A stretch of 64,000 bases of DNA, from assembly GCA_963814545.1 (NCBI GenBank), contig CAWFDC010000015.1, forward strand, positions 75,565 to 139,564, written 5' to 3'. This stretch comes from an uncultured Thermoleophilia bacterium (lineage in GTDB: Bacteria > Actinomycetota > Thermoleophilia > UBA2241). Positions within the stretch are counted from its first letter, which is position 1, and each line of letters begins with the position of its first letter. The position numbers were made by a program, and so were the translations under genes. Below the pieces are notes generated by a model that searched no databases, was not told where the DNA came from, and saw nothing but the letters and a program-made list of their open reading frames with translations. Shown in pieces: positions 1 to 64,000 of this stretch.

Positions 1-1611
1 CGACGGTCTCGCCACCGGCTGGACGACCAGCGACGACGGCCTCGTCTGGACCTTCACCCTGCGCCAGAACGCGAAGTGGAACGACGGCGAGCCGCTGACC
101 GCCGACGACGTCGCCTTCACCTACAACTACATCATCCAGAACGACATGGAGAACTTCACCGCGTACACCAACCTCATCGAGGAGGCCGTGGTGATCGACG
201 ACTACACGGTGGAGTTCCGCTGCTCGAAGCCCAAGCCCGACATGATCCGCCACTGGGTGCCGATCCTGCCCGAGCACGTCTGGGGCGAGATGAGCCCCAC
301 GGACGCGGGCAAGAACTTCCAGAACCCGCCGCCGATCGTGGGCTCCGGCCCCTTCAAGTGCAGGAGTGGAAGAAGAACGCGCTACATCAAGATGGTGAAG
401 AACCCCACCTGGTGGGGCGCCGAGCCGACGATCGACGAGATCTACTTCATGTACTTCACCAACGCCGACACGATGGTGCAGGACCTCAAGGCCGGCAACA
501 TCGACGGCTCGTCGACCTCGACGGCGTCGCAGATGGGGCTGTTCGAGAACAACCCCGAGATCGAGGCCCGGGCGATCGCCATCGACGGCTTCAACGAGCT
601 CGGCTTCAACTGCTACGACGGGAGCCCAGCAGGGCTCACCCGGCGATCAAGGACTGGAAGTTCAGGCAGGCGCTCAACTGGGCCTGCGACCTGCAGAAGG
701 GCGTCGACCTCACGTGGGTCGGCTACACCGTCCCGGGCACGACCATCATCCCGCCCGACTACTACAGCGACCCCGACTGGCACTGGGAGCCGCCGGCCGA
801 CGTCAAGTACACCTACGACCCCGAGATGGCGAAGCAGAAGCTCGACGAGGCCGGGTACCCCGACTCCGACGGCGACGGCGGTGCGTGAGTACGACGGCGA
901 GCCGATCGAGCTGGGCCTGATCGCACGCGTCGAGTCGACGGAGAGCCAGCAGCTCGCGAAGCTCATCGCCGGCTGGTTCAAGGACGTCGGCATCACGGTC
1001 AAGGTCGAGACGATGGACGAAGGCGCCCTCATGGACCAGATGTACAACTACGAGGGCGACACGTTCACTCCCGAACTACGACATGTTCCTCTGGGGCTGG
1101 TACCTCGACTACGACCCCGGCTCGATGCTGAGCTACTTCACCAAGGACCAGATCGAGAGCTGGAGCGACTGCAACTGGTCGGACGCCGAGTACGAGGAGC
1201 TGTACGAGCTGCAAGGGCCAGGAGCTCGATCCTGGCCAAGCGCAAGGAGTACATCGACCGCATGCAGCAGATCCTCTACGAGCAGACGCCCTACATCGTC
1301 ACCGACTACGGCCCCGACTTCGAGGCGTTCAACACCGAGAAGTGGGAGGGCTACATCTTCATCCCCGACCCGAACGGCAACGCGCTGATCCCGCCGTTCG
1401 GCAACGGTGGCTACGCCAACTTCCTGAGCATCCAGCCGAAGACGGCCGAGCCGCGGCCGAGGAGGGCGGCTCCAACACGGCGCTCATCGTCGGCATCATC
1501 GCCGCGGTGGTCGTGATCGTCGTCCTCATCGTCGTGTTCGTGCTCCGCGCGCGCAAGCCGCAGGCGATGGAGGAGTACCCGGACCTGAGCGACACGTCCG
1601 TGCCCTTCTGA
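1..1611 (+). pseudogene. ABC transporter substrate-binding protein, family 5 (Opp/Dpp/Nik type); 5' end lies outside the window and the reading frame changes about five times
   Basis: Fragments in three frames join into one family-5 SBP. They are DGLATGWTTSDDGLVWTFTLRQNAKWNDGEPLTADDV and the ORF 146..1516 frame, HPAIKDWKFRQALNWACD (ORF 76..888), and MFLWGWYLDYDPGSMLSYF (ORF 1083..1388). The C-terminal hydrophobic anchor IVGIIAAVVVIVVLIVVFVL is in ORF 1342..1611. The break near 625-627 resolves as a 1-nt change in a C run. Confidence 0.75.
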
Positions 1612-1619
1612 GGGCGATC

Positions 1620-1660
1620 GGGGGCGCCGCCGCCCGGCTCAGCCGGGCGCCGGCGCCCCC
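1620..1660 (+). terminator. GC-rich hairpin downstream of the SBP gene
   Basis: GGGGGCGCCG..CGGCGCCCCC outer stem with inner GCCCGGC-TCA-GCCGGGC stem, starting 9 nt after the stop and followed by TTCGTG. There is no long U tract. Confidence 0.4.
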
Positions 1661-1838
1661 TTCGTGCGCCCCGCGACGGGGCGCCCCTCCGTTCGCTCCG
1701 CGTCAGGGCGGCACTCCGTTCTGCCGGACACGGCGGTACCTCGGCCCGGCGTGGCCCAGCCGCTTCGTTGCCGGGGGCCCGGGGCGGGCGTAGGCTGGGC
1801 GCGAGGGGGCGGACACGTCCGACCAGAGGGGGGACCAC

Positions 1839-2975
1839 ATGATCGTTCGGCTTCGTACCACGGCCCGTCACGCGGGCATCGCGCTGCTCGTCCTGGCCGC
1901 GGGGCTGCTGCTGCCCGCCGGCGCGCTCGCCGGGGCAACGCGGCGGACCCTGCTGCGGCCTTGGCGGGCACGACCGAGCCGGTGTCGCTCGCCGGCTACG
2001 GCGTCTACTTCGGCGAGCTGCACGCCCACTGCGAGTTCTCCGACGGCACGGGTTCGGCCGCCGGCGCCTACTGGTCGGGTCGCGCCGCCGGCCTCGACTT
2101 CTTCACGCTGAGCGACCACCACAACATGATCGCCCCGTGGGAGTGGGCCGCGACCCAGGCGGCGGCCGACGCGGCCGACGAGCCGGGCGTCTTCGTGGCC
2201 CTCGCCGCCTACGAGTTCGGCTGGTGGTACCACATCAACGTGTTCCGGCCCGCCGTACCTCCTGCGCCCGCCGGACACGCAAGGGGGCGCGAAGGAGACG
2301 GTGGCCGCGGACGAGGACGTCGTCGCGGCGCTCCCCGGGGCGATGGGCATGTTCAACCACCCGACCTGGTCGGAGACCGGCGACTTCGACGACTTCGCCG
2401 GCCTGACTCCCGAGCGCGACGCCGCCATGGAGCTGATCGAGGTGTACAACCACGGGGACGGCGCCGCGGAGTGGTACGAGCCCAGCTACGTGAAGTGTCT
2501 CGACGCCGGCTGGCACGTGATGCCCACGGCGGTCGGCGACACGCACTACGTCGACTGGGACACCGAGGTCATGCCGTACCAGATGCGCACCGCGCTGCTG
2601 GCGCCCGAACTCACGCGCGCCGCCCTCTACGACGCGATCCGCTCTCACCGGGGGTACGCGACGCTCGACCCGGACCTGCGCATCTCGTTCACGGTGAACG
2701 GCGCGGTCATGGGTTCACGGGTGGCGCGGACTGCGCGAGTGCTCGTCGTGAACGTGCACGGCCGACGACCCCGACGTCATGGTCGCCGGCGACGCGGTCG
2801 AGAGGCTCGACCTCGTCGGCGCGGCGGCTCCGTGCTGGCGAGTGCCGAGGCGCGTGGCCACAGCGTGACGTGGTCGGTCGAGCTGCGCCGGCCGGCGTCG
2901 GACTGGGTCTACCTGCGCGTCACGACCGGCGACGGCGCGACCGCGTGGACGGCCCCGGTCTGGCTCGAGGACTGA
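1839..2975 (+). pseudogene. Secreted PHP-domain metal-dependent phosphoesterase; frame broken twice
   Basis: Signal-like N-terminus RHAGIALLVLAAGLLLPAGALA (ORF 1839). PHP motifs GELHAHCEFSDGTG and FTLSDHH are in the ORF 1664 frame, and the C-terminal part MFNHPTWSETGDF...GDTHYVDW is in ORF 2301..2975. The second break sits at the CC dinucleotide 2245-2246. Confidence 0.6.
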
Positions 2976-3025
2976 ACCCCGGTCGTCGCTCCGGCCTCGG
3001 CGTCGCTCCGGCTCGTTGCCGCGGC

Positions 3026-5239
3026 CTACGCGGCCCCCGACGCCGTGAGGCCCTCGACAGTCGCGGCGGAGCCGCCGCCGTGCATCGCGCGCCGTGTCGA
3101 GCCCGTCGGTCTCGGCCTCGTCGGCCGGTGCGACGGCCCGGCGCACGCGGTCGACGAGTGCCGCGGCGAGCGCCGGCCGCGCCGCGCCGTCGAGGGCTCG
3201 CCAGGCCGCGCGGGCGTCGCCGCGGCCGAGGTCGAGGACGCCGACGGCGGCGCGGTGACGCTGCAGCCAGCCGTGCACGAGAAGGATCTCGTCGATGCGC
3301 TCGCTGGGGAGCGGCGGCGCCGGCGGCGCGGCGGCCGCCAGCTCGGCGAGAAAGCCCAGCGCCGCCGTCTGGTCGAACCCGGCGACGCGCACCTCGCGCT
3401 CGACGACGACCGCGCCGCCGCGTACCCCCCAGAGCCGCGCCCGACCCCGCGTGCGCGCCGGGTAGACGAGGACGGCCTCCTCGCGGACGGCGGCGGTGAG
3501 GCGCCGGATGGAGCGCAGGGCGCGCTCGGCCAGCTCGCGCTGCTCCTGCACGCGCTGTGCCTGCTCGAAGGCGAGCAGCCCGACGAGGTGCGCCTGACGC
3601 GCGACGAGGCGCGCCTCGAGGTCGGCGCCGTCGCCGCGCAGCACGCGGCGCACCTGTGACACCGCCTCGTCGTACTCCCCGTTCAGCTCTCGACGGCAGG
3701 GGGCGAGGCAGGCGCCGGTGCCGGCGCGCGGGCACGGGTGGTCGCCGTGACGTCCGCTCCTGCCGGCGCGCGTGCGGCCGCCCCCGCTCCGGGCCAGGCC
3801 CGCGCCGCCGCCCGCCCGTCTCCGCACGGTCATCCCACGCCGCCTCCCACGCCATCTCCCTCGCCGACGGCTGTCGCTGTGCGGGCCGCCGCCGGCAGCC
3901 GCACGCAGGTGCGCAGCGGGTAGGCGCTCGTGAGGCAGTCGACGAAGGCGCGCGCCAGGCTCGCCTTGCGGAACGGGCCCGCGTACAGGCCGCCGTCGTC
4001 GCGCAGGTTGGGGGTGGCGTAGAGCCGCGGGTACTCCTCGCTCGTGAGCTTCGCGTAGTGGTAGGCCGGCACCCGCGTGCCGTGCTGGTTGTAGAGCGGG
4101 CGGTGGCGGGCGATGAGGCGCTGCTCGAGCAGGAGGGCGCCGAACTCGGAGCCCGTCTCGACGACGTCGATGCGCTCGAGCAGCTCGAGCGCCTGCCGCG
4201 CCCCGTACGCCTGCCGTTGCAGGAAGTGGTCGCGGGTGCGCCGGCGCAGGTTCTCGGCCTTGCCGATGTAGAGGGCGTGCCCCGCCTGGTCGCGCATGAC
4301 GTACACGCCGGGCCGTGTCGGCAGGCCCTCCGTGAGGGCGATCTTGTGGTAGTTGCGCCGCGCCCCAGGCTCGCAGTAGCGGGCGACCTCCTCGAGGGTC
4401 GTCATCCCCTGCTCCTCGAGCCACGAGAGGAAGAGGAGGAGCAGCTCGGCCGTCGCCTGGGCGTCCTTGAGGGCCCGGTGCCCGGGCTTGACGGCCGTGT
4501 CGAAGCGCTCGGCCAGCGCGGCCAGCGAGCAGCGCTGCTGGGGGCAGAGCTTGCGCGCCAGGCGCAGCGTGTCGAGGACGGGCCGCTGGAAGGACTGGCG
4601 GCAGAGCCGCCCGAGCTCGTAGTCGAGGAAGCCGAGGTCGAAGCGCGCGTTGTGGGCGACGAGTACGGTGCCCTCGGCGAACTCGACGAAGCGCGGGAGG
4701 ACGGTCTCGATCGGCGGCGCGCCGGCGACGGTGCCGTCGTCGATGCCGGTCAGGCGGGTGATCATCGCCGGGATGTGCACGCGCGGGTCGACCAGCGACG
4801 AGAAGGTGGCCGTCTGCGCGCCGCCCTCGACCCGCACGGCCCCGACCTCGGTGATCTTGGCAAGGCCCGGCGTGCCGCCCGTGGTCTCGAGGTCGACCAC
4901 GGTGAAGACGACCTCGCTGAGGTCGCGACGGGTGGCGCGCCAGGCCGCGAGGCCGAGGTGGACGTCGCTCTCCCAGGCGAAGCGCTCGTCGTTGCGCACG
5001 ATGTCGTCGACGAGCGCGCGCACGAGCGCGGGGGAGCAGCCGGCGACGGGGAAGAGGTGCGGCCAGACTTCGCGGTAATCGAGGGCTTCGCCGGCCTGCT
5101 CGAGCAGAGCGAAGAGCTCTTCGACGGTCGTGAAGGCGAGCTGCACGACGTCATGGTACAGGGAGCGCCCGACGGATGCACGGCGTCGTCGCGCCGCGGC
5201 CGGCCGGTCCGCCTCGCGGCGGTCGCCCTGCCCTCGCAC
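3026..5239 (-). pseudogene. DEDD 3'-5' exonuclease (DnaQ-like) fused to a GIY-YIG/UvrC-like nuclease domain; at least one frameshift, both ends uncertain
   Basis: ORF 3830..5239 has exonuclease motifs VVDLETTGG, VLVAHNARFDLGFL and HRALKDAQAT, then GIY-YIG GVYVMRDQAGHALYIGKAENLRRR. It continues in the frame of ORF 2715..4424 (CLAPCRRELNGEYDEAVSQVRRVL). The 3' end is placed at a TAG (3026-3028) in a third frame and is tentative. Confidence 0.6.
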
Positions 5240-5549
5240 GGCCCGCCCCGCCGTCGCCGGCCGGCTGCGATCGCCGCCGCCGCCCGTCTACGCCGGCCGC
5301 CGCCGCCCGTCGTCACCGGGGTGACCGGTTCGTCACTCTCGTGCCGGGTCCCCGGCTGCGGCAGACTGCCGGTGCGCGCTGCGACGGCGGCTCTCCCCCA
5401 GCGGCTCCCGTCGCAGCACGAGGGCGGGAGGTGGGGTCGCGGGGCATCGGTCTCGCGACGAGCGGCGGCTGCGCGCGCCGTGAGCGGCGCGGCCGGCGAG
5501 CCCGGGCGGCGCGGGGCCGGCTGCCGAGGTCAGGGGCCGGCTGCCGAGG

Positions 5550-5996
5550 CTAGGGGCCGGCCCGTCGCAGCGGGGCGACGGCCAGCGCGGCGAGGGTCCC
5601 CGGCAGCAGGAAGAGGGCGAAGAAGAGCAGGAGGCCCGGCCCCCAGACGAACTCGTCGGCTCTCACCACCAGCAGCACGACCAGCGCGGCGAGGTTCGCC
5701 GCCACTGCGACGACGGCGCCGGCGAGCGGCAGCCGCCCGCTGCCGGCGGTGCCCCAGGCGGTGAAGGCGCCGGCCGGCGCGACGAGGGCGTAGAGCACGA
5801 CGAGGGCGACGCCGGGGACGCTCCAGACCGCCGGCGAGCCCGGCTCCCGGCCGCCGCCGAACGAGGCGGCGAGGTAGGCGGCGAGCGGCGAGAGGGCGAG
5901 GGCGGCGATGCCTGCGGCCAGCGCCAGCCGGGCCGCGGTGCGCTGCGGCCCCGCGACCTGTGCGTCGTCGCTCCTCTTCTCCACCCTCGGCGGCAT
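5550..5996 (-). CDS. Hypothetical integral membrane protein
   Basis: 148-aa ORF with four hydrophobic helices (LALAAGIAALALSPLAAYLAA, VALVVLYALVAPAGAF, AVVAVAANLAALVVLLVV, LLLFFALFLLPGTLAALAV). No recognisable family. Confidence 0.5.
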   Translation of the reverse strand: MPPRVEKRSDDAQVAGPQRTAARLALAAGIAALALSPLAAYLAASFGGGREPGSPAVWSVPGVALVVLYALVAPAGAFTAWGTAGSGRLPLAGAVVAVAANLAALVVLLVVRADEFVWGPGLLLFFALFLLPGTLAALAVAPLRRAGP

Positions 5997-6239
5997 GCCG
6001 CGCCGATGCTACCACCCCGGCAGACCGGTCGTCGGCGGCCCGAGGGAGGCTGCCGAAGCACACCTCCGAACGCCCCTCGCGGTGCGGTGCGCCCGGCCGG
6101 CTGCCGACCGGCAGGGCACCGGCCCCGCGGGCCTCGTTACAGGCGTGTCGGCGAGGGGTAGAGTCTGCGGCACAGCAACCAGGAGAGCGCCCGCGGCGGG
6201 CATCGTGCGCCCGCGGGGCGGTGGTCAAGGAGTCCTCCC

Positions 6240-6670
6240 GTGAGCAAAGAGAAGATGCAGAGCGAGGTACTGCGCGCTTTCAACGACTCGTGCGTCGTCA
6301 GCAGCCGCTCGCAGTACCACGGCCGCGGGTTCAAGCCCGCCGCCGACGCCTACTTCGAGGAGGAGACGCGCGAGATCGTCGTGCGCTTCGAGCTGCCCGG
6401 GATGGAGCGCGCCGACATCGGGCTCTACATCGACCGGCGCGAGCTCGTGGTGCGCGGCGAGCGCACGTTCCCGACGGCCGGCGGGCGCGTCTACCAGCAG
6501 GTCGAGATGGACTACGGTCCGTTCGAGCGTCACGTGCGCCTGATGGTCGACGTCGACCCCGAGAGCAGCAGCGCCACCTACGAGGCCGGCATCCTCGAGG
6601 TGCGCCTCGCGCTCGTCGAGCGCGAGGGCGCGCGGCGCATCCAGATCACCTCGACCGACGAGGAGCCGGC

Positions 6671-6674
<4 letters not shown>
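6240..6674 (+). CDS. Hsp20/alpha-crystallin family small heat-shock protein
   Basis: GTG start 7 nt after AAGGAG. Alpha-crystallin core DAYFEEETREIVVRFELPGMERADIGLYIDRRELVVRGER...ATYEAGILEVRL. The stop overlaps the lon start (ATGA). Confidence 0.85.
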
Positions 6675-9514
<2,840 letters not shown>

Positions 9515-9599
9515 GCCGAGGCGTCGCGGCCCCGACCGCCGCGCGCGCACTCCCGCCGCGCTTGCGCCCCCTGCGCCCCGGGACGGAAGATGGGGCGCC

Positions 9600-11060
9600 A
9601 TGCGCCCCCGCCTGACACTGCTCGACGACGCCGGCCTCGAGCGCCTGCGCGCGGCGACGCTCGACGTGCTCGGCAACACGGGCGTCGCCTTCAAGAGCGC
9701 CGCCGCGCGCGCCGTGCTGCGCGACGCGGGGGCGCGGGTCGACGACGAGTCCGGGGTCGTCTGGATCCCGCCCGACCTCGTCGAGGCGACCGTCGCCGCG
9801 GCGCCGCGCGAGATCGTCCTCGGGGCGCGTGACGGCGTCCACGACCTGCGCCTCGACGGCACTGCCACCCACCCGACGCACGACGGCATCGGCGCCTACG
9901 TGCTCGACCACCACACGTTCGAGCGCCGCCAGGCGACCCTCGACGACCTGCGCGCCGCCACGCTCGTGGGCGACGCTCTGGAGGAGGTCGCACTGAGCTG
10001 GTACGCGGTGAACCCGAGCGGCAGCGTCGAGCCCCGCCTCGAGGGCGTGCTCTCCGCGCACACGCTGCTCACGGCGAGCGGCAAGCACGCCCAGGGCGCG
10101 GTGCTCGTGCCGCAGGACGTGCCCTACGTCATGGAGCTGGCCGGGCTCGCCTCGCCGGGCGGGCGCTGGGACCCTGCCCGCCCGGTCTTCTCGGCGATCT
10201 ACTGCCCGGTCTCGCCGCTGCAGCACGAGGCCGACGCGCTCGAGGCGGCGATGGCGCTCGTGCGGCAGCGCGTGCCGCTGAGCGTCTACGCGCTGCCGCT
10301 CGCCGGCGCCACCGCCCCGGCGACCCTTGCCGGGGCCATCGTGCAGACCAACGCCGAGGTGCTCTCCAGCGTCGTCCTCTTCCAGCTGCTCGAGCCCGGC
10401 TGCCCGCTGGTCTACGTCGCCAACGCCGCCCTCATGGACATGCACGCCGCGAGCTACGCGGCGGCCTCGCCTGAGAGCGCGCTCATGAACCTGGCCCTTG
10501 CCGAGCTCGGTCGTTCGTACGAGCTGCCGATTCTCACCGTCGGCTTCTCGACCGACGCCTGGACGCCCGGGCCGCGGCTCGGCGCCGAGTCCGCCTTGAT
10601 GACGGCGACCGGGCTGCTCGCCGGGGCCGACATCCTCATCGGCATGGGGATGGTGAACTCGGCCAACGCCCTCTGCCTGCCCAAGCTGGTCCTCGACGCC
10701 GAGCTCTGGGGCGCGTGCCGGCGCCTGGGCCGGGGGGTCGAGCTCGACGACGAGCACCTCATGCTCGACCTCATCCAGCGCGTGGGCCCGGGCGGGCACT
10801 ACCTGTCGGCCAAGGAGACCTCGGCGACGCTGCGCGCCGGCGAGCACTGGCGCCCCGATCTCTACCGGCGCGTCGCCTACGAGACCTGGCAGGCGAGGCG
10901 CCCGCCGGCTCCGGTGGGGACCCCGGACCCGGAGTGGGACGAGGCGGTCGAACGCGTCGAGGCGCTGCTCGCCACACACACGCCGCCGCCGCTGCCCGAC
11001 GGGGCCGAGGCCGCCATGGCCGACGCCGCCGCCGCCGCGGAGCGCGAGCTGCCCGCCTGA
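9600..11060 (+). CDS. MttB-superfamily (trimethylamine methyltransferase-like) corrinoid-dependent methyltransferase, non-pyrrolysine paralog
   Basis: Uninterrupted 486-aa ORF that aligns by eye with the two other MttB-family genes here (VYCPVSPLQHEADALEAA, ATAPATLAGAIVQTNAEVLS, GPGGHYLSAKET). It has Ser where the Pyl enzyme has UAG (VGF-S-TDAW). Confidence 0.85.
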   Translation: MRPRLTLLDDAGLERLRAATLDVLGNTGVAFKSAAARAVLRDAGARVDDESGVVWIPPDLVEATVAAAPREIVLGARDGVHDLRLDGTATHPTHDGIGAYVLDHHTFERRQATLDDLRAATLVGDALEEVALSWYAVNPSGSVEPRLEGVLSAHTLLTASGKHAQGAVLVPQDVPYVMELAGLASPGGRWDPARPVFSAIYCPVSPLQHEADALEAAMALVRQRVPLSVYALPLAGATAPATLAGAIVQTNAEVLSSVVLFQLLEPGCPLVYVANAALMDMHAASYAAASPESALMNLALAELGRSYELPILTVGFSTDAWTPGPRLGAESALMTATGLLAGADILIGMGMVNSANALCLPKLVLDAELWGACRRLGRGVELDDEHLMLDLIQRVGPGGHYLSAKETSATLRAGEHWRPDLYRRVAYETWQARRPPAPVGTPDPEWDEAVERVEALLATHTPPPLPDGAEAAMADAAAAAERELPA

Positions 11061-11214
11061 GCGGCCGTCGCGGCGGCCCATCGCTCGGCCACCGTCTCGT
11101 GCGCCGCGCGCCGCCGTCGCGCGCGGCCGCGCCGGTCGCCTCTCAGCGCCGCCCGTACCACGCGACGGCGCGCCGCGCCGCCTCCTCTTGGCCAGCCCGT
11201 CCTCCCGCGCCGTG

Positions 11215-11243
11215 TTGCCCTCGATTTGCCCCGGTCTTACGAT
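11215..11243 (+). promoter_or_regulatory. Candidate sigma-70-type promoter of the sdh operon
   Basis: TTGCCC - 17 nt - TACGAT, about 50 nt upstream of the first plausible sdhC start. Confidence 0.25.
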
Positions 11244-11294
11244 TCAGGGCTAACGTACCGTGCGACCGTCTCGACCTCGACTGGGGGTAGCGCA

Positions 11295-11681
11295 GTGGAT
11301 GTGAAGGAGCGCGAGGCGGCCAATGTGGGCTCCGGGCTGTGGAAGGGGCTGGGCATGTGGGCCTGGCTGCTCTTCCGCGTCAGCGGGCTCATCCTGGTCG
11401 TCTATCTGTTCGCCCATATCTGGGTGATCTCGCAGGGGCGGGCGGCGAGCCCCGAGTACCTCGACGATCTCTTCGAGCTCTTCGAGGGGCGGTTCCTCAC
11501 CTTCCTCGACTTCATGCTCGTGGCCGCGGTGCTCTACCACGGGCTCAACGGGGTGCGGATCGTGCTCATGGACATGGGTGTCGGCATCCAGCGCCACAAG
11601 ACGGTGTTCTGGGTCTGCATGGCGGCGGCGGCGGCGACGCTGGCCGTCTTCGCGTGGACCGCGGCCCCGTACATCTTCTGA
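11295..11681 (+). CDS. sdhC: Succinate dehydrogenase/fumarate reductase membrane subunit C (cytochrome b-like); start uncertain
   Basis: Three hydrophobic helices with conserved His (LILVVYLFAHIWV, VAAVLYHGLNGVR). First gene of a C-D-A-B arrangement. The stop overlaps the next start. Confidence 0.7.
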   Translation: MDVKEREAANVGSGLWKGLGMWAWLLFRVSGLILVVYLFAHIWVISQGRAASPEYLDDLFELFEGRFLTFLDFMLVAAVLYHGLNGVRIVLMDMGVGIQRHKTVFWVCMAAAAATLAVFAWTAAPYIF

Positions 11682-12052
11682 TGGAGGGGCTCATGAGAAA
11701 CGAAGTCCTCGCCCGCGAGACGGGCGGCATGTGGCCGTGGCTCGGCCAGCGCGTGACCGCGGTGGTGGTCATCGTCACCATCGGCGTGCACCTCGTGCTC
11801 ACGCACCTCTTCGCCATCGGCGAGCTCAGCTTCGACGACATCGGCGACCGGCTCGCCAACTCCGCGGTACTGGTCAACGACGTGCTGCTGCTGTTCGCGG
11901 TCGTCTTCCACGCCCTCAACGGGGTGCGCATGGTGGTCTTCGACTACGCGCACCTCGGCAAGGGCCGCCGCGCCTTCGACGCCCTCCTCTGGGTGATCGG
12001 CGTGGCGGTCAGCATCTACGGCATCTGGGCCCTCTGGGTCTGGGTCAGCTGA
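11681..12052 (+). CDS. sdhD: Succinate dehydrogenase/fumarate reductase membrane subunit D
   Basis: Small three-helix protein (VVIVTIGVHLVLTHLF, LLLFAVVFHALNGVRMV) between sdhC and sdhA. ATGA overlap with sdhC. Confidence 0.7.
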   Translation: MEGLMRNEVLARETGGMWPWLGQRVTAVVVIVTIGVHLVLTHLFAIGELSFDDIGDRLANSAVLVNDVLLLFAVVFHALNGVRMVVFDYAHLGKGRRAFDALLWVIGVAVSIYGIWALWVWVS

Positions 12053-12064
12053 GGGGGTGACGGG

Positions 12065-13768
12065 ATGCCCTTCCATCAGCTGATCGTCGTCGGCGGCGGT
12101 CTCGCCGGGCTGCGCGCCGCGATCGAGGCGAAGCAGGCCGGCGTCGACGTCGCCATCCTCTCGCAGGTCCACCCCAGCCGCAGCCACTCGGGCGCCGCCC
12201 AGGGCGGCGTCAACGCCGCCCTCGCCAACCACCCCGACGCGGCCGACGACTCGCCGCAGAAGCACGCCTTCGACACGGTCAAGGGCGCCGACTTCCTCGC
12301 CGACCAGCAGGCGGCGCTGCAGATGACGACCGACGCCGTGTCGGCGATCTACGAGCTCGAGCATTGGGGCTGCCCGTTCAGCCGCTTCGACGACGGGCGC
12401 ATCGCCCAGCGGCCGTTCGGCGGCGCCGGCTACCCGCGCACCTGCTACGGCGCCGACAAGACCGGGCTCTACATGCTGCACACCCTCGTGCAGCAGGCCT
12501 ACCGGCTCGCAGGTCAAGATGTACATCGAGCGCTTCGTCTGCCGCCTCATCGTCGAGGACGGCGTCTGCCGCGGGGTCGTCGCCTACGACATGACCAAGG
12601 GCGGCTTCCAGGAGTTCCGCGGCGACGCCGTGGTCGTCGCCATCGGCGGCGCCGGCCGCGCGTACTCCAACACCACCAACGCCGTCATCTCGACCGGCTT
12701 CGTGTCGGCGCTCGCCTACCAGGCGGGCGTGCCTCTCAAGGACATGGAGTTCGTCCAGTTCCACCCGACGGGTCTCTACACGACGCACATCCTCATGACC
12801 GAGGGCTGTCGCGGGGAGGGGGGGTACCTCCTCAACAAGGACGGCGAGCGCTTCATGGCGCGGTACGCCCCCAAGGCGATGGAGCTCGCGCCGCGCGACA
12901 TCACCTCGCGCTCGATCCAGACCGAGATCAACGAGGGGCGCGGCATCGACGGCAAGGACTTCGTCTACCTCGACCTGCGGCACCTCGGGGCCGAGAAGCT
13001 CGCCGAGCGTCTGCCCGGCACCCGCGACCTGGCGATCCACTTCGAGGGCGTCGACCCGGTCTACGAGCCGATCCCCATCGCCCCTGCGCAGCACTACTCG
13101 ATGGGCGGCATCGACACCGACGTCGACGGCGCGACCATCATGGAGGGCCTGTACGCCGCCGGCGAGTGCGGCTGCGTGAGCGTCCACGGCGCCAATCGCC
13201 TGGGCGGCAACTCGCTGCTCGAGACCGTCGTCATCGGCCGCCGGGCCGGCGCCGCCGCCGCCCGCTTCGCGCAGGGCAAGGCGACGGGCGGCGGCGGCGA
13301 AGGGGCGGGCCGTCGCCGCCCTCGAGGCCGAGATCGCCGACCTCGCGGCGCGCGACGGCTCCGAGGACGCCTACGCGATCCGCGAGGAGATGACCGAGAC
13401 CATGCGCATCCACTTCGGCATCTACCGCGAGCGCGAGACGATGCAGCAGGGCCTCGACAAGCTGCTCGCCATGAAGGAGCGCCTCAAGACGCGCCAGGCT
13501 GCGCTTCACCGGTGGGGTCTGGAACATCGACCTGATCCGCACGATCGAGCTCGAGGGCATGCTCGACCTGACGCTGGCCACCGCCTCCGGGGCGCTCGCC
13601 CGCGAGGAGTCCCGGGGCTCGCACTCGCGCCTCGACTTCCTGACGAGAGACGACGAGCACTGGCTCAAGCACACGCTCGCCCACTACCAGCCCGACGGCG
13701 GCGCGCCGCGGCTCGACCACAAGCCGGTCGAGCTCGGCCTCTTCGAGCCCGAGGAGAGGAAGTACTGA
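12065..13768 (+). pseudogene. sdhA: Succinate dehydrogenase/fumarate reductase flavoprotein subunit; frame broken three times (probably sequence errors)
   Basis: FAD motif VVGGGLAGLRAAIEA and SHSGAAQGG (ORF 12065). FVQFHPTG, ECGCVSVHGANRLGGNSLLE (ORF 12519..13535). IHFGIYRERETM (ORF 13390). REESRGSHSRLDF (ORF 13559..13768). Confidence 0.85.
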
Positions 13769-14487
13769 TGCCCGACGTGACCCTCAAGATCCGGCGGTAC
13801 GACCCCGCCGACGGCCGCGAGCCCTGGTGGCAGGAGTTCGTGGTCCCGGTCGGCGCCAGCATGACCGTCCTCGAGGCGCTCTTCTGGATCCAGGAGCACA
13901 CCGACGGCTCCCTCGCCTTCCGCTACTGCTGCCGCTCGTCGATCTGCGGCTCCTGCGCGATGTACATCAACGGCCGCTACCGGCTCGCCTGCCAGACCAA
14001 CCTCAGCCACCTCGGCGTCCCCACCGTCACGGTCGCGCCGCTGCCGCACGTGCCGGTGGTCCGCGACCTGGTCTGGGACATGGACGACTTCTTCGAGAAG
14101 TACGAGGCCATCAAGCCGTGGCTGATCCGCAACTCGCAGACGCCCGACACCGAGGTGCTGCAGTCACCCGAAGAGCGTCACAAGCTCAACATGCCGATCG
14201 ACTGCATCCTCTGCGCCTCGTGCTACAGCTCGTGCCCGTCGGTGTGGGGCGAGCAGAACTTCCTCGGGCCGGCGGCGCTGCTCTGCGCCTACCGTTTCGA
14301 GGTCGACTCGCGCGACGAGGCCGGCAAGGAGCGTCTGCCGAGCTGGGACAACGAGCGCGGCGTCTACCGCTGTCACACGATCACCAACTGCATCGAGGCC
14401 TGCCCCAAGGAGCTCAGCCCGACCGAGGGCATCCAGTGGCTCAAGGGATCGGCCGTGCGGCGGCGGCTGCTCGGGCGCAAGAAGTGA
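13768..14487 (+). CDS. sdhB: Succinate dehydrogenase/fumarate reductase iron-sulfur subunit
   Basis: ATG overlaps the sdhA stop. Cys clusters CRSSICGSCAMYINGRYRLAC, CILCASCYSSCP and CHTITNCIEACP. Confidence 0.9.
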   Translation: MPDVTLKIRRYDPADGREPWWQEFVVPVGASMTVLEALFWIQEHTDGSLAFRYCCRSSICGSCAMYINGRYRLACQTNLSHLGVPTVTVAPLPHVPVVRDLVWDMDDFFEKYEAIKPWLIRNSQTPDTEVLQSPEERHKLNMPIDCILCASCYSSCPSVWGEQNFLGPAALLCAYRFEVDSRDEAGKERLPSWDNERGVYRCHTITNCIEACPKELSPTEGIQWLKGSAVRRRLLGRKK

Positions 14488-14518
14488 GACGCGCGGCGGA
14501 GGCCGCGGGGGGCGAGAC

Positions 14519-14550
14519 GCGAGACGCGCGGCGGGGGCCGCGCGTCTCGC
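14519..14550 (+). terminator. GC-rich hairpin downstream of sdhB
   Basis: GCGAGACGCGCGG - CGGGGG - CCGCGCGTCTCGC, a 13-bp stem about 30 nt after the stop. No U tract. Confidence 0.45.
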
Positions 14551-14653
14551 GTGACGAGCTGACGAGCGCCGCGGCGCGGGCCGCAGGGCGAGGGCCGCGT
14601 CCCGCGAGAGTGGGGGCCGCGGGGCGCGAGAGCGGCCGGCGTGCCGGCCGGCG

Positions 14654-15319
14654 TCAGAGACCGTCGCCGGCCGGCACGCCGGCCCCGTCGCGCGCCTGCT
14701 CGAGCGCGTGCCGGATCAGCCCGGCCCAGTAGCGCAGCACCGGCTCGACGTCGAAGGACTGGTCGGCGGCGTACTGCATGGCGAGCCCGTCGCAGACCGC
14801 GACCGTGAGCGCGGTCAGCAGGCGCAGGCGCTCGCGCAGCTCGTCGTCGGCCTCGGGCTCGAGGGCGTAGATGTCGAGCTCGCGGTACCAGTCGAAGAGC
14901 TCCGCCATGCGCGGCCAGAGGCTCGGGTCGCGGATGAGGTTGGGGAAGAGGTCGAAGAAGAGACGGTACTGGCGCAGATTGGTGACCACGCGCAGGTGCT
15001 GCTCGATGAGGATGTCGACGCGGTCGTGGTCGGCGCCGGCCTTCGAGAGCTCGCGCAGCAGGCGGACGTTCTCGTCGTGCACCACCGAGTCGGCGAGCGC
15101 CCCGACCAGCCCGGCCTTGTTGCCGAAGTGGTAGCGGATCGAGGCCTTGTTCTCGCCGGCCTCGGCGGCGATCGCCTCGAGGGTGAGGCCCTTGAAGCCC
15201 TCGCGGCCGAGCACGCGCCGCGCGGCGGCGAGGATGCGCCGCGCCGTCGGCGACAGCTCGGCCGCCGCGTCGTCGGTGACCAGGCTCGCGCCCCGGACGC
15301 GGATCCCGTTGTCGGTCAT
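14654..15319 (-). CDS. TetR/AcrR family transcriptional regulator
   Basis: N-terminal HTH GFKGLTLEAIAAEAGENKASIRYHFGNKAGL. Start chosen at MTDNGIRV (15319). Divergent from the methylamine operon. Confidence 0.85.
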   Translation of the reverse strand: MTDNGIRVRGASLVTDDAAAELSPTARRILAAARRVLGREGFKGLTLEAIAAEAGENKASIRYHFGNKAGLVGALADSVVHDENVRLLRELSKAGADHDRVDILIEQHLRVVTNLRQYRLFFDLFPNLIRDPSLWPRMAELFDWYRELDIYALEPEADDELRERLRLLTALTVAVCDGLAMQYAADQSFDVEPVLRYWAGLIRHALEQARDGAGVPAGDGL

Positions 15320-15410
15320 CGGTGGTGCTCTCCGTCGGTCGTGGCCCCGGAGCGGCCGCGCCGCAGCGGGCGGCCGTTCTCCGGGTGCAGCCTGCCCCAT
15401 CGGCGCGCTG

Positions 15411-15438
15411 TTGACAACCCCCCGGGGCGACCTAGAAT
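15411..15438 (+). promoter_or_regulatory. Near-consensus sigma-70 promoter driving the SBP-mtbB-mttB operon
   Basis: TTGACA (15411-15416) - 16 nt - TAGAAT (15433-15438) in a locally lower-GC patch, about 195 nt upstream of the SBP start codon. Confidence 0.5.
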
Positions 15439-15449
15439 TGCCCGCGAAG

Positions 15450-15465
15450 TCATCCAACCGGATGA
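15450..15465. promoter_or_regulatory. Inverted repeat, candidate TetR operator
   Basis: TCATCC-AACC-GGATGA, 12 nt downstream of the -10 element, in the tetR / operon divergent region. Confidence 0.3.
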
Positions 15466-15633
15466 ATAGACGGTCGGACGGCTTCGACAGGGGGGCCGGG
15501 CTAAGCCCGGCGGCCTCGACGAGTGCGCGGTGTGGCCATCAGCAGCGGGGCCCGGTCCGTCGTCGCGCGCCTCGCCGGGGCACGTTCCGAGGCGCCCTCG
15601 TGCGCTCGCGCGAGGGCGGGAGAAGGGGGAAGG

Positions 15634-16830
15634 ATGACTATGACCAGCACCAGCAGACCTCCGGGGGGCGGCGTGCGCGACGAGCTCGAGAGGATCACGG
15701 GGGCCGTCGCCCACGGGGAGCTCACGCGACGGCAGTTCATCGAGCGCGGCGTGGCGCTCGGCCTCTCGGTGGGGGCGCTCGGCACGGTCCTCGCCGCCTG
15801 CGGCGACGAGGAGACCGCCCAGGAGACGCCGCAGGCGTGGGACACCACGCTGCCCGAGCAGATCCACATCTACAACTGGTCCGACTACATGTCGCCCGAG
15901 TGCCTCGAGAACTTCGAGGCCGAGTACGGGGTCAAGGTCCGCGAGAGCTACTACGACGGCAACGAGTCGATGTACGCCAAGCTGCAGGCGGGGGCGACCG
16001 GGTACGACGTCATCTTCCCGACCGACATGTGGGTCACGATCCTGCGCAAGAGCGACCTGCTCCAGCCGCTCGACATGGCGCTGATCCCGAACTTCGCCAA
16101 CGTCACCCAGGAGGTCTTCCAGAAGCCGGCCTTCGACAACCCCGACACCCAGGACGGCGAGAAGTACTCGGTGCCGTACATGTTCGGCACGACCGGCTAC
16201 GCGGCGACGCTGGCCAAGGTGCCGGCGCCGCAGGACTCGTGGAACCAGCTCTGGGACCCGGCGTTCGAGCGCCAGATCTCGATGCTCAACGCCCCGCGCG
16301 AGACGCTCGGGGTCGGGCTCATCAAGCTCGGCTACTCGCCGAACACCACGAGCCAGGAGGAGCTCGACCAGGCGGTGCTGCAGCTGACCGACCAGAAGCC
16401 CCTGGTGCTCAAGTACGACTCCACGAACACGCGGCGCAGCATCGTCGAAGGTCTCGCCCTGACGCACTGCTGGGACGGCGACGTCGCTCTGGCCGTCAAG
16501 GCGATCCCGACGGAGAACGTCAGCTACGTGCTGCCCAGCGAGGGCTACATCGTGTGGGCCGACGGCATCGCGATCCCGAAGTCGGCCGCCAATCCGTACG
16601 CCGCCCACCTCTTCCTCAACTTCATGCTCGACCCGAAGAACGTGGGCGCGGCGGCCGACTACATCGGCTACCAGCCGGTCGTGACCGCGGGCATGGACTA
16701 CGTGACCAACGAGACCCAGGTCGCCATGCGCCCGAGCGACGAGGTGATCGAGGCGGGCTATCTCGCCGAGGACGTCGGTGACTTCCAGCGCAATTACGAC
16801 GACGCCTGGCGCGACGTCGTGAGCGCCTGA
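15634..16830 (+). CDS. PotD/PotF-family (polyamine-type) ABC substrate-binding lipoprotein with Tat signal; no permease or ATPase adjacent
   Basis: ATG 15634 after GGGGGAAGG. Twin-arginine signal plus lipobox TRRQFIERGVALGLSVGALGTVLAAC. PotD-like core IHIYNWSDYMSPECLENFEAEYGVKVRESYYDGNESMYAKLQAG, YDVIFPTDMWV. Confidence 0.8.
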   Translation: MTMTSTSRPPGGGVRDELERITGAVAHGELTRRQFIERGVALGLSVGALGTVLAACGDEETAQETPQAWDTTLPEQIHIYNWSDYMSPECLENFEAEYGVKVRESYYDGNESMYAKLQAGATGYDVIFPTDMWVTILRKSDLLQPLDMALIPNFANVTQEVFQKPAFDNPDTQDGEKYSVPYMFGTTGYAATLAKVPAPQDSWNQLWDPAFERQISMLNAPRETLGVGLIKLGYSPNTTSQEELDQAVLQLTDQKPLVLKYDSTNTRRSIVEGLALTHCWDGDVALAVKAIPTENVSYVLPSEGYIVWADGIAIPKSAANPYAAHLFLNFMLDPKNVGAAADYIGYQPVVTAGMDYVTNETQVAMRPSDEVIEAGYLAEDVGDFQRNYDDAWRDVVSA

Positions 16831-16969
16831 CGACGAAACGGCGGCCGGCGCGGCGCGACGTCGTGCGCGCCTGAGGACCATTGGCGGGCCGGCGCGGCAC
16901 TCGTACCCGCCGCGCCGGCCGGCCACGACGGGACGGCAATCCCCGACAGGGAGAGGACGGGAGAGGGGC

Positions 16970-18394
16970 TTGGACGACAGGATACTGACCCGCATGGGTG
17001 ACGGCTCGCTCGTCGAGACGACGCGCGCCCAGCTGCGCGCCGACGTCGAGGACGGCACCCGGCAGGCGGCGCGCCGCGCCAAGGTGCCGCCGCTCGAGCA
17101 GGGCGAGCTCGACCACCTCGAGGACATCTTCTGCTCGAACGCGCGCTTCACCGGCGTCGACCTCGGCGACGAGGTCATCATGAGCTACGACGGGTCGGGC
17201 AACGCCGACCTCGGCTCGCGCATGACCGAGATGCTCGCCTACCAGACGCACCAGGGCGCCGACATGCTCGAGCTCTGGCACATCGACTACTCGTACAAGG
17301 CCATCAAGACGATCCTCTCGTTCGAGGCCCACGAGATGAAGATGAGCCAGCTCAACCTGACGATCCCCATGCAGTACGGGGCGATGCCCGATCTGGGCCG
17401 GTACTCGAAGCCAGACGGCCCCATCCCGAACTGGTCCGAGCTCCTGCCGCTGGGACGCATCGAGGAGGCGCGGGAGGCGCAGCTCGAGGCCGGCGAGATG
17501 GCCACGCACGACATGCTCTTCGTCGCCGATGGCATGGTCGAGGCGGGCACCGACGGCCTCGACTTCGACACCGCCGGCGCCGCCGGCGACGGCGACTTCC
17601 TCGCCACCCTCAACGCGGTCGAGAAGATCCGCGCCAAGCACCCGCACGTGGGCATCGAGGTCGGCATGGCGAGCGAGTTCGTGCTCGGCATGCACGGCGA
17701 GCTCGAGTACAGGGGCGAGCGGCTCGCCGGCATGTGGCCGCACCAGCAGGTCAAGGCGGTGGCGGCGGCCGGCGGCACGATCTTCGGGCCGGCCGTGAAC
17801 GTCAACACGCGCCAGTCGGTGGCCTGGAACGTGAGCCGCGCCTGCACCCTGGTGAAGCGCTGCTGCGAGGAGTCGCCGATCCCCGTGCACATGAACGTCG
17901 GCATGGGCGTCGGCGGCGTGCCGATGACCGCGTACCCGCCGGTCGACGCCGTCTCGCGGGTCTCGAAGGCGCTCGTCGACGTGACCCGGATGGACGGCTT
18001 GTAGGTCGGCGTGGGCGACCCTGTGGGCATGTCGCTGGCCCACACGCTCGCCTCGGGCATGGGCGGGATGCGCGCCGCCGGAGACCTTGTGGCGCGCATG
18101 CAGATGACCCGGGGGATGCGGCTCAGTGAGGCCAAGGCGTACGTCGCCGGGAGGCTCGGCGTCTCGACCCTCGACCTCGTCGACCCCGTCGTCATGCACG
18201 ACGTGCGCGCCGAGCTCGGTCTCGGGCGCATCACCGTGCAGGAGCTGACCTACGCCGACCAGCCCTACGCGATCGAGGCCAAGTTCCGGATCAGCGAGGT
18301 GCTGGACATCCCGATCAACAGCGTCGAGCGCTTCGCCGCGCGCGCCGGGCTGGGGGCGCCGCGCGTGTCCGCCGCCGGCGGCGCGGCGGGCTGA
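16970..18394 (+). CDS. mtbB: Dimethylamine:corrinoid methyltransferase MtbB with in-frame UAG (18002-18004), predicted pyrrolysine
   Basis: ORFs 16970..18004 and 18011..18394 are in the same frame, separated only by TAG. Sequence is MtbB-like throughout (LTRMGDGSLV, HIDYSYKAIK, FDTAGAAGDGDF, GMWPHQQ, NVGMGVGGVPM, ...[41 protein letters not shown]). TTG start after GGGAGAGGGG. Confidence 0.9.
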
Positions 18395-18413
18395 GAGCCC
18401 CGGAGGTGCTTGA

Positions 18414-19883
18414 GTGAAACGCAATCTGCACGCAGGACACCGGCGCAGCGGGGGGTTCAGCCTCAACGTCTTCACCGAGGCCGAGATGGACTCGATCCAC
18501 CTCGCGACCCTCGAAGTGCTCGAGCGCACCGGCGTCTTCGTCGAGGCCGACGAGGCGATCGACATCTTCACCGACGCCGGCTGCCGCGTCGACCGCGAGC
18601 GGCGCGTGGTCCGGATCCCGCCGCACCTGGTCGAGGACGCGATCCGCTCGGCGCCGAGCCGCTTCACGCTCTGCGGGCGCGACCCGAAGAACGACTTCGT
18701 CCTGGAGCCGGGTCGCGTCGCCTTCACCAACTTCAGCGAGGGCATCCGCCTGATCGACCCGTTCAGCGGCGAGTACCGCGACCCGACCAAGAAGGACATC
18801 GGTGACATCGCCCGGCTCAACGACTACCTGAGCGAGATGGACACGCACGAGATCTCGGTCGGGGCCAGCGACGCGCCCGCCGAGACCATCTCCGTGCACA
18901 ACAGCGAGCAGCAGCTCCTCAACACGACCAAGCCGATCGGCATCGGGCCGCTCTCGCGCATGGAGAGCATCGCCGTCTTCCGCATGTGCGCCGAGATCGT
19001 CGGCGGCGAGGACGCGCTGCGCGAGCGCCCCATCGTCTACAACGGCGTCTGCCCGGTGAGCCCGCTCAAGCTGCCGCACGAGGTCACCGAGGTGATCATC
19101 GAGACGGCGCGCTGGGGCCTGCCCTGCAACATCCTCTCGATGGCCATGGCCGGGGGCTCGTCGCCCGTGACCCTGGCCGGCACGATGGTCACGCACAACG
19201 CCGAGGTCCTCGCCGGCATCACGCTCTCGCAGCTCGCCGAGCGCGGCGTCCCGGTGATCTACGGCAGCTCGACCACGGCCATGGACCTGAAGCTCGCCGC
19301 GGCCAGCGTCGGTACGCCGGAGCTCGCCATGGTCAGCGCCGCGGTGGCGCAGATGGCGCGCCGCTACCTCCTCCCGAGCTTCGTGGCGGGGTTGTAGGCT
19401 GACTCCAAGGTCGGTGACGCGCAGACCGGTCACGAGAAGACCCTCACCGGGTTGCTGGCAGCGTTGGCAGGGGCCAACCTGATCTACGGGGCGGGGATGA
19501 TCGAATCGGGCGTCACCTTCGACTGCGGGCAGTTCGTCATGGACAACGAGTTCGCGCGCATGATCAAGCACAGCGTCATGGGCATCCCGGTCGACGACGA
19601 GACCCTGGCGGTGGAGGACATCGCCATGGTCGGGCCGTTCGGGGACTTCCTCAGCCTCGACGCGACGCTCAAGCACATGCGCACCCTCAGCCAGCCTGCC
19701 CACCTCGACCGCCGTGTGCGCGAGGACTGGCAAGACCGCGGCGCCACCGACCTGTATGCTCGCTGTACGGCGGAGGCGCGGCAGATCATCGAGGAGTACC
19801 GGCCTGAACCGCTGCCGGACGACGTGGCGCGGCGTATCCACGCCATCGTCGAGGAGACCGACCGGGCGGCGGGTGTGGCCTGA
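18414..19883 (+). CDS. mttB: Trimethylamine:corrinoid methyltransferase MttB with in-frame UAG (19395-19397), predicted pyrrolysine
   Basis: ORFs 18414..19397 and 19452..19883 share a frame, and the gap has no other stop. MttB-like throughout (FSLNVFTEAEMDSIHLATLEVLERTGV, NILSMAMAGGSSPVTLAGTMVTHNAEVLAG, ...[47 protein letters not shown]). GTG start 5 nt after GGAGGTG. Confidence 0.9.
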
Positions 19884-19947
19884 AAGTGACCGGGCGGCTG
19901 GTGTAGCCTGAGACCCGCAGGGCGGCTGGTGCAGCCTGAGACCCGCC
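19864..19947. repeat. 28-bp tandem repeat x3 that begins inside the last codons of mttB and includes its stop
   Basis: Units at 19864, 19892 and 19920: GGGCGGCGGGTGTGGCCTGAAAGTGACC / GGGCGGCTGGTGTAGCCTGAGACCCGCA / GGGCGGCTGGTGCAGCCTGAGACCCGCC. Confidence 0.75.
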
Positions 19948-19985
19948 GGATGGCGGCGCCCGCGACGGGGCGGGCGCCGCCATCC
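19948..19985 (+). terminator. Strong hairpin between mttB and the corrinoid-protein gene (attenuator/terminator or processing site)
   Basis: GGATGGCGGCGCCCGC - loop - GCGGGCGCCGCCATCC, a perfect 16-bp stem. No U tract. It lies 25 nt upstream of the next start codon. Confidence 0.4.
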
Positions 19986-20010
19986 GAGACCGACGACAAG
20001 GAGACAGGAC

Positions 20011-20646
20011 GTGAGCGACCAGTACGGACCACTGAAGCAGGCCGTGATCGACGGCAACGCCGACCTGACGAACGCGCTGGTCCAGGCGGCGCTGGCCCAG
20101 GGGCAGGCGCCCCGCGACATCCTCGAGGGTGCCCTGCTGCCCGGTATGGAGGTCGTCGGCCAGCGCATGAAGAGCGGCGAGTGCTTCATCCCCGAGGTGC
20201 TGCTCTCGGCGCGGGTCATGCAGGGCGCGCTCGACACCCTGCGGCCCCTCCTCGGCGAGGGCGAGGGCGGCGGCCTCGGCACCGTGGTCATCGGCACGGT
20301 CGAGGGCGACCTGCACGACATCGGCAAGAACCTCGTCGGCATGATGCTGTCGGGCGCCGGCTTCGAGGTCGTCAACCTCGGCACCGGGATCACCCCGGCG
20401 CAGTTCGTCGCCGCCGCCGAGGAGCACGGGGCGGCGATCGTCGGCATGAGCGCTCTGCTCACGACGACGATCCCGCGCATGAAGGAGACCATCGACGCCC
20501 TCGCCGCCGCCGGGCTCAGGGACAAGGTCAAGGTCATGATCGGCGGCGCCCCCGTCACCCAGGCCTTCGCCGACGAGATCGGCGCCGACGGTTACGGCGC
20601 CAACGCCGGCGCCGCCGTCGACCGTGCCAAGGCCCTGGTGAAGTGA
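20011..20646 (+). CDS. Corrinoid (cobalamin-binding) methyl-carrier protein, MttC/MtbC type
   Basis: B12-binding DxHxxG motif GTVEGDLHDIGKNLVG, then GMSALLTTT and MIGGAPVT, with an N-terminal helical cap domain. GTG start after AAGGAGACAGG. Confidence 0.9.
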   Translation: MSDQYGPLKQAVIDGNADLTNALVQAALAQGQAPRDILEGALLPGMEVVGQRMKSGECFIPEVLLSARVMQGALDTLRPLLGEGEGGGLGTVVIGTVEGDLHDIGKNLVGMMLSGAGFEVVNLGTGITPAQFVAAAEEHGAAIVGMSALLTTTIPRMKETIDALAAAGLRDKVKVMIGGAPVTQAFADEIGADGYGANAGAAVDRAKALVK

Positions 20647-22103
20647 TGCCGAAGGCCCCCGCCCCGGGGCGCCTGGCGCCCCGCGTCAGCATGCTCACCG
20701 ACGACGCGTTCGCCTACCTGCACGGGCAGACGCTCGAGCTGCTGGCGACCGTCGGCGTACGCTTCGCGAGCCCCCGTGCCCGCGCGCTGCTGCGCGAGGC
20801 GGGCGCCCGGGTCGACGACGAGAGCCTGGTGGTCCGTCTCCCGGCCGAGCTTGTCGAGCGGGCCGTGGCCGCGGCGCCGCACGACGTGCTGCTGGCTGCC
20901 CGCGACGGCGAGCACGACGCCCTGCTCGACCGCTCGCGTACCTTCGTGGGCCACGACGGCATGGGCGCCATGACGATGGACCACCGCACCGGCGAGCGGC
21001 GGCCGTCCACCGACCAGGACCTCTACGAGGCCTGCGTCGTCGCCGACGCCCTCGACGAGCTCGGCTTCTGCTGGTACGTCGCGACGCCCAACGACGCCGT
21101 GCCCGCCGTGCAGTCGCTGCAGGGCATCGTCACCATGCTGCGCGGCTCGGGCAAACACGCGCAGGGCGATCTGAGCGATCCTCTCCTCGTGCCCTACGCG
21201 CTGGAGGCGGCGGCGGCGGCGAGCCCCGGCGGCGTGTGGGACCCGGCGAGGCCGGTCTTCTCGATCGTGTACTGCCCGGTCTCGCCGCTGCAGCACGACG
21301 CCGAGGCCCTCGACGCCGCCATGCTGCTCGCCGAGCAGGGTGTGCCGATCGTCGTCTACAGCCTCGCGCTCGCGGGGGCGACGGCGCCGGTCACGCTCGC
21401 CGGCACCCTGGTGCAGACCAACGCCGAGGTCCTCAGCGGCCTCGTCGCCCTGCAGCTCGCGGCGCCGGGCAGCCCCTTCGTCTACGTCGGCAACTCGAGC
21501 ATCCTGGACATGAAGACCTGCACCTTCGGCGCCTGCGGGCCCGAGGCGCTGCTCTTCAATCTGGCGCTGACCGAGATGGGGCACCGCTACGGCTTCCCCG
21601 TGCTCTCCGGCGGGCTGTCGAGCGACGCCAAGGAGCTCTGCATGCAGTCGGGGTACGAGGGCGGCACGATGGCGCTCCTCAGCACTCTCGCCCGCGCCGA
21701 CCTCTTCGTCGGCGTCGGCATGCTCGACTCGGCGCAGTTCCTCTACCTGCCGAAGATGGTGCTCGACGCCGAGGTCGTCGCCCAGTGCGCTCACGTGGCG
21801 CGCGGCGTGCAGCTCGACGACGAGAGCGTGATGCTCGAGGTGTCGGCGCGGATCGGCCCGGGCGGCCACTTCCTCGGCGCGCGCGAGACGAGCTCGTTCC
21901 TGCGCCGGGGCGAGCACCACCAGCTCAAGGTCTTCCAGCGCGGCTCGTACGAGGCGTGGCGGGCGCACCCGGTCCCCGAGGCCGAGCGGGCGACGGCCGT
22001 GGTCGACGAGATCCTCGCCGCGCACCGGCCGTCGGCCTTGCCCCCGGGCGGCGAGGAGCGCATGGCCGCCGCCGTGGCCGCCGCCGCGGAGAGGCGCGAC
22101 TAG
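20646..22103 (+). CDS. MttB-superfamily methyltransferase, non-pyrrolysine paralog (quaternary-amine type candidate), translationally coupled to the corrinoid protein
   Basis: ATG overlaps the upstream TGA. 485 aa uninterrupted, paralogous to 9600..11060 (VYCPVSPLQHDAEALDAA, ATAPVTLAGTLVQTNAEVLSG, GPGGHFLGARET). Ser at the Pyl-equivalent position (GGL-S-SDAK). Ends in TAG. Confidence 0.85.
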   Translation: MPKAPAPGRLAPRVSMLTDDAFAYLHGQTLELLATVGVRFASPRARALLREAGARVDDESLVVRLPAELVERAVAAAPHDVLLAARDGEHDALLDRSRTFVGHDGMGAMTMDHRTGERRPSTDQDLYEACVVADALDELGFCWYVATPNDAVPAVQSLQGIVTMLRGSGKHAQGDLSDPLLVPYALEAAAAASPGGVWDPARPVFSIVYCPVSPLQHDAEALDAAMLLAEQGVPIVVYSLALAGATAPVTLAGTLVQTNAEVLSGLVALQLAAPGSPFVYVGNSSILDMKTCTFGACGPEALLFNLALTEMGHRYGFPVLSGGLSSDAKELCMQSGYEGGTMALLSTLARADLFVGVGMLDSAQFLYLPKMVLDAEVVAQCAHVARGVQLDDESVMLEVSARIGPGGHFLGARETSSFLRRGEHHQLKVFQRGSYEAWRAHPVPEAERATAVVDEILAAHRPSALPPGGEERMAAAVAAAAERRD

Positions 22104-22191
22104 AGCGACCCCTCGAGCACGGCGAGCAGCACGCCGGCCAATGTGACTAGAGCGACCCGTCGAGCACGGCGAGCAGCACGCCGGCCAGCGT
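22098..22191. repeat. 47-bp tandem duplication covering the stop codons of two convergent genes
   Basis: GACTAGAGCGACCCCTCGAGCACGGCGAGCAGCACGCCGGCCAATGT / GACTAGAGCGACCCGTCGAGCACGGCGAGCAGCACGCCGGCCAGCGT, with 3 mismatches. Copy 1 holds the TAG of the MttB paralog. Copy 2 holds the 3' end of the EamA gene on the other strand. Confidence 0.8.
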
Positions 22192-23100
22192 GACCAGGGC
22201 GGCGACGACCAGCCGTGCGCGTACGCGCTCGCCGAGGGCGACGAAGCCGAAGGCGATGGCGAAGACCGGCGTCGTCGCCATGATGAGCATGGTGAGCACG
22301 GGGCCGATGTGCTGGACACAGAGGTAGAAGAGCACGGTCACGCAGGTCTCGAGCACGCCGGTGACGGCGATCAGGCGCACGGCGGTGCGGCGCTGCGCGG
22401 GTGACAGGGCGTGCGGCGTCAGCGGCATGCGGCGCACCAGGATGATCGCCCCCAGGATCGCCATGCCGAGCAGCTGGCTCTGGATCATCATCGTCGCCGT
22501 GACGCGCCCGTAGGCCTGGCTCGCGAGGTCGATGAGGATAGGGCCGAGGCCCCAGCCGGCGGCGGTGACCAGCGACAGGACGATGACCACGGCGCGCGGG
22601 GTAGCCGCGCCGCCGGCGGTCGCCGGCGGCGCGGCTACCCCGCGCTCGAACGCCGGCCCGCCGAGGGCGTCGACGGTGACGTCCGGCTCGTCCTCCATCC
22701 AGCGCGAGATCAGGACGACGCCGGTCATGACCACGACCAGGCCGACGAGCGTGGGTGCGCCGATCGCCGCCCCGAGGATCGCGAAGGCGAAGAGCGCGGT
22801 CCAGACCGGGTCCGTGCTGGCGATGGGCGCGACCACACTGACCTTGCCGACGCGCAGCGCGTAGTAGTAGGTGCTGAACGCGATCAGCCAGGTGACGATC
22901 GACGAGACGGCGATGTAGCCGGCCGCAGCCCAGTTGCTGCCGAAGCCGTTGGACCAGAGGCCGAAGACGGTGAGGGGCACGGTGAGCACGGCGATGCCGA
23001 TCGCGGACACGCCGCGCAGGAAGAAGTTGAGGGCCAGCGGACTGATGTACTCGAGGGTCCGCTTGTTGACGATGATGACGACCGCCCAGAGCGCCGTCAT
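22147..23100 (-). CDS. EamA/DMT-family transporter
   Basis: 317 aa, about 10 hydrophobic helices in two EamA-like halves (VIIVNKRTLEYISPLALNFFLRG; LGPILIDLASQAYGRV). Confidence 0.8.
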   Translation of the reverse strand: MTALWAVVIIVNKRTLEYISPLALNFFLRGVSAIGIAVLTVPLTVFGLWSNGFGSNWAAAGYIAVSSIVTWLIAFSTYYYALRVGKVSVVAPIASTDPVWTALFAFAILGAAIGAPTLVGLVVVMTGVVLISRWMEDEPDVTVDALGGPAFERGVAAPPATAGGAATPRAVVIVLSLVTAAGWGLGPILIDLASQAYGRVTATMMIQSQLLGMAILGAIILVRRMPLTPHALSPAQRRTAVRLIAVTGVLETCVTVLFYLCVQHIGPVLTMLIMATTPVFAIAFGFVALGERVRARLVVAALVTLAGVLLAVLDGSL

Positions 23101-23372
23101 GACGAACGCGGCCAGCGTCCAGACGACGTACGTGCTCGAGATCGCCGCACCTCCGGGTCGCGCCGCGCCGGGGTCGCGCGGCCTGCGGATTCTATCGCAG
23201 GCGCGTCGCGTCGCGTCGCGAGGCCGGGGCGCGCGGCGCAGCGTCGCGAGGCCGCCGCGCGCGGCGCATCGCCGCTGCGGCGTGTCGACGCCGGGTGTCT
23301 CCGCGCGTGCCGGCGTCGCGTGCGCGTCGCGAAGGATATAATCCGGGCCGTTGCGTCGGGGGGAGGAGAGGC

Positions 23373-23915
23373 ATGAAGACCACTGTCGGCAGGACCGCGC
23401 TCGAGCTCGTGGTCGGTGACATCACCGAGCTCGCGGTCGATGCCGTGGCGAACGCCGCGAACACCGAGCTGTGGATGGGCGCCGGCGTCGCCGGCGCCCT
23501 CAAGCGGGTCGGGGGCGAGGACGTCGAGAGAGAGGCCATGGCCCAGGGTCCCATCGCGCTGGGCGAGGCGGTCGCGACCCACGGTCACGCGCTCAAGGCG
23601 CCGTGGGTGATCCACGCCGCCGTCATGGGCCCCGACCTGCAGACCGACGCGTCCGCCATCGTCAAGGCGACGACCGCCGCCCTCGAGATGGCCGGCAAGG
23701 TCCGCGCTCGCTCCCTCGCCCTGCCGGCCTTCGGTACGGGGGTCGGCGGCGTCCCGGTCTACCAGTCCGCCAGCCTCATGGTGGGCGAGACGGTGCGCTA
23801 CCTTAAGGCGGAGCCGAAGACGAGCCTGCGGCACGTCATCTTCTCGGTCTACAACGACGCCGCCCGGGCGGCCTTCAAGCACGCCCTCGCCGGCAGCGCG
23901 CGCTTCAACCGCTAG
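23373..23915 (+). CDS. Macro-domain protein (ADP-ribose-binding / O-acetyl-ADP-ribose deacetylase-like)
   Basis: ATG after GGGAGGAGAG. Motifs VVGDITELAVDAVANAANTEL, GAGVAGAL, VIHAAV and LALPAFGTGVGG. A TATAAT hexamer lies at 23337-23342. Confidence 0.85.
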   Translation: MKTTVGRTALELVVGDITELAVDAVANAANTELWMGAGVAGALKRVGGEDVEREAMAQGPIALGEAVATHGHALKAPWVIHAAVMGPDLQTDASAIVKATTAALEMAGKVRARSLALPAFGTGVGGVPVYQSASLMVGETVRYLKAEPKTSLRHVIFSVYNDAARAAFKHALAGSARFNR

Positions 23916-24043
23916 TCGGCGGCCGCTCGCGGTCGTCGCCGCTCAGCGCGGCGACCGAGATGACGCCGCCTCCGGTCCGGCCGCCGCCGCGCGGCCGCGG
24001 CGACGGTCAAGCCTCCCGGGGATCCCGGGACCGTCCGCGACGG

Positions 24044-25228
24044 TCAAGCCTCCTCGGGGATCTCCGGCCCCGGCGGCCGTACCCGCTCGCCGGTGTGCCG
24101 CCCGTAGACCAGCTTGATGAGGTACGGCGAGGTCAGGGTCGTGATCAGCACCATGCCGATGATGGCCGCGTAGACCTTGTCGCCCAAGGCGCCGGACGCC
24201 AGGGCGATGCCTGCCACGACGATGCCGACCTCACCGCGCGGGATCATGCCGACCCCGACCTCGCGTGCGACCCGCCGGCCCTCGCGGCGGGCGCCCAGCC
24301 TGGCCCCGTAGTACTTGGTCACCATGGCCACGGCGGTGAAGGCGAAGATCTCGAGCAGCACGGTGGTGTCGGCGAAGGCGCGCAGGTCGAGGTAGCTGCC
24401 GATGAGCACGAAGAAGAACGGCATGAAGAACCAGGCCAGCGGCTCGACCTTCTCCTCGACCGCGGTGTGCTGCTTGAGCTCGGCGACCACGAGACCGGCG
24501 AGGAAGGCGCCGACGATCGCCGCCAGGCCGATGTACTCGGCGAGCAGCGAGAGCCCGAGCATGAACACGACGGCGACCTCGAAGACCACGGTCGCCGAGA
24601 GGCGCGACGCCAGCCCCGTGAGGCGGGTGATGAGACGCGGGCCGAGCAGGCCGATGCCCACGACGTAGGCGATCGCCTCGACGATCAGCAGCGTGAACTC
24701 GAGCCAGTTACCGGTGCCCAGGGCGTACGCGGTGACGATGCTGAGGACGAGCAGGCCGAGGACGTCGTCGAGCACCGCGGCGCCGAGGATGATGGAGACC
24801 GACTTGCGACGTTCGTAGCCCAGGTCGCGCAGCACGCGCACGGTGATGCCGACCGAGGTGGCGAGCAGGGCCGTGGCCACGAAGAGGGTCTCCGTGGTGT
24901 CGAAGCCGAAGACGGGCCCCAGGATCAGACCGCCGGCGAACGGCATGACGGCGCCGAGGACGGCGACGAGCGCCGACGACACCTTGCTGCGCGTGAGCGC
25001 CGCCATGTGGGTGTCCAGCCCGGCCATGAAGAGCAGCAGGATCACGCCGAGTTCGGCGAGCACCTCGAGGAACTCGGTGTGCTTGACGACGTTCAGCAGG
25101 AAGGGCCCGAGGACGGCGCCGACGAGCAGCTCGCCGATCACGGCGGGCTGCCCGAAGCGCGCGAAGAGGCGCCCCATGATGCGGGCGGCGGCGAAGGCGA
25201 TGAAGATCTGGAGCAGGATGTCGGTCAA
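24044..25228 (-). CDS. Cation:proton antiporter (CPA1/CPA2-type Na+/H+ or K+/H+ exchanger)
   Basis: Multi-helix membrane protein with LFARFGQPAVIGELLVGAVLGP, LLFMAGLDT and IPRGEVGIVVAGIAL. TTG start at 25228 after AAAGGA chosen; the upstream part of ORF 24044..25300 is not hydrophobic. Confidence 0.8.
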   Translation of the reverse strand: MTDILLQIFIAFAAARIMGRLFARFGQPAVIGELLVGAVLGPFLLNVVKHTEFLEVLAELGVILLLFMAGLDTHMAALTRSKVSSALVAVLGAVMPFAGGLILGPVFGFDTTETLFVATALLATSVGITVRVLRDLGYERRKSVSIILGAAVLDDVLGLLVLSIVTAYALGTGNWLEFTLLIVEAIAYVVGIGLLGPRLITRLTGLASRLSATVVFEVAVVFMLGLSLLAEYIGLAAIVGAFLAGLVVAELKQHTAVEEKVEPLAWFFMPFFFVLIGSYLDLRAFADTTVLLEIFAFTAVAMVTKYYGARLGARREGRRVAREVGVGMIPRGEVGIVVAGIALASGALGDKVYAAIIGMVLITTLTSPYLIKLVYGRHTGERVRPPGPEIPEEA

Positions 25229-25278
25229 GGCGGCGTCCTTTCGTGGACGCGAGCCGCGTCCGGTGTAAATTCCATGGC

Positions 25279-26382
25279 ATGAATGAGGTACCGGGCGCAA
25301 GCGGGTGTGGAGTGCCGGGCGGCGGCGGTGACGCCGCGCCGCGCGGCGGCCTGACTGACGTGGGCGGCCTCGCGGTCGGTCACTGGACCGACCGCGAGGC
25401 CGCCACGGGCTGCACCGTCGTGCTCTGCGGCGAAGGCGCGGTCGCCGGCGTCGCCGTGCGCGGCGCCGCCCCCGGCACGCGCGAGACCGACCTCCTCGAC
25501 CCCGTCAACGCTGTGCAGCGCATCCACGCCGTGCTGCTCACCGGGGGCAGCGCCTTCGGGCTCGACGCCGCCGGCGGGGTGATGCGCTGGCTCGAGGAGC
25601 GCGAGCTCGGCTGCGAGGTCGGTCTCTGTCGCGTTCCCATCGTCACGGCGGCCGTGCTCTTCGACCTGCCGGTCGGCCGCGGCGACGTGCGCCCGGGGGC
25701 GGAGGAGGGGTACGCGGCCTGCGACGCGGCGTCGGCGGCGCCGGTGCCCGAGGGCTCGGTCGGCGCCGGCACCGGCGCCACGGTCGGCAAGCTGTACGGC
25801 GTGGCCTCCGCGACCAAGGGCGGTGTCGGCGGCGACGCCGCGCGGCTCGGCAGCGGCGTCGTCGTCGCGGCGCTGGCGGTCGTCAACGCCTTCGGCAACG
25901 TCCGCGACCCCGCGACCGGCGAGGTCCTCGCCGGGGCCCGCGGCGAGGGCGGCGGCTTCGTCGACATGACGGCGTGGCTGGCGGCCAACGACGCCGAAGT
26001 CGCCGACCGGGGGCGGGCGGCGAAGGCCCTCTGGCCCGAGCGGGAGGCGCCGGGAGGGGCCGGCCCCGACGGGCCGGCCCCTCCCGGCGCCTCCACGACC
26101 CTCATCGTCGTCGCCACCGACGCCGTCCTCGACAAGGCCGGCGCCACCGCCGTCGCCGGCATGGCCCACGACGGCATCGCCCGCGCCGTCGATCCGTGCC
26201 ACACGCAGCGCGACGGCGATGCCGTCTTCGCCCTGGCGACGGGTACCGCGGTCCGCGCCGTCGACGTCTCCGCGCTCGGCGCCGTCGCCGCGCGTGTCGT
26301 CGCCGCGGCGATCGTCCGCGCCGTGCGCACGGCGACCGCCGTCGCCGGCATCCCCGCCCTCCGCGACCTCGGCTCACCGTGA
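25279..26382 (+). CDS. Peptidase S58 (DmpA/BapA-type L-aminopeptidase) family protein
   Basis: GLTDVGGLAVGHWTD, TGCTVVL, AVLLTGGSAFGLDAA and the putative self-cleavage/nucleophile region TTLIVVATDA. Confidence 0.8.
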   Translation: MNEVPGASGCGVPGGGGDAAPRGGLTDVGGLAVGHWTDREAATGCTVVLCGEGAVAGVAVRGAAPGTRETDLLDPVNAVQRIHAVLLTGGSAFGLDAAGGVMRWLEERELGCEVGLCRVPIVTAAVLFDLPVGRGDVRPGAEEGYAACDAASAAPVPEGSVGAGTGATVGKLYGVASATKGGVGGDAARLGSGVVVAALAVVNAFGNVRDPATGEVLAGARGEGGGFVDMTAWLAANDAEVADRGRAAKALWPEREAPGGAGPDGPAPPGASTTLIVVATDAVLDKAGATAVAGMAHDGIARAVDPCHTQRDGDAVFALATGTAVRAVDVSALGAVAARVVAAAIVRAVRTATAVAGIPALRDLGSP

Positions 26383-26527
26383 GCGGTAGTCGTCATGAGG
26401 CGTGCGCGGCGCGACCTTCGATGGCCGGCATCCCCGCTCTCCGCGGCCTCGTCCAGCCGCGAGCCACGGCCCCGGCATGCCCCGAGCCACGCCCCCGGCA
26501 CGTGGCGAGCGACGACCTTCTCGGACC

Positions 26528-27514
26528 ATGAGCGGCGACAGCCTCCTCTACCTCACACGGACCGAGATCGAAGGGCTCGGCATCGGCGCCGGCGAGGTCG
26601 TGGACGCCCTCGATGCCGGCCTGGGCGAGAAGGGCCGCGGGGCGGTCGTGATGCCGCCCAAGACATCCTTGCAAGGCCCGGACCGCGCCTTCTGTCAGGT
26701 GCTGTCGGCCTGGCTGCCGCGCTCGGGCGCGCTCGGGGTCAAGTGGGTGACGATCTTCCCTGCGAACGCGGCGAAGGGCCTGCCGGCCGTCGGCGGCCTC
26801 GTCGTGCTCAGCGACGCCTCCACGGGGAGGCCCCAGGCGATCCTCGACGGCGGCGTCATCACCGCCTGGCGCACCGGCGCGAGCGCGGCGCTCGCGGCAC
26901 GCTACCTGGCCCGCCCCGAGGTCGACTGCGTCGGCCTGCTCGGCTGTGGGGTCCAGGGCAGGGCAAGCGTCGACGCCCTCGCCGCCGAGCTGCCCGGCCT
27001 GCGTAGCGTGCGCTGCCACGACGCCGTCGCGGCGGCGGCCGCGGCCTTCGTCGCCGAGGCGGCGGTCCGGCTGCCCGGCATCGACGTGGTGGTCTGCGAC
27101 CGGGCCGCGGCGGTCGCGCGCGGCGCCGGCGTCGTCGTGACCGCGATCACCATGAGCGACGATGTGGCGCCACCGCTCGCCGCCGGCCGCCTCGAGCCCG
27201 GCGCCCTCGCGGTCGCGCTCGACTACGACGCCGCCTGGAGCGCGGCGGCCATGGCCGAGTGCGAGCGCTTCTACTGCGACGACACCGCGCAGGTGCTCGC
27301 GACCCGGGCGCACGGCCCGCGCCTGCAGGACATCCCCGAGACCATCGCCGGCGACCTCGGTGAGCTCGCCGCCGGCCTGGTCGAGGGCCGTCGCGACCGG
27401 GGCGAGCGCCTCTTCTGCCTGAATCTCGGGCTCGCGGTCGAGGACGTCGTCACGGCCCGCCTCGTGCTCGCGCGCGCCCGCGAGCGCGGCGTGGGCACCC
27501 CGCTACCGATCTGA
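26528..27514 (+). CDS. Ornithine cyclodeaminase/mu-crystallin family protein
   Basis: LLYLTRTEIEGL, GVKWVTIFPAN, ITAWRTGASAALAARYLA and Rossmann VGLLGCGVQGRASV. Confidence 0.8.
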   Translation: MSGDSLLYLTRTEIEGLGIGAGEVVDALDAGLGEKGRGAVVMPPKTSLQGPDRAFCQVLSAWLPRSGALGVKWVTIFPANAAKGLPAVGGLVVLSDASTGRPQAILDGGVITAWRTGASAALAARYLARPEVDCVGLLGCGVQGRASVDALAAELPGLRSVRCHDAVAAAAAAFVAEAAVRLPGIDVVVCDRAAAVARGAGVVVTAITMSDDVAPPLAAGRLEPGALAVALDYDAAWSAAAMAECERFYCDDTAQVLATRAHGPRLQDIPETIAGDLGELAAGLVEGRRDRGERLFCLNLGLAVEDVVTARLVLARARERGVGTPLPI

Positions 27515-27550
27515 GAGAGCGAGGCCGGCGGCCAACGGCGATCGGCCGTC

Positions 27551-27628
27551 ACGCCCGGCGCCCCTCGTCAGCGCTGACGCCCGGCGCTCCTCGTCAGCGC
27601 TGACGCCTGGCGCTCCTCGTCAGCGCTG
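27551..27628. repeat. 26-bp tandem repeat x3 ending on the stop codon of the minus-strand DUF1786-like gene
   Basis: ACGCCCGGCGCCCCTCGTCAGCGCTG / ACGCCCGGCGCTCCTCGTCAGCGCTG / ACGCCTGGCGCTCCTCGTCAGCGCTG. Each unit carries the palindrome TCAGCGCTGA, which gives a stop triplet on both strands. Confidence 0.85.
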
Positions 27629-28777
27629 AAGGCCGGCCCGCTCCTCCAGCGCGCGCAGCAGGCCGAAGCACCCGGTGAGCATCATGTCGCCATGCGGCGC
27701 CGCGAACTCGAAGGGGAGAGGAGAGCCCTCGAGCATGGCGCGGCGGGGGCCGGTCGCGATCAGCGGCACCCCGTCGGGGACGGACCCGGCGAGCACGGCG
27801 CCGTGACCCCCGTCGTCGCGCACCTCATCGTTCGCCAGGCCCCCGGCGAGGAAGCGCCGCAGGCGCGCGACGAGGCCTGGGCCGTCGAGCAGGCGGGTGT
27901 GGTGCTCGAAGACTCCCGCGAGGCGCCCCTCGCGGGCCACGGCGCAGACCGTGTGCCCGTTGCCGACATTGACGAGCACGGCGTCGTCGTGGCCCTCGGG
28001 CAGGGCGCCGTAGAGGGCCGCCGGCCCGGTGTCCGCGACGAGGAGGCGGGCGGGTGCCCCGCCCGCCTCCTCGTCGCCGGCGCGCCCCGCGGCGAGCCGT
28101 CGTGCGGCCCCCAGCGCCGCCCGGAGGCGCGTGAGCTCCGCCGGCAGCGTGCCGTCGTCGTAGAAGAGCGCGCCCAGGGGCCGCCGTTCGGCGACCGCAC
28201 GCTCCCAGAGGCCGAAACGGAAGACGCGGTTCGAGCCCCCGGGGCTGAACCCGTGGTCCTGCACGGCGACGGCCACGGCGTCGAGACCCGGATCCACGCC
28301 CAGGCGGGCGAAGGCCTCGAGCAGGGCCTCGACGTCGAGGTCGCCCGTACTGATCTCGACGAGGCCGTCGCCCGCCGCGGCGAGCAGCGCGCCGGCCTCT
28401 TCATCACCGACGACCTGCACCCCCAGGCGCCGCGCCCGCTCCGGGTCGTCGGCGAACGTGAGTACGGCCTCCTCGGTCGCGACGAACCCGCCGCCGGCGG
28501 CGAGGTGGCGTTTCATCGCCGCCGTCGAAGCACCGCCACCCATCACCGGCCCGCGCAGCACGACCGTCGCCCCACGGGCCGTCGCCGTCGCGATACGCCG
28601 CCCCACGACCTGCGTCGCCGCGGGTACGACGAGCTTGAAGGCGTTCTCGAGCGCTTCGCCGGGCCGCGTGAGGAGGATGTCGGTGGTGCCGGCGCCGACG
28701 TCGATGCAGAGGGCGCGACCTGCCGATGAGACGTCGCGCCCGGCATCCGCCCGGGACGCGCCGACTTGCCGGTCCAC
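27620..28777 (-). CDS. ASKHA (actin/sugar-kinase-like) fold protein, DUF1786-like; start uncertain
   Basis: Phosphate-1-like motif LCIDVGAGTTDILL, later VLVNVGNGHTVCAV. Family assignment is from memory of DUF1786 architecture. GTG 28777 is the first start downstream of the neighbouring gene. Confidence 0.5.
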   Translation of the reverse strand: MDRQVGASRADAGRDVSSAGRALCIDVGAGTTDILLTRPGEALENAFKLVVPAATQVVGRRIATATARGATVVLRGPVMGGGASTAAMKRHLAAGGGFVATEEAVLTFADDPERARRLGVQVVGDEEAGALLAAAGDGLVEISTGDLDVEALLEAFARLGVDPGLDAVAVAVQDHGFSPGGSNRVFRFGLWERAVAERRPLGALFYDDGTLPAELTRLRAALGAARRLAAGRAGDEEAGGAPARLLVADTGPAALYGALPEGHDDAVLVNVGNGHTVCAVAREGRLAGVFEHHTRLLDGPGLVARLRRFLAGGLANDEVRDDGGHGAVLAGSVPDGVPLIATGPRRAMLEGSPLPFEFAAPHGDMMLTGCFGLLRALEERAGLQR

Positions 28778-28824
28778 GCCGGCCCGCCCGCCGGCGTCCG
28801 GCGCCGCGGAGCCGCCGCAGCAGC

Positions 28825-29565
28825 TCACGCGCCGCGCTCCGGCGCGCGCTGCGCCGGGGCGCTGAAGCGGAGCTTCCAGACGCTCTTCATCGCCTCGACG
28901 ACGATGTCGTTGGTCATCTTCGACTGGCCGACCTTGCGGTCGACGAAGACGATCGGCAGCTCGACGACGCGGAAGCCGAGCTGGTGGACGCGGTAGGTGA
29001 GCTCGATCTGGAAGCCGTACCCCCGCGCGTCGACGGCGTCGAGGTCGAGGGTCTCGAGCACCTCGCGGCGGAAGCACTTGTAGCCCCCGGTGAGGTCGTG
29101 GTAGGGGAGACCGAGGATGGTCTGCGCGTACAGGCAGCCGCCGCGGCTGATGACGCGGCGCGGCAGCGTCCAGTTCTCGACCCCGCCGCCGCGCACGTAG
29201 CGCGAGCCGAGGACGAGGTCGGCCCCGTGCTCGATCAGGCGCAGGAAGTCGGGGATGTAGGAGGCGTCGTGCGAGAGGTCGGCGTCCATCTCGAAGACGC
29301 GCTCGGCCCCCATCGCCAGCGCGTGGCGGAAGCCGTCGATGTAGGCGCGCCCCAGCCCCTCCTTGCCGGGCCGGTGCAGCACCGAGACGTCGGGCAGCTG
29401 CGCGGCGAGCTCGTCGGCGAGCTCGCCGGTGCCGTCGGGCGAGTCGTCGTCGACGATCATCGTGTGCAGGGGGAGGCCGTGGCCGTCGGCGACCTCGCGG
29501 ATGCGGGCCAGCGCGTGCCGCAGATTGGGCCGCTCGTTGTACGTGGGGAGGACGATGACGTTCAC
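28825..29565 (-). CDS. Polyprenol-monophosphomannose synthase / dolichyl-phosphate mannosyltransferase-like GT2 glycosyltransferase
   Basis: VIVLPTYNERPNL, MIVDDDSPDGTG, FEMDADLSHD and GSRYVRGGG. GTG start 29565 chosen because the family normally begins just before the PTYNE motif. Confidence 0.8.
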   Translation of the reverse strand: MNVIVLPTYNERPNLRHALARIREVADGHGLPLHTMIVDDDSPDGTGELADELAAQLPDVSVLHRPGKEGLGRAYIDGFRHALAMGAERVFEMDADLSHDASYIPDFLRLIEHGADLVLGSRYVRGGGVENWTLPRRVISRGGCLYAQTILGLPYHDLTGGYKCFRREVLETLDLDAVDARGYGFQIELTYRVHQLGFRVVELPIVFVDRKVGQSKMTNDIVVEAMKSVWKLRFSAPAQRAPERGA

Positions 29566-29807
29566 GCGCGTAGTATATCCGCCCCGCGGCGTGGTCCTCG
29601 GTGCTCTGAACGGTGACCGTAACGCTGTGAGCGGGGGTTCCGCGACGGCTCTCCAGCGCCGCCCGAGGGTGCCTTCAGGCGGCGCTCGAAGGAGCCGTCG
29701 CGCGGCCCGACCGACGACCCTCCGGAGTGTAAGTATCACCCTCGACTAGACAGTGAGGCTTTTCTTTCGCCTGCGGGCGGAAGGAGGGGTTGCGCGGGGG
29801 GTCGAAT

Positions 29808-29855
29808 GCACTATATTGGTGTCCCTACTTGCCGGGGGCACCACATGTTGTGGTG
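29808..29855 (+). promoter_or_regulatory. Two NrdR-box-like palindromes upstream of nrdR-nrdJ
   Basis: GCACTATATTGGTGT (29808-29822) and CACCACATGTTGTGGTG (29839-29855), centres about 32 bp apart and 30-80 nt upstream of the nrdR start. They resemble the acaCwAtATaTwGtgt consensus. Confidence 0.6.
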
Positions 29856-29884
29856 ATGGCGAGTCCGCTGCAGGGTGAGGTCCG

Positions 29885-30454
29885 ATGCGCTGTCCCTACT
29901 GCGGGAGCGACGAGAGCCGCGTCGTCGACTCCCGCGACTCTGAGTCCGGCGACGCCGTGCGTCGCCGGCGCGAGTGCCTGGAGTGCGACCGTCGCTACAC
30001 CACCTACGAGCGCGTCGAAGACGTCCCGCTCGTGGTGGTCAAGCGCGACGGCCGCGAGGAGATGTTCGCCCGCGCCAAGCTGCTCAACGGGCTGCTGCGC
30101 GCCTGCGAGAAGAGGAGCGTCGACCGCGAGCGCCTCGAGCGCGCGGTCGACGAGATCGAGACCGAGGTACGGCAGGGCGGGCGCGACCGGGTGAGCACGC
30201 AGGAGGTCGGTGAGCGCGCGCTGCGGGCGCTGCGCGAGATCGACAAGGTCGCCTACGTGCGCTTCGCCTCGGTGTACCGCCAGTTCGACGATCTCGAGCA
30301 GTTCCAGCGCGAGCTCGCCCGCCTGGAGGAGGCGGGCGCCGACCCCCTGCCGGGGGAGGAGCCGCTGCCGGGGCTCGACGGCACCAGGCTCGACGGCGAG
30401 CTCGAGGCGCTCGTCACCGAGCGCCGCCACAACGTGACACGACAGACTCCCTGA
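29885..30454 (+). CDS. nrdR: Transcriptional repressor NrdR (zinc ribbon + ATP-cone)
   Basis: [19 protein letters not shown]...[20 protein letters not shown] followed by an ATP-cone ([11 protein letters not shown]...[14 protein letters not shown]). Confidence 0.95.
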
Positions 30455-30486
30455 CGGGGACAAGCAGAAAGAGGGGCAGAGGCCAG

Positions 30487-32718
30487 ATGTCGAACGCAGT
30501 GATAGAACTCACGCCCAACGCGCTGCGCGTGCTGCAGCGGCGGTACCTCAAGAAGGGGGAGAACGGGGAGCTCCTCGAGACCCCCGAGGAGATGTTCCGC
30601 CGCGTCGCGCACGCGATCGCCCAGGCCGAGCGGCTCTACAACCCGGCCGCGCCGGTCGAGGAGTGGGAGGAGACCTTCTACGAGCTCATGACCGGGCTCG
30701 AGTTCCTCCCCAACAGCCCGACCCTCATGAACGCCGGCCGCGAGCTCGGGCAGCTCTCGGCCTGCTTCGTGCTGCCCGTCGGCGACTCCATGGACTCGAT
30801 CTTCGAGGCGGTCAAGAACACCGCCCTCATCCACAAGAGCGGCGGCGGCACCGGCTTCAGCTTCTCGCGCGTGCGCCCCAAGAACGACCTCGTGCTCAGC
30901 ACCAAGGGCGTGTCGTCGGGGCCGCTCTCCTTCATGAGCGTCTTCGACGCCGCCACCGAGACCATCAAGCAGGGCGGCACGCGGCGCGGCGCCAACATGG
31001 GCATCATGCGCGTCGACCACCCCGACATCCTCGACTTCATCACCGCCAAGCAGGACGACGCCAAGCTCAACAACTTCAACATCTCGGTCGCCGTCACCGA
31101 CTCCTTCATGCGCGCCGTCGAGCACGACGAGGAGTACGCCCTCGTCAACCCGCGCTCCGGCGACGTCGTGAAGAAGCTCAACGCACGCAAGGTCTTCAAG
31201 ACCATGGTCACCCTGGCGTGGAAGAACGGCGACCCCGGCATCGTCTTCATCGACCGCATCAACGCCGACAACCCCACGCCGCAGCTCGGCGACATCGAGA
31301 GCACAAATCCTTGCGGTGAACAGCCATTACTGCCGTACGAGTCGTGCAACCTGGGCTCGATCAACCTGTCGCGGGTGGCCGACAAGGGGCACGTCGACTA
31401 CGGCCGTCTCGGGCGCGTCGTCAAGACGGCCGTCCGCTTCCTCGACGACGTCATCGACGTCAATCGCTACCCGCTGCCCGAGATCGAGCAGATGACCAAG
31501 GGCAACCGCAAGATCGGTCTCGGCGTGATGGGCTTCGCCGACCTGCTCCTCAGGCTCGGCGTGCCCTACGACTCCGACGAGGCCTGCACCATCGCCGGCG
31601 AGCTCATGGCCTTCGTCCACCAGGAGGCCCGGGCGGCCAGCGAAGAGCTCGCCGCCGAGCGCGGCGTCTTCCCCAACTTCGAGGGCTCGGTCTACGACCG
31701 GCCGGAGATGCCGCGCGTGCGCAACGCGACCACGACGACCATCGCCCCCACGGGCACGATCAGCATCATCGCCGGCTGCTCGAGCGGCATCGAGCCGCTG
31801 TTCGCGCTCTCCTACGTGCGCGCCAACGTCCTCGACGACGAGCGCATGGTCGAGGTCGACCCGTACTTCGAGCAGGTGGCGAAGGAGCGCGGCTTCCACA
31901 GCGCCGATCTCATGGCGCGCATCGCCGAGCAGGGCACCGTGCGCGGCCTCGACGAGGCGCCGGTCGACGTGCAGACGACCTTCGCCACGGCGCACGACAT
32001 CACGCCCGAGTGGCACATCAAGCTGCAGTCGGCCTTCCAGTCCCACACCGACAACGCCGTGTCCAAGACCGTCAACTTCGCCAACTCGGCGACCAGCGAC
32101 GACGTCGAGAAGGTCTACCTGCTGGCCTACAAGTCGGGCTGCAAGGGCGTCACGATCTACCGCGACGGCAGCCGCGAGGAGCAGGTGCTCAACGTCGGGC
32201 AGAGCCTCAAGAGGAAGGACCCCGGCCACGGCATCGCCACCACGCGGCCGTCGCGGCCCCGGCTTCTCACCGGGCAGACCGAGCGCATGGAGACGGGCTG
32301 CGGGCACCTGTTCATCATCATGAACGAGGACGAATACGGCCCGCGCGAGGTCTTCGCCAACATGGGCAAGGCCGGCGGGTGCGCCTCGTCCAACACCGAG
32401 GCACTCGGGCGCCTCATCTCGCTCGCCCTCAAGAAGGGCGCCGAGCCGAGCGAGGTCGTCGAGCACCTCAAGGGCATCCGCTGCCACGTGCCGTACGGCA
32501 TCGGTCCCAACGCGACGCTGAGCTGCGCCGACGCCATCGGCAAGGCGATCGAGCGCCGCTGGGTGACCGGCGCCGCCGCGGCGGCGCACGGCGCGCCCGA
32601 GCCCCAGTTGTCACTGGTCGAGGTCGCGCAGGGCGCCTGCCCCGACTGCGGCGGGGTGATCGAGCACGAGGGCGGGTGCGTGGTGTGCCGGCTGTGCGGG
32701 TTCTCCAAGTGCGGGTAG
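30487..32718 (+). CDS. nrdJ: Class II (adenosylcobalamin-dependent) ribonucleotide reductase
   Basis: 743 aa. [56 protein letters not shown], and a C-terminal Cys-rich tail [26 protein letters not shown]. Ends in TAG. Confidence 0.95.
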
Positions 32719-32922
32719 TGCGCCCGGCGGCACTGCGTGCGCCGGGCATGCTTCCGCGGGTCTCGCTGTGCTCGACCTGCGGGTAGTGCGCCCGGCGGCA
32801 CTGCGTGCGCCGGGCATGCTTCCGCGGGTCTCGCTGTGCTCGACCTGCGGGTAGTGCGCCCGGCGGCACTGCGTGCGCCGGGCATGCTCCCGCGGTCCTC
32901 GCTGCGCTCGGACTGCGGGTAG
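32716..32922. repeat. 68-bp tandem repeat x3 starting at the nrdJ stop codon; each unit carries a TAG and a GC hairpin
   Basis: TAG at 32716, 32784, 32852 and 32920 (period 68). Unit is TAGTGCGCCCGGCGGCACTGCGTGCGCCGGGCATGCTTCCGCGGGTCTCGCTGTGCTCGACCTGCGGG. The inner stem GCCCGGCG/CGCCGGGC is present in every copy. The third copy is slightly diverged. Confidence 0.9.
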
Positions 32923-33072
32923 GCCGCTCGGTCCGGCTTCGCCGACCGAGGCGGATCCCGCCGGTCGCGCTGCCGCCGGCGGCCTGTTGACGCACCTCGC
33001 CCCGCGCGGGGTAGAGTGAGGGGCGCGGGCCGGCAGGCGCAGTGCCGCCGGCCGACGAACGAGGAGGAGCGC

Positions 33073-33456
33073 ATGTCCGAGACCCCCAAGCCGGAGGCGC
33101 CCGGCGAGAGCGGCGGCGTGCAGATCTCAGACGCCGTCGTCGCCAAGATCGCCCATCAGGCTCTGCTGCAGGTCGAGGGCGTCCACGGGTTGGGTGCGTC
33201 GGCTCTCGGCGTCTTCTCGGGGCTGCGCGGCGACAAGGGCGCGCAGGGGGTCTCGGTCGACCTCCGTGACGACCTCGTCGACATCGACGCCCACATCGTG
33301 GTCGAGTACGGCGCCAACATCCCCGAGGTCGGCGAGACGTGCCGGGCGGCGGTCAAGCAGCAGGTCGAGGTCGCCACCGGCATGACGGTCCGCGCTGTCA
33401 ACGTCGTGGTCACCGACATCCACTTCCCGGAGCAGGCACCTGGCGACGACGGCTGA
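33073..33456 (+). CDS. Asp23/Gls24-family envelope stress protein
   Basis: ATG after GAGGAGGAG. VQISDAVVAKIAHQALLQVEGVHGL, DIDAHIVVEYGANIPEVGETCRAAVKQQVEVATGMTV. Confidence 0.85.
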   Translation: MSETPKPEAPGESGGVQISDAVVAKIAHQALLQVEGVHGLGASALGVFSGLRGDKGAQGVSVDLRDDLVDIDAHIVVEYGANIPEVGETCRAAVKQQVEVATGMTVRAVNVVVTDIHFPEQAPGDDG

Positions 33457-33541
33457 CAGCCGTCGCGGTCGCCGCCCGACGACCGACCCCCTGGCCCGTG
33501 CCGCGGCCGTCGCCCTGCTGGCGCTCGCCGCGGTCGTCGCC

Positions 33542-34033
33542 GTGCTCGCCGCCGCGCGTCTCGTGGCCGTCACCGCCGGCTGCGGCTTCTCGCCGGTGGC
33601 CGACCTGCCCTGGCCGGAGGGCTACGGCGAGCGCGCCGCGCTCGCCGTAGCCGCCGCAGCCGTGGTCACGGCGCTTCTGGTGTTGCTCGTCCGTGACGAC
33701 GCGCCGCGACTCTGGCTCTGCGGCCCGGCCGGCGAGGGGCTCCCCGGCGGCGTGCTGCTGCCGGCGTCCGCCCTCGAGAGTGCAGCGGAGGAGGCCGTCG
33801 CCGGCCATCCCGACGTCCTGCGTGCGACGGGCGCGGCGCGCGGCGACGCACGCCGCCTGCGGCTCGACCTGCGCATCGTCGCGCGCCCGCTCGTCGACGA
33901 GCAGCGCCTGGGTCGCGAGCTCGAGCGGCGCGTCGAGGGTGCCGTGCGCCCGCTCCTCACCGCCGGCATGATCGAGGTCCGGGCCCGCGTTCGCGGTGTA
34001 CGGGTGAGGCGTCTGCCGAGGTACCTCCCGTGA
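33542..34033 (+). CDS. Asp23-operon membrane-anchor-like protein (AmaP-like); true start probably upstream
   Basis: Position directly after asp23. A hydrophobic segment AAAVALLALAAVVAVLAAARLVAV extends in-frame upstream of the first ATG/GTG/TTG. The C-terminal part has a basic tail. Confidence 0.4.
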   Translation: MLAAARLVAVTAGCGFSPVADLPWPEGYGERAALAVAAAAVVTALLVLLVRDDAPRLWLCGPAGEGLPGGVLLPASALESAAEEAVAGHPDVLRATGAARGDARRLRLDLRIVARPLVDEQRLGRELERRVEGAVRPLLTAGMIEVRARVRGVRVRRLPRYLP

Positions 34034-34572
34034 GGGGCGCCCGCGCCGCGGCTGCCGCAGCCGGTCTCGTCCTGCTCGCGTTGCTGGGCGCCGTCGTGGT
34101 CCGCCAGGTGGCACTGGCCGCCGACGAGACGCTGGAGTGGAGCGTCCCGCTTTGGGATGATTTCACGAACGCCGGTGCGACCTGGACGGCCCTGGCCGCC
34201 GCCGCCTTCGCGGCGCTGGGCGCGATGCTGCTCGTCGCGGCCATCCGCGTGGCGCTGCCACCCTCGCCGCCGGTCGTCGAGTTCGGCGTGGGCGGCGCCA
34301 GCACGCGGGTCGACGTCGCGACGCTGCAGTCCATGCTGGCCCGGCAGCTCGCCGCCGCGGCGCCGGGTCTCCGGGTCGAGCGCGTCTGGCTCGATCGCGG
34401 GCCCGACGGCTGGCGGGTGTGGGTGCGTGTCGACGTGCCGCGCGTCGAGCTCGAGACGGTGCGCCGCCGTGCGGCGGCCGTCGCCGCCGACGAGCTGCGC
34501 CGGGCCGGCGGCCTGCCCCTGACACGGCTCGACCTCGAGGTCCGCCGTGTGACCGTGCGATCGGGAGGATGA
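34030..34572 (+). CDS. Second Asp23-operon membrane protein (DUF6286/AmaP-like)
   Basis: GTGA overlap with the upstream gene. Two hydrophobic helices (AAGLVLLALLGAVVV, ALAAAAFAALGAMLLVAAI), then a soluble domain. Confidence 0.4.
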   Translation: MRGARAAAAAAGLVLLALLGAVVVRQVALAADETLEWSVPLWDDFTNAGATWTALAAAAFAALGAMLLVAAIRVALPPSPPVVEFGVGGASTRVDVATLQSMLARQLAAAAPGLRVERVWLDRGPDGWRVWVRVDVPRVELETVRRRAAAVAADELRRAGGLPLTRLDLEVRRVTVRSGG

Positions 34573-34754
34573 GGATGAGAGCCGCACACGTCGGTCTGCT
34601 GGTCGGTCTGGCCGCCGGCATCGTCTGGGCCTGGCTCGGCTTCGCCGCGCTGGTCCTGACGCTGGTCTGCGGGGCGATCGGCTGGGTCGCCGGCCTCGCC
34701 CTCGACGGCGACCTCGACCTGCAGAGCCTCATCGACGGGCTGCGCCGGCGGTGA
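34569..34754 (+). CDS. Small two-helix membrane protein (DUF2273-like), Asp23 operon
   Basis: ATGA overlap with the upstream gene. 61 aa: MRMRAAHVGLLVGLAAGIVWAWLGFAALVLTLVCGAIGWVAGLALDG. Confidence 0.5.
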   Translation: MRMRAAHVGLLVGLAAGIVWAWLGFAALVLTLVCGAIGWVAGLALDGDLDLQSLIDGLRRR

Positions 34755-34785
34755 CCGTGCGTTCGGGCCCGGCGAGGGCCGGCCG

Positions 34786-34843
34786 GTGACGGCCGGCTTG
34801 CCGGTGGCCGTACGGTGAGGGCCGGCCTGCCGGTGGCCGTACG
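34786..34843. repeat. 29-bp tandem duplication spanning the start codon of the HAD hydrolase gene
   Basis: GTGACGGCCGGCTTGCCGGTGGCCGTACG / GTGAGGGCCGGCCTGCCGGTGGCCGTACG. The second copy provides the GTG start at 34815. Confidence 0.75.
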
Positions 34844-35636
34844 GCCGTCCCTGGTCGCCTCCGACCTCGACGGCACGCTGCTGCCGCCCGACCTCACGAT
34901 CGACCCCGATCTCGTCGCCGCGATCGGCGACCTCCGCGCGGCGGGTGTGACCTTCGTCGTCTGCACCGGGCGCATGGTCGGGAGCGGCGCCGCCGTGGCC
35001 GAGTGTCTCGGCGCCGGCGGGGGGCTCATCGTCTCCTACTCGGGCGGGGTGGTCGCCGACCTCGCCACCGGCGAGTGGCTCGTCCACCTGCCGCTCGAGA
35101 GCGCCGCGGCGGTCGACGTGGTGCGCCACGCGCGGCGTCTCGGCCGCCACCTCAACGTGTTCGTCGACGACCAGCTCTACGTCGAGCAAGACGACCGCTG
35201 GACGGAGTGGACGACGTCGTACCTCGGGATCGACGTGCGCCGCGTCGACGACCTTCTCGAGCTCGTCGACGGGCGAGCGCCGACGAAGATCGTGCTCGCC
35301 GCCGACCCCGCGGACATCGTGCGGCTGCTGCCCGGCCTGCGCGCCCGCTGGGCCGGCACCCTCAACGTGAGCCGCTCGCAGCCGCACTTCATCGAGATCA
35401 ACGACCGCCGGGCGAGCAAGAGCGGGGCGCTCGAGTGGCTGCGCGCGAGGCTCGAGGGCGATGGTCCGGCCGTCGCCTGTGGCGACGGCCTGAACGACCT
35501 CGACATGCTGCGCTGGGCCGACCTCGGCGTGGCGGTAGCGGAGGGCGACGAGGAGGTGCGCGCGGTCGCCGACCTCGTTGTGCCGCGCGCCGGCCTGCCC
35601 GACCTCTTCCGCCGTCTCGCCGCGCTGCCGGCTTGA
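34815..35636 (+). CDS. HAD-superfamily hydrolase, Cof/subfamily IIB-like phosphatase
   Basis: Motif I VASDLDGTLL, motif II VVCTGR, and the motif III/IV region KSGALEWL...ACGDGLNDLDML. Confidence 0.8.
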   Translation: MRAGLPVAVRPSLVASDLDGTLLPPDLTIDPDLVAAIGDLRAAGVTFVVCTGRMVGSGAAVAECLGAGGGLIVSYSGGVVADLATGEWLVHLPLESAAAVDVVRHARRLGRHLNVFVDDQLYVEQDDRWTEWTTSYLGIDVRRVDDLLELVDGRAPTKIVLAADPADIVRLLPGLRARWAGTLNVSRSQPHFIEINDRRASKSGALEWLRARLEGDGPAVACGDGLNDLDMLRWADLGVAVAEGDEEVRAVADLVVPRAGLPDLFRRLAALPA

Positions 35637-35667
35637 GCTCGCCGGCCTGCCGGGTCTCTTCCCCGCG

Positions 35668-35805
35668 CCCGAGCGCGGCGCCTGCCGGCCCGAGCGCGGC
35701 GCCCTGACCACGATGAGGAGACGGAGCCCCGACGACGAGGAGACGGCGCCCCGACGGAGAGGGGACGGCGCCCCGACGACGAGGAGAAGGCGGCGCCTGG
35801 AGGGT
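35668..35805. repeat. Degenerate 21-22-bp tandem repeats in a gene-free convergent intergenic region
   Basis: GCCCGAGCGCGGCGCCTGCCG / GCCCGAGCGCGGCGCCCTGACC, then about 4 units related to GAGGAGACGGCGCCCCGACGAC. Confidence 0.6.
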
Positions 35806-36041
35806 CGGCGCCGCCTTCCTGGGGATGGGCACCCTGGTGGGTGGGGCGCCGCTTGAATCCCCTGACGGGTCGCGTGGCACAGGTTACGACTGTACACACG
35901 CACCAATGATGATAGGCGCGCGCCGGGGCCGAATCAAGGCTGTGAAGGTCCCCTTCGGGTGAAGAATTGTTGCGGCCTTCGGCGCCGTCAGGCGCCGGCC
36001 GGCGGCCCCGGCAGCCAGGCCCGCGCGGGGATGGCGTCACG

Positions 36042-36091
36042 TCCGGCGTGTTCCCTCCGGCGTGTTCCCTCCGGCGTGTTCCCTCCGGCGC
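36042..36091. repeat. 14-bp tandem repeat, about 3.6 copies
   Basis: TCCGGCGTGTTCCC x3 followed by the partial copy TCCGGCGCG. Confidence 0.85.
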
Positions 36092-36143
36092 GTCGTTTCC
36101 AGCCCGCCCGTCGCTCGCCGCCTTCCGCAGGCGGGGCGGCGCT

Positions 36144-36974
36144 TCAGCCTGCCGGCCGGCGGGCGCGCAGCGAGAAGCTCAGGGGGTAGTCCTCCTCGCG
36201 GCCGGGGATGCGCTGCCAGCCGTCCGCGCCCTTCTCGAGGTAGGCGAAGGCGAGACCGTGTGTGAAGGGGAACTCGTGCAGGTGCTCGATCTCGAGGCCG
36301 GCTTCGATAAGTCGCGTGACGACCTCGCCGAGAGGGTGGTTCCACTCATAGGTCACCGTGTTGCGCGTCGCGGCGTCGGGGTCGGCGTACGACCCGGGCT
36401 CGTCGAACCGGTGCGGCTCCGGCCCCTGGAAGTAGGGGTAGCCGAGACGGAGGTCGTCGGGGCGCGCCGCGTCGTCGAGGATGAAGGCCAGCGGGTGGAA
36501 CTCGGCGATGTAGAAGGTGCCGCCGGGGCGGACGTAGTGCGCCGCGACCTGCGCCCAGCGGCGCAGGTCGCCGAGCCAGGTGAGGACGCCCCAGGAGGTG
36601 AAGACGACATCGAACTGCTCGTCGAGGATCTCCGGCAGCTCGTAGACGTTGCTGCGCAGGAAGCGGGCCCGGCTCGAGAGGCCGACCTCGTCGGCCAGGC
36701 GCCGCGCCAGCCCGACCGCCTCCTCGGAGAAGTCGATGCCCGTCACGGTGGCCCCGTGCCGGGCCCAGCTCAGCGTGTCGAGCCCGAAGTGGCACTGCAG
36801 GTGCAGCAACCGGGTGCCTTCGCCCACGTCGGGGCCGAGCTCCTCGAGCTCGATCGACGTCAGCGTCTCGGCGCCGTTCTTGAAGCCCTCCACGTCGTAG
36901 AACGTCGAGGCGGCGTGCACCCCGGTGAGCTCGTCCCACACGGCCATGTTGGCGCGCAGCCACTCCTCGAGCAT
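36144..36974 (-). CDS. Class I SAM-dependent methyltransferase
   Basis: SAM motif LLHLQCHFGLDTLSWARHGATVTGIDFSEEAV, then DVVFTSWGVLTWL and VRPGGTFYIAEFHP. Confidence 0.8.
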   Translation of the reverse strand: MLEEWLRANMAVWDELTGVHAASTFYDVEGFKNGAETLTSIELEELGPDVGEGTRLLHLQCHFGLDTLSWARHGATVTGIDFSEEAVGLARRLADEVGLSSRARFLRSNVYELPEILDEQFDVVFTSWGVLTWLGDLRRWAQVAAHYVRPGGTFYIAEFHPLAFILDDAARPDDLRLGYPYFQGPEPHRFDEPGSYADPDAATRNTVTYEWNHPLGEVVTRLIEAGLEIEHLHEFPFTHGLAFAYLEKGADGWQRIPGREEDYPLSFSLRARRPAG

Positions 36975-36976
36975 CG

Positions 36977-37930
36977 TCACTCCTCGTCGTCGGTACGGGG
37001 GCCACGGGCGGCGTCCGCGTCGGCAGCGCCGGTGCCGGTCTCGGTGGTCTCGACGGCGGGGCGGCGGAGGCCCGACTCGCCATCGCGCTCCGGCATCACG
37101 GCCATCAAGCTGTAGCTGAACGGCAGGTCGGCGCGCCGGCCGCCGCGACCGTCGGGCAGCCACCACCAGCGCTGCGCATCCTTCTCCATGAATTCGAACA
37201 CCGGCGACACCGAGAACGGTGCCTCGTGGAGGAACTCGAGACGCAGCCCAGCCCCCAGCAGCGCGCCGACGACCTCGGCGAAGCTGTGGCCCCAGCTGTA
37301 CGAGACGTGCCCTGCGGTGTCCGCCGACGGGTCGGCGTACGAGCCCTCGATGGGGTCGACGACGGGATGGTCGGGTGCGGGCAGGTAGCGGTAGCGTAGG
37401 CGCAGCTCCGCGGGCCCGGTCGTCTCGTCGAGGCAGTAGGCGAGCGGGTGGAGCTCGGCCATGTAGAAGCGGCCGCCGGGCTTGAGGTGCGCTGCGCAGA
37501 GGCGCGCCCAGGCCTCGAGGTCGGGCAGCCACTCGATCGCCCCCCAGCTCACGAAGACGATGTCGAAGCGGCGCCCGCCGAGGTGACGGGCGGCGTCGTA
37601 GACGTCGGACTCGATGAACGTGGCGCGGCCGGCGAGGCCGACCTCGTCGGCCAGGCGCCGCGCCAGCGCGATCGCGGTGCCCGAGAAGTCGACGCCGACC
37701 ACCTCGGCCCCGCGCCGCGCCCAGCTCAGCGTGTCGAGGCCGAAGTGGCACTGCAGGTGGAGCAGGCTCGTGCCATCGCTTACGTAGGGCCCGAGCTCCT
37801 CGGTCTCGAGCGGCCAGAGCGAGCTGCGCCCGGCCTTGAACCCGTCGACGTCGTAGAACTCGGTGCCTTCGTGGATCCTGGCCCACTCGTTCCAGAGCGC
37901 GAGGTTGGCGCGCCGCGCCTCGTCGGGCAG
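36977..37930 (-). CDS. Class I SAM-dependent methyltransferase, tandem paralog; no canonical start codon where the paralog starts
   Basis: My in-frame translation upstream of ORF 36977..37702 gives ANLALWNEWARIHEGTEFYDVDGFKAGRSSLWPLETEELGPYVSDGTSLLHLQCHFGLDTLSWARRGAEVVGVDFSG, matching the neighbour. There is no ATG/GTG/TTG between the upstream stop (38057) and 37702. The 5' end is placed at a CTG. Confidence 0.6.
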   Translation of the reverse strand: MPDEARRANLALWNEWARIHEGTEFYDVDGFKAGRSSLWPLETEELGPYVSDGTSLLHLQCHFGLDTLSWARRGAEVVGVDFSGTAIALARRLADEVGLAGRATFIESDVYDAARHLGGRRFDIVFVSWGAIEWLPDLEAWARLCAAHLKPGGRFYMAELHPLAYCLDETTGPAELRLRYRYLPAPDHPVVDPIEGSYADPSADTAGHVSYSWGHSFAEVVGALLGAGLRLEFLHEAPFSVSPVFEFMEKDAQRWWWLPDGRGGRRADLPFSYSLMAVMPERDGESGLRRPAVETTETGTGAADADAARGPRTDDEE

Positions 37931-38056
37931 CGGGCTGCCCGAGCCCGGCGCCTCGCGCCCCGTCGCGGCGTCCTCTCTGTGGCCGTCGTCGCTCAGTCCT
38001 CGCCGTCCCTGGAGCCGCCTTCGCTCAATCCTCGGGCCTCGTCTGCCCGGTGTCGC

Positions 38057-38266
38057 TCAGTCCTCGTCCTCGACCTCGTAGACGACCGTGCGTACGAGGC
38101 CGATGGTCTCACCCTCGGCGCCGGTCGTCGCCGTGTCGCTGATACCGTACACCGCCTCCGCTTCCTCCGCGTTCAGGAAGTCGGCGACGAGGGCGTCCAG
38201 CTCCTCGAGCTCGCGCACGGTCTCGAAGATGCGTATCGGGGTGGCGAAGGTCTTCACCTTGATCAT
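38057..38266 (-). CDS. Small acidic protein, Cse60/DUF2758-like
   Basis: ATG 7 nt after AGGAGG. MIKVKTFATPIRIFETVRELEELDALVADFLN resembles the Cse60 N-terminus (from memory). Confidence 0.45.
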   Translation of the reverse strand: MIKVKTFATPIRIFETVRELEELDALVADFLNAEEAEAVYGISDTATTGAEGETIGLVRTVVYEVEDED

Positions 38267-38549
38267 GACGGTCCTCCTGGGGTCGCTCGCGTGGCGGCGT
38301 CGGTGCCGGTGTGGATGGATACCCGGGGCGGCGGCCGGTGACGCGCGGCGCCGTCAAGGACGGCCTCGCGCGCCGTGTGTGCGCCGCGTCACCGTGTGTG
38401 CGCCGCGCCATCGCGGGGGCGCCGGCGCGTCTCACGTGCGCCGCGTGTTGTCAACGACCGTGACGTATCTACTCCAGAACTCTTCTCATTGGTGCGACAT
38501 CGGTGTAAAGTGCGCGGGGGGGTCAATACGCATACGAGGGGGTCGCACG

Positions 38550-39239
38550 GTGACAGTCCAGAGTGACACCAGCGCCCGGAGTCTGGGCAAGCTGGCCGAC
38601 GCCTTCGGCGACCCGACACGACGAGCGATCCTGCACCACGTCCTCGAGGCCGACACGCCCGTCTCGGCGGGCGAGGTGGGTGACGTGTTCGGCGTCCATC
38701 GCACCGTCGCCCGCGCACATCTCGAGAAGCTCGTCGAGACCGGTCTCCTCGAGACCGCCACGCGCCGGCGTGCAACCGGCGGTCGCCCCGCCAAGACCTA
38801 CACCTCGAGCGGCGAGCGCCTCGAGGTCATGCTGCCGCCGAGGCGCTACGAGCCCCTCGCGCGCCTGCTGCTCGACGTGGTCGACCGCCTCGCGCCGGCC
38901 GACATGGCCGCCGATCATGCGCACGCCGTCGGTCACGACTACGGCACCAGGGTGCGCCACGAGATCACCGGCAACGGGCAGAGCGGGCTGCGGCCCGAGG
39001 CGGTCTGCTCCTGGCTCAACCAGGCAGGCTACAGCGCGCACTGCGATCGCGGCTCCGACTGCGACGCCTACACCTTCGACAACTGCGTCTACCGCGAGGT
39101 CGCCGTCGAGCACCCCGAGATCATCTGCGCCTTCGACCGCGGCATGCTCTGCGGCCTCACCGGCGCGTCGCCCGAGAAGCACTCCCAGACGCACAACCTG
39201 CTCGACGACGGCTTCTGCCGCTGCGAAGTCAAGCACTAG
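38550..39239 (+). CDS. Winged-helix (ArsR-like) transcriptional regulator with a Cys/His-rich C-terminal domain
   Basis: GTG after GAGGGGG. wHTH LADAFGDPTRRAILHHVLEADTPVSAGEVGDVFGVHRTVARAHLEKLVETGLLE. C-terminal CDRGSDCDAYTFDNCVYREV...CAFDRGMLCG...CRCEV. Confidence 0.7.
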   Translation: MTVQSDTSARSLGKLADAFGDPTRRAILHHVLEADTPVSAGEVGDVFGVHRTVARAHLEKLVETGLLETATRRRATGGRPAKTYTSSGERLEVMLPPRRYEPLARLLLDVVDRLAPADMAADHAHAVGHDYGTRVRHEITGNGQSGLRPEAVCSWLNQAGYSAHCDRGSDCDAYTFDNCVYREVAVEHPEIICAFDRGMLCGLTGASPEKHSQTHNLLDDGFCRCEVKH

Positions 39240-39333
39240 CCGAACGATAGCCGCCGCGGGCGCCACGCCCGCTCAGCGCGCTCGCCGGGTCCAGACGCTG
39301 GCGCCCTCCACGTCCCCGCACCGCCTCGACTTC

Positions 39334-39744
39334 TCACCGGCAGCGCCACCTCACCAGCCGGGCAGCGCCTGCTCGCCCTGCGAGGGCGCGCTCGGCGTCG
39401 AGCCGCTGGTTGACCTCGAGGATGCCCTTGTAGGCGCCGTCGTCGTCGCGGACGGCGAAGTAGCGGGTCAGCTTGAAGGCGCCGTCGTCGAGGCCCCAGC
39501 CCCAGGCCTCGTCCTTCGTCCCGTCCTTGAAGGCGCGGAGGATGGTCTCGAGCCCCTCGAGGCTGCTCTCGGGGTGGCAGTCGCGCACGTCGCGCCCGAT
39601 GTAGCGCCCGTCGCAGGTCTTGTACGTCTCGCCCTGCCAGTAGACCAGTACATCACGCTCGTCGGCGAAGCTGATGTCGCAGGGGAGGGTGCGGATCACG
39701 AGCTCGACTTGCTCGGGGGTGAGGGCGCCGCGCTGCCAGTGCAT
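39334..39744 (-). CDS. Stand-alone PAS-domain protein (DUF438-associated PAS_10-like)
   Basis: LPCDISFADERDVLVYWQGE...YIGRDVRDCHPESS...ILRAFKDGTKDEAW...YFAVRDDDGAYKGILEVNQ. ATG after AAAGGA. Confidence 0.55.
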   Translation of the reverse strand: MHWQRGALTPEQVELVIRTLPCDISFADERDVLVYWQGETYKTCDGRYIGRDVRDCHPESSLEGLETILRAFKDGTKDEAWGWGLDDGAFKLTRYFAVRDDDGAYKGILEVNQRLDAERALAGRAGAARLVRWRCR

Positions 39745-39902
39745 GGGACCGTCCTTTCGCCGTCTGAGTGCCGCGTGCATCGTAGCGGATGCAGGAGAGC
39801 GGCGGACGGGCGGGACCAGCGGCGGGCGACACCGACGGCGGCGGGCGGGACCGGCGGCGGCAGAGCGATCGGCGGTGGTCGGGCGGCGGAGCCCCGCCGC
39901 CC

Positions 39903-40601
39903 TCACCAGTACATCGGCACGGGCGGCGCCGCGAGGGCATCCTCGAGTGCGCGGCGCCCGCCGCGGAGGACCGGCGCCCCGTGCGTCACGAGCACGCGCT
40001 CGACGTCGAGCGCGGCGAGCGGCTTCAGCGTCGGCAGCAGGCGGCGCTCGTACCAGTCCGGCGAGCCGCCGCTCTGGTCCCAGACGCGCAGCTCGCCGCT
40101 CTCGAGGGCGACGACCGCGTCGCCGAAGGCGACCGCCCGCAGGTCGGGGAAGTAGAGGGGGGTCTCGTAGCGCCGCGGGTTGCCGATCGCCCACGCTTGA
40201 GCGATGCCGCCGGCGATCTCGACGCTCTGTCCTGCCTTGGCCTTGGGGATCTCGTTGAGCGGCGTGTCCCAGGCGAAGCGCTTGCGCACGGCGGCGTGGC
40301 CCCAGACCCGCGTCGCCAGCCGGCCCCAGTAGCGCTCGAAGAGGAGCTCCGTGCTGCGCGCGTGGTAAGGGATCGTCACGAGCAGCTCGAGGCGCGAGGC
40401 GCCGAGGACGAGACGGTCGAGCCCCGCGAGCACGGCGTCGTGTTCGGGGTCCTGCTCGGGGGGCACGAGCGGGTCGACGAGGGCGGCGACGTGGCCGACG
40501 AGGAGGGCGTAGCTCACGACCTCCTCGGCCGCCGTACGGTACTCGGGGTGGGGCGTCGTCCACGAGTGGATGCCGGGGACGAGCTCTGCGGGGACGGTCA
40601 T
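39903..40601 (-). CDS. Hypothetical protein, possibly a degenerate metallo-beta-lactamase fold
   Basis: ATG after AAAGGAGG. 232 aa. The layout resembles MBL-fold proteins (…LVDP…, TIPYHARS in place of HxHxDH, VLVTHG) but the metal ligands are incomplete. Confidence 0.35.
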   Translation of the reverse strand: MTVPAELVPGIHSWTTPHPEYRTAAEEVVSYALLVGHVAALVDPLVPPEQDPEHDAVLAGLDRLVLGASRLELLVTIPYHARSTELLFERYWGRLATRVWGHAAVRKRFAWDTPLNEIPKAKAGQSVEIAGGIAQAWAIGNPRRYETPLYFPDLRAVAFGDAVVALESGELRVWDQSGGSPDWYERRLLPTLKPLAALDVERVLVTHGAPVLRGGRRALEDALAAPPVPMYW

Positions 40602-40665
40602 GGTCGGTCCTCCTTTCGACGTAGAGCGTTCCCCGACGTCGCGGAGGTGAAGCAGCCGGCGGCGC

Positions 40666-40824
40666 CTACCGGCGCCGCCGCCCGCCCTTCCGCTCCTTGA
40701 CCGCCTCGCGCAGCACCCACTCGACCTGGGCGTTGACGCTGCGGAGCTCGTCGGCGGCCCACTTCTCGAGCTCCTTCCAGAGCTCGGGGTCGACGCGCAG
40801 GAGGAACTGCTTGCGCGCGGCCAT
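40666..40824 (-). CDS. Arc/CopG-type ribbon-helix-helix DNA-binding protein (52 aa; not in the supplied ORF track)
   Basis: My translation of the minus strand: MAARKQFLLRVDPELWKELEKWAADELRSVNAQVEWVLREAVKERKGGRRRR, ending in TAG. This is the typical RHH pattern (beta strand FLLRV, then two helices). Confidence 0.5.
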   Translation of the reverse strand: MAARKQFLLRVDPELWKELEKWAADELRSVNAQVEWVLREAVKERKGGRRRR

Positions 40825-40883
40825 CAGGCGCGCTCCGGCTTCATCGGTCCGTCCTCGCCGGTCTCACGCACCCGCCGTCGGCC

Positions 40884-41897
40884 TCACTGGTACAGCGTGC
40901 CGGCGTTGACGATCGGGTGCACCTCGCTCTCGCCGCAGAGGACGACCATGAGGTTGCTGACCATCGCCGCCTTGCGCTCCTCGTCGAGCTCGACGACGCC
41001 CTGCTCGGCGAGCTGCGCCAGGGCCATGTCGACCATGCCCACGGCGCCGGCCACGATCTTGCGCCGCGCGGCGATGATCGCCTCGGCCTGCTGGCGGCGG
41101 AGCATCGCCTGGGCGATCTCGGGTGCGTAGGCGAGGTGGGTGAGGCGCGCCTCGTCGACGAGGACGCCGGCCTTGGCGAGCCGTTCCTCGAGCTCGGTCT
41201 TGAGCGCCGCCGAGACGTCGAGGACGTTGCTGCGCAGGGTGATCTCGTCGGCCTCGCCGTCCTCGCCGTGGTCGTACGCGTAGGAGCTCGCGACGTGACG
41301 CAGGGCCGACTCGCTCTGCATCGAGACGTATTGCTCGTAGTCGTCGACGTCGAACACGGCCTGGGCCGTGTCCTGCACGCGCCAGACGACCACGGCGGCG
41401 ATCTCGACCGGGTTGCCGCGCATGTCGTTGACCTTGAGGTGCTCGCCGGTGAGGGTGCGGGCGCGCAGCGAGACCTTGTAGCGGCCAAGGGTGCGCGGCT
41501 TGGCCTGCCCCTTCTTCTTGCTCGCCGACTCGACGATCTGCTCCGCCGCCTTGCTCAGCGCGCCGCTCCCGCCGGTCGCGCTGCCGTTGGCGTAGAACGG
41601 GTTGCCCCAGCGGAAGCCGGTCTCGCGGCTGGTGCCCTTGTAGTCGCCGAAGAGGATGAGCACGCGCGCCTCGTTGGGCTGCAGGGTGAAGAAGCCCGGC
41701 GAGACGACGATCGCCGCAGCGAGCACGACGCAACCGGTGATGAGCATCCACCAGATCGGGATCGCCGTGCCGTTGGCGTTCTCGCCGCCCTCGAGGAACG
41801 AGTAGACGATGAGCGCCGTCGCGGCGGCATAGAGGGCGATGTCGACCCCGAGCATCGCCCACCCGTTCAACGTCCTGGCCGTACGTTCGACCGTCAT
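40884..41897 (-). CDS. SPFH/band-7 (stomatin/prohibitin-like) domain membrane protein
   Basis: ATG 41897 follows GGAGGTGAAGG. Two N-terminal helices, then the SPFH core ([66 protein letters not shown]). Confidence 0.85.
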
Positions 41898-42056
41898 GGC
41901 CTTCACCTCCACGCTCCCCGCCCGGCCCTCCGGGCGACTGATATGAAGATGATATCACAATGAGAGCGCATGTCCAGTGTGAGGGGCCTGTTGGCGGGAA
42001 GAATCGCGGCGCGCCGGGGTGAAGCGGCATGACGGCGGCCAGGGCAGCGCGGGAAC

Positions 42057-42095
42057 GAGGGCGGCCCGGTCCGTCCCTGCGACCGGGCCGCCCTC
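42057..42095 (-). terminator. GC-rich hairpin just downstream of the plsY-fusion ORF
   Basis: GAGGGCGGCCCGGTC - 9 nt - GACCGGGCCGCCCTC, a 15-bp perfect stem 12 nt beyond the stop. No U tract. Confidence 0.45.
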
Positions 42096-42106
42096 GCGGA
42101 GTCAGG

Positions 42107-43492
42107 TCAGTAGAGCAGAGCCCTGACCTTGGGCGTCACCTTCTTGAGGGTCTTGACCATCTGGGCGAGGCGCTCGTCGAGCAGCACGACCTGGGCGTCG
42201 CGCACCTCGGTGAGGCTCGCCTTCGCGCCGGCGTAGTCGCCGGCGTAGATCTGGTCGTACTCGGCGACCAGGTCGTGGTAGGGCGCGAGCTGGCCCTGAC
42301 CGCCCCAGGCGATGCGGTAGTACGACGGGTCGTGCCGCTGCTGGTCGTCGACGAAGGCGTCGTAGCTGAACATCAGGCCGTAGTACATCTGGCTGATGTC
42401 CCAGATCGGGCCCGCCGCCGCGTCGGGGTCGACCGGGTCCATCTCGAGTTCAGCGATCGCCGCGTTCAGCAGCTCGAGATCCCAGAAGACCTGCTCGTGC
42501 GGGTAGATCGTGTAGTCCCAGGCGCTCAGCGCGATGAAGTCGTCGTGCACCATGCGCACGATCTTGAGGAGCTTGTTGTTGGCGCGCTTGAGCTTGGTGG
42601 CCTTGGTGATGCAGTCCTTGCCCGCCTCGTAGGTGTCGCAGGCGGCCGTGAAGGCCTCGATGCGGCAGACAAGGTCGTCGACGAGGGCGCAATCGGCGCC
42701 GGCCGCCTTGAGGGCGTCGCCGTCCACGCTCGCGGCCAGGCTCGCCGCCCGGGCCGGGAGGTCGTAGGGCAGCAGGCCGCAGTCGAGGGACCGCTGGGTG
42801 CGGAAGAGGAACTTACCGACCTTGGCGAGGTAGTCGTAGCTCACCAGGTCGATGGTCTCGTAGTTCGTGTGGTACAGGCTCTGGTACATCGCGTTCGAGG
42901 TGCCCAGCCGGATGCCGGGGATGCCCTCGGCGGCGAACGGCCACTGGTCGTTCCAGCAGTACACCGGCGAGTAGAAGGAGGTGCCGTAGGGGACGAGCTC
43001 GGGGTTGTCAGCGGCGACCTTGTCGAGCACCGAGACGAGCTCTTCACTGCAGGCCGAGCCCAGCGGGGCGCCCTCGAGGGCCATGAGCTCGAGCCCGAGG
43101 AAGGCGCGCATCTTGCCGGGCCAGTTCTTGTGCGTCTTGGTCGCCGCGTACCAGGCGCCGAAGGTCACGGCCACGCCCTTGCCGCCCCTGAAGCGTAGCA
43201 GGGGCGAGAAGTCGTGGCCGACGATCGGCGCCAGGGCGACGGGGACGAGCGCCCACCCCGAGATGCCGAGGGCGAGGCGCGCGACGGCGATCGGCACGGC
43301 GGCCTTGGCGATGTCGAGCACGGCCGCCGCGATCCCCAGCGCCGGCCCTCCGGCGCGCCAGACGTTGCCGGCGCCGGGGTTGCGGTCGGGGCCGAAGTCG
43401 CGGATGTCGACGCCCAGCGCCAGGCGACCGAGCCACAACGATAGCGGCAGCGACCCGGCGGCGAAGCCGATCACCGTCATCGCGAGGACCAC
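42107..43492 (-). CDS. Chimeric ORF: N-terminal part of PlsY (acyl-phosphate:glycerol-3-phosphate acyltransferase) fused in frame to the C-terminal half of an M28B (glutamate carboxypeptidase II/transferrin-receptor-like) peptidase
   Basis: Residues 1 to about 113 are PlsY-like (GSLPLSLWLG, RNPGAGNVWRAGG, DIAKAAVP, GHDFSPLLRFRGGKGVAVTFG). The rest is soluble: NDQWPFAAEGIPGIRLG, LYHTNYETIDLV, LPYDL and a long helical dimerisation-like tail. Confidence 0.6.
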   Translation of the reverse strand: MVLAMTVIGFAAGSLPLSLWLGRLALGVDIRDFGPDRNPGAGNVWRAGGPALGIAAAVLDIAKAAVPIAVARLALGISGWALVPVALAPIVGHDFSPLLRFRGGKGVAVTFGAWYAATKTHKNWPGKMRAFLGLELMALEGAPLGSACSEELVSVLDKVAADNPELVPYGTSFYSPVYCWNDQWPFAAEGIPGIRLGTSNAMYQSLYHTNYETIDLVSYDYLAKVGKFLFRTQRSLDCGLLPYDLPARAASLAASVDGDALKAAGADCALVDDLVCRIEAFTAACDTYEAGKDCITKATKLKRANNKLLKIVRMVHDDFIALSAWDYTIYPHEQVFWDLELLNAAIAELEMDPVDPDAAAGPIWDISQMYYGLMFSYDAFVDDQQRHDPSYYRIAWGGQGQLAPYHDLVAEYDQIYAGDYAGAKASLTEVRDAQVVLLDERLAQMVKTLKKVTPKVRALLY

Positions 43493-43599
43493 GCTCGTCC
43501 CTTCGCGTTCGCGTCCTCCCGGCCGCGGCCCGAGCCGGCCGGCGTGACCGTGCGTAGGCCGCGGCGTCCCGTGCTTCTCTTTCCCCGCCGGCGGTGGTG

Positions 43600-43983
43600 C
43601 TAGTTCTTCGTCCAGACGATGCTCTCGAACTCGAGCCGGTCGCCGTTGACGGTGCCGGCCTCGGACTCCTCGCCGTCCATGACGAGCGAGATGTTGTCTC
43701 CGTCGACGGTGTAGGTCCCCTTGAACTCGATGTCCTCGCCGCCCATGGGGTTGGGCCCGGCGAGGGTGAACTCGCCGCCGTCCAAGGTGAGCGTGAAGTC
43801 CTTCATCGCGTCCTCGCCCTCGGTCATCGTGTACGAGCCGTCGACGCCGCCGCTGCCGCAGGCGGTGAGCGCGGCGGCGAGCAGCACGGTCAGCGCGAGG
43901 AGCACGAGGAGTGCGAGGAGCGGCGAGCGGGCGCGGTCACGCGAGCGGCCGGCGTGCGCGGGGCGGGGGTGGGCGTTGGACAT
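43600..43983 (-). CDS. Small secreted lipoprotein, unknown function
   Basis: Signal plus lipobox LLALLVLLALTVLLAAALTAC-GSGG. Only the 3' part of supplied ORF 43600..45123 is credible; ATG at 43983. Confidence 0.6.
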   Translation of the reverse strand: MSNAHPRPAHAGRSRDRARSPLLALLVLLALTVLLAAALTACGSGGVDGSYTMTEGEDAMKDFTLTLDGGEFTLAGPNPMGGEDIEFKGTYTVDGDNISLVMDGEESEAGTVNGDRLEFESIVWTKN

Positions 43984-44090
43984 GGGGCCTCCTGTCGTGG
44001 TCGACGCCGCCGCTGTGGTGGGCCGGCGGTCACGTGTGCAGTGAGTTACGGGTTCGCCCCGGGCGGCGTCTGACCTTCCAGGGTAAAGGG

Positions 44091-44162
44091 AGCGGGCCGC
44101 ACCAGTCGTCGCGGGGTGGGCCGCACCAGTCGTCGCGGAGCGGGCCGCACCAGTCGCCGCGG
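44091..44162. repeat. 24-bp tandem repeat x3 between hdrB and the lipoprotein gene
   Basis: AGCGGGCCGCACCAGTCGTCGCGG / GGTGGGCCGCACCAGTCGTCGCGG / AGCGGGCCGCACCAGTCGCCGCGG. Confidence 0.85.
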
Positions 44163-44252
44163 GAGTGAGGACGGACGAGCCGAGGGGCGGCGGGCCGTAC
44201 GGCCCGCCGCCCCTCGGCGACATCCAGGCGATCAGCGCCGCGGGGGAGCCCG

Positions 44253-45116
44253 TTACGCCATCACCGCGTGCGCGTCGATGAGGTGCTTGCTGACGCCGAT
44301 CGTCTTCTCGTCGAGGCCGATGGCGCGGCCGACGAGCTGGCTGAGGAAGAGCACGGGCACGCCGGCCCACGAGCTGTCCTTGCGCGCGATCTCGCTCTGG
44401 CGGCCGTCGAGGTTGACCTGGCAGAGCGGGCAGGCGACGGCGATCGCCTCGGCGCCGCAGTCGCGCGCGTCGCTCACGATGCGCCCCACGAGCCCGTCGA
44501 CGATCTCCTGCTCGGTGAGCGCCAGCGCGGCGCCGCAGCAGTCGGTCTTGTAGTTCCAGTCGACCGCCTCGCAGCCGAGGGCCTCGACGACGGCGTCCAT
44601 GTGCGTCGGGTACTCGGGGTCCTCGGCGAGGGTGACCTCGGGCGGGCGTGTGAGCAGGCAGCCGTAGTAGCAGGCCACCTTGAGGCCCTTGAACGGGCGC
44701 TTCACCTTGGCGGCGAGCGCCTCGAGGCCGACCGCGTCGTGATAGACGTCGACCAGGTTCTGCACGGTGACGCCGCCCTCGTAGCCGCGCCCGACGACCG
44801 AGCGCACGTCGTCGGCGACCGCCGGGTCGCGGGCGACCTCGTGCGCGCCGGTCTTGAAACGGCTGAAGCAGGCGGCGCAGGGCACGGCCACGGCGTCGAG
44901 CTTCAGGTCCTTCTCGACCTTGACCAGCTCGTTCACTGGCAGCGCCGTGGCGAGCAGGCGGTTGATCGAGTGCGCCGCGGTGTTGCCGCAGCACTCCCAG
45001 CCGGGGATCTCGACGAGGTCGAGGTCGAGCGTCCGCGCCGTGGCCCTGAAGCTGGCGTCGAACTCGCCCGAGGTGCCGTGCAGCGAGCAGCCGGGGTAGT
45101 AGGCGATACTCGTCAC
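44253..45116 (-). CDS. hdrB: Heterodisulfide reductase subunit B-like (two CCG domains)
   Basis: YYPGCSLHG, WECCGNTAAH, VPCAACF, YYGCLLTRP, TDCCGAALAL and VACPLCQVNLD. The GTG start overlaps the hdrC stop (GTGA). TAA stop. Confidence 0.9.
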   Translation of the reverse strand: MTSIAYYPGCSLHGTSGEFDASFRATARTLDLDLVEIPGWECCGNTAAHSINRLLATALPVNELVKVEKDLKLDAVAVPCAACFSRFKTGAHEVARDPAVADDVRSVVGRGYEGGVTVQNLVDVYHDAVGLEALAAKVKRPFKGLKVACYYGCLLTRPPEVTLAEDPEYPTHMDAVVEALGCEAVDWNYKTDCCGAALALTEQEIVDGLVGRIVSDARDCGAEAIAVACPLCQVNLDGRQSEIARKDSSWAGVPVLFLSQLVGRAIGLDEKTIGVSKHLIDAHAVMA

Positions 45117-45763
45117 GACGCACCTCCGCCCTCGTCGCCGGACGGCGCGGCCGCGCCCTTGCCGGACGGTGGGGCCGCGTCCTTGCCGGCCCGCGCCGCG
45201 CTCTTGGCCTCGCGGGCCCGGGTGAGACTCTCGGCGGTCTTGACCATGCGCTTCATGGCGTCGGTGTCGCCCTTCTTGAGCGTGGGGTTGATCTTGCCCT
45301 TGAGCAGCATCTTGGGCCCGAGCGAGAGCCACTCGAGGGCGCCCTTGGGCCGGCGCAGGGCGTCGCGCGCGATGAGCTCGACCTCCCACATGCGGCCCCA
45401 GCGGACGAACGAGTTGTAGTTGAGCTTGAGCATGGCCGCCGACGGGGCGTCCGGGTGCACCTTGCCCTCGCGCCAGGCGATGATCTTGAGCTCGTCCATG
45501 ATCGCCGCGATGTCGATGCCCTGCGGGCAGCGCGTGGTGCAGGTCTGGCACCCGGTGCACAGCCAGATGAACTTGTCGTCGAAGATCATGTCGTACTGTC
45601 CGAGCTGGACGGCACGCATGATCTGCGCCGGGTGCATGCCGGCGTGCTCGGCCACCGGGCACCCGGCCGTGCAGCGCTTGCACTGGTAGCAGAGGTAGGG
45701 GTTCTCGGCGCAGCCGGCCCCCACCTTGGTGGCGAGGACGCCGCTCGGTGTGCAGGTCGTCAT
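45113..45763 (-). CDS. hdrC: Heterodisulfide reductase subunit C-like (2x[4Fe-4S])
   Basis: CYQCKRCTAGCP and CTGCQTCTTRCP. ATG 45763 lies 5 nt after AGGAGGTG. Lys/Ala/Gly-rich C-terminal tail. Confidence 0.9.
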   Translation of the reverse strand: MTTCTPSGVLATKVGAGCAENPYLCYQCKRCTAGCPVAEHAGMHPAQIMRAVQLGQYDMIFDDKFIWLCTGCQTCTTRCPQGIDIAAIMDELKIIAWREGKVHPDAPSAAMLKLNYNSFVRWGRMWEVELIARDALRRPKGALEWLSLGPKMLLKGKINPTLKKGDTDAMKRMVKTAESLTRAREAKSAARAGKDAAPPSGKGAAAPSGDEGGGAS

Positions 45764-45772
45764 CCCCACCTC

Positions 45773-46717
45773 CTAGGCCACTGCCGGCCGCGGCATGAGG
45801 CCCGCGGCCTCGACGATCTCGGGCACCGCGGACTCCCACTCGATGGCCATGATGTGGACGCCGGCGACACCCTCGATCTCGGTGAACTCCTTGATCATCT
45901 CGACGGCGATCTTCTTGCCCTCGGCCTGCTGCGGGGCGCCCTTCTCGGGGACGGCCATGCGATCGACGATGTCCTGCGGGACGTCGATGCCGGGAACGAA
46001 CTTCTGCATGTAGCGCGCCCCGCCGACGCCCTTCAGCGGCGTGATGCCGGCGAGGATCTTGATCTCCTTGTGCAGGCCCAGGGCGCGCACCTCCTCCATC
46101 CACTTCTTGAACTTGGGGACGTTGAAGATGCACTGGGTCTGCATGAAGTCGGCGCCGGCCTCGATCTTCTTCTTGAGGCGCAGGGCGCGGAGGTCGAAGG
46201 GGTCGGCGAAGGGGTTCTCGGCGCAGCCGATGTAGAGCGGCGGCGCGACCGTCATCTCCTCGCCGCACTGGAACTTCTTCTCGTCGCGCATGTCCTTGTA
46301 CATCTTGATGAGGTTGATGGCGTCGAGGTCGTGCACGCCCCTGGCCTCGGGGTGGTTGCCGAAGCTCAGGTGGTCGCCGGTGAGGCAGAGGATGTTCTTG
46401 ATGCCCAGTGTGGCGGCGCCGAGGATGTCGGCCTGCATCGCCAGACGGTTGCGGTCGCGGCAGGTCATCTGCATGATCGCCTCGAGCCCGTTCTGCTGGG
46501 CGGTGTGGCCCGACGCCAGGGAGCACACGCGGACCACGGCGGTCTGGTTGTCGGTGATGTTGACGGCGTCGACGTAGCCCTTGAGGATCTTGGCCTTCTC
46601 CTCGATGACGGTGACGTCGGCGCCCTTGGGCGGGCCGCACTCGCCGGTGACGGCGAACTTGCCTTCGGCGAGGATCTTCTCGAGGTTGGAGCCGGCCTTG
46701 TATCCGTTGTCCCTCAT
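45773..46717 (-). CDS. metF: Methylenetetrahydrofolate reductase, acetogen-type MetF
   Basis: KFAVTGECGPPKGAD, VDAVNITDNQ, MTCRDRN, ILCLTGDH, FMQTQCIFN. The start overlaps the metV stop (ATGA). Stop is TAG. Confidence 0.9.
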   Translation of the reverse strand: MRDNGYKAGSNLEKILAEGKFAVTGECGPPKGADVTVIEEKAKILKGYVDAVNITDNQTAVVRVCSLASGHTAQQNGLEAIMQMTCRDRNRLAMQADILGAATLGIKNILCLTGDHLSFGNHPEARGVHDLDAINLIKMYKDMRDEKKFQCGEEMTVAPPLYIGCAENPFADPFDLRALRLKKKIEAGADFMQTQCIFNVPKFKKWMEEVRALGLHKEIKILAGITPLKGVGGARYMQKFVPGIDVPQDIVDRMAVPEKGAPQQAEGKKIAVEMIKEFTEIEGVAGVHIMAIEWESAVPEIVEAAGLMPRPAVA

Positions 46718-47397
46718 ACCGGCTTCGCCTCCTCGCGCACCATCTTGCGGGGGCCGCCGGAGCTGCTCTTGCTCCAGTTCTTCGGCGGCCGGTCGGTGAA
46801 CATGAGCTCTTCGCGGCCCTGTGCCTTGAGGCGCTCCCAGATGAGGGCCCAGGCGCACTCGATCTCTTCCTTGTCGGGCCCGGTGACTTCGCACAGGCCG
46901 TCGTGCGAACCGCCGCAAGGGCCGTTCATGAGGCTCTTGCTGCAGCGCACGACGGGGCAGATGCCGCCGGTCAGGCCGATGCGGCACTCGCCGCAGGCGA
47001 CGCAGCGCTCGAGCCACACGGCGTGCTCCTGCGGCATGCCCAGCATGTTGGTGTCGACGGCCGGCACGACGAGCCTGGGGGCGAACTTCTCGGCCATGCT
47101 CTGGATGCCGATGCCGCAGGCCATGCTGAGGACGACGTCGGCCTCCTCGACCTTGGCGGCGATCATGTCGAGGTACTCCCACTCGCACTGCCTGATGGCG
47201 GCGGTGTGCTCGACCTCGATCTCGCGGCCGTCGGCCTGTGCCTTCATGCGCAGCTCGCTGGCGAGGATCTCGGCCTCTTTCTCGCCTCCGGTGAGGCAGA
47301 TGGCGACGCAGGTGTCGCAGCCGGCGACGAGGATCTTCTTGTGTCCGGCGACGAGGTCCAGGATCTCGTCGAACGGCTTGCGTTCAGCGGTGATCAT
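46714..47397 (-). CDS. metV: MetV, zinc-ribbon/MTHFR-C-terminal-like small subunit of methylene-THF reductase
   Basis: ILVAGCDTCVAICLTGG, SMACGIGIQ and CVACGECRIGLTGGICPVVRCSKSLMNGPCGG. ATGA overlap with mvhD. Confidence 0.85.
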   Translation of the reverse strand: MITAERKPFDEILDLVAGHKKILVAGCDTCVAICLTGGEKEAEILASELRMKAQADGREIEVEHTAAIRQCEWEYLDMIAAKVEEADVVLSMACGIGIQSMAEKFAPRLVVPAVDTNMLGMPQEHAVWLERCVACGECRIGLTGGICPVVRCSKSLMNGPCGGSHDGLCEVTGPDKEEIECAWALIWERLKAQGREELMFTDRPPKNWSKSSSGGPRKMVREEAKPV

Positions 47398-48086
47398 TCG
47401 GCGGGTCCCTTCTCGGTGGTGGCGGAGGCGGTGTCGGGCGCCGGCGCGGCGGCGCCGGCCGGCGCCCCCTCGGGCATGGCCACGTCGCCGGCGGCCTCAC
47501 GGGCCGCGGCATGCGGCGACACGTCGTGGCGCCGCAGCGGGTTCGGCCCGAGGGCCTTGATCCGGTCGGTGAACTCGGTCGCGACGCGGGCGAACTCGGC
47601 GCCCATCGCCGACGACATGTTGTACATCTCCACGCGCTCGGGCTCGATGCCCACCTCGGCGAGGAGGGCCTTGACGTGGTCGACGCGCTTGCGCGCCCAG
47701 AGGTTGCCCTTGAGGTAGTGACACTCACCCTCGAGGCAGCCGGCGGCGTAGACGCCGTCGGCGCCGGCCTCGATCGCGCGCATGAGGTGGATGACCTCGA
47801 GCTTGCCCGTGCAGGGCAGCTTGATCATGCGGATGTTCGACGGGTATTGCAGGCGCATGCTGCCCGCCAGGTCGGCGGCGGCGTAGGCGCAGTAGTGACA
47901 GGCGAACACGATGATCTCGGGCTCGAAGTCGGGGTCGACGGGCTTCTTCGGCGCCTCGGTCTCGGCGGCCTCGGCGCCCTCGGGTGCGTCGGCGACGGCG
48001 GTCGGGGCGGAGGCCCCCGCCGTCGCCTGAGCCGTCGTGGCTGCCTGCGCCGTCGTGGCCGCGGTCACCTTCGGCTCCTCGGCCAT
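47394..48086 (-). CDS. mvhD: MvhD/FlpD-like (methyl-viologen-reducing hydrogenase delta subunit) electron-transfer protein with Ala/Thr-rich N- and C-terminal extensions
   Basis: IIVFACHYCAYAAADLAG, IKLPCTGKLEVIHLMRAIEAGADGVYAAGCLEGECHY. ATG 1 nt after the hdrA stop, preceded by GGAGGTGA. Confidence 0.85.
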   Translation of the reverse strand: MAEEPKVTAATTAQAATTAQATAGASAPTAVADAPEGAEAAETEAPKKPVDPDFEPEIIVFACHYCAYAAADLAGSMRLQYPSNIRMIKLPCTGKLEVIHLMRAIEAGADGVYAAGCLEGECHYLKGNLWARKRVDHVKALLAEVGIEPERVEMYNMSSAMGAEFARVATEFTDRIKALGPNPLRRHDVSPHAAAREAAGDVAMPEGAPAGAAAPAPDTASATTEKGPAE

Positions 48087-48087
48087 C

Positions 48088-51000
48088 TCAGCTCACCTCC
48101 ATGAAGAGCGCCTCTTCCTTGGCGAAGACCTGCGCGTCGGTGTAGTGGTGCAGGGTGATCGCCTTGACGGGGCACTCGCTGACGCACACGCCGCAGCCCT
48201 GGCAGGCGGCCGCCTCGATCTTGGCCTTCTTCGTGTCGGCCTCGATGATCGGCACCTCGTACGGGCAGATGCGCACGCAGGTGAGACACGCGGCGCACTT
48301 CTCCTGGTCGACCTCAGCGACGACGCCGCCGGCTTTGAGGGCCGGCTTGGCCAGGATGGCCGCGGCCCTCCCGGCGGCGGCGTAGGCCTGGCTGATCGTC
48401 TCGTCGATGCTCTTCGGGTAGTGCGCCGCCCCGGCGAGGAAGAGGCCCTCGCTGGAGAAGTCGACGGGCCGCAGCTTGACGTGCGCCTCGAGGTAGAAGC
48501 CGTCGGCGGTGAGCGGCACCTTGAGGAGTTTGGAGAGCGCTTCGCCGCCCTCGGCCGGGACCGCCGGCGTGGCGAGCACGAGCAAGTCGACCGGCAGCGT
48601 GATGTCGCGCCGCAGGAAGGGGTCGCGGTAGGCGACCTCGACCCTGCCGTTGGCGCTGACCACCGGCTTCGAGTCGTCGTCGTAGCGCGTGAAGACGACG
48701 CCGAGCTCGCGCGCCCGGGTGTAGTACTCCTCGAGGAGGCCGAAGGTGCGGACCTCCTTGAACCACACGTAGACGGGACGATCGGGGTCCTTCTCCTTGA
48801 GGGCGATGGCGTTCTTGATGCTCTGCTGGCAGCAGGTGCGCGAGCAGTAGGGTTTGTGCTCGTCGAGGGAGCCGGCGCAGAGGACGAAGCCGACGGCGCC
48901 GGCCGCGTGGAGCGCGGGATCCTCGTCCTTGAGCATGCGCTCGAGCTCCATGCCGGTCACGACCTTGGGGCTCGTGCCCAGACCGAAGAGCTCGGGCCGG
49001 TCCTCGTGGGAGCCGGTGGCGACGACGACGACGCCATGGTCGACCGGCGTGCGGGCGCCGTCCTTGGCTTTGACGACGCTCGAGAAGTTGCCGATGAAGC
49101 CGTGGAAGTCGACGAGTTCGCTCTCGAGGTGGATCCTGACGTTGGGGTTGTCGATGAGGCGCTGCTCGAGCTGCGCGACGAGCGCCGTCGGGTCGCCGCC
49201 GCGGATCGTGCGCCCGAGCTCGAGGACGTGGCCGCCGAGGCGCGGCGAGCGCTCCACGAGGTGTACCTCGTGGCCCATCTCGCCGAGCGCGGCGGCGGCC
49301 GTCATGCCGGCCACGCCGCCGCCGATCACGAGGGCGGCGTGGGTGAGCGGCACGTCGACCTTGTAGAGCGGCTCGAGCATGCGCGCCCGGGCGACCGACA
49401 TCCTGACGAGGTCTTTCGCCTTGTCGGTCGCCTTCTCGGGCTCGTTCGCGTGCACCCACGACGCCTGGTCGCGGATGTTGGCCATCTCGAAGAGGAACGG
49501 GTTGAGCCCGGCCTCGCGGAGCGTGTCCTGGAAGATGGGCTCGTGGGTGCGCGGCGTGCAGCTCGCGACCACGACGCGGTTGAGCTGGTGCTCCTCGATC
49601 TTCTCCTTGATCAGCGAGAGCGAGTCGCTCGAGCATGTGTACAGCGTGTCGGTGGCGAACTCGACGCCCGGAAGCTGCTGGGCGTAGTCGGCGACGCTCT
49701 CGACCCCGATCACGCCGGCGATGTTGGAGCCGCAGTGACAGACGAAGACGCCGATGCGCGGCTCCTCTTCGGAGACCGCGCGCTCGGCCGGGTACTCCCT
49801 CTCGACCGTGAGCGTGTCGCGCGAGTCGGCGAGGCCGGTCATCACCTGGGCGGCCGCGGCCGAGGCCTGGGCGACCGAGTCGGGGATGTCCTTGGGCTCG
49901 CCGAACGGCCCGGCCACGAAGACGCCCTTGCGGCTCGTCGCCAGCGGCTCGAATTCGTCCAGCTCGCAGAAGCCGTGGCGGTTGAGGGCGATGCCGAGGT
50001 GGCCGGCCGCCTCCTGCGCCTTGCGTGCGGGCTCGAGGCCGACCGAGAGCACGACCATGTCGAACCGGCTGGTCCGCATGTCGCCGCTCTCGTCCTCCCA
50101 GGTGATCAGGAGGTCGCCGGTCTTCGGGTCTTCCTTGATGGTCGAGGGCCGCGAACGCAGGAACTTGACCCCGCGGTCGACGGCGCGCTGGTAGAAGTCG
50201 TCGAAACCCTTGCCCTGGGCGCGCATGTCCATGAGGAAGACGGTGGGCTCGCAGTCGGCCACGTGGTCCATGGTGAGCATGGCCTGCTTGTTGGCGAACA
50301 TGCAGCAGACGCTCGAGCAGTACTCGTGCTCCTGGTCGCGCGAGCCGACGCACTGGATGAAGGCGACCTTCTTCGGGTGCCCGCCGTCGCTCGGGCGCTT
50401 CACGTCACCGACGGTCGGGCCTGAGGCGCTCAGCATGCGCTCGTACTCGAGCGCCGAGAGGACGTTGGGGTAGCGTCGGTAACCGTACTCGCTCTTCGCG
50501 CCGGGATCGTGAGCGTCGTAACCGGTCGCCAGGACGACGGCGCCGACGTCGATCTCGAGCTCGCGGTCACGCTCTTCATGGAGGAGGGCGCCGGGCCCGC
50601 AGGCGCGCACGCACTCCAGGCACTCCGAGCAGACTGCGCACTGGAGGCAGCGCTTCGCCTCGGCGATCGCTTGCGCCTCGGTGTAGCCCCGGCGCACCTC
50701 GACCCAGCTGCGGCGGCGCTCGGCGCCGTCGTGCTCGGGCATGCGCACGCGCGGCGCGGGGGCCGTCGCGGCCAGCGTCTCGTCGTCGGGGCGAGCCTCG
50801 GGGAGCGGGTCTTCCCACAGCGCCACGAGCTTCTCGCCGCGGAGGTGGTTGTGGATGGCCGCCGCGCCTTTGCGGCCGGCGGCGATCGCCTCGATCGCGG
50901 TGAGCGGGCCGGTCGGCGCGACGTCGCCGCCGGCGAAGACCCCGGGGCGGCCCGTGGCCATGGTCGCGGGGTCGGTCTTGACCGTGCCGCGCTCTATCTC

Positions 51001-52533
51001 GACCCCGTCGAGCTCCGCAGCGAAGTCGTCGACGATCGCCTGACCGATGGCGAAGATGACGGTGTCGCAGGCCAGTTCGACGAAGGCGTCCGGGATCGGC
51101 TCTGGGCGCCGACGGCCCTTCTCGTCGGGCTCGCCGAGACGCATGCGCTGGAGCTTGATGCCGCTGACCTTGCCGTCGCGGCCGAGGATCTCTTCGGGGG
51201 CGACCAGGTACTCGATGGCGAGCTGCTCGTCGACGCCCTCCTCGACCTCCTCGGGGCTGGCGGGCATCTCGTCTCGCGTGCGCCGGTAAGCGATGGTCAC
51301 GGCGGGGACCTTGCCCGACACTGACGTGAGACGCAACGCGGTCCGCGCGGTGTCGAAGGCCACGTCGCCGCCGCCGATGACGACCACGCGATCGCCGACC
51401 GACAGCGGGTCGTCGAGGTTCGCGTGGCGCAGGAACTCGACCGCGCTGAGGCAGCCCTCGAGGTCGTCGCCCCTGACCGGCGACGGCGCGTTCGTCTGCA
51501 GGCCGGCGGCGAGGTAGACGGCCTGGTAGCCGTCGTCGAGCAGGCCGTCGACGGTGAAGTCCACGCCGGCGCGCTGGCTGAGGCGCAGATCGACGCCGAG
51601 TGCCACGATCTGGTCGATCTCGCGCTGCAGGACCTCGCGCGGCAGGCGGTGGTCGGGGATGCCGACGCGCAGCATGCCTCCGGCCACCGGCAGGGCCTCG
51701 AAGACGGTGGTCGCGTAGCCCAGTTTGGCGAGGTCGCGGGCGCAGGAGAGCCCGGACGGCCCGCCGCCGACGATGGCGACCTTCTCGTCGTAGGTGACGG
51801 GCAGCTTCTCGGGCAGCTCCGTCGGGCCGGCGACGTCACAGACGAAGCGCTTGAGGCTGGCGATCGAGATGGGGTCGTCGACCGAGCCGCGCGTGCAGGC
51901 CGTCTCGCAGGGGTGCGCGCAGACTCGGCCGCAGACCGACGGGAACGGGTTGGGCTCGGCGGCGACACGGTAGGCGTCTGCGAAGCGACCCTCGGCGATG
52001 AGGGCGATGTAGCCCTGGGCCGAGGTCTCGACCGGGCAGGTGCTCTTGCAGGGCGCGTACCCCTTCTTGTCGACCACGTAAGTGGCGGGGATCGCCTGCG
52101 GGTAGAGCTTGTAGATCGCCGTGCGCTCGCCGAGCTCCTCGTTGTACTGGTCCTTGACCGTGACCGGGCACACCGGCACGCACTCGCCGCAGCTCGTGCA
52201 CTTGTCGGGGTCGACGAAACGGGCGTGGTGGTAGACCTTGGCGGTGAAGTGGCCGGGCTCGCCTTCGAGCCCGATCAGCTCCGAGTTGGTGACGATATCG
52301 ATGTTGAGGTGGCGGCCGGCCTCGACGAGCTTCGGCGCCAGGGTGCACATGGAGCAGTCGTTGGTGGGGAACGTCTTGTCGAGCTGGGCCATGTGCCCGC
52401 CCAGGGCCGGAGCCTTCTCGACGAGGTGCACCTTGTACCCGCCTTCGGCGAGGTCGAGAGCACACTGGATGCCCGCGACACCGCCACCGCAGACGAGGGC
52501 AGCACCGGTGGTCTTGGGGGGTGGACCCGGCAT
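48088..52533 (-). CDS. hdrA: Giant HdrA-family flavoprotein (1481 aa): HdrA interrupted by a GltD/NfnB-like NAD(P)H module, followed by a second HdrA-like unit (HdrL-type architecture)
   Basis: N-terminal HdrA LVCGGGVAGIQCALDLAEGG, NDCSMCTL, CTSCGECVPVCP. Insert CKSTCPVETSAQGYI, CGRVCAHPCETAC, VAIVGGGPSGLSCA, VVVIGGGDVAFD, GVFAGGDV. Return to HdrA CLQCAVCSECLECVRAC, FIQCVGSRD, VFVCHCGSNIAG. Second unit LVIGGGVAGMTAA, FVLCAGSLDEHKPYCSRTCC, CAACLTCVRICP, CQGCGVCVSECP. Confidence 0.9.
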   Translation of the reverse strand: MPGPPPKTTGAALVCGGGVAGIQCALDLAEGGYKVHLVEKAPALGGHMAQLDKTFPTNDCSMCTLAPKLVEAGRHLNIDIVTNSELIGLEGEPGHFTAKVYHHARFVDPDKCTSCGECVPVCPVTVKDQYNEELGERTAIYKLYPQAIPATYVVDKKGYAPCKSTCPVETSAQGYIALIAEGRFADAYRVAAEPNPFPSVCGRVCAHPCETACTRGSVDDPISIASLKRFVCDVAGPTELPEKLPVTYDEKVAIVGGGPSGLSCARDLAKLGYATTVFEALPVAGGMLRVGIPDHRLPREVLQREIDQIVALGVDLRLSQRAGVDFTVDGLLDDGYQAVYLAAGLQTNAPSPVRGDDLEGCLSAVEFLRHANLDDPLSVGDRVVVIGGGDVAFDTARTALRLTSVSGKVPAVTIAYRRTRDEMPASPEEVEEGVDEQLAIEYLVAPEEILGRDGKVSGIKLQRMRLGEPDEKGRRRPEPIPDAFVELACDTVIFAIGQAIVDDFAAELDGVEIERGTVKTDPATMATGRPGVFAGGDVAPTGPLTAIEAIAAGRKGAAAIHNHLRGEKLVALWEDPLPEARPDDETLAATAPAPRVRMPEHDGAERRRSWVEVRRGYTEAQAIAEAKRCLQCAVCSECLECVRACGPGALLHEERDRELEIDVGAVVLATGYDAHDPGAKSEYGYRRYPNVLSALEYERMLSASGPTVGDVKRPSDGGHPKKVAFIQCVGSRDQEHEYCSSVCCMFANKQAMLTMDHVADCEPTVFLMDMRAQGKGFDDFYQRAVDRGVKFLRSRPSTIKEDPKTGDLLITWEDESGDMRTSRFDMVVLSVGLEPARKAQEAAGHLGIALNRHGFCELDEFEPLATSRKGVFVAGPFGEPKDIPDSVAQASAAAAQVMTGLADSRDTLTVEREYPAERAVSEEEPRIGVFVCHCGSNIAGVIGVESVADYAQQLPGVEFATDTLYTCSSDSLSLIKEKIEEHQLNRVVVASCTPRTHEPIFQDTLREAGLNPFLFEMANIRDQASWVHANEPEKATDKAKDLVRMSVARARMLEPLYKVDVPLTHAALVIGGGVAGMTAAAALGEMGHEVHLVERSPRLGGHVLELGRTIRGGDPTALVAQLEQRLIDNPNVRIHLESELVDFHGFIGNFSSVVKAKDGARTPVDHGVVVVATGSHEDRPELFGLGTSPKVVTGMELERMLKDEDPALHAAGAVGFVLCAGSLDEHKPYCSRTCCQQSIKNAIALKEKDPDRPVYVWFKEVRTFGLLEEYYTRARELGVVFTRYDDDSKPVVSANGRVEVAYRDPFLRRDITLPVDLLVLATPAVPAEGGEALSKLLKVPLTADGFYLEAHVKLRPVDFSSEGLFLAGAAHYPKSIDETISQAYAAAGRAAAILAKPALKAGGVVAEVDQEKCAACLTCVRICPYEVPIIEADTKKAKIEAAACQGCGVCVSECPVKAITLHHYTDAQVFAKEEALFMEVS

Positions 52534-52814
52534 AGGCGAACTCCTTCGACGAGCGAGCGGCTGGCCAAGAAACGTGGGTGATCGCAGACTCCGCGACCCA
52601 CTGGGATGTGGCTCAAGTATAGCCGAGCGCTCGCGCCTTCGTCCACAAGCGGACCGAGTTTCTGAGGAGCCTCGTCAAGGGGGTTGAGTGTACGGGGACG
52701 CTCCGACGAATCCGGGCCTCCGCCGGGCTCCGGGAGCACCTATGATTGAGCCGCGAAGGGCGCCCGGCGCCCGGCGGCGGCCGCACGAGCAAGAGACCGA
52801 AAGGCAGGCCCTTG

Positions 52815-54360
52815 ATGACGACTCCAGCCACGCCCGGCCCTCCGGCCGAAGGGGTGGACCCGCCTCGGCCCGGCCCGGCCGGAGACGCCGACCCGCCGGC
52901 ACTCGGCCCGGCCAGATCAGCCGACCCGCTCGGGTTCGACCCGGCCGGATCAGCCGACCCGCTCGGGTTCGACCCGGCCGGATCAGCCGACCCGCTTGGG
53001 TTCGACCCGGCCGAGATGCGCCGCCTGGGTCACTGGGTGGTCGACCGCGTGATCGAGCACCTCGAGGGCCTGCCTCAGCAGCCGGCGGTGCGGACCGGCG
53101 CGCCCGCCGAGCTGGAGGCGGCCCTCGGCGGCCCGCCGCCGGAGAAGGGCGGCGACGCGCGCGAGGCGCTCGAGCTGCTGACCGAGGTCGCGCTCGCACA
53201 CATGCAGCACGGCGACCACCCGCGGTACTTCGCCCGCGTGCCCAGCCCAGCGTCTTTTCGCCGCCGTGCTCGGCGACTGGCTGGGTACGGGGTTCAACGC
53301 GATCGCCGCCTCGTGGAGCGGGGGCTCCGGGCCGACGACCGTCGAGCTCGTCGCGCTGGAGTGGCTGCGCGAGCTGACGGGTCTGCCCCCGGGCACGGAG
53401 GGGATCATGACGAGCGGCGGCTCGGCGGCGAACCTGACGGCGCTGGCCGCGGCGCGGGCGATCGAGGGGCCGGGGGTCTGCTATCTCTCCGACCAGACCC
53501 ACGCGTCGATCGCCCGCGGGCTGCGGGTGCTGGGCTTCCCGCCCGAGCACATCCGCGTGCTGCCCTCCGACGAGGGCCTACGCCTGCCGCTCGAGCCCCT
53601 CGCCGCCGCGGTGCGCGCCGATGCGGCCGCCGGCCGCCGGCCGGGCTTCGTCGTCGCCACGGCCGGTACCACGAACACCGGCGCCGTCGACCCCCTGCCG
53701 GAGCTCGCCGGACTCTGCCGGTCAGAGGGGCTGTGGCTGCACGTCGATGGGGCCTACGGCGCCGCGGCCGTCCTCTGCGACGCCGGCCGACGTCGGCTCG
53801 CCGGCGTCGAGCGCGCCGACTCGCTGGTGCTCGACCCGCACAAGTGGCTCTTCCAGCCGTACGACCTCGGCTGCGTCTTCGTGTCGCGCCCGGGCGTGCT
53901 CGAGCGCGCCTTCACGATGACACCCGAGTATCTCGCCGACGTGACGGGGTCGGGGGGCGAGGTCGACCTGCGCGACCGCGGCCTCGAGTTGTCGCGCCGC
54001 GCACGCGGGCTCAAGCTCTGGCTGACCTTCCGCGTGTACGGGGTGGCGCGGCTGCGCGCCGCCGTCGCGCACGGGATCGCCCTCGCCGAGCACGCCGAGC
54101 GGCTGCTGGCGGCCGACCCGCGCTGGGAGGTGGTGACGCCGGCGTCGCTCGGTATCGTCACCTTCGCCCTGCGTGGAGCGGGGCCCGAGGAGCACCAGGC
54201 TCGCGCCGCCGAGCTCGCGCGCGGCGGGTACGCGGCGGTGACCAGCACGCGCGTGCAGGGTCGCCCGGTGGTGCGGCTCTGCACCATCAACCCGCGCACG
54301 ACGCCCGACGACATCGCGGGGACGCTGGCCCGCCTGGGGGTGAGCCTCGGGGACGTCTGA
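52815..54360 (+). pseudogene. Group II PLP-dependent amino-acid decarboxylase (aromatic-amino-acid/diaminobutyrate decarboxylase family); one frameshift at a T4 run, tandem repeat in the N-terminus
   Basis: N-terminal part in the ORF 52746 frame (DPAEMRRLGHWVVDRVIEHLEGL, HPRYFARVPSP). The rest is in ORF 53266..54360 (MTSGGSAANLTALAAAR, HVDGAYGAAA, DPHKWLFQPYDLG with the PLP lysine). The frames join if TTTT at 53255-53258 is read as TTT. Confidence 0.8.
52915..53013 (+). repeat. In-frame 33-bp tandem repeat x3 inside the decarboxylase N-terminus
   Basis: GATCAGCCGACCCGCTCGGGTTCGACCCGGCCG x3 (one mismatch in copy 3), encoding (G)SADPLGFDPA three times. Confidence 0.9.
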
Positions 54361-54489
54361 GCGACGGCGTGCGAGGGGGTGTCCGGCCCCGAGCCGGCCC
54401 GGCGCGGCCGCCTCGGCGACGCGCGAGCGGCTGGCCGGCCCAGCAGTGGCCCGGCGCGGCCGCACCGGCAGCGGCCCGGCGCGGCCGGG

Positions 54490-55284
54490 TCAGCGGCGGT
54501 CCGGTGCCCGGCCCAGCGTCGTCAGGTAGAGGACCGGCTCCTCGGGCGCGCCGACACCGACCAGCGCGTCGGCCTCGTCGTCGTAGATCGCCGCGATGTG
54601 ACAGCTCTCGAGCCCGAGTGCGGTGGCGGCCAGGGCGAGGTTCTCGGCGATGTGGCCGACGTCGATGTACACGTAGCGGTGGCCGCGCTGCCCGTACTTC
54701 CACATGGTGCGCGGCAGCACGGCGGACCACACCACGAGGCAGTCGCAGAGGCCGGCGATGTCCTGGTCGAGCGCGGCCGCGACGGCGCGACGGCGGAGCT
54801 CGGGCGCCGGCGCCGTCTCGAGCTGCTCGAGGGCGTGGTCGAGGACGGCGTAGTGGTAGACCCCCGTCTCGAGGCCCTCGGCCCGATGCGCGACGAGGTA
54901 GGTCTCGATGGGGTAGAGGCCACCGGCGGAGGGCGCCGTGCGGAAGGCAAAGCCGTCGGCTACCCGGCTGACGCCGCAGGCCGCCCAGAGCACGGCGCCG
55001 AGCTCGGCGAGAGTGAGCGGCGCCCCTCCGTAGCTGCGACCGCTGTGGCGGTCGCGGAGCGCCCGCCACAGCGAGGCCTCCGGGTACTCGGGCGCCGGCG
55101 TCGCCGCGCCGGCGGTCTTCGCCGCGCCGGCGCGCGCGCCGGGAGGCGGCGGCAGCGTGACGCGCGGCGCCCCCGGGTAGACCTTGAACGGTTCCGGTCG
55201 CGCCGCCCAGTCCAGCCATCCGCCGGGCAGCGCGTCGCGGCGGTACCGCGTCTGCCGCTGGAATTCGTCGCCGATGCCGGCCAC
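54490..55284 (-). CDS. SagB/ThcOx-type dehydrogenase (nitroreductase superfamily)
   Basis: RSYGGAPLTLAELGAVLWAACG, TAPSAGGLYPIETYL, and VYIDVGHIAENLALAATALGL at the C-terminus. Confidence 0.7.
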   Translation of the reverse strand: MAGIGDEFQRQTRYRRDALPGGWLDWAARPEPFKVYPGAPRVTLPPPPGARAGAAKTAGAATPAPEYPEASLWRALRDRHSGRSYGGAPLTLAELGAVLWAACGVSRVADGFAFRTAPSAGGLYPIETYLVAHRAEGLETGVYHYAVLDHALEQLETAPAPELRRRAVAAALDQDIAGLCDCLVVWSAVLPRTMWKYGQRGHRYVYIDVGHIAENLALAATALGLESCHIAAIYDDEADALVGVGAPEEPVLYLTTLGRAPDRR

Positions 55285-55537
55285 GTCGCCTCCTCGTCGC
55301 CTGCGCGTCAGCTACCCGCGGCGCGCCGATGTCAGTCACGCGCCGAGAGACGCCAGCCGCCGCCGGCCGCGGCGGGGTCCGCGGCGGCCGTGACAGTGCG
55401 GCCAACGACGGCTGCCGATTTGGCCGCGGGGCGCAGTACGGCCGGCACGCCCCTCCCACACTCATCTGATACGCTTCTGCGCCGCACCCCGTAGTCCCAT
55501 TGTCTACATCAGCGTGAGCCGAAGGGTGGTCGATAGC

Positions 55538-56821
55538 ATGGGTGTGAAGGAACAGTATCGCGACTACGTCATGACCGGGTTCGTCAAACGGGTCGAGCCG
55601 GTGGTCGCGGACCGCGGCGACGGGGCCCTGCTCTACGACGCCGACGGCACCGAGTACATCGACTGCTTCGCCGGCATCAGCGTCACCAACGCCGGCCACC
55701 GCAACGCGAAGGTGCTCGAGGCCGCCAAGGCCCAGGCCGACAAGCTGGTCCACGCCTGCTCGTACGTGTACCACGTGCCCAGCGTCGGCGCCCTGGCCGA
55801 GAAGCTCGCCGAGATCACCCCCGGCGCGCTGCAGAAGAGCTTCTTCGGCAACGGCGGCGCCGAGGCCATCGAGGGCGCCTTCCGCCTGGCCAAGCGCTAC
55901 AGCGGCAAGCGCGAGTTCCTGGCCATCGAGTCGAGCTTCCACGGCCGCTCGTTCGCGACGCTGTCGGTGACCGGCAACTCGGGGCGCAAGAAGGGCGGCG
56001 GCCCCTACATGCCGGGCGTCGCCTACGTGCCCACCCCGTACTGCTACCGCTGCTTCGCCGAGACCACGCCCGACAAGTGCGACCTGCTCTGCGCGCGTCG
56101 CGTCGCCGAGGTCTCGCGGCTGCACCTCTCGGGCGACGTCTGCGCCTTCATCGCCGAGCCGGTGATGGGCGAGGGCGGCATCATCACCCCGCCCGACGGC
56201 TACTTCAAGCGCGTCAAGGAGTATCTCGACGAGGACGGCATCCTGTTCATCGCCGACGAGGTCCAGAGCGGCTTCGGCCGTACGGGCAAGATGTTCGCCA
56301 TCGAGCACTACGGCGTCGAGCCCGACATCATGACCATGGCCAAGGGCATCGCCGACGGCTGGCCGCTCTCGGCCTTCATCGCCAGGCCCGAGATCGCCGA
56401 CGCCTTCCAGATCGGCGACCACCTCTCGACCTTCGGCGGCAACCCGGTGTCGTGTGCCGCCTCCCTGGCCAACATCGAGTTCCTGCAGGACGGCGTCGTC
56501 GAGGCGTCGGCCAAGAAGGGCGAGGCTCTCATGGCCCGCTTCCGTGAGCTGCAGAAGACGCAGCCGCTGATCGGCGACGTGCGCGGCAAGGGCCTCATGA
56601 TCGGCGTCGAGCTGATCGCCGACCCGCAGACCAAGGCGTACGGCACGGCCGCGGCGGCGTTCACACGCCAGTACTGCCTCGACCACAACGTGCTCATCGG
56701 CGTCGGCGGCAACTTCGGCAGCGTGCTGCGCGTGCAGCCGCCGCTGGTCATCGACGAGGCGCAGATCGACACCGTGTTCGCGACCATCGCCGAGGCCCTG
56801 GAGGCCTACGCGAAGCAGTGA
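55538..56821 (+). CDS. Class III PLP-dependent aminotransferase (acetylornithine/GABA/diaminobutyrate aminotransferase family)
   Basis: DADGTEYIDCFAGISVTNAGH, FFGNGGAEAIEGAFRLA, FHGRS, FIAEPVMGEGG, FIADEVQSGFGRTGKMF, DIMTMAKGI and STFGGNP. Confidence 0.9.
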   Translation: MGVKEQYRDYVMTGFVKRVEPVVADRGDGALLYDADGTEYIDCFAGISVTNAGHRNAKVLEAAKAQADKLVHACSYVYHVPSVGALAEKLAEITPGALQKSFFGNGGAEAIEGAFRLAKRYSGKREFLAIESSFHGRSFATLSVTGNSGRKKGGGPYMPGVAYVPTPYCYRCFAETTPDKCDLLCARRVAEVSRLHLSGDVCAFIAEPVMGEGGIITPPDGYFKRVKEYLDEDGILFIADEVQSGFGRTGKMFAIEHYGVEPDIMTMAKGIADGWPLSAFIARPEIADAFQIGDHLSTFGGNPVSCAASLANIEFLQDGVVEASAKKGEALMARFRELQKTQPLIGDVRGKGLMIGVELIADPQTKAYGTAAAAFTRQYCLDHNVLIGVGGNFGSVLRVQPPLVIDEAQIDTVFATIAEALEAYAKQ

Positions 56822-56862
56822 GACGGGGGCGCGGCCGCCGGCACGGCGGCGGCGCCTGACGA

Positions 56863-56912
56863 GAGACGCGGCGGGGGCCGGGCGCGGGAGCGCCCGGCCC
56901 CCGCCGCGTCTC
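56863..56912. terminator. Long GC hairpin between convergent genes (bidirectional terminator candidate)
   Basis: GAGACGCGGCGGGGGCCGGGCG - CGGGAG - CGCCCGGCCCCCGCCGCGTCTC, a perfect 22-bp stem. Confidence 0.5.
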
Positions 56913-57010
56913 GTCTCCGTGACGCCCGGCGGCGGCTCGTGCGGCCGCTTGGGCGATAGGTCCCGGCGGGCGGATGGCTTCACCTCACGCGACCGCCGGG
57001 CCGCGACGCC

Positions 57011-57337
57011 TCAGGCGGCCGCCGTGCGCGGGGCGTCCTCCTCCTCGTACACGAACGCCGCGCCGAGTTCGCGGAGCGAGAAGTTGAGGAAGATGCGGTG
57101 GCCGTCGAAATCGAGCACGCGCATGTCGTCGCTCGTCTCCAGGTCGGCGACGATGTCGCGGTAGGTGGAGCCGTACAGGTCTTTGCAGCGGTCGATGGGG
57201 ATCTCGTAGGCGATGAACTTGCGCAGCCCCTTGGCGCGAAGCTTGGCGACGAGCTCCGGGTGGTCGACGGTCGGGTAGGAGCTGAGGATCAGCAACGGAC
57301 CGGTGCCCGAGAACACGAGCACGCCTCTCATGGTCAT
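57011..57337 (-). CDS. Hypothetical cytosolic protein (108 aa)
   Basis: Only the 3' third of supplied ORF 57011..57859 looks coding. ATG 57337 follows GGGAGGGGG. MTMRGVLVFSGTGPLLILSSYPTVDHPELVAKLRAKGLRKFIAYEIPIDRCKDLYG. Confidence 0.5.
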   Translation of the reverse strand: MTMRGVLVFSGTGPLLILSSYPTVDHPELVAKLRAKGLRKFIAYEIPIDRCKDLYGSTYRDIVADLETSDDMRVLDFDGHRIFLNFSLRELGAAFVYEEEDAPRTAAA

Positions 57338-57547
57338 CACCCCCTCCCGTGGACGGGCTCGTACCGGAGCGTTCCCGGCGCGGGGGCAGGCGCAACCGTG
57401 GCGCGCCCGCCGGGACTGCGCTTGGCACCGCAGGGGAGCGGGGAAGAATGGCGAACGAGACGCCGGGCGGCGTCGCCGGCCGTCCGGGCCGGAGTCGCGG
57501 GCCGCGCCCCGGCGGCGGTCACCGAGAGCGTCGAAGAAAGGGGTCCC

Positions 57548-57784
57548 ATGACCGAACGCTCCGAGCGCAGGCCGCGTACGCACGTGCAGTACGGCAGGTT
57601 GATCGCGGTCGCCGTGGTCGTCGTGCTGGTCCTGATCTTCGTCTTCCAGAACACCGAGTCGGCGGAGTTCACCTTCCTCTTCTGGAGCTTCTCGCTGTCC
57701 CTCTGGCTCATGCTCGTCCTCGTCCTCGCCATCGGGATCGCCGCGGGCTGGACGCTCTCGGTCTCGCGGCGCCGCCGGCGCTGA
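57548..57784 (+). CDS. LapA/DUF1049-like small two-helix membrane protein
   Basis: 78 aa: YGRLIAVAVVVVLVLIFVFQNTESAEFTFLFWSFSLSLWLMLVLVLAIGIAAGW, basic C-terminus. Confidence 0.55.
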   Translation: MTERSERRPRTHVQYGRLIAVAVVVVLVLIFVFQNTESAEFTFLFWSFSLSLWLMLVLVLAIGIAAGWTLSVSRRRRR

Positions 57785-57967
57785 GGCGCGAGGGGCGTCG
57801 CACCGACGGCGGCGGGGGCGGGCTCCCGCATGGGAGCCCGCCCCCGCCGCCGTCGTCATCGAGGAAGCCTCCGCGGCCGTGGCCGCTCGGACGCCGCTCG
57901 CCTCGGGCCGCCGCGCGGCCTCAGACCGGCTCGCGTCCGACCGCCGGCCTCCGTCACGCCGCTCGGC

Positions 57968-58543
57968 TCAGACCGCCGCGTCCCGCTCTCCTCCGCGGCT
58001 CATGCGCCGCAGGGCGAACGCCTCGAAGACGGCGAAGACCCCCCAGATCAGCGCGTTGATGCCGAGCATGACGGCCAGGGCGAAGACGGTGAGCCCCGGA
58101 TACACCAGCGCGATCGCCCCGACGACGGCGATGGCGGCGCCGGCCACGAGCTGCCACACCCACCCCTCGCCGCGGAAGCGCAGGGCCAGCAGCAGGCGCG
58201 CCACGCCCCAGACGATGAACGAGACGCCGAGCACCCAGGCGAGCACGCGCAGGGTGGCGCCGGGCCAGGCGAGGGCGGCGATGCCGCCGGCGATGGCGAC
58301 GATCCCCATGAGGGCGGAGAGCCACCGCGGGTGGATGACCGAGGCGCTGGTCAGGTCGATGATCCCGGCGTACAGCAGGTAGAAGCCGGTCAGCCAGACG
58401 AGGGCGGCGAGCCCGGCGAAGACGTTGCTCAGGACGATGACGCCGAAGACGATCGCTATCAGGCCGGCGATCAGGTAGGCGTACCAGACGCGACCGGCGA
58501 GCTGTCGCGCCGAGCCGTCGCCGCCGCGGGCGGTGTCGTTCAT
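57968..58543 (-). CDS. HdeD/DUF308-family membrane protein
   Basis: Six regularly spaced helices with the repeated pattern typical of DUF308 (YLIAGLIAIVFGVIVL, LVWLTGFYLLYAGIIDL, LMGIVAIAGGIAALAWP, VLGVSFIVWGVARL). Confidence 0.7.
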   Translation of the reverse strand: MNDTARGGDGSARQLAGRVWYAYLIAGLIAIVFGVIVLSNVFAGLAALVWLTGFYLLYAGIIDLTSASVIHPRWLSALMGIVAIAGGIAALAWPGATLRVLAWVLGVSFIVWGVARLLLALRFRGEGWVWQLVAGAAIAVVGAIALVYPGLTVFALAVMLGINALIWGVFAVFEAFALRRMSRGGERDAAV

Positions 58544-58611
58544 GGAGTCCCTCCTGTGCAGGTGTTCGCCGTGGTCCCGGTGTCACTACCATCGTGGTAG
58601 CGGCGGCAAAC

Positions 58612-58689
58612 CTCGGCCCGGGTGACGGTGCTCGGCCCGGGTGACGGCGCTCGGCCCTCGGTGACGACGCTCGGCCCTCGGTGACGGCG
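58612..58689. repeat. 19-20-bp tandem repeat x4 in a divergent promoter region
   Basis: CTCGGCCCGGGTGACGGTG / CTCGGCCCGGGTGACGGCG / CTCGGCCCTCGGTGACGACG / CTCGGCCCTCGGTGACGGCG. Confidence 0.85.
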
Positions 58690-58720
58690 CCGTGCCCCGG
58701 GCTCGCGTATCATCCGCGCC

Positions 58721-59434
58721 ATGGACGCGAGCAGGGACCGGTCGTTCGTCGCGCAGCCGCAGCCTGGCGGCGGCGACAGCTCACGCGGGTGGTGGCGCTG
58801 CTCGACGACGCCTACGGGCGCCCGTTGCTCGACGCCGCGCCTGCCGCCGGTGGACGAGCTCGTCTACACGGTCCTCTCGCAGAACACCGCCGACGTCAAC
58901 ACCGACCGTACCTTCGCCGCGCTGCGACGGCGCTTCCCCACGTGGAGCGCCGTCCGCGACGCCCCGGTCGGCGAGGTCGAGGCGGCCATCAGCCTGGGCG
59001 GACTGGCCGCCACCAAGGCGCCGCGGATCAAGGCGATCCTCGCCGCGCTGAGCGCGCCGGGCGAGGCCGCCGAGCCCGACCTCGGCGCGCTCGACGGCCT
59101 CGACGACGAGGCCGCCGCGGCCTGGCTCGAGGCGCTGCCCGGGGTGGGCCCGAAGACGGCCGCCTGCGTCCTGCTCTTCTCCCTCGGGCGGCCGGTCATG
59201 CCGGTCGACACGCACGTGCACCGTCTGGCGCGGCGCCTCGGGCTGATCGACGAGGGCGTCACCGCCGAGCAGGCGCACCCGCTGCTCACCGCGCTGGCGG
59301 GGCCGGAGCCGGCGCAGATCTACGCCGCGCACGTGGACCTGGTGCGTCACGGACGCCGCGTCTGCCACGCGCGCCGGCCGCGCTGCGGCGAGTGCGTGCT
59401 CGCCGGCCTCTGCCCGAGCGCGGGCACCGGCTGA
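58721..59434 (+). pseudogene. nth: Endonuclease III-like HhH-GPD DNA glycosylase with [4Fe-4S] cluster loop; N-terminal region frameshifted
   Basis: VDELVYTVLSQNT, HhH LPGVGPKTAACVLLF, VDTHVHRLARRLGL and CHARRPRCGECVLAGLC. The expected N-terminal helix (RVVALLDDAYGRPLLDAAP) sits in the ORF 58681 frame and joins at the GG at 58849-58850. Confidence 0.75.
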
Positions 59435-59545
59435 GAGGACGGCGGTGCAGCACGGGCGGCAGACGACGACCGGCGGGAGCCGACGGCGGGCGGCGCGCAG
59501 CGCCGCCCGCCGACGCCTCAGAGCGGCAGCCGCCTCGCCGCCGCC

Positions 59546-62534
59546 TCAGAGCGGCAGCCGCTCCGGCCGCCGCCGGGCGGCCCGGCCGTCGCCGTCGAGC
59601 GGTCCCAGCCAGCGGTCGAGCAGCCCGCTGCGCCAGATCCAGCGCACGAGCATCAGCCAGCCGAAGGCCGCCGCGCCGAGCGCCGCGTACTGGTAGAGCG
59701 GCAGCGGCGTGAGCTCGAAGAGCGTCCGGCCGCCCGCGGTCGCGACGCTGACGACGAGCACGACGAAGAGCAGCACCGTGAGCGCGGCGAAGCGCCAGTC
59801 GCGGCGCAGCGGGGCGCCGCCGACCCACCACTCGCTCGGCGGCGCCAGCAGCGGCACCACGAGGATCCCGCAGAGGGCGGCGAAGATCGTGGTCGCGGTC
59901 TGCACCGGCGGGAGCGCGTTGAGGAGCAGGTCGGCCTCGCTGGCGCCGGGGTGATCGGCCAGGTAGAGGCTCTCGTGCACCGCCGCCCAGATGTAGTAGA
60001 CGGTCATGGTCATGAGCCACTGCGCGACCGCCGCCGGCAGCACGAAGCGCGCCAGCCGGCGGAAGAGGCTGGTCTTGGGGACGGGGCCGGGCTTGGCCCA
60101 GACGGCGAAGGCGACGGCGGGGATGCCGGCGCCGATGAAGCTCAGCATCGACGCCTGGCGCGGCGCGAAGGGGAAGCCGCCGGCGGCGGCGACCACGCCG
60201 ACCACCCCCGCCTTGGCGAGGATGCTGCACCATGAACATGCGCAGGATGTCGTTCATGCCGTTGAGGATGCGCTGTCCCTCGCGGAAGGCGTAGGGCAGC
60301 ACGTCGAAGGAGTCGTTGAGCAGCACGAGGTCGGCGACGCCGCGCGCCGCCTGGGCGCCGCCGTTCATGGCGACGCTCACGTTGGCCTCCTTGAGGGCGA
60401 CGACGTCGTTGACGCCGTCGCCGATCATCGCCACGTGGCGGCCGCGGCGGCGCAGCGCCTGGAGCAGGCGCTGCTTCTGCTCGGGGGTGACGCGGCCGAA
60501 GATGCGCGTGCGTGCGGCGGCCGCGTCGAACTCGTCGCGCGAGAGGGCGTCGAGGTCGGCGCCCGAGAGCGTGGCGAAGCCGGTGACGTCGGTCGTCTCG
60601 GCTGCGCCCTCGGGGACGACGCGGATGCGCTCGTCGGCCGCGCCGGCTCCGGCCGGCGACTCGCCGGGCTGGAGGCCGGCCTGCAGGGCGATGGCCGCGA
60701 CGGTGCGCGGGTCGTCGCCGGAGATGACCTTGACCTCGATGCCCGGCCTGGCCGAACTCCTCGAGCGTCGTCTGCACGTGCGGGCGCAGCTCGTCGCGGA
60801 GGCTGACGACGGCGAGGGGGCGCAGGCCCGGCGGCAGCTCGGGCTCGTCGGCGAAGGCCACCGGCTCGGGCGCGGCGGCGAAGAGGAGGACGCGGTAGCC
60901 GGCGGCGGCGAGGCGCGCGGCGTGCTCGCGCCAGTGCGCGCCGCGCGCCTCGCCGCCCGGTCGCGTCGCCGGCCGCGACGAAGGCCTCGTCGCCGAAGAG
61001 CGCCGGCTGCGCGGGGCCGCGGCTCCGGCCGCCGCGTCGCCGGCGGCGTCTCGTCGCCCCCGGCGCCGGCCCGGCCGGGCGCCGCCGCCTCGTCCGCCGC
61101 GCCGTCCTCGCCGGCCGCGCCGCTCCGCCGCGCCCGTGCCGCCGGCGCGGCCACGGCCACAGGTCCCAGCGCGAGGGCTCCTGCCAGGCCGGCACCGCGG
61201 CCGGGTCGACGGGCCGCTCGACGCCCGCGGCCGGCTCGGGTCGCCGGGCGCGTCCCCGGCCGCCTCCCCGGGCGCGACGAAGCCGGCGCCGTCGGGGCAG
61301 AGCCGCGCCCACGACCTCGGGCGCCCCGAGCACGTAGGTGCCGCGCAGGGCGCCCTCCTCGAAAGTCGAGGCCGCTCCACTTGCGCCGCGACGAGAACAG
61401 CGCCTCGCTCGACGGCCGCCGGCGGATGCCGTGGTAGGCCCTCGCGAGGGCCTCGACGGTGCGGTTCACGTCGGTCGTGGTGGCGGCGTAGTCGCCGAGC
61501 AGGGTCTCGAGGTCCTCGTCGGCGTCGTCGAGCGGCGTCATCTCGTGCAGGCTGATCACGTTGGAGGTCAGCGTCCCCGTCTTGTCGGTGCAGAGGACGT
61601 CGACGTTGGAGAGCGACTCCACGGCGTTGGCCTGCTGGATCAGCATCCCCTTGCCCAGCATGCGGACGGCGCCGAGGGCGTAGGCGAGGGCGATCGAGAG
61701 CACGAGGCCGTTGGGGATGAGGGCGACGACGACGGTCGACATGCGCACGCCCTCGACGAACGGCAGGTGCTCGCTGATGCTGCGGCTCCAGACGAGGACG
61801 GTGAAGGCGAGCACGACGATGAGCAGCGTGCGGATGATGAGGTAGACCTCGCGCTGCAGGGGCGTCAGCTCGCGGCGGTAGCTGGTCGCCTTGGCGGTGA
61901 GCTTGTTGGCGAAGCTCTCGAGCCCGACCTTCTCGGCCTCGTAGTGGCCGCCGCCGGTGGCGCAGAAGCTGCCCGAGAGCAGGGCGTCGCCGTCGGTCTT
62001 GAGGACGAGGTCGGACTCACCGGTGAGGAGCGACTCGTCGACCTCGAGCCGGCCCTCGCCGCGCACGCGCCCGTCGACGACTATCTGGTCGCCGGGGCGC
62101 AGGCGGAGCAGGTCGCCGACCACGATCTCCGAGGGGTCGACCTCGCGCTCGGCGCCGTCGCGCACGACCGTCGCCTTGGGGCGCGTCAGGATCGCGATGC
62201 GGTCGATGGTGCGCTTGGCGCGGATCTCCTGAAAGAGGCTGACGAGCGTGTTGGCCAGGATCACGCCGACGGCGACGAAGGCGTCGAGGTAGCGGCCGAG
62301 GACGACGAGGAGGATCCCGAGGCCGAAGTAGAGGTTGTTGATGAAGTTGAAGACGTTGGCGCGGACGATCTGCTTGTAGGTGCGGCCGGCGTGCACCTGG
62401 ACGTCGTTGCCCTGGCCGGCGGCGCGGCGGCGCGCCGCTTCGGCGTCGCTGAGACCGCGCGCCGGGGCGCCGCCGGCCCCCGCTCCGGGGGTCGCGCCGA
62501 CGGGCTGCTCTGTGCCGTTGGGGGACGGGCTCAC
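59546..62534 (-). pseudogene. Cation-translocating P-type ATPase (P2/unclassified type); frame broken several times within the N-domain region
   Basis: TGES loop LLTGESDLVL and phosphorylation site LCTDKTGTLT (ORF 59286..62957 frame). LGAPEVV (ORF 60425 frame). GYRVLLFAAA...LRDELRP (ORF 60142 frame). VKVISGDD, MIGDGVNDVVALKEANVSVAM. C-terminal helices in ORF 59546..60205. A very GC-rich low-complexity stretch lies at about 60950-61330. Confidence 0.8.
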
Positions 62535-62859
62535 GCGGTCGTTGCGCTCCTCACCGGGGACGGGACTCAGGATACCCGAGCGCGCCGCGGCGAGCAGCCG
62601 CCGGGCACCGCCGCGACCAGTGGCCGGCCGGCGCCGCGACCAGGGTGGCCGACGCGGAGCCGGCTTCCACGAGCGGCGGCGAGGCACCGCTGGACGGGAC
62701 GGCCCGGGCGGGCGCTGCCGGGTGGCCCGGCGTGAGATTGACATCGCCCGCCGGGGCCGGTTTACTGCAGGACGAGGCGGCGCGCGGCGCCGCCTTCGCC
62801 AGTCCAACGCAGACGATGAGGATGCCCACGGTGCGTTCGCCGACTGAGACACTTCCGCC

Positions 62860-64000
62860 ATGCCGGCGGCGGGCATGACCGCCCCGGCCCGGCCCGCCTC
62901 CCCCGACACCAGAGGACCCTCCGCCGACGCCCGTCGCTCCTCCTTCCCGAGCAGCACCGGCTCCCGGCCGCGCCCGGCGATCGCCGACCTGCACGCCTAC
63001 ATCAACGGCGGTCTCTCGCCGGCGGCGCGCGACTGCCCCGCGGCCACGCGGGCGATGGCCGTCGCCCTCGAGGCCGCCGTCGCCGCGCTGCACGACGACG
63101 GTGCGCCGGCACTCGCCTCGCTGCCCGACCGGCTGGTCACCGACGCGTCCCTGCGCCGCGAGGCCGAGCGCGACCAGAACGTGTACCTGGGGGCGCCGTT
63201 CACGGCGTGGCTGACCCGCGCCCGCCCCGACCTCGTCTTCCTGCCGCTCTCGGCGCCCGAGGTCGAGGTCGCCTTCGCCTGGGCGCGCGAGCACGGGGTG
63301 CCGGTCACGATCCGCGGCGCCGCCTCCGGCGCGCTCGGCGGCGCCGTCCCCAACGACGGCGGTCTCGTGCTCGACCTCTCGCGCCTCGACCACATCGACG
63401 TGAACCCCGACGACGACGTCTGCGTGATCGGCGGCGGGGCGCGCTTCCGCGAGATCCACCGCCGCCTCGCCGAGCACGGCCTCGCCCTGCCCGTCTACTC
63501 GTCCAACCTGGGCGGCACGTTCGCCGGCTGGCTCGTGAGCGGCGCCTCGGGGCTCAACGGTTTCGGGCCCGGCGACGCCATCGACGTCGTGCGCGCCGCC
63601 GACGTCGTCCTGCCCGGCGGCGACTTCGTGCGTTTCCACGCCGACGGCCGTCTCGACGTGCCGGCCGAGGCGCCCCGTCGCGGCCACCGCGAAGTGGGGG
63701 CCGACGCCGCCGAGGCATGGTTCCGCGGCCGCGGCCTCGAGCCCTTCGGCCTCGCCGACCTCGTCGGCAGCGAGGGCACGCTGGGAGCCGTCGTGCAGCT
63801 CGTCGTCGCCGTGGGGCGGCGGCCGAAGATCGGCGCCCTGCTCCTGCCGTTCGACTCGCTCCGCGACGCCTTCGCCGCCGTCGAGTGGGTGCGCCTCGGG
63901 GCCGGTCGCGGCCTGCCGCGACCGGCCAACCTCAAGCTCGTCTTCCGCCCCTTCGTGCGCCACGTGCGGCGCGTGTGGGCCGACGAGGACGTGCGCGCCT
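62860..64000 (+). CDS. FAD-binding (PCMH-type) oxidoreductase, GlcD/FAD-linked oxidase family; 3' end outside the window
   Basis: Open to the window edge, so absent from the ORF track. My translation gives PDLVFLPLSAPEVEVAFAWAREHGVPVTIRGAASGALGGAVPNDGGLVLDLSRLDHI, VIGGGARFREIHRRLAEHGLALPVY, GSEGTLGAVVQLVV. Confidence 0.7.
   Translation, partial: MPAAGMTAPARPASPDTRGPSADARRSSFPSSTGSRPRPAIADLHAYINGGLSPAARDCPAATRAMAVALEAAVAALHDDGAPALASLPDRLVTDASLRREAERDQNVYLGAPFTAWLTRARPDLVFLPLSAPEVEVAFAWAREHGVPVTIRGAASGALGGAVPNDGGLVLDLSRLDHIDVNPDDDVCVIGGGARFREIHRRLAEHGLALPVYSSNLGGTFAGWLVSGASGLNGFGPGDAIDVVRAADVVLPGGDFVRFHADGRLDVPAEAPRRGHREVGADAAEAWFRGRGLEPFGLADLVGSEGTLGAVVQLVVAVGRRPKIGALLLPFDSLRDAFAAVEWVRLGAGRGLPRPANLKLVFRPFVRHVRRVWADEDVRA

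Follow-up and report, generated by a model that had tools for sequence, protein, structure and literature searches.

The methylamine methyltransferase systems MttB/MttC and MtbB/MtbC of Methanosarcina barkeri, reportedly described by Paul, Ferguson and Krzycki in 2000 (PMC111316), are among the closest described counterparts of the locus presented here. Methanosarcina carries one corrinoid protein gene for each methyltransferase (MT1), together with an MtbA/CoM branch and permeases of the MttP/MtbP type. In bacteria, the expression of mtbB and of mttB with a pyrrolysine (Pyl) codon by Actinobacteriota MAGs of Stordalen Mire was published in 2023 (Ellenbogen et al. 2023, PMC10805028).

The window analyzed in this study, which is the whole stretch of 64,000 nucleotides (64 kb) from an uncultured soil Thermoleophilia actinobacterium, harbors a real gene cluster for the demethylation of tri- and dimethylamine by pyrrolysine-dependent enzymes. 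Overall, we assign a probability of roughly 0.7 to the reading that this cluster is a TetR-controlled module for the utilization of methylated amines in this uncultured member of the Thermoleophilia (Actinomycetota). As a pyl system exists in Thermoleophilia and the expression of Pyl-mttB and mtbB by Actinobacteriota has been published, the novelty is lower than was implied by a preliminary description of this DNA, made from the sequence alone.

Gene content and arrangement of the cluster

Pfam and NCBIfam searches verified six genes between positions 14654 and 22103 (Table 1): a divergent TetR-family regulator, followed by a substrate-binding lipoprotein (SBP), MtbB, MttB, a single corrinoid protein and a non-Pyl MttB paralogue (mttB2). 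All gene identities in the preliminary description agreed with the Pfam, NCBIfam and Rfam matches. The "short or overlapping junctions" that it reported do not hold throughout: SBP and mtbB are 139 nt apart, mttB and the corrinoid protein gene 127 nt, and each of these gaps contains a 17-bp GC hairpin and tandem repeats. The supposed ATGA overlap was an error: the junction (AAGTGATGCC) reads GTGATG, giving an overlap of either 1 nt (TGATG) or 4 nt (GTGA).

The related loci (labeled with L-numbers, L077-L082 being metagenome contigs) include 68 genome loci, nearly all from Thermoleophilia or Actinomycetota MAGs. The order tetR/SBP-mtbB-mttB-corrinoid protein-mttB2 was retained in L002-L007, L051 and L064 and in the metagenome contigs L077-L082; the arrangement goes far beyond chance, since over 15 independent contigs show the same gene order. 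A homologue of the convergent EamA/DMT-family gene was equally placed in nine sources, comprising the window and eight related loci. Indel problems were observed elsewhere in the window, where sdhA contains three frameshifts.

Table 1. Positions of genes and sequence elements in the window
Feature	Position	Strand	Basis or detail
mttB3, second non-Pyl MttB-family gene	9600..11060	+	Pfam MTTB, 240 bits
tetR, TetR-family regulator, 221 aa	14654..15319	-	Pfam TetR_N, E 2e-13
Promoter-like site	15411..15438	+	-35 TTGACA 15411-15416, 16-nt spacer, -10 TAGAAT 15433-15438
Palindrome TCATCC-AACC-GGATGA, candidate TetR operator	15450..15465	.	11 nt past the -10 box
PotD/PotF-family substrate-binding lipoprotein, 398 aa	15634..16830	+	Pfam SBP_bac_8/6/1/11
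Elements of the SBP/mtbB gap	16808..16925	+	SBP 3' end duplicated in tandem (44 nt), 16808-16895; 17-bp GC hairpin, 16882-16925
mtbB, dimethylamine:corrinoid methyltransferase	16970..18394	+	TIGR02368, 441 bits (cut-off 369); in-frame TAG 18002-18004; PYLIS_2 (Rfam, 77 bits) 18002-18101
mttB, trimethylamine:corrinoid methyltransferase	18414..19883	+	TIGR02369, 687 bits (cut-off 525); in-frame TAG 19395-19397; PYLIS_3 (Rfam, 76 bits) 19395-19494
mttB 3' repeats	19864..19986	+	28-nt repeat present three times, at the mttB 3' end and beyond it; perfect 17-bp hairpin, 19947-19986
Corrinoid protein, MtbC/MttC/MtgC type	20011..20646	+	Pfam B12-binding and B12-binding_2
mttB2, non-Pyl MttB-superfamily methyltransferase	20646 (or GTG 20643)..22103	+	Pfam MTTB, 244 bits
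EamA/DMT-family membrane transporter, conserved neighbor, convergent	22147..23100	-	Pfam EamA
Acetogen-type MetFV-Hdr-MvhD cluster	44253..52533	-	Pfam Pyr_redox_2/Fer4, FlpD, DUF5981, MTHFR, Fer4_17, CCG

The corrinoid protein carries the motif DLHDIG (DxHxxG), and its NCBIfam matches (MtgC, MtbC and TIGR02370) all fall under the cut-offs. Its gene is the only one of its kind among the approximately 65 ORFs of the window searched with Pfam, and the protein may serve as one carrier common to the three methyltransferases. mttB2 scored 367 bits against TIGR02369, under the cut-off, and encodes Ser at the Pyl position, where its orthologues read TCG (10 cases) or AGC (4 cases). It shares 32% identity with MttB and 51% with mttB3, a third MttB-family gene of the window that adds to the gene list of the preliminary description. 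mttB3 lies 3.6 kb upstream of tetR and is syntenic in L002 and L004, where a serine codon (TCG) likewise stands in place of Pyl. In the sister clade, an APC permease gene is ATGA-coupled to mttB2, and uptake genes are modular.

In-frame TAG codons and the pyrrolysine system

In both mtbB and mttB, the predicted PYLIS element begins exactly at the in-frame TAG. This codon occupies the Pyl position in 100 of 100 mtbB copies and in 33 mttB orthologues. The segments after the TAG remain in frame, with a GC3 of 0.91-0.97, and their dN/dS values (0.08-0.32 in mtbB and 0.07-0.36 in mttB) are not above the upstream values; purifying selection acts on the sequence that follows the TAG. TAG is also the ordinary stop of 8 of the approximately 58 window genes, including mttB2, with no back-up stop near any of the eight; therefore, Pyl insertion must be regulated or inefficient.

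An alternative hypothesis is that the in-frame TAGs are true stops and that mtbB and mttB are split or decaying genes, or give truncated proteins, in a host where UAG is not read as pyrrolysine. The use of TAG as a normal stop and the sdhA frameshifts would be compatible with this, as would the content of the window, in which neither pyl genes (Pfam, approximately 65 ORFs) nor any tRNA gene, and hence no tRNA-Pyl, was found; the pyl set likewise could not be located for this genome or for its nearest relatives. However, the conservation of the TAG and the coding character of the sequence behind it argue strongly in the other direction, as do the expression in metatranscriptomes reported in PMC10805028 and the complete pyl system of related Thermoleophilia genomes, and true stops are accordingly highly improbable. 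On a 2.0-Mb contig that also bears an mtbB/mttB locus, pylB, pylC, pylD, tRNA-Pyl(CUA), pylSn and pylSc were found within 8 kb, and all scored above the NCBIfam equivalog cut-offs. In addition, PylSc adjoins mtbB in L016, and NCBI already holds a protein named [quoted passage not shown]. Members of this class thus encode the full pyl system, and we return to pyrrolysine decoding as the preferred reading.

The substrate-binding lipoprotein and proposed control of the cluster

The SBP contains a twin-arginine motif (TRRQFIERG) and a lipobox (LAAC), indicating a Tat lipoprotein. In NCBIfam it scores highest against PotD (178 bits) and PotF (147 bits), falling well short of both equivalog cut-offs (582 bits for PotD), and it matches PotD-like PDB proteins with E-values of 1e-47 to 1e-52. 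Ten of the 13 PotD ligand positions are retained or conservatively replaced, with W34, Y37, E171, W229, W255, D257 and Y293 all conserved, while Y85M, D168A and Q327A are replacements relative to Escherichia coli PotD at positions that are variable. Database names call it a spermidine/putrescine binder everywhere. Combined with two close homologues that have no adjoining methyltransferase gene (L085 and L089), these matches and conserved residues could mean that the SBP is an ordinary spermidine/putrescine binder for a polyamine ABC importer whose genes lie elsewhere, and that its adjacency to methyltransferase genes is functionally meaningless. We regard this as unlikely, given the widely missed PotD cut-off, the three replaced ligand positions and the genomic context. 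Among SBPs at least 50% identical, mtbB lies immediately downstream in 14 of the 16 metagenome contigs with enough sequence 3' of the SBP gene to be informative. This adjacency persists across paralogous loci as SBP identity declines from 94% to approximately 50%, and paralogous TetR-SBP-mtbB loci with different neighbors were found at 53% identity. Moreover, no ABC genes adjoin the SBPs of the clade at 42% identity or more, whereas six of eight homologues at 42% identity or less lie in classic ABC operons and none of the eight adjoins a methyltransferase gene. These observations give comparative support to the cautiously worded earlier idea of an amine receptor: the SBP, with no transporter genes beside it, probably captures the amine. 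The SBP-mtbB linkage is new here, as is the conserved promoter with a palindromic candidate operator before the SBP gene.

The tetR gene starts at ATG 15319 and not at the ORF start 15457, with a ribosome-binding site (GGAGAG) 7 nt ahead of the ATG, and this divergent gene is kept in L002-L008, L011, L012, L058, L064 and L077-L091. The promoter-like site matches 11 of 12 consensus positions, and TTGACA and TA.AAT form conserved columns in the alignment of tetR-SBP intergenic regions (22 rows extend over the promoter and operator columns; L120, the 23rd, is cut off at this point). The palindrome occurs once in the window and had no matches in shuffled sequences. An equivalent palindrome, GTTATCCATCCGGATAAC, is conserved at orthologous loci, and a different one stands in the same place at the paralogous TetR/SBP loci L092, L095 and L143.

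A long GC hairpin (16-21 bp), conserved in structure but differing in sequence, directly follows the SBP stop in most relatives (L002-L006, L064, L077-L079 and L082). Because of this conservation, the co-transcription of SBP and mtbB is uncertain, and they may largely be carried on separate transcripts. The SBP and methyltransferase genes could even be separate transcription units, making the locus a gene cluster and not a single operon: the SBP gene would end at an intrinsic actinobacterial-type terminator without a U-tract, and mtbB-mttB and the corrinoid protein gene-mttB2 would use their own signals. The second perfect hairpin ahead of the corrinoid protein gene in this genus (in the closest relatives L002-L004, L077 and L078, and absent elsewhere among L005-L082) also fits such an arrangement, as does the fact that a promoter-like site was detected solely ahead of the SBP gene. 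However, no such site was found in the SBP-mtbB gap, and L007 and L080, in which just 47-50 nt separate the two genes, lack the post-SBP hairpin. Stem-loops located 3' of SBP genes in ABC operons are commonly partial terminators or stabilizers. We therefore treat separate units as a possible but less favored arrangement and retain read-through from a single promoter.

Proposed pathway and comparison with known systems

In the proposed scheme, the promoter, with the palindromic operator directly after it, would drive the SBP gene and, by read-through of the stem-loop, mtbB-mttB-corrinoid protein-mttB2, and the divergent TetR would probably repress transcription until the amine or a metabolite is present. 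The Tat-exported SBP, which retains the aromatic cage of PotD together with three carboxylates but has a remodeled distal pocket, would bind the amine outside the cell and hand it over to a membrane translocator encoded elsewhere. In the cytoplasm, MttB would convert trimethylamine to dimethylamine and MtbB dimethylamine to monomethylamine, both requiring UAG read-through by pylT/pylSn/pylSc/pylBCD located elsewhere in the genome, while mttB2, with Ser, may demethylate another substrate, probably a quaternary amine. The three methyltransferases would transfer their methyl groups to the Co(I) form of the one corrinoid protein, and a methylcorrinoid:THF methyltransferase (MT2) and a reductive activase encoded elsewhere would complete the cycle. 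Methyl-THF could then be oxidized by a MetFV-Hdr-MvhD-type complex encoded 22 kb away, whose cluster (HdrA-like flavoprotein, MvhD, MetV, MetF and HdrCB-like Fer4/CCG genes) is a candidate route putatively linked to the operon. The preliminary description correctly listed the partners missing from the window: in addition to the pyl genes, the Pfam search found no MT2, RamA, MtmB or ABC permease/ATPase, nor could MT2, RamA or a translocator be demonstrated for this genome or for the relatives nearest to it.

Compared with the Stordalen Mire MAGs, the window shares the phylum and gene families, and palsa_645, palsa_647 and fen_672, MAGs with names pointing to that site, are found among the related loci (L010, L011 and L014). 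The searched passages of PMC10805028 contain no mention of transporters, tetrahydrofolate or mtqA and no description of the operon structure, SBP link, shared corrinoid protein or pyl genes.

The M. barkeri systems (structures 7xcl/7xcm) likewise consist of Pyl MT1 enzymes, whose single in-frame UAG occupies the same position, and a B12-binding_2 plus B12-binding corrinoid partner encoded alongside; the MtbB and MttB of the window pass the NCBIfam equivalog cut-offs. However, the present system is bacterial, with 72% GC, probably TetR-regulated and equipped with one corrinoid gene for three MT1 genes, and a lipoprotein SBP is proposed for uptake instead of MttP/MtbP-type permeases. As it has no MtbA/CoM branch, the methyl group is expected to pass to THF.

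Among solved structures, mttB2 best matches the glycine betaine:corrinoid methyltransferase MtgB of Desulfitobacterium hafniense (PDB 2qne / 9yce), which also belongs to the MttB superfamily, carries a standard amino acid in place of Pyl and has an adjacent corrinoid gene. Since this match is only slightly better than that to the Pyl-MttB of M. barkeri (204 versus 177 bits), the alignment places Ser where MtgB has Leu, and mttB2 has no NCBIfam equivalog match, neither orthology nor substrate is assignable from it; mttB2 is about equally far from MtgB and MttB.

E. coli PotD (1POT) and PotF belong to the same family as the SBP, which retains the aromatic box and E171/D257, whereas the SBP is a Tat lipoprotein without potABC alongside and is systematically linked to mtbB. 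Finally, the split pyl systems of Desulfitobacterium and Acetohalobium have the same pylSn plus pylSc architecture as Thermoleophilia L069-L071, but the thermoleophilial pylSc is detached from pylBCD-pylT and lies in a conserved TldD/PmbA-HTH-OsmC-BacA-amidase-pylSc block, where it overlaps the amidase gene.

Gene content of the operon and its surroundings

The window has a GC content of 72%, and its genes were called by GC3-guided ORF calling with translation and identified by Pfam and NCBIfam (see the table). The methylamine operon consists of a divergent tetR and the genes for a PotD-like Tat lipoprotein (SBP), MtbB, MttB, a corrinoid protein and MttB2. MtbB (441.4 bits against TIGR02368, cut-off 369.1) and MttB (686.6 bits against TIGR02369, cut-off 525) both lie above the NCBIfam equivalog cut-offs, and Pfam Dimeth_Pyl (PF09505) scored 580 bits on MtbB, spanning positions 5-461 of 463. 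The corrinoid protein combines a B12-binding_2 cap (PF02607) with a Rossmann B12-binding domain (PF02310), and the motif DLHDIG (DxHxxG) was read in its translation; it scored below each subtype cut-off (TIGR02370, 193.8 vs 215.3; MtbC, 194 vs 350; MtgC, 203-213 vs 310-370). All gene identities proposed in a preliminary description were recovered by Pfam or NCBIfam at the positions in the table. Its account of MttB-family genes held for mttB and mttB2 of the operon but overlooked a further non-Pyl gene, mttB3. Similarly, its "short or overlapping junctions" apply elsewhere in the operon but not to two gaps of 139 nt and 127 nt, each with a 17-bp GC hairpin and tandem repeats, and the ATGA overlap claimed between the corrinoid gene and mttB2 was incorrect, as the sequence there is AAGTGATGCC (a TGATG or GTGA overlap). 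Three operon genes have 3' ends that are duplicated in tandem immediately beyond their stop codons; the unit at the mttB2 stop reappears where the convergent EamA gene ends.

Positions of the features discussed, in window coordinates unless a locus (L number) is named; L001-L068 are related genome loci, higher numbers additional genome or metagenome loci
Feature	Position	Strand	Details
mttB3	9600-11060	plus	486 aa, no internal stop
sdhA	12065-13780	plus	frameshifts 2->3 near 12509, 3->1 near 13310-13320, 1->2 near 13488
tetR	14654..15319	minus	start ATG 15319, GGAGAG before it; N-terminal TetR HTH (TetR_N)
Promoter-like site	15411-15438		TTGACA-16-TAGAAT
Palindrome	15450-15465		TCATCC-AACC-GGATGA
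SBP gene	15634..16830	plus	398 aa; twin-arginine signal TRRQFIERG, lipobox LAAC, mature protein from Cys56
Stretch ahead of Tat motif	15634-15735		SBP residues 1-34; consensus ELE+I..VA.G.LTRRQFIER
Repeat, SBP gene 3' end	16808-16895		44 nt x2
GC hairpin after SBP gene	16882-16925		17 bp
mtbB	16970..18394	plus	TAG 18002-18004 (codon 345)
mttB	18414..19883	plus	TAG 19395-19397 (codon 328)
Repeat, mttB 3' end	19864-19954		28 nt x3
GC hairpin before corrinoid gene	19947-19986		17 bp
Corrinoid protein gene	20011..20646	plus	211 aa
mttB2	20646..22103	plus	MttB family, 485 aa, no internal stop
Repeat unit, mttB2 stop	22098-22123		26 nt, with GACTAG
Repeat unit, EamA gene stop	22145-22170
DUF1786 protein gene	27620-29077	minus	"putative pyruvate formate-lyase activating enzyme"
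NrdR, then class II-like ribonucleotide reductase	29885-32718	plus	reductase 739 aa (barrel + TSCPD), gene ends in TAG
HdrA-like flavoprotein (1,481 aa), MvhD (FlpD), MetV (DUF5981), MetF, Fer4, CCG (HdrB-like)	44253-52533	minus	Pfam
Tandem mtbB paralogues	L015 7808-13053; L019 10001-15535; L025 17-11383
tRNA-Thr(UGU), 76 nt	L010 6645-6720; L015 9307-9382; L018 11483; L019 11549; L020 3448; L022 9275; L023 6679; L026 5019; L031 4624; L047 5159
mtbB, then Fer4, CCG-domain (HdrB-like) and DeoC-type aldolase genes	L074 12401-13869; L075 10880-12375
pylSc arrangement	L069 10001-18200 (also L070, L071); L016 11668-12525; L072, L073, L157-L160

The partners previously listed as missing from the window are indeed missing, as judged by Pfam on ~65 ORFs and a tRNA scan. 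The Pfam analysis revealed no MtmB, no pterin-binding or URO-D-type methyltransferase, no RamA (reductive activase) and no ABC permease or ATPase genes in the window, and together with the tRNA scan it revealed no pyl genes or tRNA within these 64 kb. Clustering of 1,179 ORFs, drawn from the window plus 67 of the 68 related genome loci, yielded no recurrent MT2 (methylcorrinoid:THF or CoM methyltransferase) or RamA neighbour; the recurrent neighbours recognized by eye were GGDEF/HD-GYP, aldolase, SurE, LigA and sulfate-assimilation genes, together with a PF04392-type ABC system, SBP_bac_5 and APC permeases. The window also carries a set of Hdr-, Mvh- and Met-type genes as known for acetogen-type methylene-THF reductase complexes, and this MetFV-Hdr-MvhD set would fit oxidation of amine-derived methyl-THF.

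Several neighbouring genes deserve mention in their own right. The DUF1786 gene, located 5.5 kb past the downstream end of the operon, has syntenic counterparts in L002 and L004; the protein was considered as a corrinoid activase and set aside, as we found no supporting evidence and no link to corrinoid reactivation. The class II-like ribonucleotide reductase is probably B12-dependent, in keeping with an organism well supplied with corrinoids. Upstream of the operon, sdhA contains three frameshifts; its pieces share 89-98% identity with the SdhA of L004, which is intact (567 aa). The frameshifts represent either assembly indel errors or a very recent pseudogene, and call for caution regarding the sequence quality of the window.

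UAG as a probable pyrrolysine codon and the pyl genes of Thermoleophilia

The start positions of the Rfam elements PYLIS_2 and PYLIS_3 coincide exactly with the two internal TAGs. TAG occupies the pyrrolysine (Pyl) position in all 100 alignable mtbB copies of the loci and likewise in 33 mttB orthologues. In addition, the segments of mtbB and mttB beyond the TAG stay in frame with a GC3 of 0.91-0.97, and their dN/dS (0.08-0.32 in mtbB; 0.07-0.36 across mtbB and mttB) is not above that of the upstream segments. TAG is also the terminal stop of 8 of the ~58 window genes, including mttB2 and metF, with the next in-frame stop 15-219 codons beyond (219 codons in metF); thus, UAG read-through must be limited or regulated.

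Neither ARAGORN nor Rfam detected a tRNA-Pyl in the window or in L001-L068. A query with a PylS catalytic-domain sequence matched L016 directly beside an mtbB (38% identity, E 6e-57), and pylT was not found in this locus by a CTCTAAA anticodon-loop search and a reading of the 280-nt mtbB-pylSc gap. The L016 protein has 2,018 homologues, some of which are named [quoted passage not shown] by NCBI. Moreover, an 8-kb stretch carrying pylSc, a corrinoid protein gene, pylSn, tRNA-Pyl(CUA), pylD, pylC and pylB was found on a 2.0-Mb contig shared with the mtbB/mttB locus L059, and its PylSc, PylSn, PylB, PylC and PylD all exceed the NCBIfam equivalog cut-offs. Thermoleophilia as a class possess pyl genes. 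The NCBI-sourced PylSc matches come from other assemblies, and no pyl set was tied to the genus of the window itself (CAWBRS01, JAFGAW01, DATHSP01, JAZBOM01). The pylSc gene of Thermoleophilia is part of a conserved TldD/PmbA-HTH-OsmC-BacA-amidase-pylSc block, in which it overlaps the preceding N-acetylmuramoyl-L-alanine amidase gene at the latter's 3' end. The block is set apart from pylB-pylC-pylD-tRNA-Pyl; pylSn, a corrinoid protein gene and an unassigned radical-SAM-like gene lie between the two.

Conserved gene order, candidate operator and MttB2

A scan of species-representative genomes (one per species) with the N-terminal part of MtbB returned 68 loci, almost all from Thermoleophilia or unclassified Actinomycetota MAGs, with the top four 96-98% identical. 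They were derived mainly from Microflora Danica MAGs (MFD isolate prefix), in addition to palsa/fen, SMAG and Zod (Zod_maxbin) MAGs. At the DNA level, L001 is 97% identical to the window, and L002 and L004 are ~90% identical across 21 kb. The order tetR, SBP-mtbB-mttB-corrinoid gene-mttB2 is preserved in L002-L004 (90-98% amino acid identity), in L005-L007 and L064 (64-85%) and in L051, and was also found in the independent metagenome contigs L077-L082.

The TTGACA/TAGAAT pair ahead of the SBP gene is the sole promoter-like site within 14400-22400. When 23 tetR-SBP intergenic regions were aligned, 22 of them with sequence at the promoter columns, both hexamers proved to be conserved. A conserved 6-4-6 palindrome, which reads GTTATCCATCCGGATAAC in the relatives, lies just after the -10 box, and paralogous TetR/SBP loci carry another palindrome at the equivalent position. 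Such a layout is expected where a TetR operator overlaps the start of transcription, predicted near 15445, making TCATCCAACCGGATGA a candidate target sequence at which TetR would bind. A GC hairpin of 16-21 bp, differing in sequence, immediately follows the SBP stop in most relatives and is absent in L007 and L080. It could act as a partial terminator or a stabiliser, and expression of the SBP may therefore be separate from that of the enzymes or differ from it in level. The hairpin ahead of the corrinoid gene is restricted to the closest relatives.

MttB2 scored 244 bits with Pfam MTTB and 367 bits with TIGR02369, under the MttB cut-off (525). In MttB2 and its orthologues the Pyl position is taken by Ser, for which the orthologues use TCG (10) or AGC (4). 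It is 32% identical to MttB of the window and 51% identical to the mttB3 product, and among solved structures it matches D. hafniense MtgB best (2qne, 204 bits), followed closely by M. barkeri Pyl-MttB (177 bits). On sequence grounds, MttB2 falls into the non-Pyl (MtgB/MtcB/MtpB/MtyB-type) part of the MttB superfamily, of which MtgB was the characterised member compared. A sister group (L008, L011, L012 and L058) lacks the PotD-like SBP and instead harbors another uptake gene between the corrinoid gene and mttB2: an SBP_bac_5 protein gene in L008, and in the other three a permease of the APC (amino acid/polyamine/organocation) family, the stop of which overlaps the mttB2 start (ATGA). This coupling fits an organic cation as substrate, and characterised non-Pyl members of the superfamily demethylate quaternary amines, as also stated in a study on Stordalen Mire Actinobacteriota MAGs (Ellenbogen et al. 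2023, PMC10805028). As for mttB3, this gene is solitary: it precedes the sdh genes and has no corrinoid gene next to it, and its orthologues in L002 and L004 have Ser at the Pyl position.

The PotD-like binding protein and the significance of the operon

The SBP belongs to the PotD/PotF family by sequence (PDB E 1e-52 to 1e-39), although it falls below the NCBIfam equivalog cut-offs (PotD, 178.5 vs 582; PotF, 146.9 vs 636). The matches of the SBP to the solved PotD structure and of MttB2 to that of MtgB were unambiguous. The SBP was aligned to a reference PotD sequence checked to be identical to 1POT and compared at the 13 spermidine-contacting positions described for E. coli PotD. Of these, seven positions are identical (the aromatic box W34, Y37, W229, W255 and Y293, plus E171 and D257), three are conservatively replaced (T35S, E36D and S83T) and three are changed (Y85M, D168A and Q327A), the last three being variable in the clade. 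Across the subfamily, the ~30 residues ahead of the twin-arginine motif show conservation, which is unusual for a signal-peptide n-region; they may form a chaperone- or Tat-specific recognition element.

With the SBP alignment as query, 80 metagenome loci were gathered. Among the 16 SBPs at least 50% identical with at least 400 nt of downstream sequence, 14 have, 44-202 nt on, either mtbB itself or a non-Pyl mttB-like gene with mtbB behind it. Of 42 SBPs in the 42-50% identity range, 14 have an MttB/MtbB-family gene no more than 3 kb away, and no ABC ATPase lies near any of the 42. Across all 72 relatives at ≥42% identity, just 2 have an ABC ATPase close by, compared with 6 of 8 homologues at ≤42%; these six, on lower-GC contigs, have it ~2.1 kb upstream in the classic pot operon layout, and none of the eight is near a methyltransferase. 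Owing to this adjacency to mtbB and the missing ABC genes, unlike the homologues at ≤42%, the SBP as judged from gene context is a distinct, systematically "orphan" subfamily linked to these methyltransferases. These results support the operon interpretation originally proposed, including the SBP as a candidate amine receptor.

In L074 and L075 (SBP 53% identical), TetR-SBP-mtbB recurs, followed by Fer4/CCG genes, and no ABC genes adjoin the SBP. The Fe-S/CCG pair might have a redox reactivation role beside a corrinoid-dependent methyltransferase. Thermoleophilia MAGs carry at least two to six mtbB paralogues apiece, frequently in tandem, a larger complement than is known from methanogens; these many paralogues hint at substrates beyond dimethylamine. 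In ten loci, a tRNA-Thr(UGU) has an odd location beside or between mtbB paralogues, in a recurrent SurE-LigA-...-mtbB neighbourhood. A functional tie to mtbB was set aside, as this is probably conserved SurE-LigA-tRNA-Thr-mtbB synteny.

We tentatively propose, with a probability of roughly 0.3, that PotD-like proteins of ~42-95% identity constitute an unrecognised orphan subfamily of extracytoplasmic methylated-amine receptors that co-diversified with the expanded Pyl-MtbB paralogues, each SBP+MtbB(+TetR) forming a substrate-specific capture-and-demethylate module served by a common translocator. If this is true, the substrates of the MtbB family extend past dimethylamine, and the Actinomycetota of soils and wetlands that use an expanded genetic code form a substantial methylamine sink that has been overlooked. 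If the PotD-type scaffold recognises small methylated amines, this specificity would be new to the family and the scaffold useful for biosensors.

Methylamines are methane precursors and climate-relevant nitrogen compounds, and to our knowledge work on how they are demethylated anaerobically has been confined almost entirely to methanogens, with a few Firmicutes and Deltaproteobacteria besides. The operon reveals how a Pyl-dependent TMA/DMA system is wired in a widespread uncultured actinobacterial class of soils and wetlands, and offers three features open to direct testing, namely a candidate amine-binding protein, a TetR with its candidate operator, and what would be a single corrinoid carrier for three methyltransferases. 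In addition, the many UAG-containing mtbB paralogues, together with TAG as a normal stop, offer a natural case of ambiguous-codon management in bacteria.

Taken together, the operon is a Pyl-dependent TMA/DMA methyltransferase cluster of a kind already known, and such genes in Thermoleophilia have already been noticed by databases and by one paper (PMC10805028). No description of this operon type was found in the literature. What is new is the architecture, namely one corrinoid gene per three substrate:corrinoid methyltransferase (MT1) genes, a TetR with a defined candidate operator, and an orphan PotD-like SBP subfamily that tracks mtbB.

What the first reader, a model, noticed from the sequence alone, without database searches (positions are those of the whole stretch)
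18002..18004. In-frame UAG at the pyrrolysine position of a bacterial dimethylamine methyltransferase (MtbB)
The ORFs 16970..18004 and 18011..18394 are in one frame (18011-16970 = 1041, divisible by 3), and TAG is the only interruption. Read through, they give a 474-residue MtbB with ...VDVTRMDGL-[UAG][33 protein letters not shown]. From memory, Methanosarcina MtbB has pyrrolysine in the same context (...DGI-O-IGVGDPMGMP...[15 protein letters not shown]...). Conservation continues at full strength on both sides, so this looks like a recoded codon rather than a truncation. Pyl-dependent methylamine use is known mostly from methanogenic archaea and a limited set of Firmicutes and Deltaproteobacteria. 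A roughly 70% GC, Actinomycetota-like genome would be an unusual host.
Basis: partly seen in the sequence, partly recalled or inferred. Interest (0 to 1): 0.9.

Follow-up and report, generated by a model that had tools for sequence, protein, structure and literature searches.

The report
Pyrrolysine codon in actinobacterial dimethylamine methyltransferase
The in-frame TAG is the conserved pyrrolysine codon of a dimethylamine methyltransferase gene, and the trimethylamine methyltransferase gene next to it has one too; the host is a high-GC soil actinobacterium from a group where this has already been reported briefly, so it is a real but ordinary case.

Summary
TAG at 18002-18004 is the only interruption of a 474-codon mtbB (16970-18394). 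It aligns with the pyrrolysine (Pyl) UAG of Rfam's mtbB model. All 33 MtbB homologues I fetched carry TAG, never TGA or TAA, at that column. Two independent assemblies of the same species (98.3% nt identity) carry it too, and the protein is equally conserved on both sides of it.

The adjacent mttB (18414-19883) has an in-frame TAG at 19395-19397, aligned exactly with Pyl334 of the solved Methanosarcina barkeri MttB structure. A corrinoid protein, an amine-type binding protein, a TetR regulator and two non-Pyl MttB paralogues complete the locus.

No pylT, pylS or pylBCD lies in the 64 kb, and I could not link a pyl locus to this species' genome. Relatives labelled Thermoleophilia or Actinomycetota (66-73% GC) carry a conserved pylSc-pylSn-pylT-pylDCB locus, in two cases on the same contig as a TAG-containing mtbB.

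Ellenbogen et al. 2023 reported Actinobacteriota MAGs expressing Pyl-encoding mttB and mtbB, and Guo et al. 2022 listed PylRS in two Actinobacteria. Verdict: real, a new member of a known kind, modest interest.

The parts
16970..18394 (+). mtbB, dimethylamine:corrinoid methyltransferase. 474 codons with one in-frame UAG. TTG start preceded by a GGAGAGG-like ribosome-binding site.
   Evidence: Pfam PF09505 3.9e-174, one stretch covering residues 7-456. NCBIfam TIGR02368 441.7 bits against a cutoff of 369.1. Translation.
18002..18004 (+). UAG read as the pyrrolysine codon of mtbB (codon 345).
   Evidence: Aligned to the UAG at position 1 of Rfam RF02509. TAG in 33 of 33 homologues at this column. 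Same TAG in L089, L090 and L001.
18002..18101 (+). Match to Rfam PYLIS_2 (mtbB). Best read as coding-sequence conservation, not a demonstrated RNA structure.
   Evidence: 77.1 bits against a gathering score of 36. Folding z-score is only -1.14, and several model pairs are non-canonical.
18414..19883 (+). mttB, trimethylamine:corrinoid methyltransferase. 489 codons with one in-frame UAG.
   Evidence: Pfam PF06253 7.6e-98. NCBIfam TIGR02369 686.6 bits against a cutoff of 525. PDB 7xcl/7xcm, 6e-120.
19395..19397 (+). UAG read as the pyrrolysine codon of mttB (codon 328).
   Evidence: Aligns with residue X334 (Pyl) of the M. barkeri MttB structure 7xcl and with position 1 of Rfam RF02510. TAG in 11 of 12 homologues.
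19395..19494 (+). Match to Rfam PYLIS_3 (mttB). Sequence-level match.
   Evidence: 76.2 bits against a gathering score of 38. Folding z-score -0.11.
20011..20646 (+). Corrinoid (B12-binding) protein, the presumed methyl acceptor for MtbB and MttB.
   Evidence: Pfam B12-binding_2 plus B12-binding. Nearest NCBIfam models are MtgC, MtbC and pyl_corrinoid, all below their cutoffs (193.8 against 215.3).
20643..22103 (+). Non-Pyl MttB-superfamily paralogue, with Ser at the Pyl column.
   Evidence: Pfam MTTB 2.6e-72. TIGR02369 367 bits, below the cutoff of 525. Alignment A2.
9600..11060 (+). Second non-Pyl MttB-superfamily paralogue, with Ser at the Pyl column.
   Evidence: Pfam MTTB 3.8e-71. TIGR02369 349 bits, below the cutoff of 525. 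Alignment A2.
15523..16830 (+). Solute-binding protein of the PotD/PotF (amine) type, directly upstream of mtbB. Start codon uncertain (15523 or 15673).
   Evidence: Pfam SBP_bac_8/6/1. NCBIfam PotD and PotF below cutoff. Position conserved in L001 and in a JGI contig.
14654..15457 (-). Divergent TetR-family regulator, a candidate regulator of the operon. Start codon uncertain.
   Evidence: Pfam TetR_N. Same position in L001, and next to mtbB in L008 and L093.
44253..52431 (-). hdrB-like, hdrC-like, metF, metV, mvhD and a 1447-aa hdrA-like gene. A candidate sink or source for methyl-tetrahydrofolate. Context only; the link to the mtb/mtt genes is inferred.
   Evidence: Pfam CCG, Fer4, MTHFR, DUF5981 (MetV), FlpD and Pyr_redox_2/Fer4.

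Best explanation
The TAG at 18002-18004 is the pyrrolysine codon of a functional dimethylamine:corrinoid methyltransferase gene (mtbB). The neighbouring trimethylamine methyltransferase gene (mttB) has its own Pyl codon at 19395-19397.

Shown:
- Both genes are intact apart from the TAG.
- In each gene the TAG sits in the Pyl column of characterised archaeal enzymes.
- The codon is invariably TAG in relatives, and the protein is equally constrained on both sides of it.
- Related Thermoleophilia and Actinomycetota genomes carry pylT(CUA), split pylSn and pylSc, and pylBCD.

Inferred:
- In this organism a tRNA-Pyl(CUA), charged by PylSn/PylSc with Pyl made by PylBCD from lysine, competes with release factor at these two UAGs and gives full-length enzymes. 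The pyl genes would lie outside the 64-kb window.
- MtbB and MttB methylate the Co(I) corrinoid protein encoded at 20011-20646. By analogy with other bacterial corrinoid methyltransferase systems, a methyltransferase not found in the window then passes the methyl group to tetrahydrofolate.
- The MetFV-Hdr-MvhD-type methylene-THF reductase cluster at 44253-52431 handles that methyl-THF.
- UAG also remains an ordinary terminator here (8 of about 55 genes), so recoding is probably partial or condition-dependent, as described for other Pyl-using bacteria.
For: Sequence and family:
- One frame with a single TAG.
- Pfam and NCBIfam equivalog models are passed by both read-through proteins.
- The Rfam mtbB and mttB models start with UAG at position 1, and that position lands on the two TAGs.
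- The mttB TAG aligns with X334 (Pyl) of PDB 7xcl.

Conservation:
- Nearly all of the 120 best MtbB clusters are 328-351 aa, because gene callers stop at the same TAG.
- TAG is present in 33 of 33 MtbB and 11 of 12 MttB homologues, never TGA or TAA. TGA is the usual stop in this window (45 of 55).
- Against the syntenic relative L001, amino-acid identity upstream/downstream of the TAG is 74.1/74.2% for mtbB and 85.0/83.9% for mttB. dN/dS is 0.51/0.32 and 0.22/0.22.
- Two independent assemblies at 98.3% and 98.2% nt identity carry the same TAG.

Machinery in the lineage:
- L003 (68% GC) has pylSc, pylSn, pylD, pylC and pylB, all above NCBIfam cutoffs, plus tRNA-Pyl(CUA).
- 47 of the 80 best GTDB PylSc loci are labelled Thermoleophilia, Actinomycetota or Actinomycetes.
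- 27 of 49 such loci scanned contain tRNA-Pyl. At least 21 contain the full protein set.
- L008 has pylSc next to a TAG-containing mtbB that is 65% identical to the window's. L026 has mtbB (60% identical), pylSc, pylSn, pylT and pylDCB within 18 kb.

Literature: Actinobacteriota MAGs express Pyl-encoding mttB and mtbB (PMC10805028).
Against: - No pylT, pylS or pylBCD lies in the 64 kb, by ARAGORN, Rfam, Pfam on about 55 ORFs, and tblastn with actinobacterial Pyl proteins.
- I could not place a pyl locus in the same genome as the window, or in the genome of its closest long-contig relative L001.
- UAG is not avoided as a terminator, so read-through is not genome-wide.
- Downstream of the TAG, recent divergence (window against L089) shows 2 synonymous and 2 non-synonymous changes. 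That is too few to say anything.
- There is no expression or mass-spectrometry evidence for this sequence.
Confidence: 0.88

Rival explanations
1. Relic genes. This particular genome has lost the pyl machinery, so mtbB and mttB are translated only to the UAG and are decaying or non-functional.
For: No pyl gene or tRNA lies in the window. The pyl locus could not be tied to this species. Another gene in the same neighbourhood, sdhA, is broken by three frameshifts, so gene decay or assembly errors do occur here.
Against: Both genes are free of frameshifts and extra stops. GC3 downstream of the TAGs is 0.90-0.95, like coding sequence. Conservation downstream equals conservation upstream against L001. 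The whole operon is syntenic and intact in L001, in a JGI contig and in L089. In most relatives too, the pyl genes lie more than 10 kb from the mtb genes.
Confidence: 0.06
2. Split gene. The 344-aa and roughly 127-aa pieces are translated separately (a GTG lies at 18011) and assemble into an active enzyme without Pyl.
For: A GTG lies two codons after the TAG. Gene callers annotate two ORFs in every relative.
Against: If the stop were only a terminator, TGA would be expected often, since it ends 45 of 55 genes here. The codon is TAG in 33 of 33 homologues spanning 44-99% identity. The two pieces are always in frame with no spacer. No Shine-Dalgarno-like motif precedes 18011. The same column is the Pyl codon in the Rfam mtbB seed model.
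Confidence: 0.02
3. Assembly or consensus error. The TAG is a miscalled sense codon.
For: The window shows three frameshifts in sdhA that intact relatives lack, so local errors are conceivable.
Against: The identical TAG and flanks occur in NCBI RPQB01000332.1 and in JGI 3300027818, at 98.3% and 98.2% nt identity without gaps. They also occur in every more distant homologue.
Confidence: 0.01
4. Read-through of UAG with a canonical amino acid, by a near-cognate or other suppressor tRNA rather than Pyl.
For: No direct evidence identifies the inserted residue. One MttB copy in L068 has TGG (Trp) at the Pyl column, so a sense codon there is not impossible in this superfamily.
Against: The lineage carries dedicated pylT(CUA), PylS and PylBCD. 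By established knowledge, Pyl is the residue at this position in characterised MttB (7xcl) and MtbB. No suppressor tRNA lies in the window.
Confidence: 0.03

Closest known systems
Methanosarcina barkeri MtbB and MttB, the Pyl-dependent di- and trimethylamine:corrinoid methyltransferases (MttB structure PDB 7xcl)
   Same: Same protein families above curated cutoffs. UAG at the same column: Rfam models and Pyl334 of 7xcl. An adjacent cognate corrinoid protein gene.
   Different: The host is bacterial, with 72% GC. There is no coenzyme M pathway, so the methyl group presumably goes to tetrahydrofolate (inferred). The PYLIS-like stretch shows no thermodynamic signal of structure. No MtbB structure exists for comparison.
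Bacterial Pyl systems with split PylSn plus PylSc, as in Desulfitobacterium hafniense (PylSc structures 2zni, 3dsq) and Acetohalobium arabaticum
   Same: In the actinobacterial relatives, pylSc and pylSn are separate genes alongside pylT(CUA) and pylBCD. As I recall for those bacteria, UAG stays in use as a terminator.
   Different: The gene order in the Thermoleophilia loci is pylSc (its start overlaps the end of a cell-wall amidase gene), then pylSn, pylT and pylDCB on the opposite strand, with unrelated genes in between. In the window, L001 and L093 this locus is not linked to the methyltransferase operon.
Actinobacteriota MAGs of Stordalen Mire expressing Pyl-encoding mttB and mtbB (Ellenbogen et al. 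2023, PMC10805028), and the two Actinobacteria with PylRS in Guo et al. 2022 (PMC9630628)
   Same: Same phylum and the same pair of genes recognised by truncation at the amber codon. The supplement places RBG-16-64-13 as an order of Thermoleophilia. PylSc loci from Stordalen MAGs fen_672 and palsa_647 are among the hits.
   Different: Those papers give one sentence or a count. They do not describe the pyl locus, pylT or the operon. I could not establish whether the window belongs to one of their MAGs.
Non-Pyl MttB superfamily methyltransferases, such as the glycine betaine enzyme MtgB (PDB 2qne, 9yce)
   Same: Two paralogues in the window (9600-11060 and 20643-22103) belong here. They match Pfam MTTB, fall below the TIGR02369 cutoff, and have Ser at the Pyl column.
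   Different: The mttB at 18414-19883 is not of this kind. It passes the Pyl-type equivalog cutoff and has UAG at the Pyl column.

Membership tests
Pyl-dependent dimethylamine:corrinoid methyltransferase MtbB (Pfam PF09505, NCBIfam TIGR02368) | Full-length match above the curated family cutoff | tested here: met
   PF09505 580 bits (cutoff 25), residues 7-456 in one stretch. TIGR02368 441.7 bits (cutoff 369.1).
Pyl-dependent dimethylamine:corrinoid methyltransferase MtbB (Pfam PF09505, NCBIfam TIGR02368) | A single in-frame UAG at the conserved Pyl column | tested here: met
   UAG aligned to position 1 of Rfam RF02509, whose consensus encodes O-IGVGDPMGMP.... TAG at this column in 33 of 33 homologues.
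Pyl-dependent dimethylamine:corrinoid methyltransferase MtbB (Pfam PF09505, NCBIfam TIGR02368) | A cognate corrinoid protein encoded nearby | tested here: met
   B12-binding_2 plus B12-binding protein at 20011-20646. It stays below the NCBIfam pyl_corrinoid subfamily cutoff (193.8 against 215.3), so its specificity is unassigned.
Pyl-dependent dimethylamine:corrinoid methyltransferase MtbB (Pfam PF09505, NCBIfam TIGR02368) | Pyl actually incorporated, and DMA-dependent corrinoid methylation | not testable with these tools
   Needs mass spectrometry and an enzyme assay.
Pyl-dependent trimethylamine:corrinoid methyltransferase MttB (NCBIfam TIGR02369) | Match above the equivalog cutoff, which separates it from non-Pyl MttB paralogues | tested here: met
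   686.6 bits against a cutoff of 525. The two paralogues score 367 and 349.
Pyl-dependent trimethylamine:corrinoid methyltransferase MttB (NCBIfam TIGR02369) | UAG at the position of Pyl334 of M. barkeri MttB | tested here: met
   Codon 328 aligns with X334 of 7xcl and K334 of 7xcm, and with position 1 of Rfam RF02510.
Pyrrolysine genetic-code expansion system (pylT, pylS or pylSn+pylSc, pylBCD) | tRNA-Pyl with CUA anticodon in the window | tested here: not met
   ARAGORN finds no tRNA in 64 kb. Rfam reports only the two PYLIS hits.
Pyrrolysine genetic-code expansion system (pylT, pylS or pylSn+pylSc, pylBCD) | PylS and PylBCD genes in the window | tested here: not met
   No Pfam hit among about 55 ORFs. 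No tblastn hit with actinobacterial PylSc, PylSn, PylB, PylC or PylD at E <= 1e-3.
Pyrrolysine genetic-code expansion system (pylT, pylS or pylSn+pylSc, pylBCD) | The same genes elsewhere in the source genome | not testable with these tools
   Only 64 kb is given. The window's proteins are not on record by exact match. Attempts to link via relatives failed.
Pyrrolysine genetic-code expansion system (pylT, pylS or pylSn+pylSc, pylBCD) | The complete system present in the lineage and physically linked to a TAG-containing mtbB in relatives | tested here: met
   L003: all five proteins above NCBIfam cutoffs, plus pylT. At least 21 high-GC MAG loci have the full set. pylT in 27 of 49 loci. L008 and L026 carry mtbB and pylSc on one contig.
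PYLIS cis-acting RNA element (Rfam RF02509, RF02510) | Score above the gathering threshold | tested here: met
   77.1 against 36 and 76.2 against 38 bits.
PYLIS cis-acting RNA element (Rfam RF02509, RF02510) | A stable conserved secondary structure | tested here: not met
   Minimum free energy is no better than dinucleotide shuffles (z -1.14 and -0.11). Several model pairs are non-canonical in the alignment. The match is explained by coding conservation.

The most novel reading that the evidence does not exclude
High-GC soil and peat Thermoleophilia may form a large, essentially undescribed clade of Pyl-decoding bacteria, with these features:
- a conserved pylSc-pylSn-pylT-pylDCB locus of their own, with pylSc overlapping the end of a cell-wall amidase gene;
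- that locus usually unlinked from the mtbB/mttB operon;
- UAG kept as a frequent terminator, so recoding would be conditional;
- di- and trimethylamine demethylation coupled to a MetFV-Hdr-MvhD methylene-THF reductase.

They would then be overlooked competitors of methylotrophic methanogens for methylamines.
Probability: 0.5. Interest if true: 0.5.

Novelty: new member of a known kind. Interest (0 to 1): 0.3.

Why it matters
The result confirms that standard gene calling splits two key methylamine-utilisation genes in this organism, so pipelines will under-report its metabolism. It also adds a well-resolved operon to the brief published reports of Pyl-type mtbB and mttB in Actinobacteriota. 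These are the amine-binding protein, mtbB(UAG), mttB(UAG), the corrinoid protein and a non-Pyl MttB, with a divergent TetR regulator. Methylamines are non-competitive methanogenic substrates. Abundant soil Thermoleophilia that consume them through Pyl enzymes would bear on methane budgets in wetlands and permafrost. Mechanistically nothing is new: this is the textbook Pyl case in another host.

Tried and rejected
1. Pyl genes in the window. ARAGORN, Rfam, Pfam on about 55 GC3-supported ORFs, and tblastn with actinobacterial PylSc, PylSn, PylB, PylC and PylD found none.

2. The window's own contig. An exact look-up of the corrinoid protein found nothing on record.

3. Same-genome link between mtbB and pylS.
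   - No contig length was shared between the MtbB and PylSc hit lists.
   - Cluster accession numbers were mostly missing.
   - ENA sample ids of PylSc contigs (ERZ25039459, -488, -527) do not match those of the closest MtbB contigs (ERZ25039462, -545, -503).
   - The NCBI PylSc proteins on short contigs come from metagenome assemblies, not from GCA_003820435.1.
   - Only L008 and L026 gave same-contig links.

4. One GTDB scan for both proteins. A chimeric PylSc+MtbB alignment was submitted, but the tool drew both search patterns from the PylSc half. MtbB loci were therefore recovered only where they lie next to pylSc.

5. Shared synteny between the window and the PylSc loci. None apart from weak corrinoid-protein hits.

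6. A functional PYLIS hairpin. Not supported.

7. Other UAG read-through candidates in the window. Seven of eight TAG-terminated genes have non-coding-like extensions. The eighth, metF, simply abuts the next gene in the same frame.

8. An MtbB structure in the PDB. None exists.
Full report
**Observation.** The window reads ...GACGGCTTG TAG GTCGGCGTGGGC..., with TAG at 18002-18004. One frame from 16970 to the TGA at 18392-18394 gives 474 codons with that single stop. At about 72% GC long open frames are common, so frame continuity alone proves little. GC3 is 0.98 before and 0.95 after the TAG. Pfam PF09505 (Dimeth_Pyl) matches residues 7-456 as one stretch at 580 bits. The NCBIfam equivalog TIGR02368 is passed, 441.7 bits against a cutoff of 369.1.

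The next gene, 18414-19883, is an MttB homologue with one in-frame TAG at 19395-19397 (...SFVAGL*ADSKVGDAQTGHEK...). Read through, it passes the Pyl-type trimethylamine methyltransferase equivalog TIGR02369, 686.6 bits against 525. Against the PDB it matches M. barkeri MttB (7xcl/7xcm, about 1e-119). Codon 328, the TAG, falls exactly on residue 334, which is 'X' (the Pyl residue) in 7xcl and 'K' in 7xcm.

**Is the mtbB TAG in the Pyl column?** No MtbB structure exists. Rfam's mtbB and mttB 'PYLIS' models both begin with the UAG at position 1. They hit 18002-18101 (77.1 bits, gathering 36) and 19395-19494 (76.2 bits, gathering 38), each from position 1 to 100. The window encodes [11 protein letters not shown]...[15 protein letters not shown].

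These hits should not be read as evidence for an RNA structure. The 100-nt stretches fold no better than dinucleotide shuffles (z = -1.14 and -0.11). Several model pairs are also non-canonical here. The matches reflect coding conservation.

**Conservation of the codon and of the downstream part.**
- A search of 5.8 billion proteins returned 2697 hits. Nearly all of the 120 best clusters are 328-351 aa (mostly 344) and cover about 72% of the query. Gene callers everywhere stop at the same TAG.
It is TAG in 11 of 12 MttB homologues; the exception is a TGG in one copy in L068. TGA ends 45 of about 55 genes in the window, so the exclusive use of TAG argues against a split gene with an ordinary terminator.
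- L001 is a syntenic relative on a 1.24-Mb ENA/NCBI contig. It has the same gene order from sdhCDAB through tetR, the binding protein, mtbB, mttB, the corrinoid protein, mttB2, eamA, macro, ocd, DUF1786 and GT2 to nrdR-RNR. It has both TAGs.
- Against L001, amino-acid identity upstream/downstream of the TAG is 74.1/74.2% for mtbB and 85.0/83.9% for mttB. dN/dS is 0.51/0.32 and 0.22/0.22. The part after the TAG is as constrained as the part before it.

**Sequence error excluded.** NCBI contig RPQB01000332.1 belongs to GCA_003820435.1, and its MtbB protein RPI29251.1 is labelled 'Actinomycetota'. It is 98.3% identical to window 17093-19000. A JGI contig from sample 3300027818 is 98.2% identical to window 17093-18203. 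Neither alignment has gaps, and both carry the identical TAG and flanks.

**The locus.**
- Upstream lie a divergent TetR regulator (14654-15457, minus strand) and a PotD/PotF-like solute-binding protein (15523-16830).
- Downstream lie a corrinoid protein (20011-20646, B12-binding_2 plus B12-binding) and a non-Pyl MttB paralogue (20643-22103).
- A second non-Pyl paralogue is at 9600-11060. Both paralogues fall below the TIGR02369 cutoff (367 and 349 bits) and have Ser at the Pyl column.
- I found no methylcorrinoid:THF or CoM methyltransferase and no RamA-type activase in the window.
- The window also carries a metF-metV-mvhD-hdrA-like-hdrBC-like cluster (44253-52431, minus strand). Its connection to methylamine use is my inference from how bacterial corrinoid methyltransferase systems feed methyl-THF.

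**Pyl machinery.** The window has no tRNA at all. It has no PylS or PylBCD by Pfam, nor by tblastn with actinobacterial Pyl proteins.

To find the lineage's machinery I seeded a search with the M. mazei PylRS catalytic domain. I ran it against the 50%-identity representative library and picked representatives with a high-GC amino-acid composition.
- One of these, P0284, lies on 68%-GC contigs L003-L006. The order there is an amidase gene, pylSc, pylSn (opposite strand), a Germane-domain gene, then pylT, pylD, pylC and pylB.
- ARAGORN calls the tRNA as tRNA-Pyl(CUA). All five proteins pass their NCBIfam cutoffs.
- P0284 has more than 120 clusters of relatives at 63-78% identity. Some are named by NCBI 'pyrrolysine--tRNA(Pyl) ligase large subunit [Thermoleophilia bacterium]' or '[Actinobacteria bacterium]'.
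- A scan of GTDB species representatives found at least 587 PylSc stretches. Of the best 80 hits to the actinobacterial query, 47 carry Thermoleophilia, Actinomycetota or Actinomycetes labels. They include Danish soil MAGs (MFD) and the Stordalen Mire MAGs fen_672 and palsa_647.
- 27 of 49 such loci contain tRNA-Pyl(CUA). The 73-nt gene has 93% mean column identity, with compensatory changes in the anticodon and T stems. At least 21 loci hold the full PylSc/Sn/D/C/B set.

**Link between that machinery and the window's genes.** In L008 (1.14-Mb contig) pylSc sits directly beside a TAG-containing mtbB that is 65% identical to the window's, with tetR and eamA next to it. In L026, a Thermoleophilia MAG, an mtbB (60% identical), pylSc, pylSn, pylT and pylDCB all lie within 18 kb. 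MtbB proteins from other phyla are at most 57% identical.

So the window's MtbB groups with actinobacterial MtbBs that are physically linked to pyl genes. I could not show a pyl locus in the window's own species or in L001's genome. Contig-length matching, accession look-ups and all 12 contig look-ups gave no match. In L001 and in L093, which has several TAG-containing mtbB copies, no pyl gene lies within 10 kb of mtbB. An unlinked arrangement is therefore normal in this group.

**UAG usage.** Eight of about 55 complete genes in the window end in TAG. Seven have extensions that look non-coding (GC2 at or above GC3). The eighth, metF at 45773, is followed in the same frame by the next gene's ribosome-binding site and start codon. 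UAG is therefore both a terminator and, in two genes, a Pyl codon. As I recall from the literature, other Pyl-using bacteria are described the same way. How the choice is made here is unknown.

**Comparison with what is known.** The mechanism is the textbook Pyl case. The host group is not new to the literature.
- Guo et al. 2022 counted PylRS in two Actinobacteria among 81 bacterial genomes (PMC9630628).
- Ellenbogen et al. [quoted passage not shown] Their supplement places RBG-16-64-13 as an order of Thermoleophilia.
- A search for 'Thermoleophilia' with 'pyrrolysine' returned only one paper, which I did not read.
- The pyl locus organisation and the breadth of Pyl in this class appear undescribed in the papers searched.

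**Verdict.** It is a new member of a known kind, a Pyl-type mtbB/mttB operon in a probable Thermoleophilia actinobacterium, not a new phenomenon. The one open point is the presence of the pyl genes in this very genome, which needs the rest of the assembly.

Noticed in passing
window 19395-19397 (within mttB 18414-19883): A second in-frame TAG, in the adjacent trimethylamine methyltransferase gene. It aligns with Pyl334 of the solved M. barkeri MttB (7xcl) and was not mentioned in the finding.
   Followed up: yes
window 12065-13768: sdhA is broken into four pieces in frames 2, 3, 1 and 2 by three +1 shifts near 12509, 13307 and 13492. sdhC, sdhD and sdhB are intact, and sdhA is intact (567-569 aa) in L001 and in a JGI contig whose MtbB falls in the same 90%-identity cluster as P0001. 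This is either a pseudogene or local assembly errors.
   Followed up: partly
window 45767-45775 (minus strand; metF 45773-46717 and the next gene 45113-45769): metF ends in TAG, and the downstream hdrC-like gene follows in the same frame after one codon (TAG-GAG-GTG-GGC-ATG). In a UAG-suppressing cell, read-through would give a MetF-HdrC-like fusion. Probably a coincidence of operon packing.
   Followed up: partly
window 44253-52431 (minus strand): A MetF-MetV-MvhD cluster with a 1447-aa HdrA-like protein and HdrB/HdrC-like proteins, in a 72%-GC actinobacterium. From memory, this arrangement resembles the methylene-THF reductase complexes described in acetogens.
   Followed up: partly
L003 8919-10855; also L008, L094, L095: In the Thermoleophilia-type loci pylSc starts 4 nt before the stop of an N-acetylmuramoyl-L-alanine amidase gene. 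pylSn, pylT and pylDCB lie on the opposite strand, separated from pylSc by unrelated genes (Germane-domain, radical SAM, corrinoid protein). From memory, this differs from the compact pylTSBCD clusters of Firmicutes.
   Followed up: partly
L068 3249-4703: One of two MttB copies in 'Candidatus Acetocimmeria pyornia' has TGG (Trp) instead of TAG at the Pyl column. It is 58% identical to the window's MttB.
   Followed up: no
L093 4636-11386 and 19813-20412: A relative (ENA ERZ25039503, 318-kb contig) carries three or four TAG-split mtbB copies and a TAG-split mttB within 20 kb.
   Followed up: no
L057, L060, L061: A second, distinct actinobacterial Pyl arrangement at 64-67% GC. The order is pylT, pylSn, pylSc, pylB, pylC on one strand, directly after an mtbB that is 50-51% identical to the window's. 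PylSc is only 47-48% identical to the Thermoleophilia type.
   Followed up: no
L029 (CAVTJJ010000002.1): A MAG labelled 'candidate division Zixibacteria' carries a Thermoleophilia-type pyl locus (PylSc 69% identical to the query P0284, 65% GC). Possibly a mis-binned contig or a mislabelled MAG.
   Followed up: no
window 27620-28717 (minus strand) and 26528-27514: A DUF1786 protein and an ornithine cyclodeaminase-family protein keep their place a few kb downstream of the mtb/mtt genes in the window, in L001 and in a JGI contig. No function or link to methylamine use could be assigned.
   Followed up: no

What the first reader, a model, noticed from the sequence alone, without database searches (positions are those of the whole stretch)
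19395..19397. Second in-frame UAG: trimethylamine methyltransferase MttB with predicted pyrrolysine
ORFs 18414..19397 and 19452..19883 share a frame (19452-18414 = 1038), and there is no other stop in the gap. Read-through gives ...[14 protein letters not shown][UAG][38 protein letters not shown]. This matches my recollection of Methanosarcina MttB (...[45 protein letters not shown]). Two different enzyme families in adjacent genes are each interrupted once, exactly at their family-specific Pyl site. That is very hard to explain by chance or sequencing error.
Basis: partly seen in the sequence, partly recalled or inferred. Interest (0 to 1): 0.9.

Follow-up and report, generated by a model that had tools for sequence, protein, structure and literature searches.

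The report
Pyrrolysine-encoding trimethylamine methyltransferase gene (mttB)
The "stop" codon at 19395-19397 sits inside one intact gene for a trimethylamine methyltransferase, at the position where this enzyme family carries the rare 22nd amino acid pyrrolysine; the reading is correct, but the same genes were already reported in related soil and peat Actinobacteria.

Summary
The observation and the interpretation are both confirmed. ORFs 18414..19397 and 19452..19883 are one gene, mttB, interrupted by a single in-frame TAG. Read through, the 489-aa product passes the NCBIfam equivalog for Pyl-type MttB (686.6 bits against a cutoff of 525). The two uninterrupted paralogs in the window fail it (349 and 367 bits). 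The TAG aligns with Pyl334 of the solved Methanosarcina barkeri MttB. In the 78 related loci, from 52 Thermoleophilia/Actinomycetota MAGs, every mttB homolog of 63-98% identity has TAG at this codon. Codon-periodic conservation continues after it. The adjacent mtbB shows the same pattern (103 of 103 copies). The window has no pyl genes and no tRNA. However, related MAGs carry a complete pylSc-pylSn-tRNAPyl(CUA)-pylD-pylC-pylB cluster, and two of them also hold TAG-mttB genes. TAG also ends 6 of 43 window genes, so UAG has two meanings here, as in other Pyl bacteria. This is not new in kind: expressed Pyl-mttB and Pyl-mtbB in Actinobacteriota MAGs, including genus Bog-752, were reported in 2023. 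Two minor departures: Ser replaces the reportedly invariant Gly110, and an invariant hairpin lies about 66 nt after the UAG.

The parts
18414..19883 (+). mttB, trimethylamine:corrinoid methyltransferase. It is one gene of 489 codons plus a TGA stop, read through the internal UAG.
   Evidence: TIGR02369 686.6 bits (cutoff 525) and PF06253 328 bits over the whole length. E = 3e-119 to PDB 7xcl/7xcm M. barkeri MttB over residues 2-485. GC3 is 0.97 before and 0.90 after the TAG.
19395..19397 (+). In-frame UAG, the predicted pyrrolysine codon (residue 328, equivalent to Pyl334 of M. barkeri MttB).
   Evidence: It aligns with X/K334 of 7xcl/7xcm. TAG is present in 61 of 61 intact homologs at 63-98% identity.
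19395..19494 (+). Match to Rfam RF02510 PYLIS_3 (the 100 nt starting at the UAG).
   Evidence: 76.2 bits against a gathering score of 38. Several model pairs are non-canonical here, so the score is largely explained by conserved coding sequence. I do not take it as proof of an RNA structure.
19463..19478 (+). Invariant hairpin GUUGGC-AGGG-GCCAAC, 66 nt after the UAG, built from the rare codons TTG351 and GCA352. Function unknown.
   Evidence: TTG351 and GCA352 are each 61/61, although GC3 is about 0.95. The only variable base is in the loop. Synonymous entropy is 0.46 for codons 329-361 against 0.73 gene-wide (permutation p = 0.003).
16970..18394 (+). mtbB, dimethylamine:corrinoid methyltransferase, with its own in-frame UAG at 18002-18004. 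It is the gene immediately upstream, in the same operon.
   Evidence: TIGR02368 441.7 bits (cutoff 369.1), PF09505 580 bits. Rfam PYLIS_2 77.1 bits at 18002-18101. TAG is at the same codon in 103 of 103 copies in related loci.
20011..20646 (+). Cognate corrinoid (B12-binding) protein, MttC/MtbC-like.
   Evidence: PF02607 + PF02310. TIGR02370 pyl_corrinoid 193.6 bits (cutoff 215.3, just below), with MtgC/MtbC-like models similar. The DxHxxG motif is visible in the translation.
20646..22103 (+). Non-Pyl MttB-superfamily paralog (Ser at the Pyl column). It overlaps the mttC stop by 1 nt and probably acts on a quaternary amine.
   Evidence: PF06253 243.8 bits. TIGR02369 scores only 367 bits, below the 525 cutoff. 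Alignment.
15523..16830 (+). PotD/PotF-like periplasmic solute-binding protein, the first gene of the + strand cluster.
   Evidence: SBP_bac_8 and related Pfam families. PotD model 178 bits, below its cutoff.
14654..15457 (-). Divergent TetR-family regulator, a candidate regulator of the methylamine operon (inference).
   Evidence: PF00440 TetR_N. Weak similarity to BetI.
9540..11060 (+). Second non-Pyl MttB-superfamily paralog (Ser at the Pyl column).
   Evidence: PF06253 241 bits. TIGR02369 349 bits, below the 525 cutoff. Alignment.

Best explanation
The stretch 18414..19883 is a single functional mttB gene of an uncultured Thermoleophilia (Actinomycetota) bacterium. Its internal UAG (19395-19397) is decoded as pyrrolysine by a tRNAPyl(CUA)/PylSc+PylSn pair, with pyrrolysine made by PylB, PylC and PylD, all encoded elsewhere in the genome. 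The full-length enzyme uses the pyrroline ring of Pyl328 to bind and activate trimethylamine. It then passes one methyl group to the Co(I) corrinoid protein encoded just downstream (20011-20646). The upstream mtbB does the same for dimethylamine through its own UAG. The methyl groups presumably enter tetrahydrofolate C1 metabolism; a MetF/MetV/MvhD/HdrA-like cluster lies at 45-52.7 kb. UAG is not reassigned genome-wide, because it still ends about 14% of the window's genes, so insertion competes with termination. What is shown: gene integrity, the Pyl-column match, deep conservation of the TAG and of the downstream frame, and the presence of the pyl machinery in the lineage. What is inferred: that this genome has the machinery, that Pyl is actually inserted, the substrate, the downstream THF route, and any regulation by the TetR gene.
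For: (1) The read-through protein scores 686.6 bits on the TIGR02369 equivalog (cutoff 525). The window's two uninterrupted paralogs score 349 and 367.
(2) The TAG aligns with Pyl334 of PDB 7xcl. The Tyr364 and Met249 equivalents are conserved (residue roles from PMC9842639).
(3) More than 100 database homologs at 77-92% identity are all exactly 327 aa, that is, cut at the same TAG by gene callers.
(4) In 78 loci from 52 Thermoleophilia/Actinomycetota MAGs, every homolog of 63% identity or more has TAG at codon 328, and tblastn homology runs on to about codon 490.
(5) In 61 intact genes the variation at codon positions 1/2/3 is 0.154/0.112/0.245 before the TAG and 0.130/0.113/0.221 after it, so the downstream part is translated in frame. 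The 18 codons between the TAG and the first possible restart codon are highly conserved at protein level.
(6) mtbB shows the same pattern in 103 of 103 copies.
(7) Pyl machinery in the lineage. MAG JAAZAR01 has PylSc 319.7, PylSn 126.6, PylD 212.1, PylC 336.9 and PylB 444.4 bits, all above NCBIfam cutoffs, plus tRNA-Pyl(CUA), and also two TAG-mttB loci (L064, L071). MAG JBAZPK01 has pylSc (L081) and a TAG-mttB (L045). In L082 pylSc lies next to a TAG-split mtbB. The same pyl cluster and synteny recur in L083-L086.
(8) A cognate corrinoid protein gene is adjacent.
(9) Published metatranscriptomes show expression of Pyl-mttB and Pyl-mtbB in Actinobacteriota MAGs, including genus Bog-752, whose type MAG bog_752 is my L028/L031.
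Against: No pyl gene and no tRNA lies in the 64-kb window, nor within 10 kb of mttB in any of the 78 related loci. The link to decoding machinery is therefore at lineage level, not genome level. The two MAGs with both components have MttB only 67-76% identical to the window's. TAG is a normal terminator for 6 of 43 window genes, so a fraction of ribosomes must terminate at codon 328. The residue equivalent to Gly110, reported as 100% conserved in Pyl-MttBs, is Ser here. There is no read, transcript or peptide evidence for this sequence itself.
Confidence: 0.93

Rival explanations
1. It is a pseudogene or a sequencing/assembly error: a chance nonsense mutation or miscalled base split a once-intact mttB.
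For: A single in-frame stop is what a fresh nonsense mutation looks like. Some related long-read MAG copies do carry frameshifts or extra stops (L008, L026, L047, L067, L077).
Against: The TAG is at the same codon in 61 of 61 intact homologs from 52 independent assemblies, down to 63% identity. It is never TAA, TGA or a sense codon. Purifying, codon-periodic selection continues after it. The neighbouring gene shows the same at its own Pyl site.
Confidence: 0.01
2. It is a genuinely split gene: UAG terminates, and a second polypeptide restarts at TTG 19452, the two halves assembling into the enzyme.
For: An ORF with a TTG start exists 18 codons after the TAG. TAG is a working terminator elsewhere in the window.
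Against: The 18 codons between the TAG and TTG 19452 ([18 protein letters not shown]) are among the most conserved in the protein. They match the M. barkeri active-site segment that flanks Pyl334 and would be lost. No start codon or ribosome-binding site is conserved there. The catalytic residue itself would be missing.
Confidence: 0.02
3. The UAG is read through, but with a standard amino acid (near-cognate or suppressor tRNA), because this genome lacks the pyl cassette.
For: The pyl genes are not in the window or next to mttB in any relative. Close non-Pyl homologs with Leu, Trp or Ala at this column exist in Actinomycetes MAGs.
Against: If a standard residue were enough, a sense codon would have replaced the TAG somewhere among 61 diverged copies; none has. 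The lineage carries complete, syntenic pylSc/Sn/T/B/C/D clusters. The Pyl-partner residue Tyr364 is kept in 61 of 61 TAG genes but is replaced in 6 of the 7 non-Pyl homologs aligned (P0030 keeps it).
Confidence: 0.03

Closest known systems
Methanosarcina barkeri MttB (PDB 7XCL/7XCM/7XCN), the Pyl334-dependent trimethylamine:corrinoid methyltransferase
   Same: Same fold family (PF06253) and same length, with 45% identity over the full length and E = 3e-119. The UAG is on the Pyl334 column. The Tyr364 and Met249 equivalents are conserved. A cognate corrinoid protein gene lies next door.
   Different: The host is a bacterium (Actinomycetota, 72% GC), not a methanogen. The Gly110-Thr111 cis-peptide motif is Ser108-Glu109 here (S 37, D 15, G 9 among 61 lineage genes). 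The methyl acceptor pathway is presumably THF rather than coenzyme M. The pyl genes are unlinked to mtt. PylS is split into PylSn and PylSc.
Pyl-mttB/mtbB of Actinobacteriota MAGs from Stordalen Mire (genus Bog-752 and others; Ellenbogen et al. 2023, mSystems, PMC10805028)
   Same: Same lineage and same genes. The bog_752 MAG (PLTW01) is among my related loci (L028, L031), with MttB 77-78% identical to the window's and TAG at the same codon. The paper identified these genes by amber truncation and showed transcripts.
   Different: The window comes from another genus- or species-level group. Its closest matches are SMAG_U16054 at 97% nt, and MFD00709.bin.2.166, Zod_maxbin.0406_1 and bin.663 at 91-93% nt. 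The passages I retrieved from the paper by keyword do not mention the pyl cassette, the Gly110 substitutions or the downstream hairpin.
Bacterial Pyl systems of Bacillota and Deltaproteobacteria (Desulfitobacterium hafniense, Acetohalobium arabaticum, Bilophila wadsworthia)
   Same: Split PylSn + PylSc, pylBCD and tRNAPyl(CUA). UAG is kept as a terminator for other genes. Pyl is confined to methylamine methyltransferases. The lineage PylSc is about 52% identical to D. hafniense PylSc.
   Different: In the lineage the pyl cluster sits in a housekeeping neighbourhood: gltX-cysS...pmbA/tldD-HTH-amidase_3-pylSc | pylSn | Germane lipoprotein | pylT-pylD-pylC-pylB. In most loci it is not next to the mtt genes. 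The gene order differs from the D. hafniense pylT-Sc-B-C-D-Sn order (from my own knowledge).
Non-Pyl MttB superfamily (MtgB, MtcB, MtpB, MtyB quaternary-amine methyltransferases)
   Same: Same Pfam family. Two such paralogs are in the window (9540-11060 and 20646-22103).
   Different: They have a sense codon (Ser here) at the Pyl column, score below the TIGR02369 cutoff (349 and 367 against 525), and are only 29-30% identical to the TAG gene.

Membership tests
Pyl-dependent trimethylamine methyltransferase MttB (NCBIfam TIGR02369 equivalog; Pfam PF06253) | Full-length similarity above the curated equivalog threshold | tested here: met
   686.6 bits against a cutoff of 525, model positions 1-469 of 469. 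The non-Pyl paralogs in the same window score 349 and 367.
Pyl-dependent trimethylamine methyltransferase MttB (NCBIfam TIGR02369 equivalog; Pfam PF06253) | A single in-frame UAG at the column of the catalytic pyrrolysine (Pyl334 in M. barkeri) | tested here: met
   HMMER alignment to 7xcl (X334) and 7xcm (K334) puts the TAG on that column. The MAFFT alignment agrees. TAG is present in 61 of 61 lineage homologs.
Pyl-dependent trimethylamine methyltransferase MttB (NCBIfam TIGR02369 equivalog; Pfam PF06253) | Active-site partners Tyr364 (proton shuttle; Y364F loses about 96% of Vmax) and Met249 | tested here: met
   Tyr358 and Met243 are in the window protein, and both are 61/61 in the lineage. 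Roles are from PMC9842639.
Pyl-dependent trimethylamine methyltransferase MttB (NCBIfam TIGR02369 equivalog; Pfam PF06253) | Gly110-Thr111 cis-peptide motif. It is reported as 100% conserved in 66 UniProt Pyl-MttBs. I treat it as an accessory observation, not part of the family definition, because the contact is through the main-chain carbonyl. | tested here: not met
   The window has Ser108-Glu109. The lineage has S 37, D 15 and G 9 at the first position and Glu 61/61 at the second. All of these genes keep the TAG and Tyr364, so I still file the gene as MttB, but this is a real difference.
Pyl-dependent trimethylamine methyltransferase MttB (NCBIfam TIGR02369 equivalog; Pfam PF06253) | Adjacent cognate corrinoid protein gene (MttC) | tested here: met
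   B12-binding_2 + B12-binding protein at 20011-20646. The pyl_corrinoid model scores 193.6 bits, just under its cutoff of 215.3.
Pyl-dependent trimethylamine methyltransferase MttB (NCBIfam TIGR02369 equivalog; Pfam PF06253) | Pyl biosynthesis and decoding genes (pylT, pylS, pylB, pylC, pylD) in the same genome | not testable with these tools
   They are absent from the 64-kb window, and the rest of the genome is not available. In the lineage they are present and complete. They are found together with TAG-mttB in MAGs JAAZAR01 and JBAZPK01.
Pyl-dependent trimethylamine methyltransferase MttB (NCBIfam TIGR02369 equivalog; Pfam PF06253) | Pyrrolysine actually incorporated; TMA:corrinoid methyl transfer activity | not testable with these tools
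   This needs proteomics or enzymology. The only indirect support is published transcription of the orthologous genes in peat.
PYLIS_3 cis-regulatory RNA (Rfam RF02510) | Score above the gathering threshold, with the model's base pairs formed | tested here: inconclusive
   76.2 bits against 38, but about six model pairs are non-canonical in the window. The model overlaps strongly conserved coding sequence. RNAalifold on 59 unique lineage sequences gave only a weak consensus (-19 kcal/mol) without covariation.

The most novel reading that the evidence does not exclude
In this lineage UAG remains a common terminator, yet dozens of mttB and mtbB copies need it read as Pyl. Read-through might be helped by a lineage-specific mRNA element downstream of the UAG. 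Synonymous variation is suppressed for about 50 codons after the TAG, and rare codons (TTG351, GCA352, GGT334/339) are frozen, forming an invariant 6-bp hairpin at +66..+83. That would be a bacterial, functional PYLIS-like signal. A parallel possibility is that the Gly110-to-Ser/Asp paralog classes have diverged in amine substrate.
Probability: 0.12. Interest if true: 0.6.

Novelty: new member of a known kind. Interest (0 to 1): 0.3.

Why it matters
The practical point is annotation. Standard gene callers split this gene, and all of the more than 100 closest database entries are 327-aa fragments. The methylamine-degrading capacity of a widespread soil, peat and sediment Thermoleophilia group is therefore systematically under-annotated. 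Ecologically, these bacteria would compete with methylotrophic methanogens for tri- and dimethylamine. That matters for methane budgets in wetlands, the argument already made for Stordalen Mire (PMC10805028). For genetic-code biology, the lineage offers a large natural data set for asking how bacteria tolerate a UAG with two meanings: at least 52 species, several mttB paralog classes, and up to five mtbB copies per locus, all with a conserved UAG in a genome that still terminates at UAG. It also shows that the "invariant" Gly110 of Pyl-MttB is not invariant.

Tried and rejected
- I looked for the pyl genes and tRNAPyl in the window with ARAGORN, Rfam, Pfam scans of about 60 ORFs, and tblastn with M. 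mazei PylS. Nothing was found.
- I looked within 10 kb of mttB in all 78 related loci. There was no tRNAPyl and no PylS.
- An exact-sequence look-up of the window's 327-aa fragment found no record, so the source contig could not be identified.
- A PylS homolog search with D. hafniense PylSc returned only Bacillota in its top 120. I got round this through the 50%-cluster representative search. From its hits I picked the Ala/Arg-rich, Lys-poor representative P0242 and searched again with it.
- ENA sample and contig names could not be mapped to the MFD MAG names. Co-occurrence in one genome is therefore shown only for the two NCBI-named MAGs, JBAZPK01 and JAAZAR01.
- I do not accept PYLIS_3 as evidence of an RNA structure, because the score follows coding conservation and several pairs are broken.
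- The third in-frame TAG, at 45773-45775, is rejected as a Pyl site. MetF ends there, and an HdrC-like gene starts with ATG three codons later.
- I considered genome-wide UAG reassignment and rejected it: 6 of 43 genes end in TAG.
- Literature searches for pyrrolysine with Thermoleophilia or Actinomycetota gave nothing of substance. The search with Actinobacteriota found the Stordalen paper.

Full report
**What is in the sequence**

The window is 72% G+C. The codon at 19395-19397 is TAG. It separates ORF 18414..19397 (327 aa, GTG start preceded by GGAGG) from ORF 19452..19883 in the same frame, and there is no other stop between them. Third-position G+C is 0.97 before and 0.90 after the TAG, so both parts look coding in this frame.

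**What the protein is**

- Read through, the 489-aa product matches the NCBIfam equivalog TIGR02369 for [trimethylamine--corrinoid protein] Co-methyltransferase over the whole model: 686.6 bits against a cutoff of 525. It also matches Pfam MTTB.
- Against solved structures, the best match is M. barkeri MttB (7xcl/7xcm/7xcn), E = 3e-119 over residues 2-485. The TAG lies on the column that is X (Pyl334) in 7xcl and K in the 7xcm mutant.
- The structure paper assigns catalytic roles to Pyl334, Tyr364, Met249 and the Gly110-Thr111 cis peptide (PMC9842639). The window protein keeps the Tyr and the Met. It has Ser-Glu instead of Gly-Thr.
- Two further MttB-family genes in the window (9540-11060 and 20646-22103) have no internal stop, carry Ser at the Pyl column, and score only 349 and 367 bits on the same model. 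The model therefore separates the TAG gene from its non-Pyl relatives.

**Gene neighbourhood**

The gene sits in a cluster:

- a divergent TetR regulator (14654-15457, minus strand);
- a PotD-like binding protein (15523-16830);
- mtbB (16970-18394; own TAG at 18002-18004; TIGR02368 441.7 bits against 369.1);
- mttB;
- a corrinoid protein (20011-20646);
- a non-Pyl MttB paralog (20646-22103).

Rfam reports PYLIS_2 at the mtbB TAG and PYLIS_3 at the mttB TAG, both well above gathering score. The models overlap conserved coding sequence and several pairs are broken, so I do not count this as independent structural evidence.

**Is the TAG more than an accident?**

- A homolog search returned more than 100 proteins at 77-92% identity, all exactly 327 aa, that is, cut at the same place by gene callers.
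- A scan of GTDB species genomes gave 78 loci from 52 MAGs, all labelled Thermoleophilia, Actinomycetes or Actinomycetota.
- In every homolog of 63% identity or more the first in-frame stop is TAG at codon 328, and tblastn homology continues to about codon 490.
- In 61 intact genes the TAG is invariant. Variation at codon positions 1/2/3 is 0.154/0.112/0.245 upstream and 0.130/0.113/0.221 downstream, so the downstream part is translated in the same frame.
- The 18 codons between the TAG and the first possible restart codon are among the best conserved.
- The same loci hold 103 mtbB copies, up to five per locus. All have TAG at their own conserved codon.

A nonsense mutation, an assembly error and a split gene are therefore not credible.

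**Whose genome is it?**

The window is 97.4% identical in DNA to a short contig of MAG SMAG_U16054. It is 91-93% identical, and syntenic over about 20 kb, to MAGs Zod_maxbin.0406_1, MFD00709.bin.2.166 and bin.663, all labelled Thermoleophilia bacterium.

**Is the decoding machinery there?**

- It is not in the window. There is no tRNA, no pyl family among about 60 ORFs scanned, and no PylS by tblastn.
- It is also not within 10 kb of mttB in any related locus.
- I therefore searched from PylS. D. hafniense PylSc was recalled from memory and checked as identical to PDB 3dsq. It found only Bacillota in the top hits.
- The 50%-cluster representative search gave 47 clusters at E <= 1e-30. Among them was a Lys-poor, Ala/Arg-rich sequence, P0242.
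- Searching with P0242 gave more than 100 clusters at 64-78% identity. Two are named by NCBI as pyrrolysine--tRNA(Pyl) ligase large subunit of a Thermoleophilia and an Actinobacteria MAG.
- Their contigs show a conserved arrangement: amidase_3, pylSc, pylSn (opposite strand), a Germane-domain lipoprotein, tRNA-Pyl(CUA), pylD, pylC, pylB.
- In MAG JAAZAR01 all five proteins exceed their NCBIfam equivalog cutoffs: PylSc 319.7/178, PylSn 126.6/51, PylD 212.1/150, PylC 336.9/248, PylB 444.4/348. ARAGORN calls a tRNA-Pyl with the usual 6-bp anticodon stem and 3-nt variable loop.
- JAAZAR01 also holds two TAG-mttB loci (L064, L071). MAG JBAZPK01 holds pylSc (L081) and a TAG-mttB (L045).
- In L082 pylSc lies next to a TAG-split mtbB.

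The lineage is thus equipped to read UAG as Pyl. That the window's own genome is equipped is an inference.

**How UAG is used otherwise**

Six of 43 confidently placed genes in the window end in TAG (36 TGA, 1 TAA). The next in-frame stop lies 15-219 codons further on. UAG is therefore ambiguous here, as in other Pyl bacteria, and not reassigned.

**Things that differ from the textbook case**

1. Gly110, reported as invariant, is Ser in the window. Across the lineage's three paralog classes it is Ser, Asp or Gly, and all classes keep the TAG.
2. Synonymous variation is depressed for about 50 codons after the TAG: entropy 0.46 against 0.73, permutation p = 0.003, without correction for phylogeny. 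The rare codons TTG351 and GCA352 are invariant and form a perfect 6-bp hairpin with GCC-AAC at 19463-19478, and the one variable base is in the loop. At +66 nt it is too far to touch a ribosome paused on the UAG, and there is no covariation, so its role is open.
3. Actinomycetes MAGs also carry uninterrupted homologs at 55-58% identity with Leu, Trp or Ala at the Pyl column. Six of the seven aligned lack Tyr364 (P0030 keeps it).

**Comparison with what is known**

- Guo et al. 2022 listed PylRS in "two Actinobacteria" (PMC9630628).
- Ellenbogen et al. [quoted passage not shown]
- MAG bog_752 is among my related loci, with TAG at the same codon (L028, L031).

The finding is therefore a correct identification of a new member of a kind already described in this very lineage.

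**Verdict**

Confidence that this is a Pyl-decoded mttB is about 0.93. Novelty is low to moderate. The value lies in correcting a systematic mis-annotation and in the comparative data set for dual-use UAG.

Noticed in passing
window 16970-18394 (TAG at 18002-18004): The adjacent mtbB (dimethylamine methyltransferase) has its own single in-frame TAG. It scores TIGR02368 441.7 bits (cutoff 369.1) and Rfam PYLIS_2 77 bits. The TAG is conserved in 103 of 103 copies in related loci, with up to five copies per 20-kb locus.
   Followed up: yes
window 18735-18740 (codons 108-109 of mttB): Ser-Glu replaces the Gly110-Thr111 cis-peptide that the MttB structure paper reports as 100% conserved among Pyl-MttBs. 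The lineage has three paralog classes (Ser 37, Asp 15, Gly 9), and all have the TAG.
   Followed up: partly
window 19463-19478: A perfect 6-bp hairpin, GUUGGC-AGGG-GCCAAC, is made of invariant rare codons (TTG351 and GCA352, 61/61 each) in a gene with GC3 of about 0.95. Synonymous variation is low over codons 329-380. There is no covariation, so the function is unknown.
   Followed up: partly
window 45773-45775 (minus strand): MetF (45776-46720) ends in TAG, and an HdrC-like ferredoxin ORF (45113-45769) follows in the same frame, with its ATG three codons later. Pyl read-through would fuse the two proteins. I read it as a normal gene boundary.
   Followed up: partly
window 45113-52674 (minus strand): There is a MetF, MetV (DUF5981), MvhD and 1,529-aa HdrA/GltD-like fusion cluster, typical of electron-bifurcating methylene-THF reductase systems of anaerobes with the Wood-Ljungdahl pathway. 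It is a plausible sink for the methyl groups.
   Followed up: no
window 9540-11060 and 20646-22103: Two non-Pyl MttB-superfamily paralogs carry Ser at the Pyl column (TIGR02369 349 and 367 bits, below the cutoff). They are probably quaternary-amine methyltransferases. The second is translationally coupled to the corrinoid gene (TGATG overlap).
   Followed up: partly
whole window: Stop codon usage among 43 placed genes is TGA 36, TAG 6, TAA 1. The genes ending in TAG include ribonucleotide reductase, EamA, a macro-domain protein, an HTH regulator, MetF and the non-Pyl MttB paralog.
   Followed up: yes
P0016, P0030, P0045, P0055, P0076, P0092, P0120 (database proteins): Uninterrupted homologs from Actinomycetes MAGs, 55-58% identical to the window MttB, carry Leu (5), Trp (1) or Ala (1) at the Pyl column. 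Six of the seven lack Tyr364 (P0030 keeps it). They may be a recently de-pyrrolysinated branch, or a sister family with another substrate.
   Followed up: no
L079:13500-20858 (ENA ERZ25039459 contig_76141): This public contig is chimeric. G+C drops from 72% to about 30% at roughly 13.5 kb, and the join cuts pylC in half.
   Followed up: yes
L047:11240 and L026:9642: Two related mttB copies carry a second in-frame TAG, at codon 414 and codon 285 respectively, with homology continuing beyond it. These could be extra UAG sites, decaying copies or long-read errors.
   Followed up: no
L083-L086, L090 (pyl loci of relatives): The pyl cluster lies in a conserved housekeeping neighbourhood (cysS, gltX, pmbA/tldD, HTH, amidase_3). 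The pylSc start overlaps the amidase stop by 4 nt, and a Germane/Gmad2 lipoprotein gene sits between pylSn and pylT. This suggests long vertical inheritance in the lineage.
   Followed up: partly
database hits: All of the more than 100 closest public protein entries for this MttB are 327-aa fragments, and some are named 'trimethylamine methyltransferase family protein'. The Pyl gene is systematically truncated in the protein predictions held from JGI, ENA, NCBI and Logan assemblies.
   Followed up: yes
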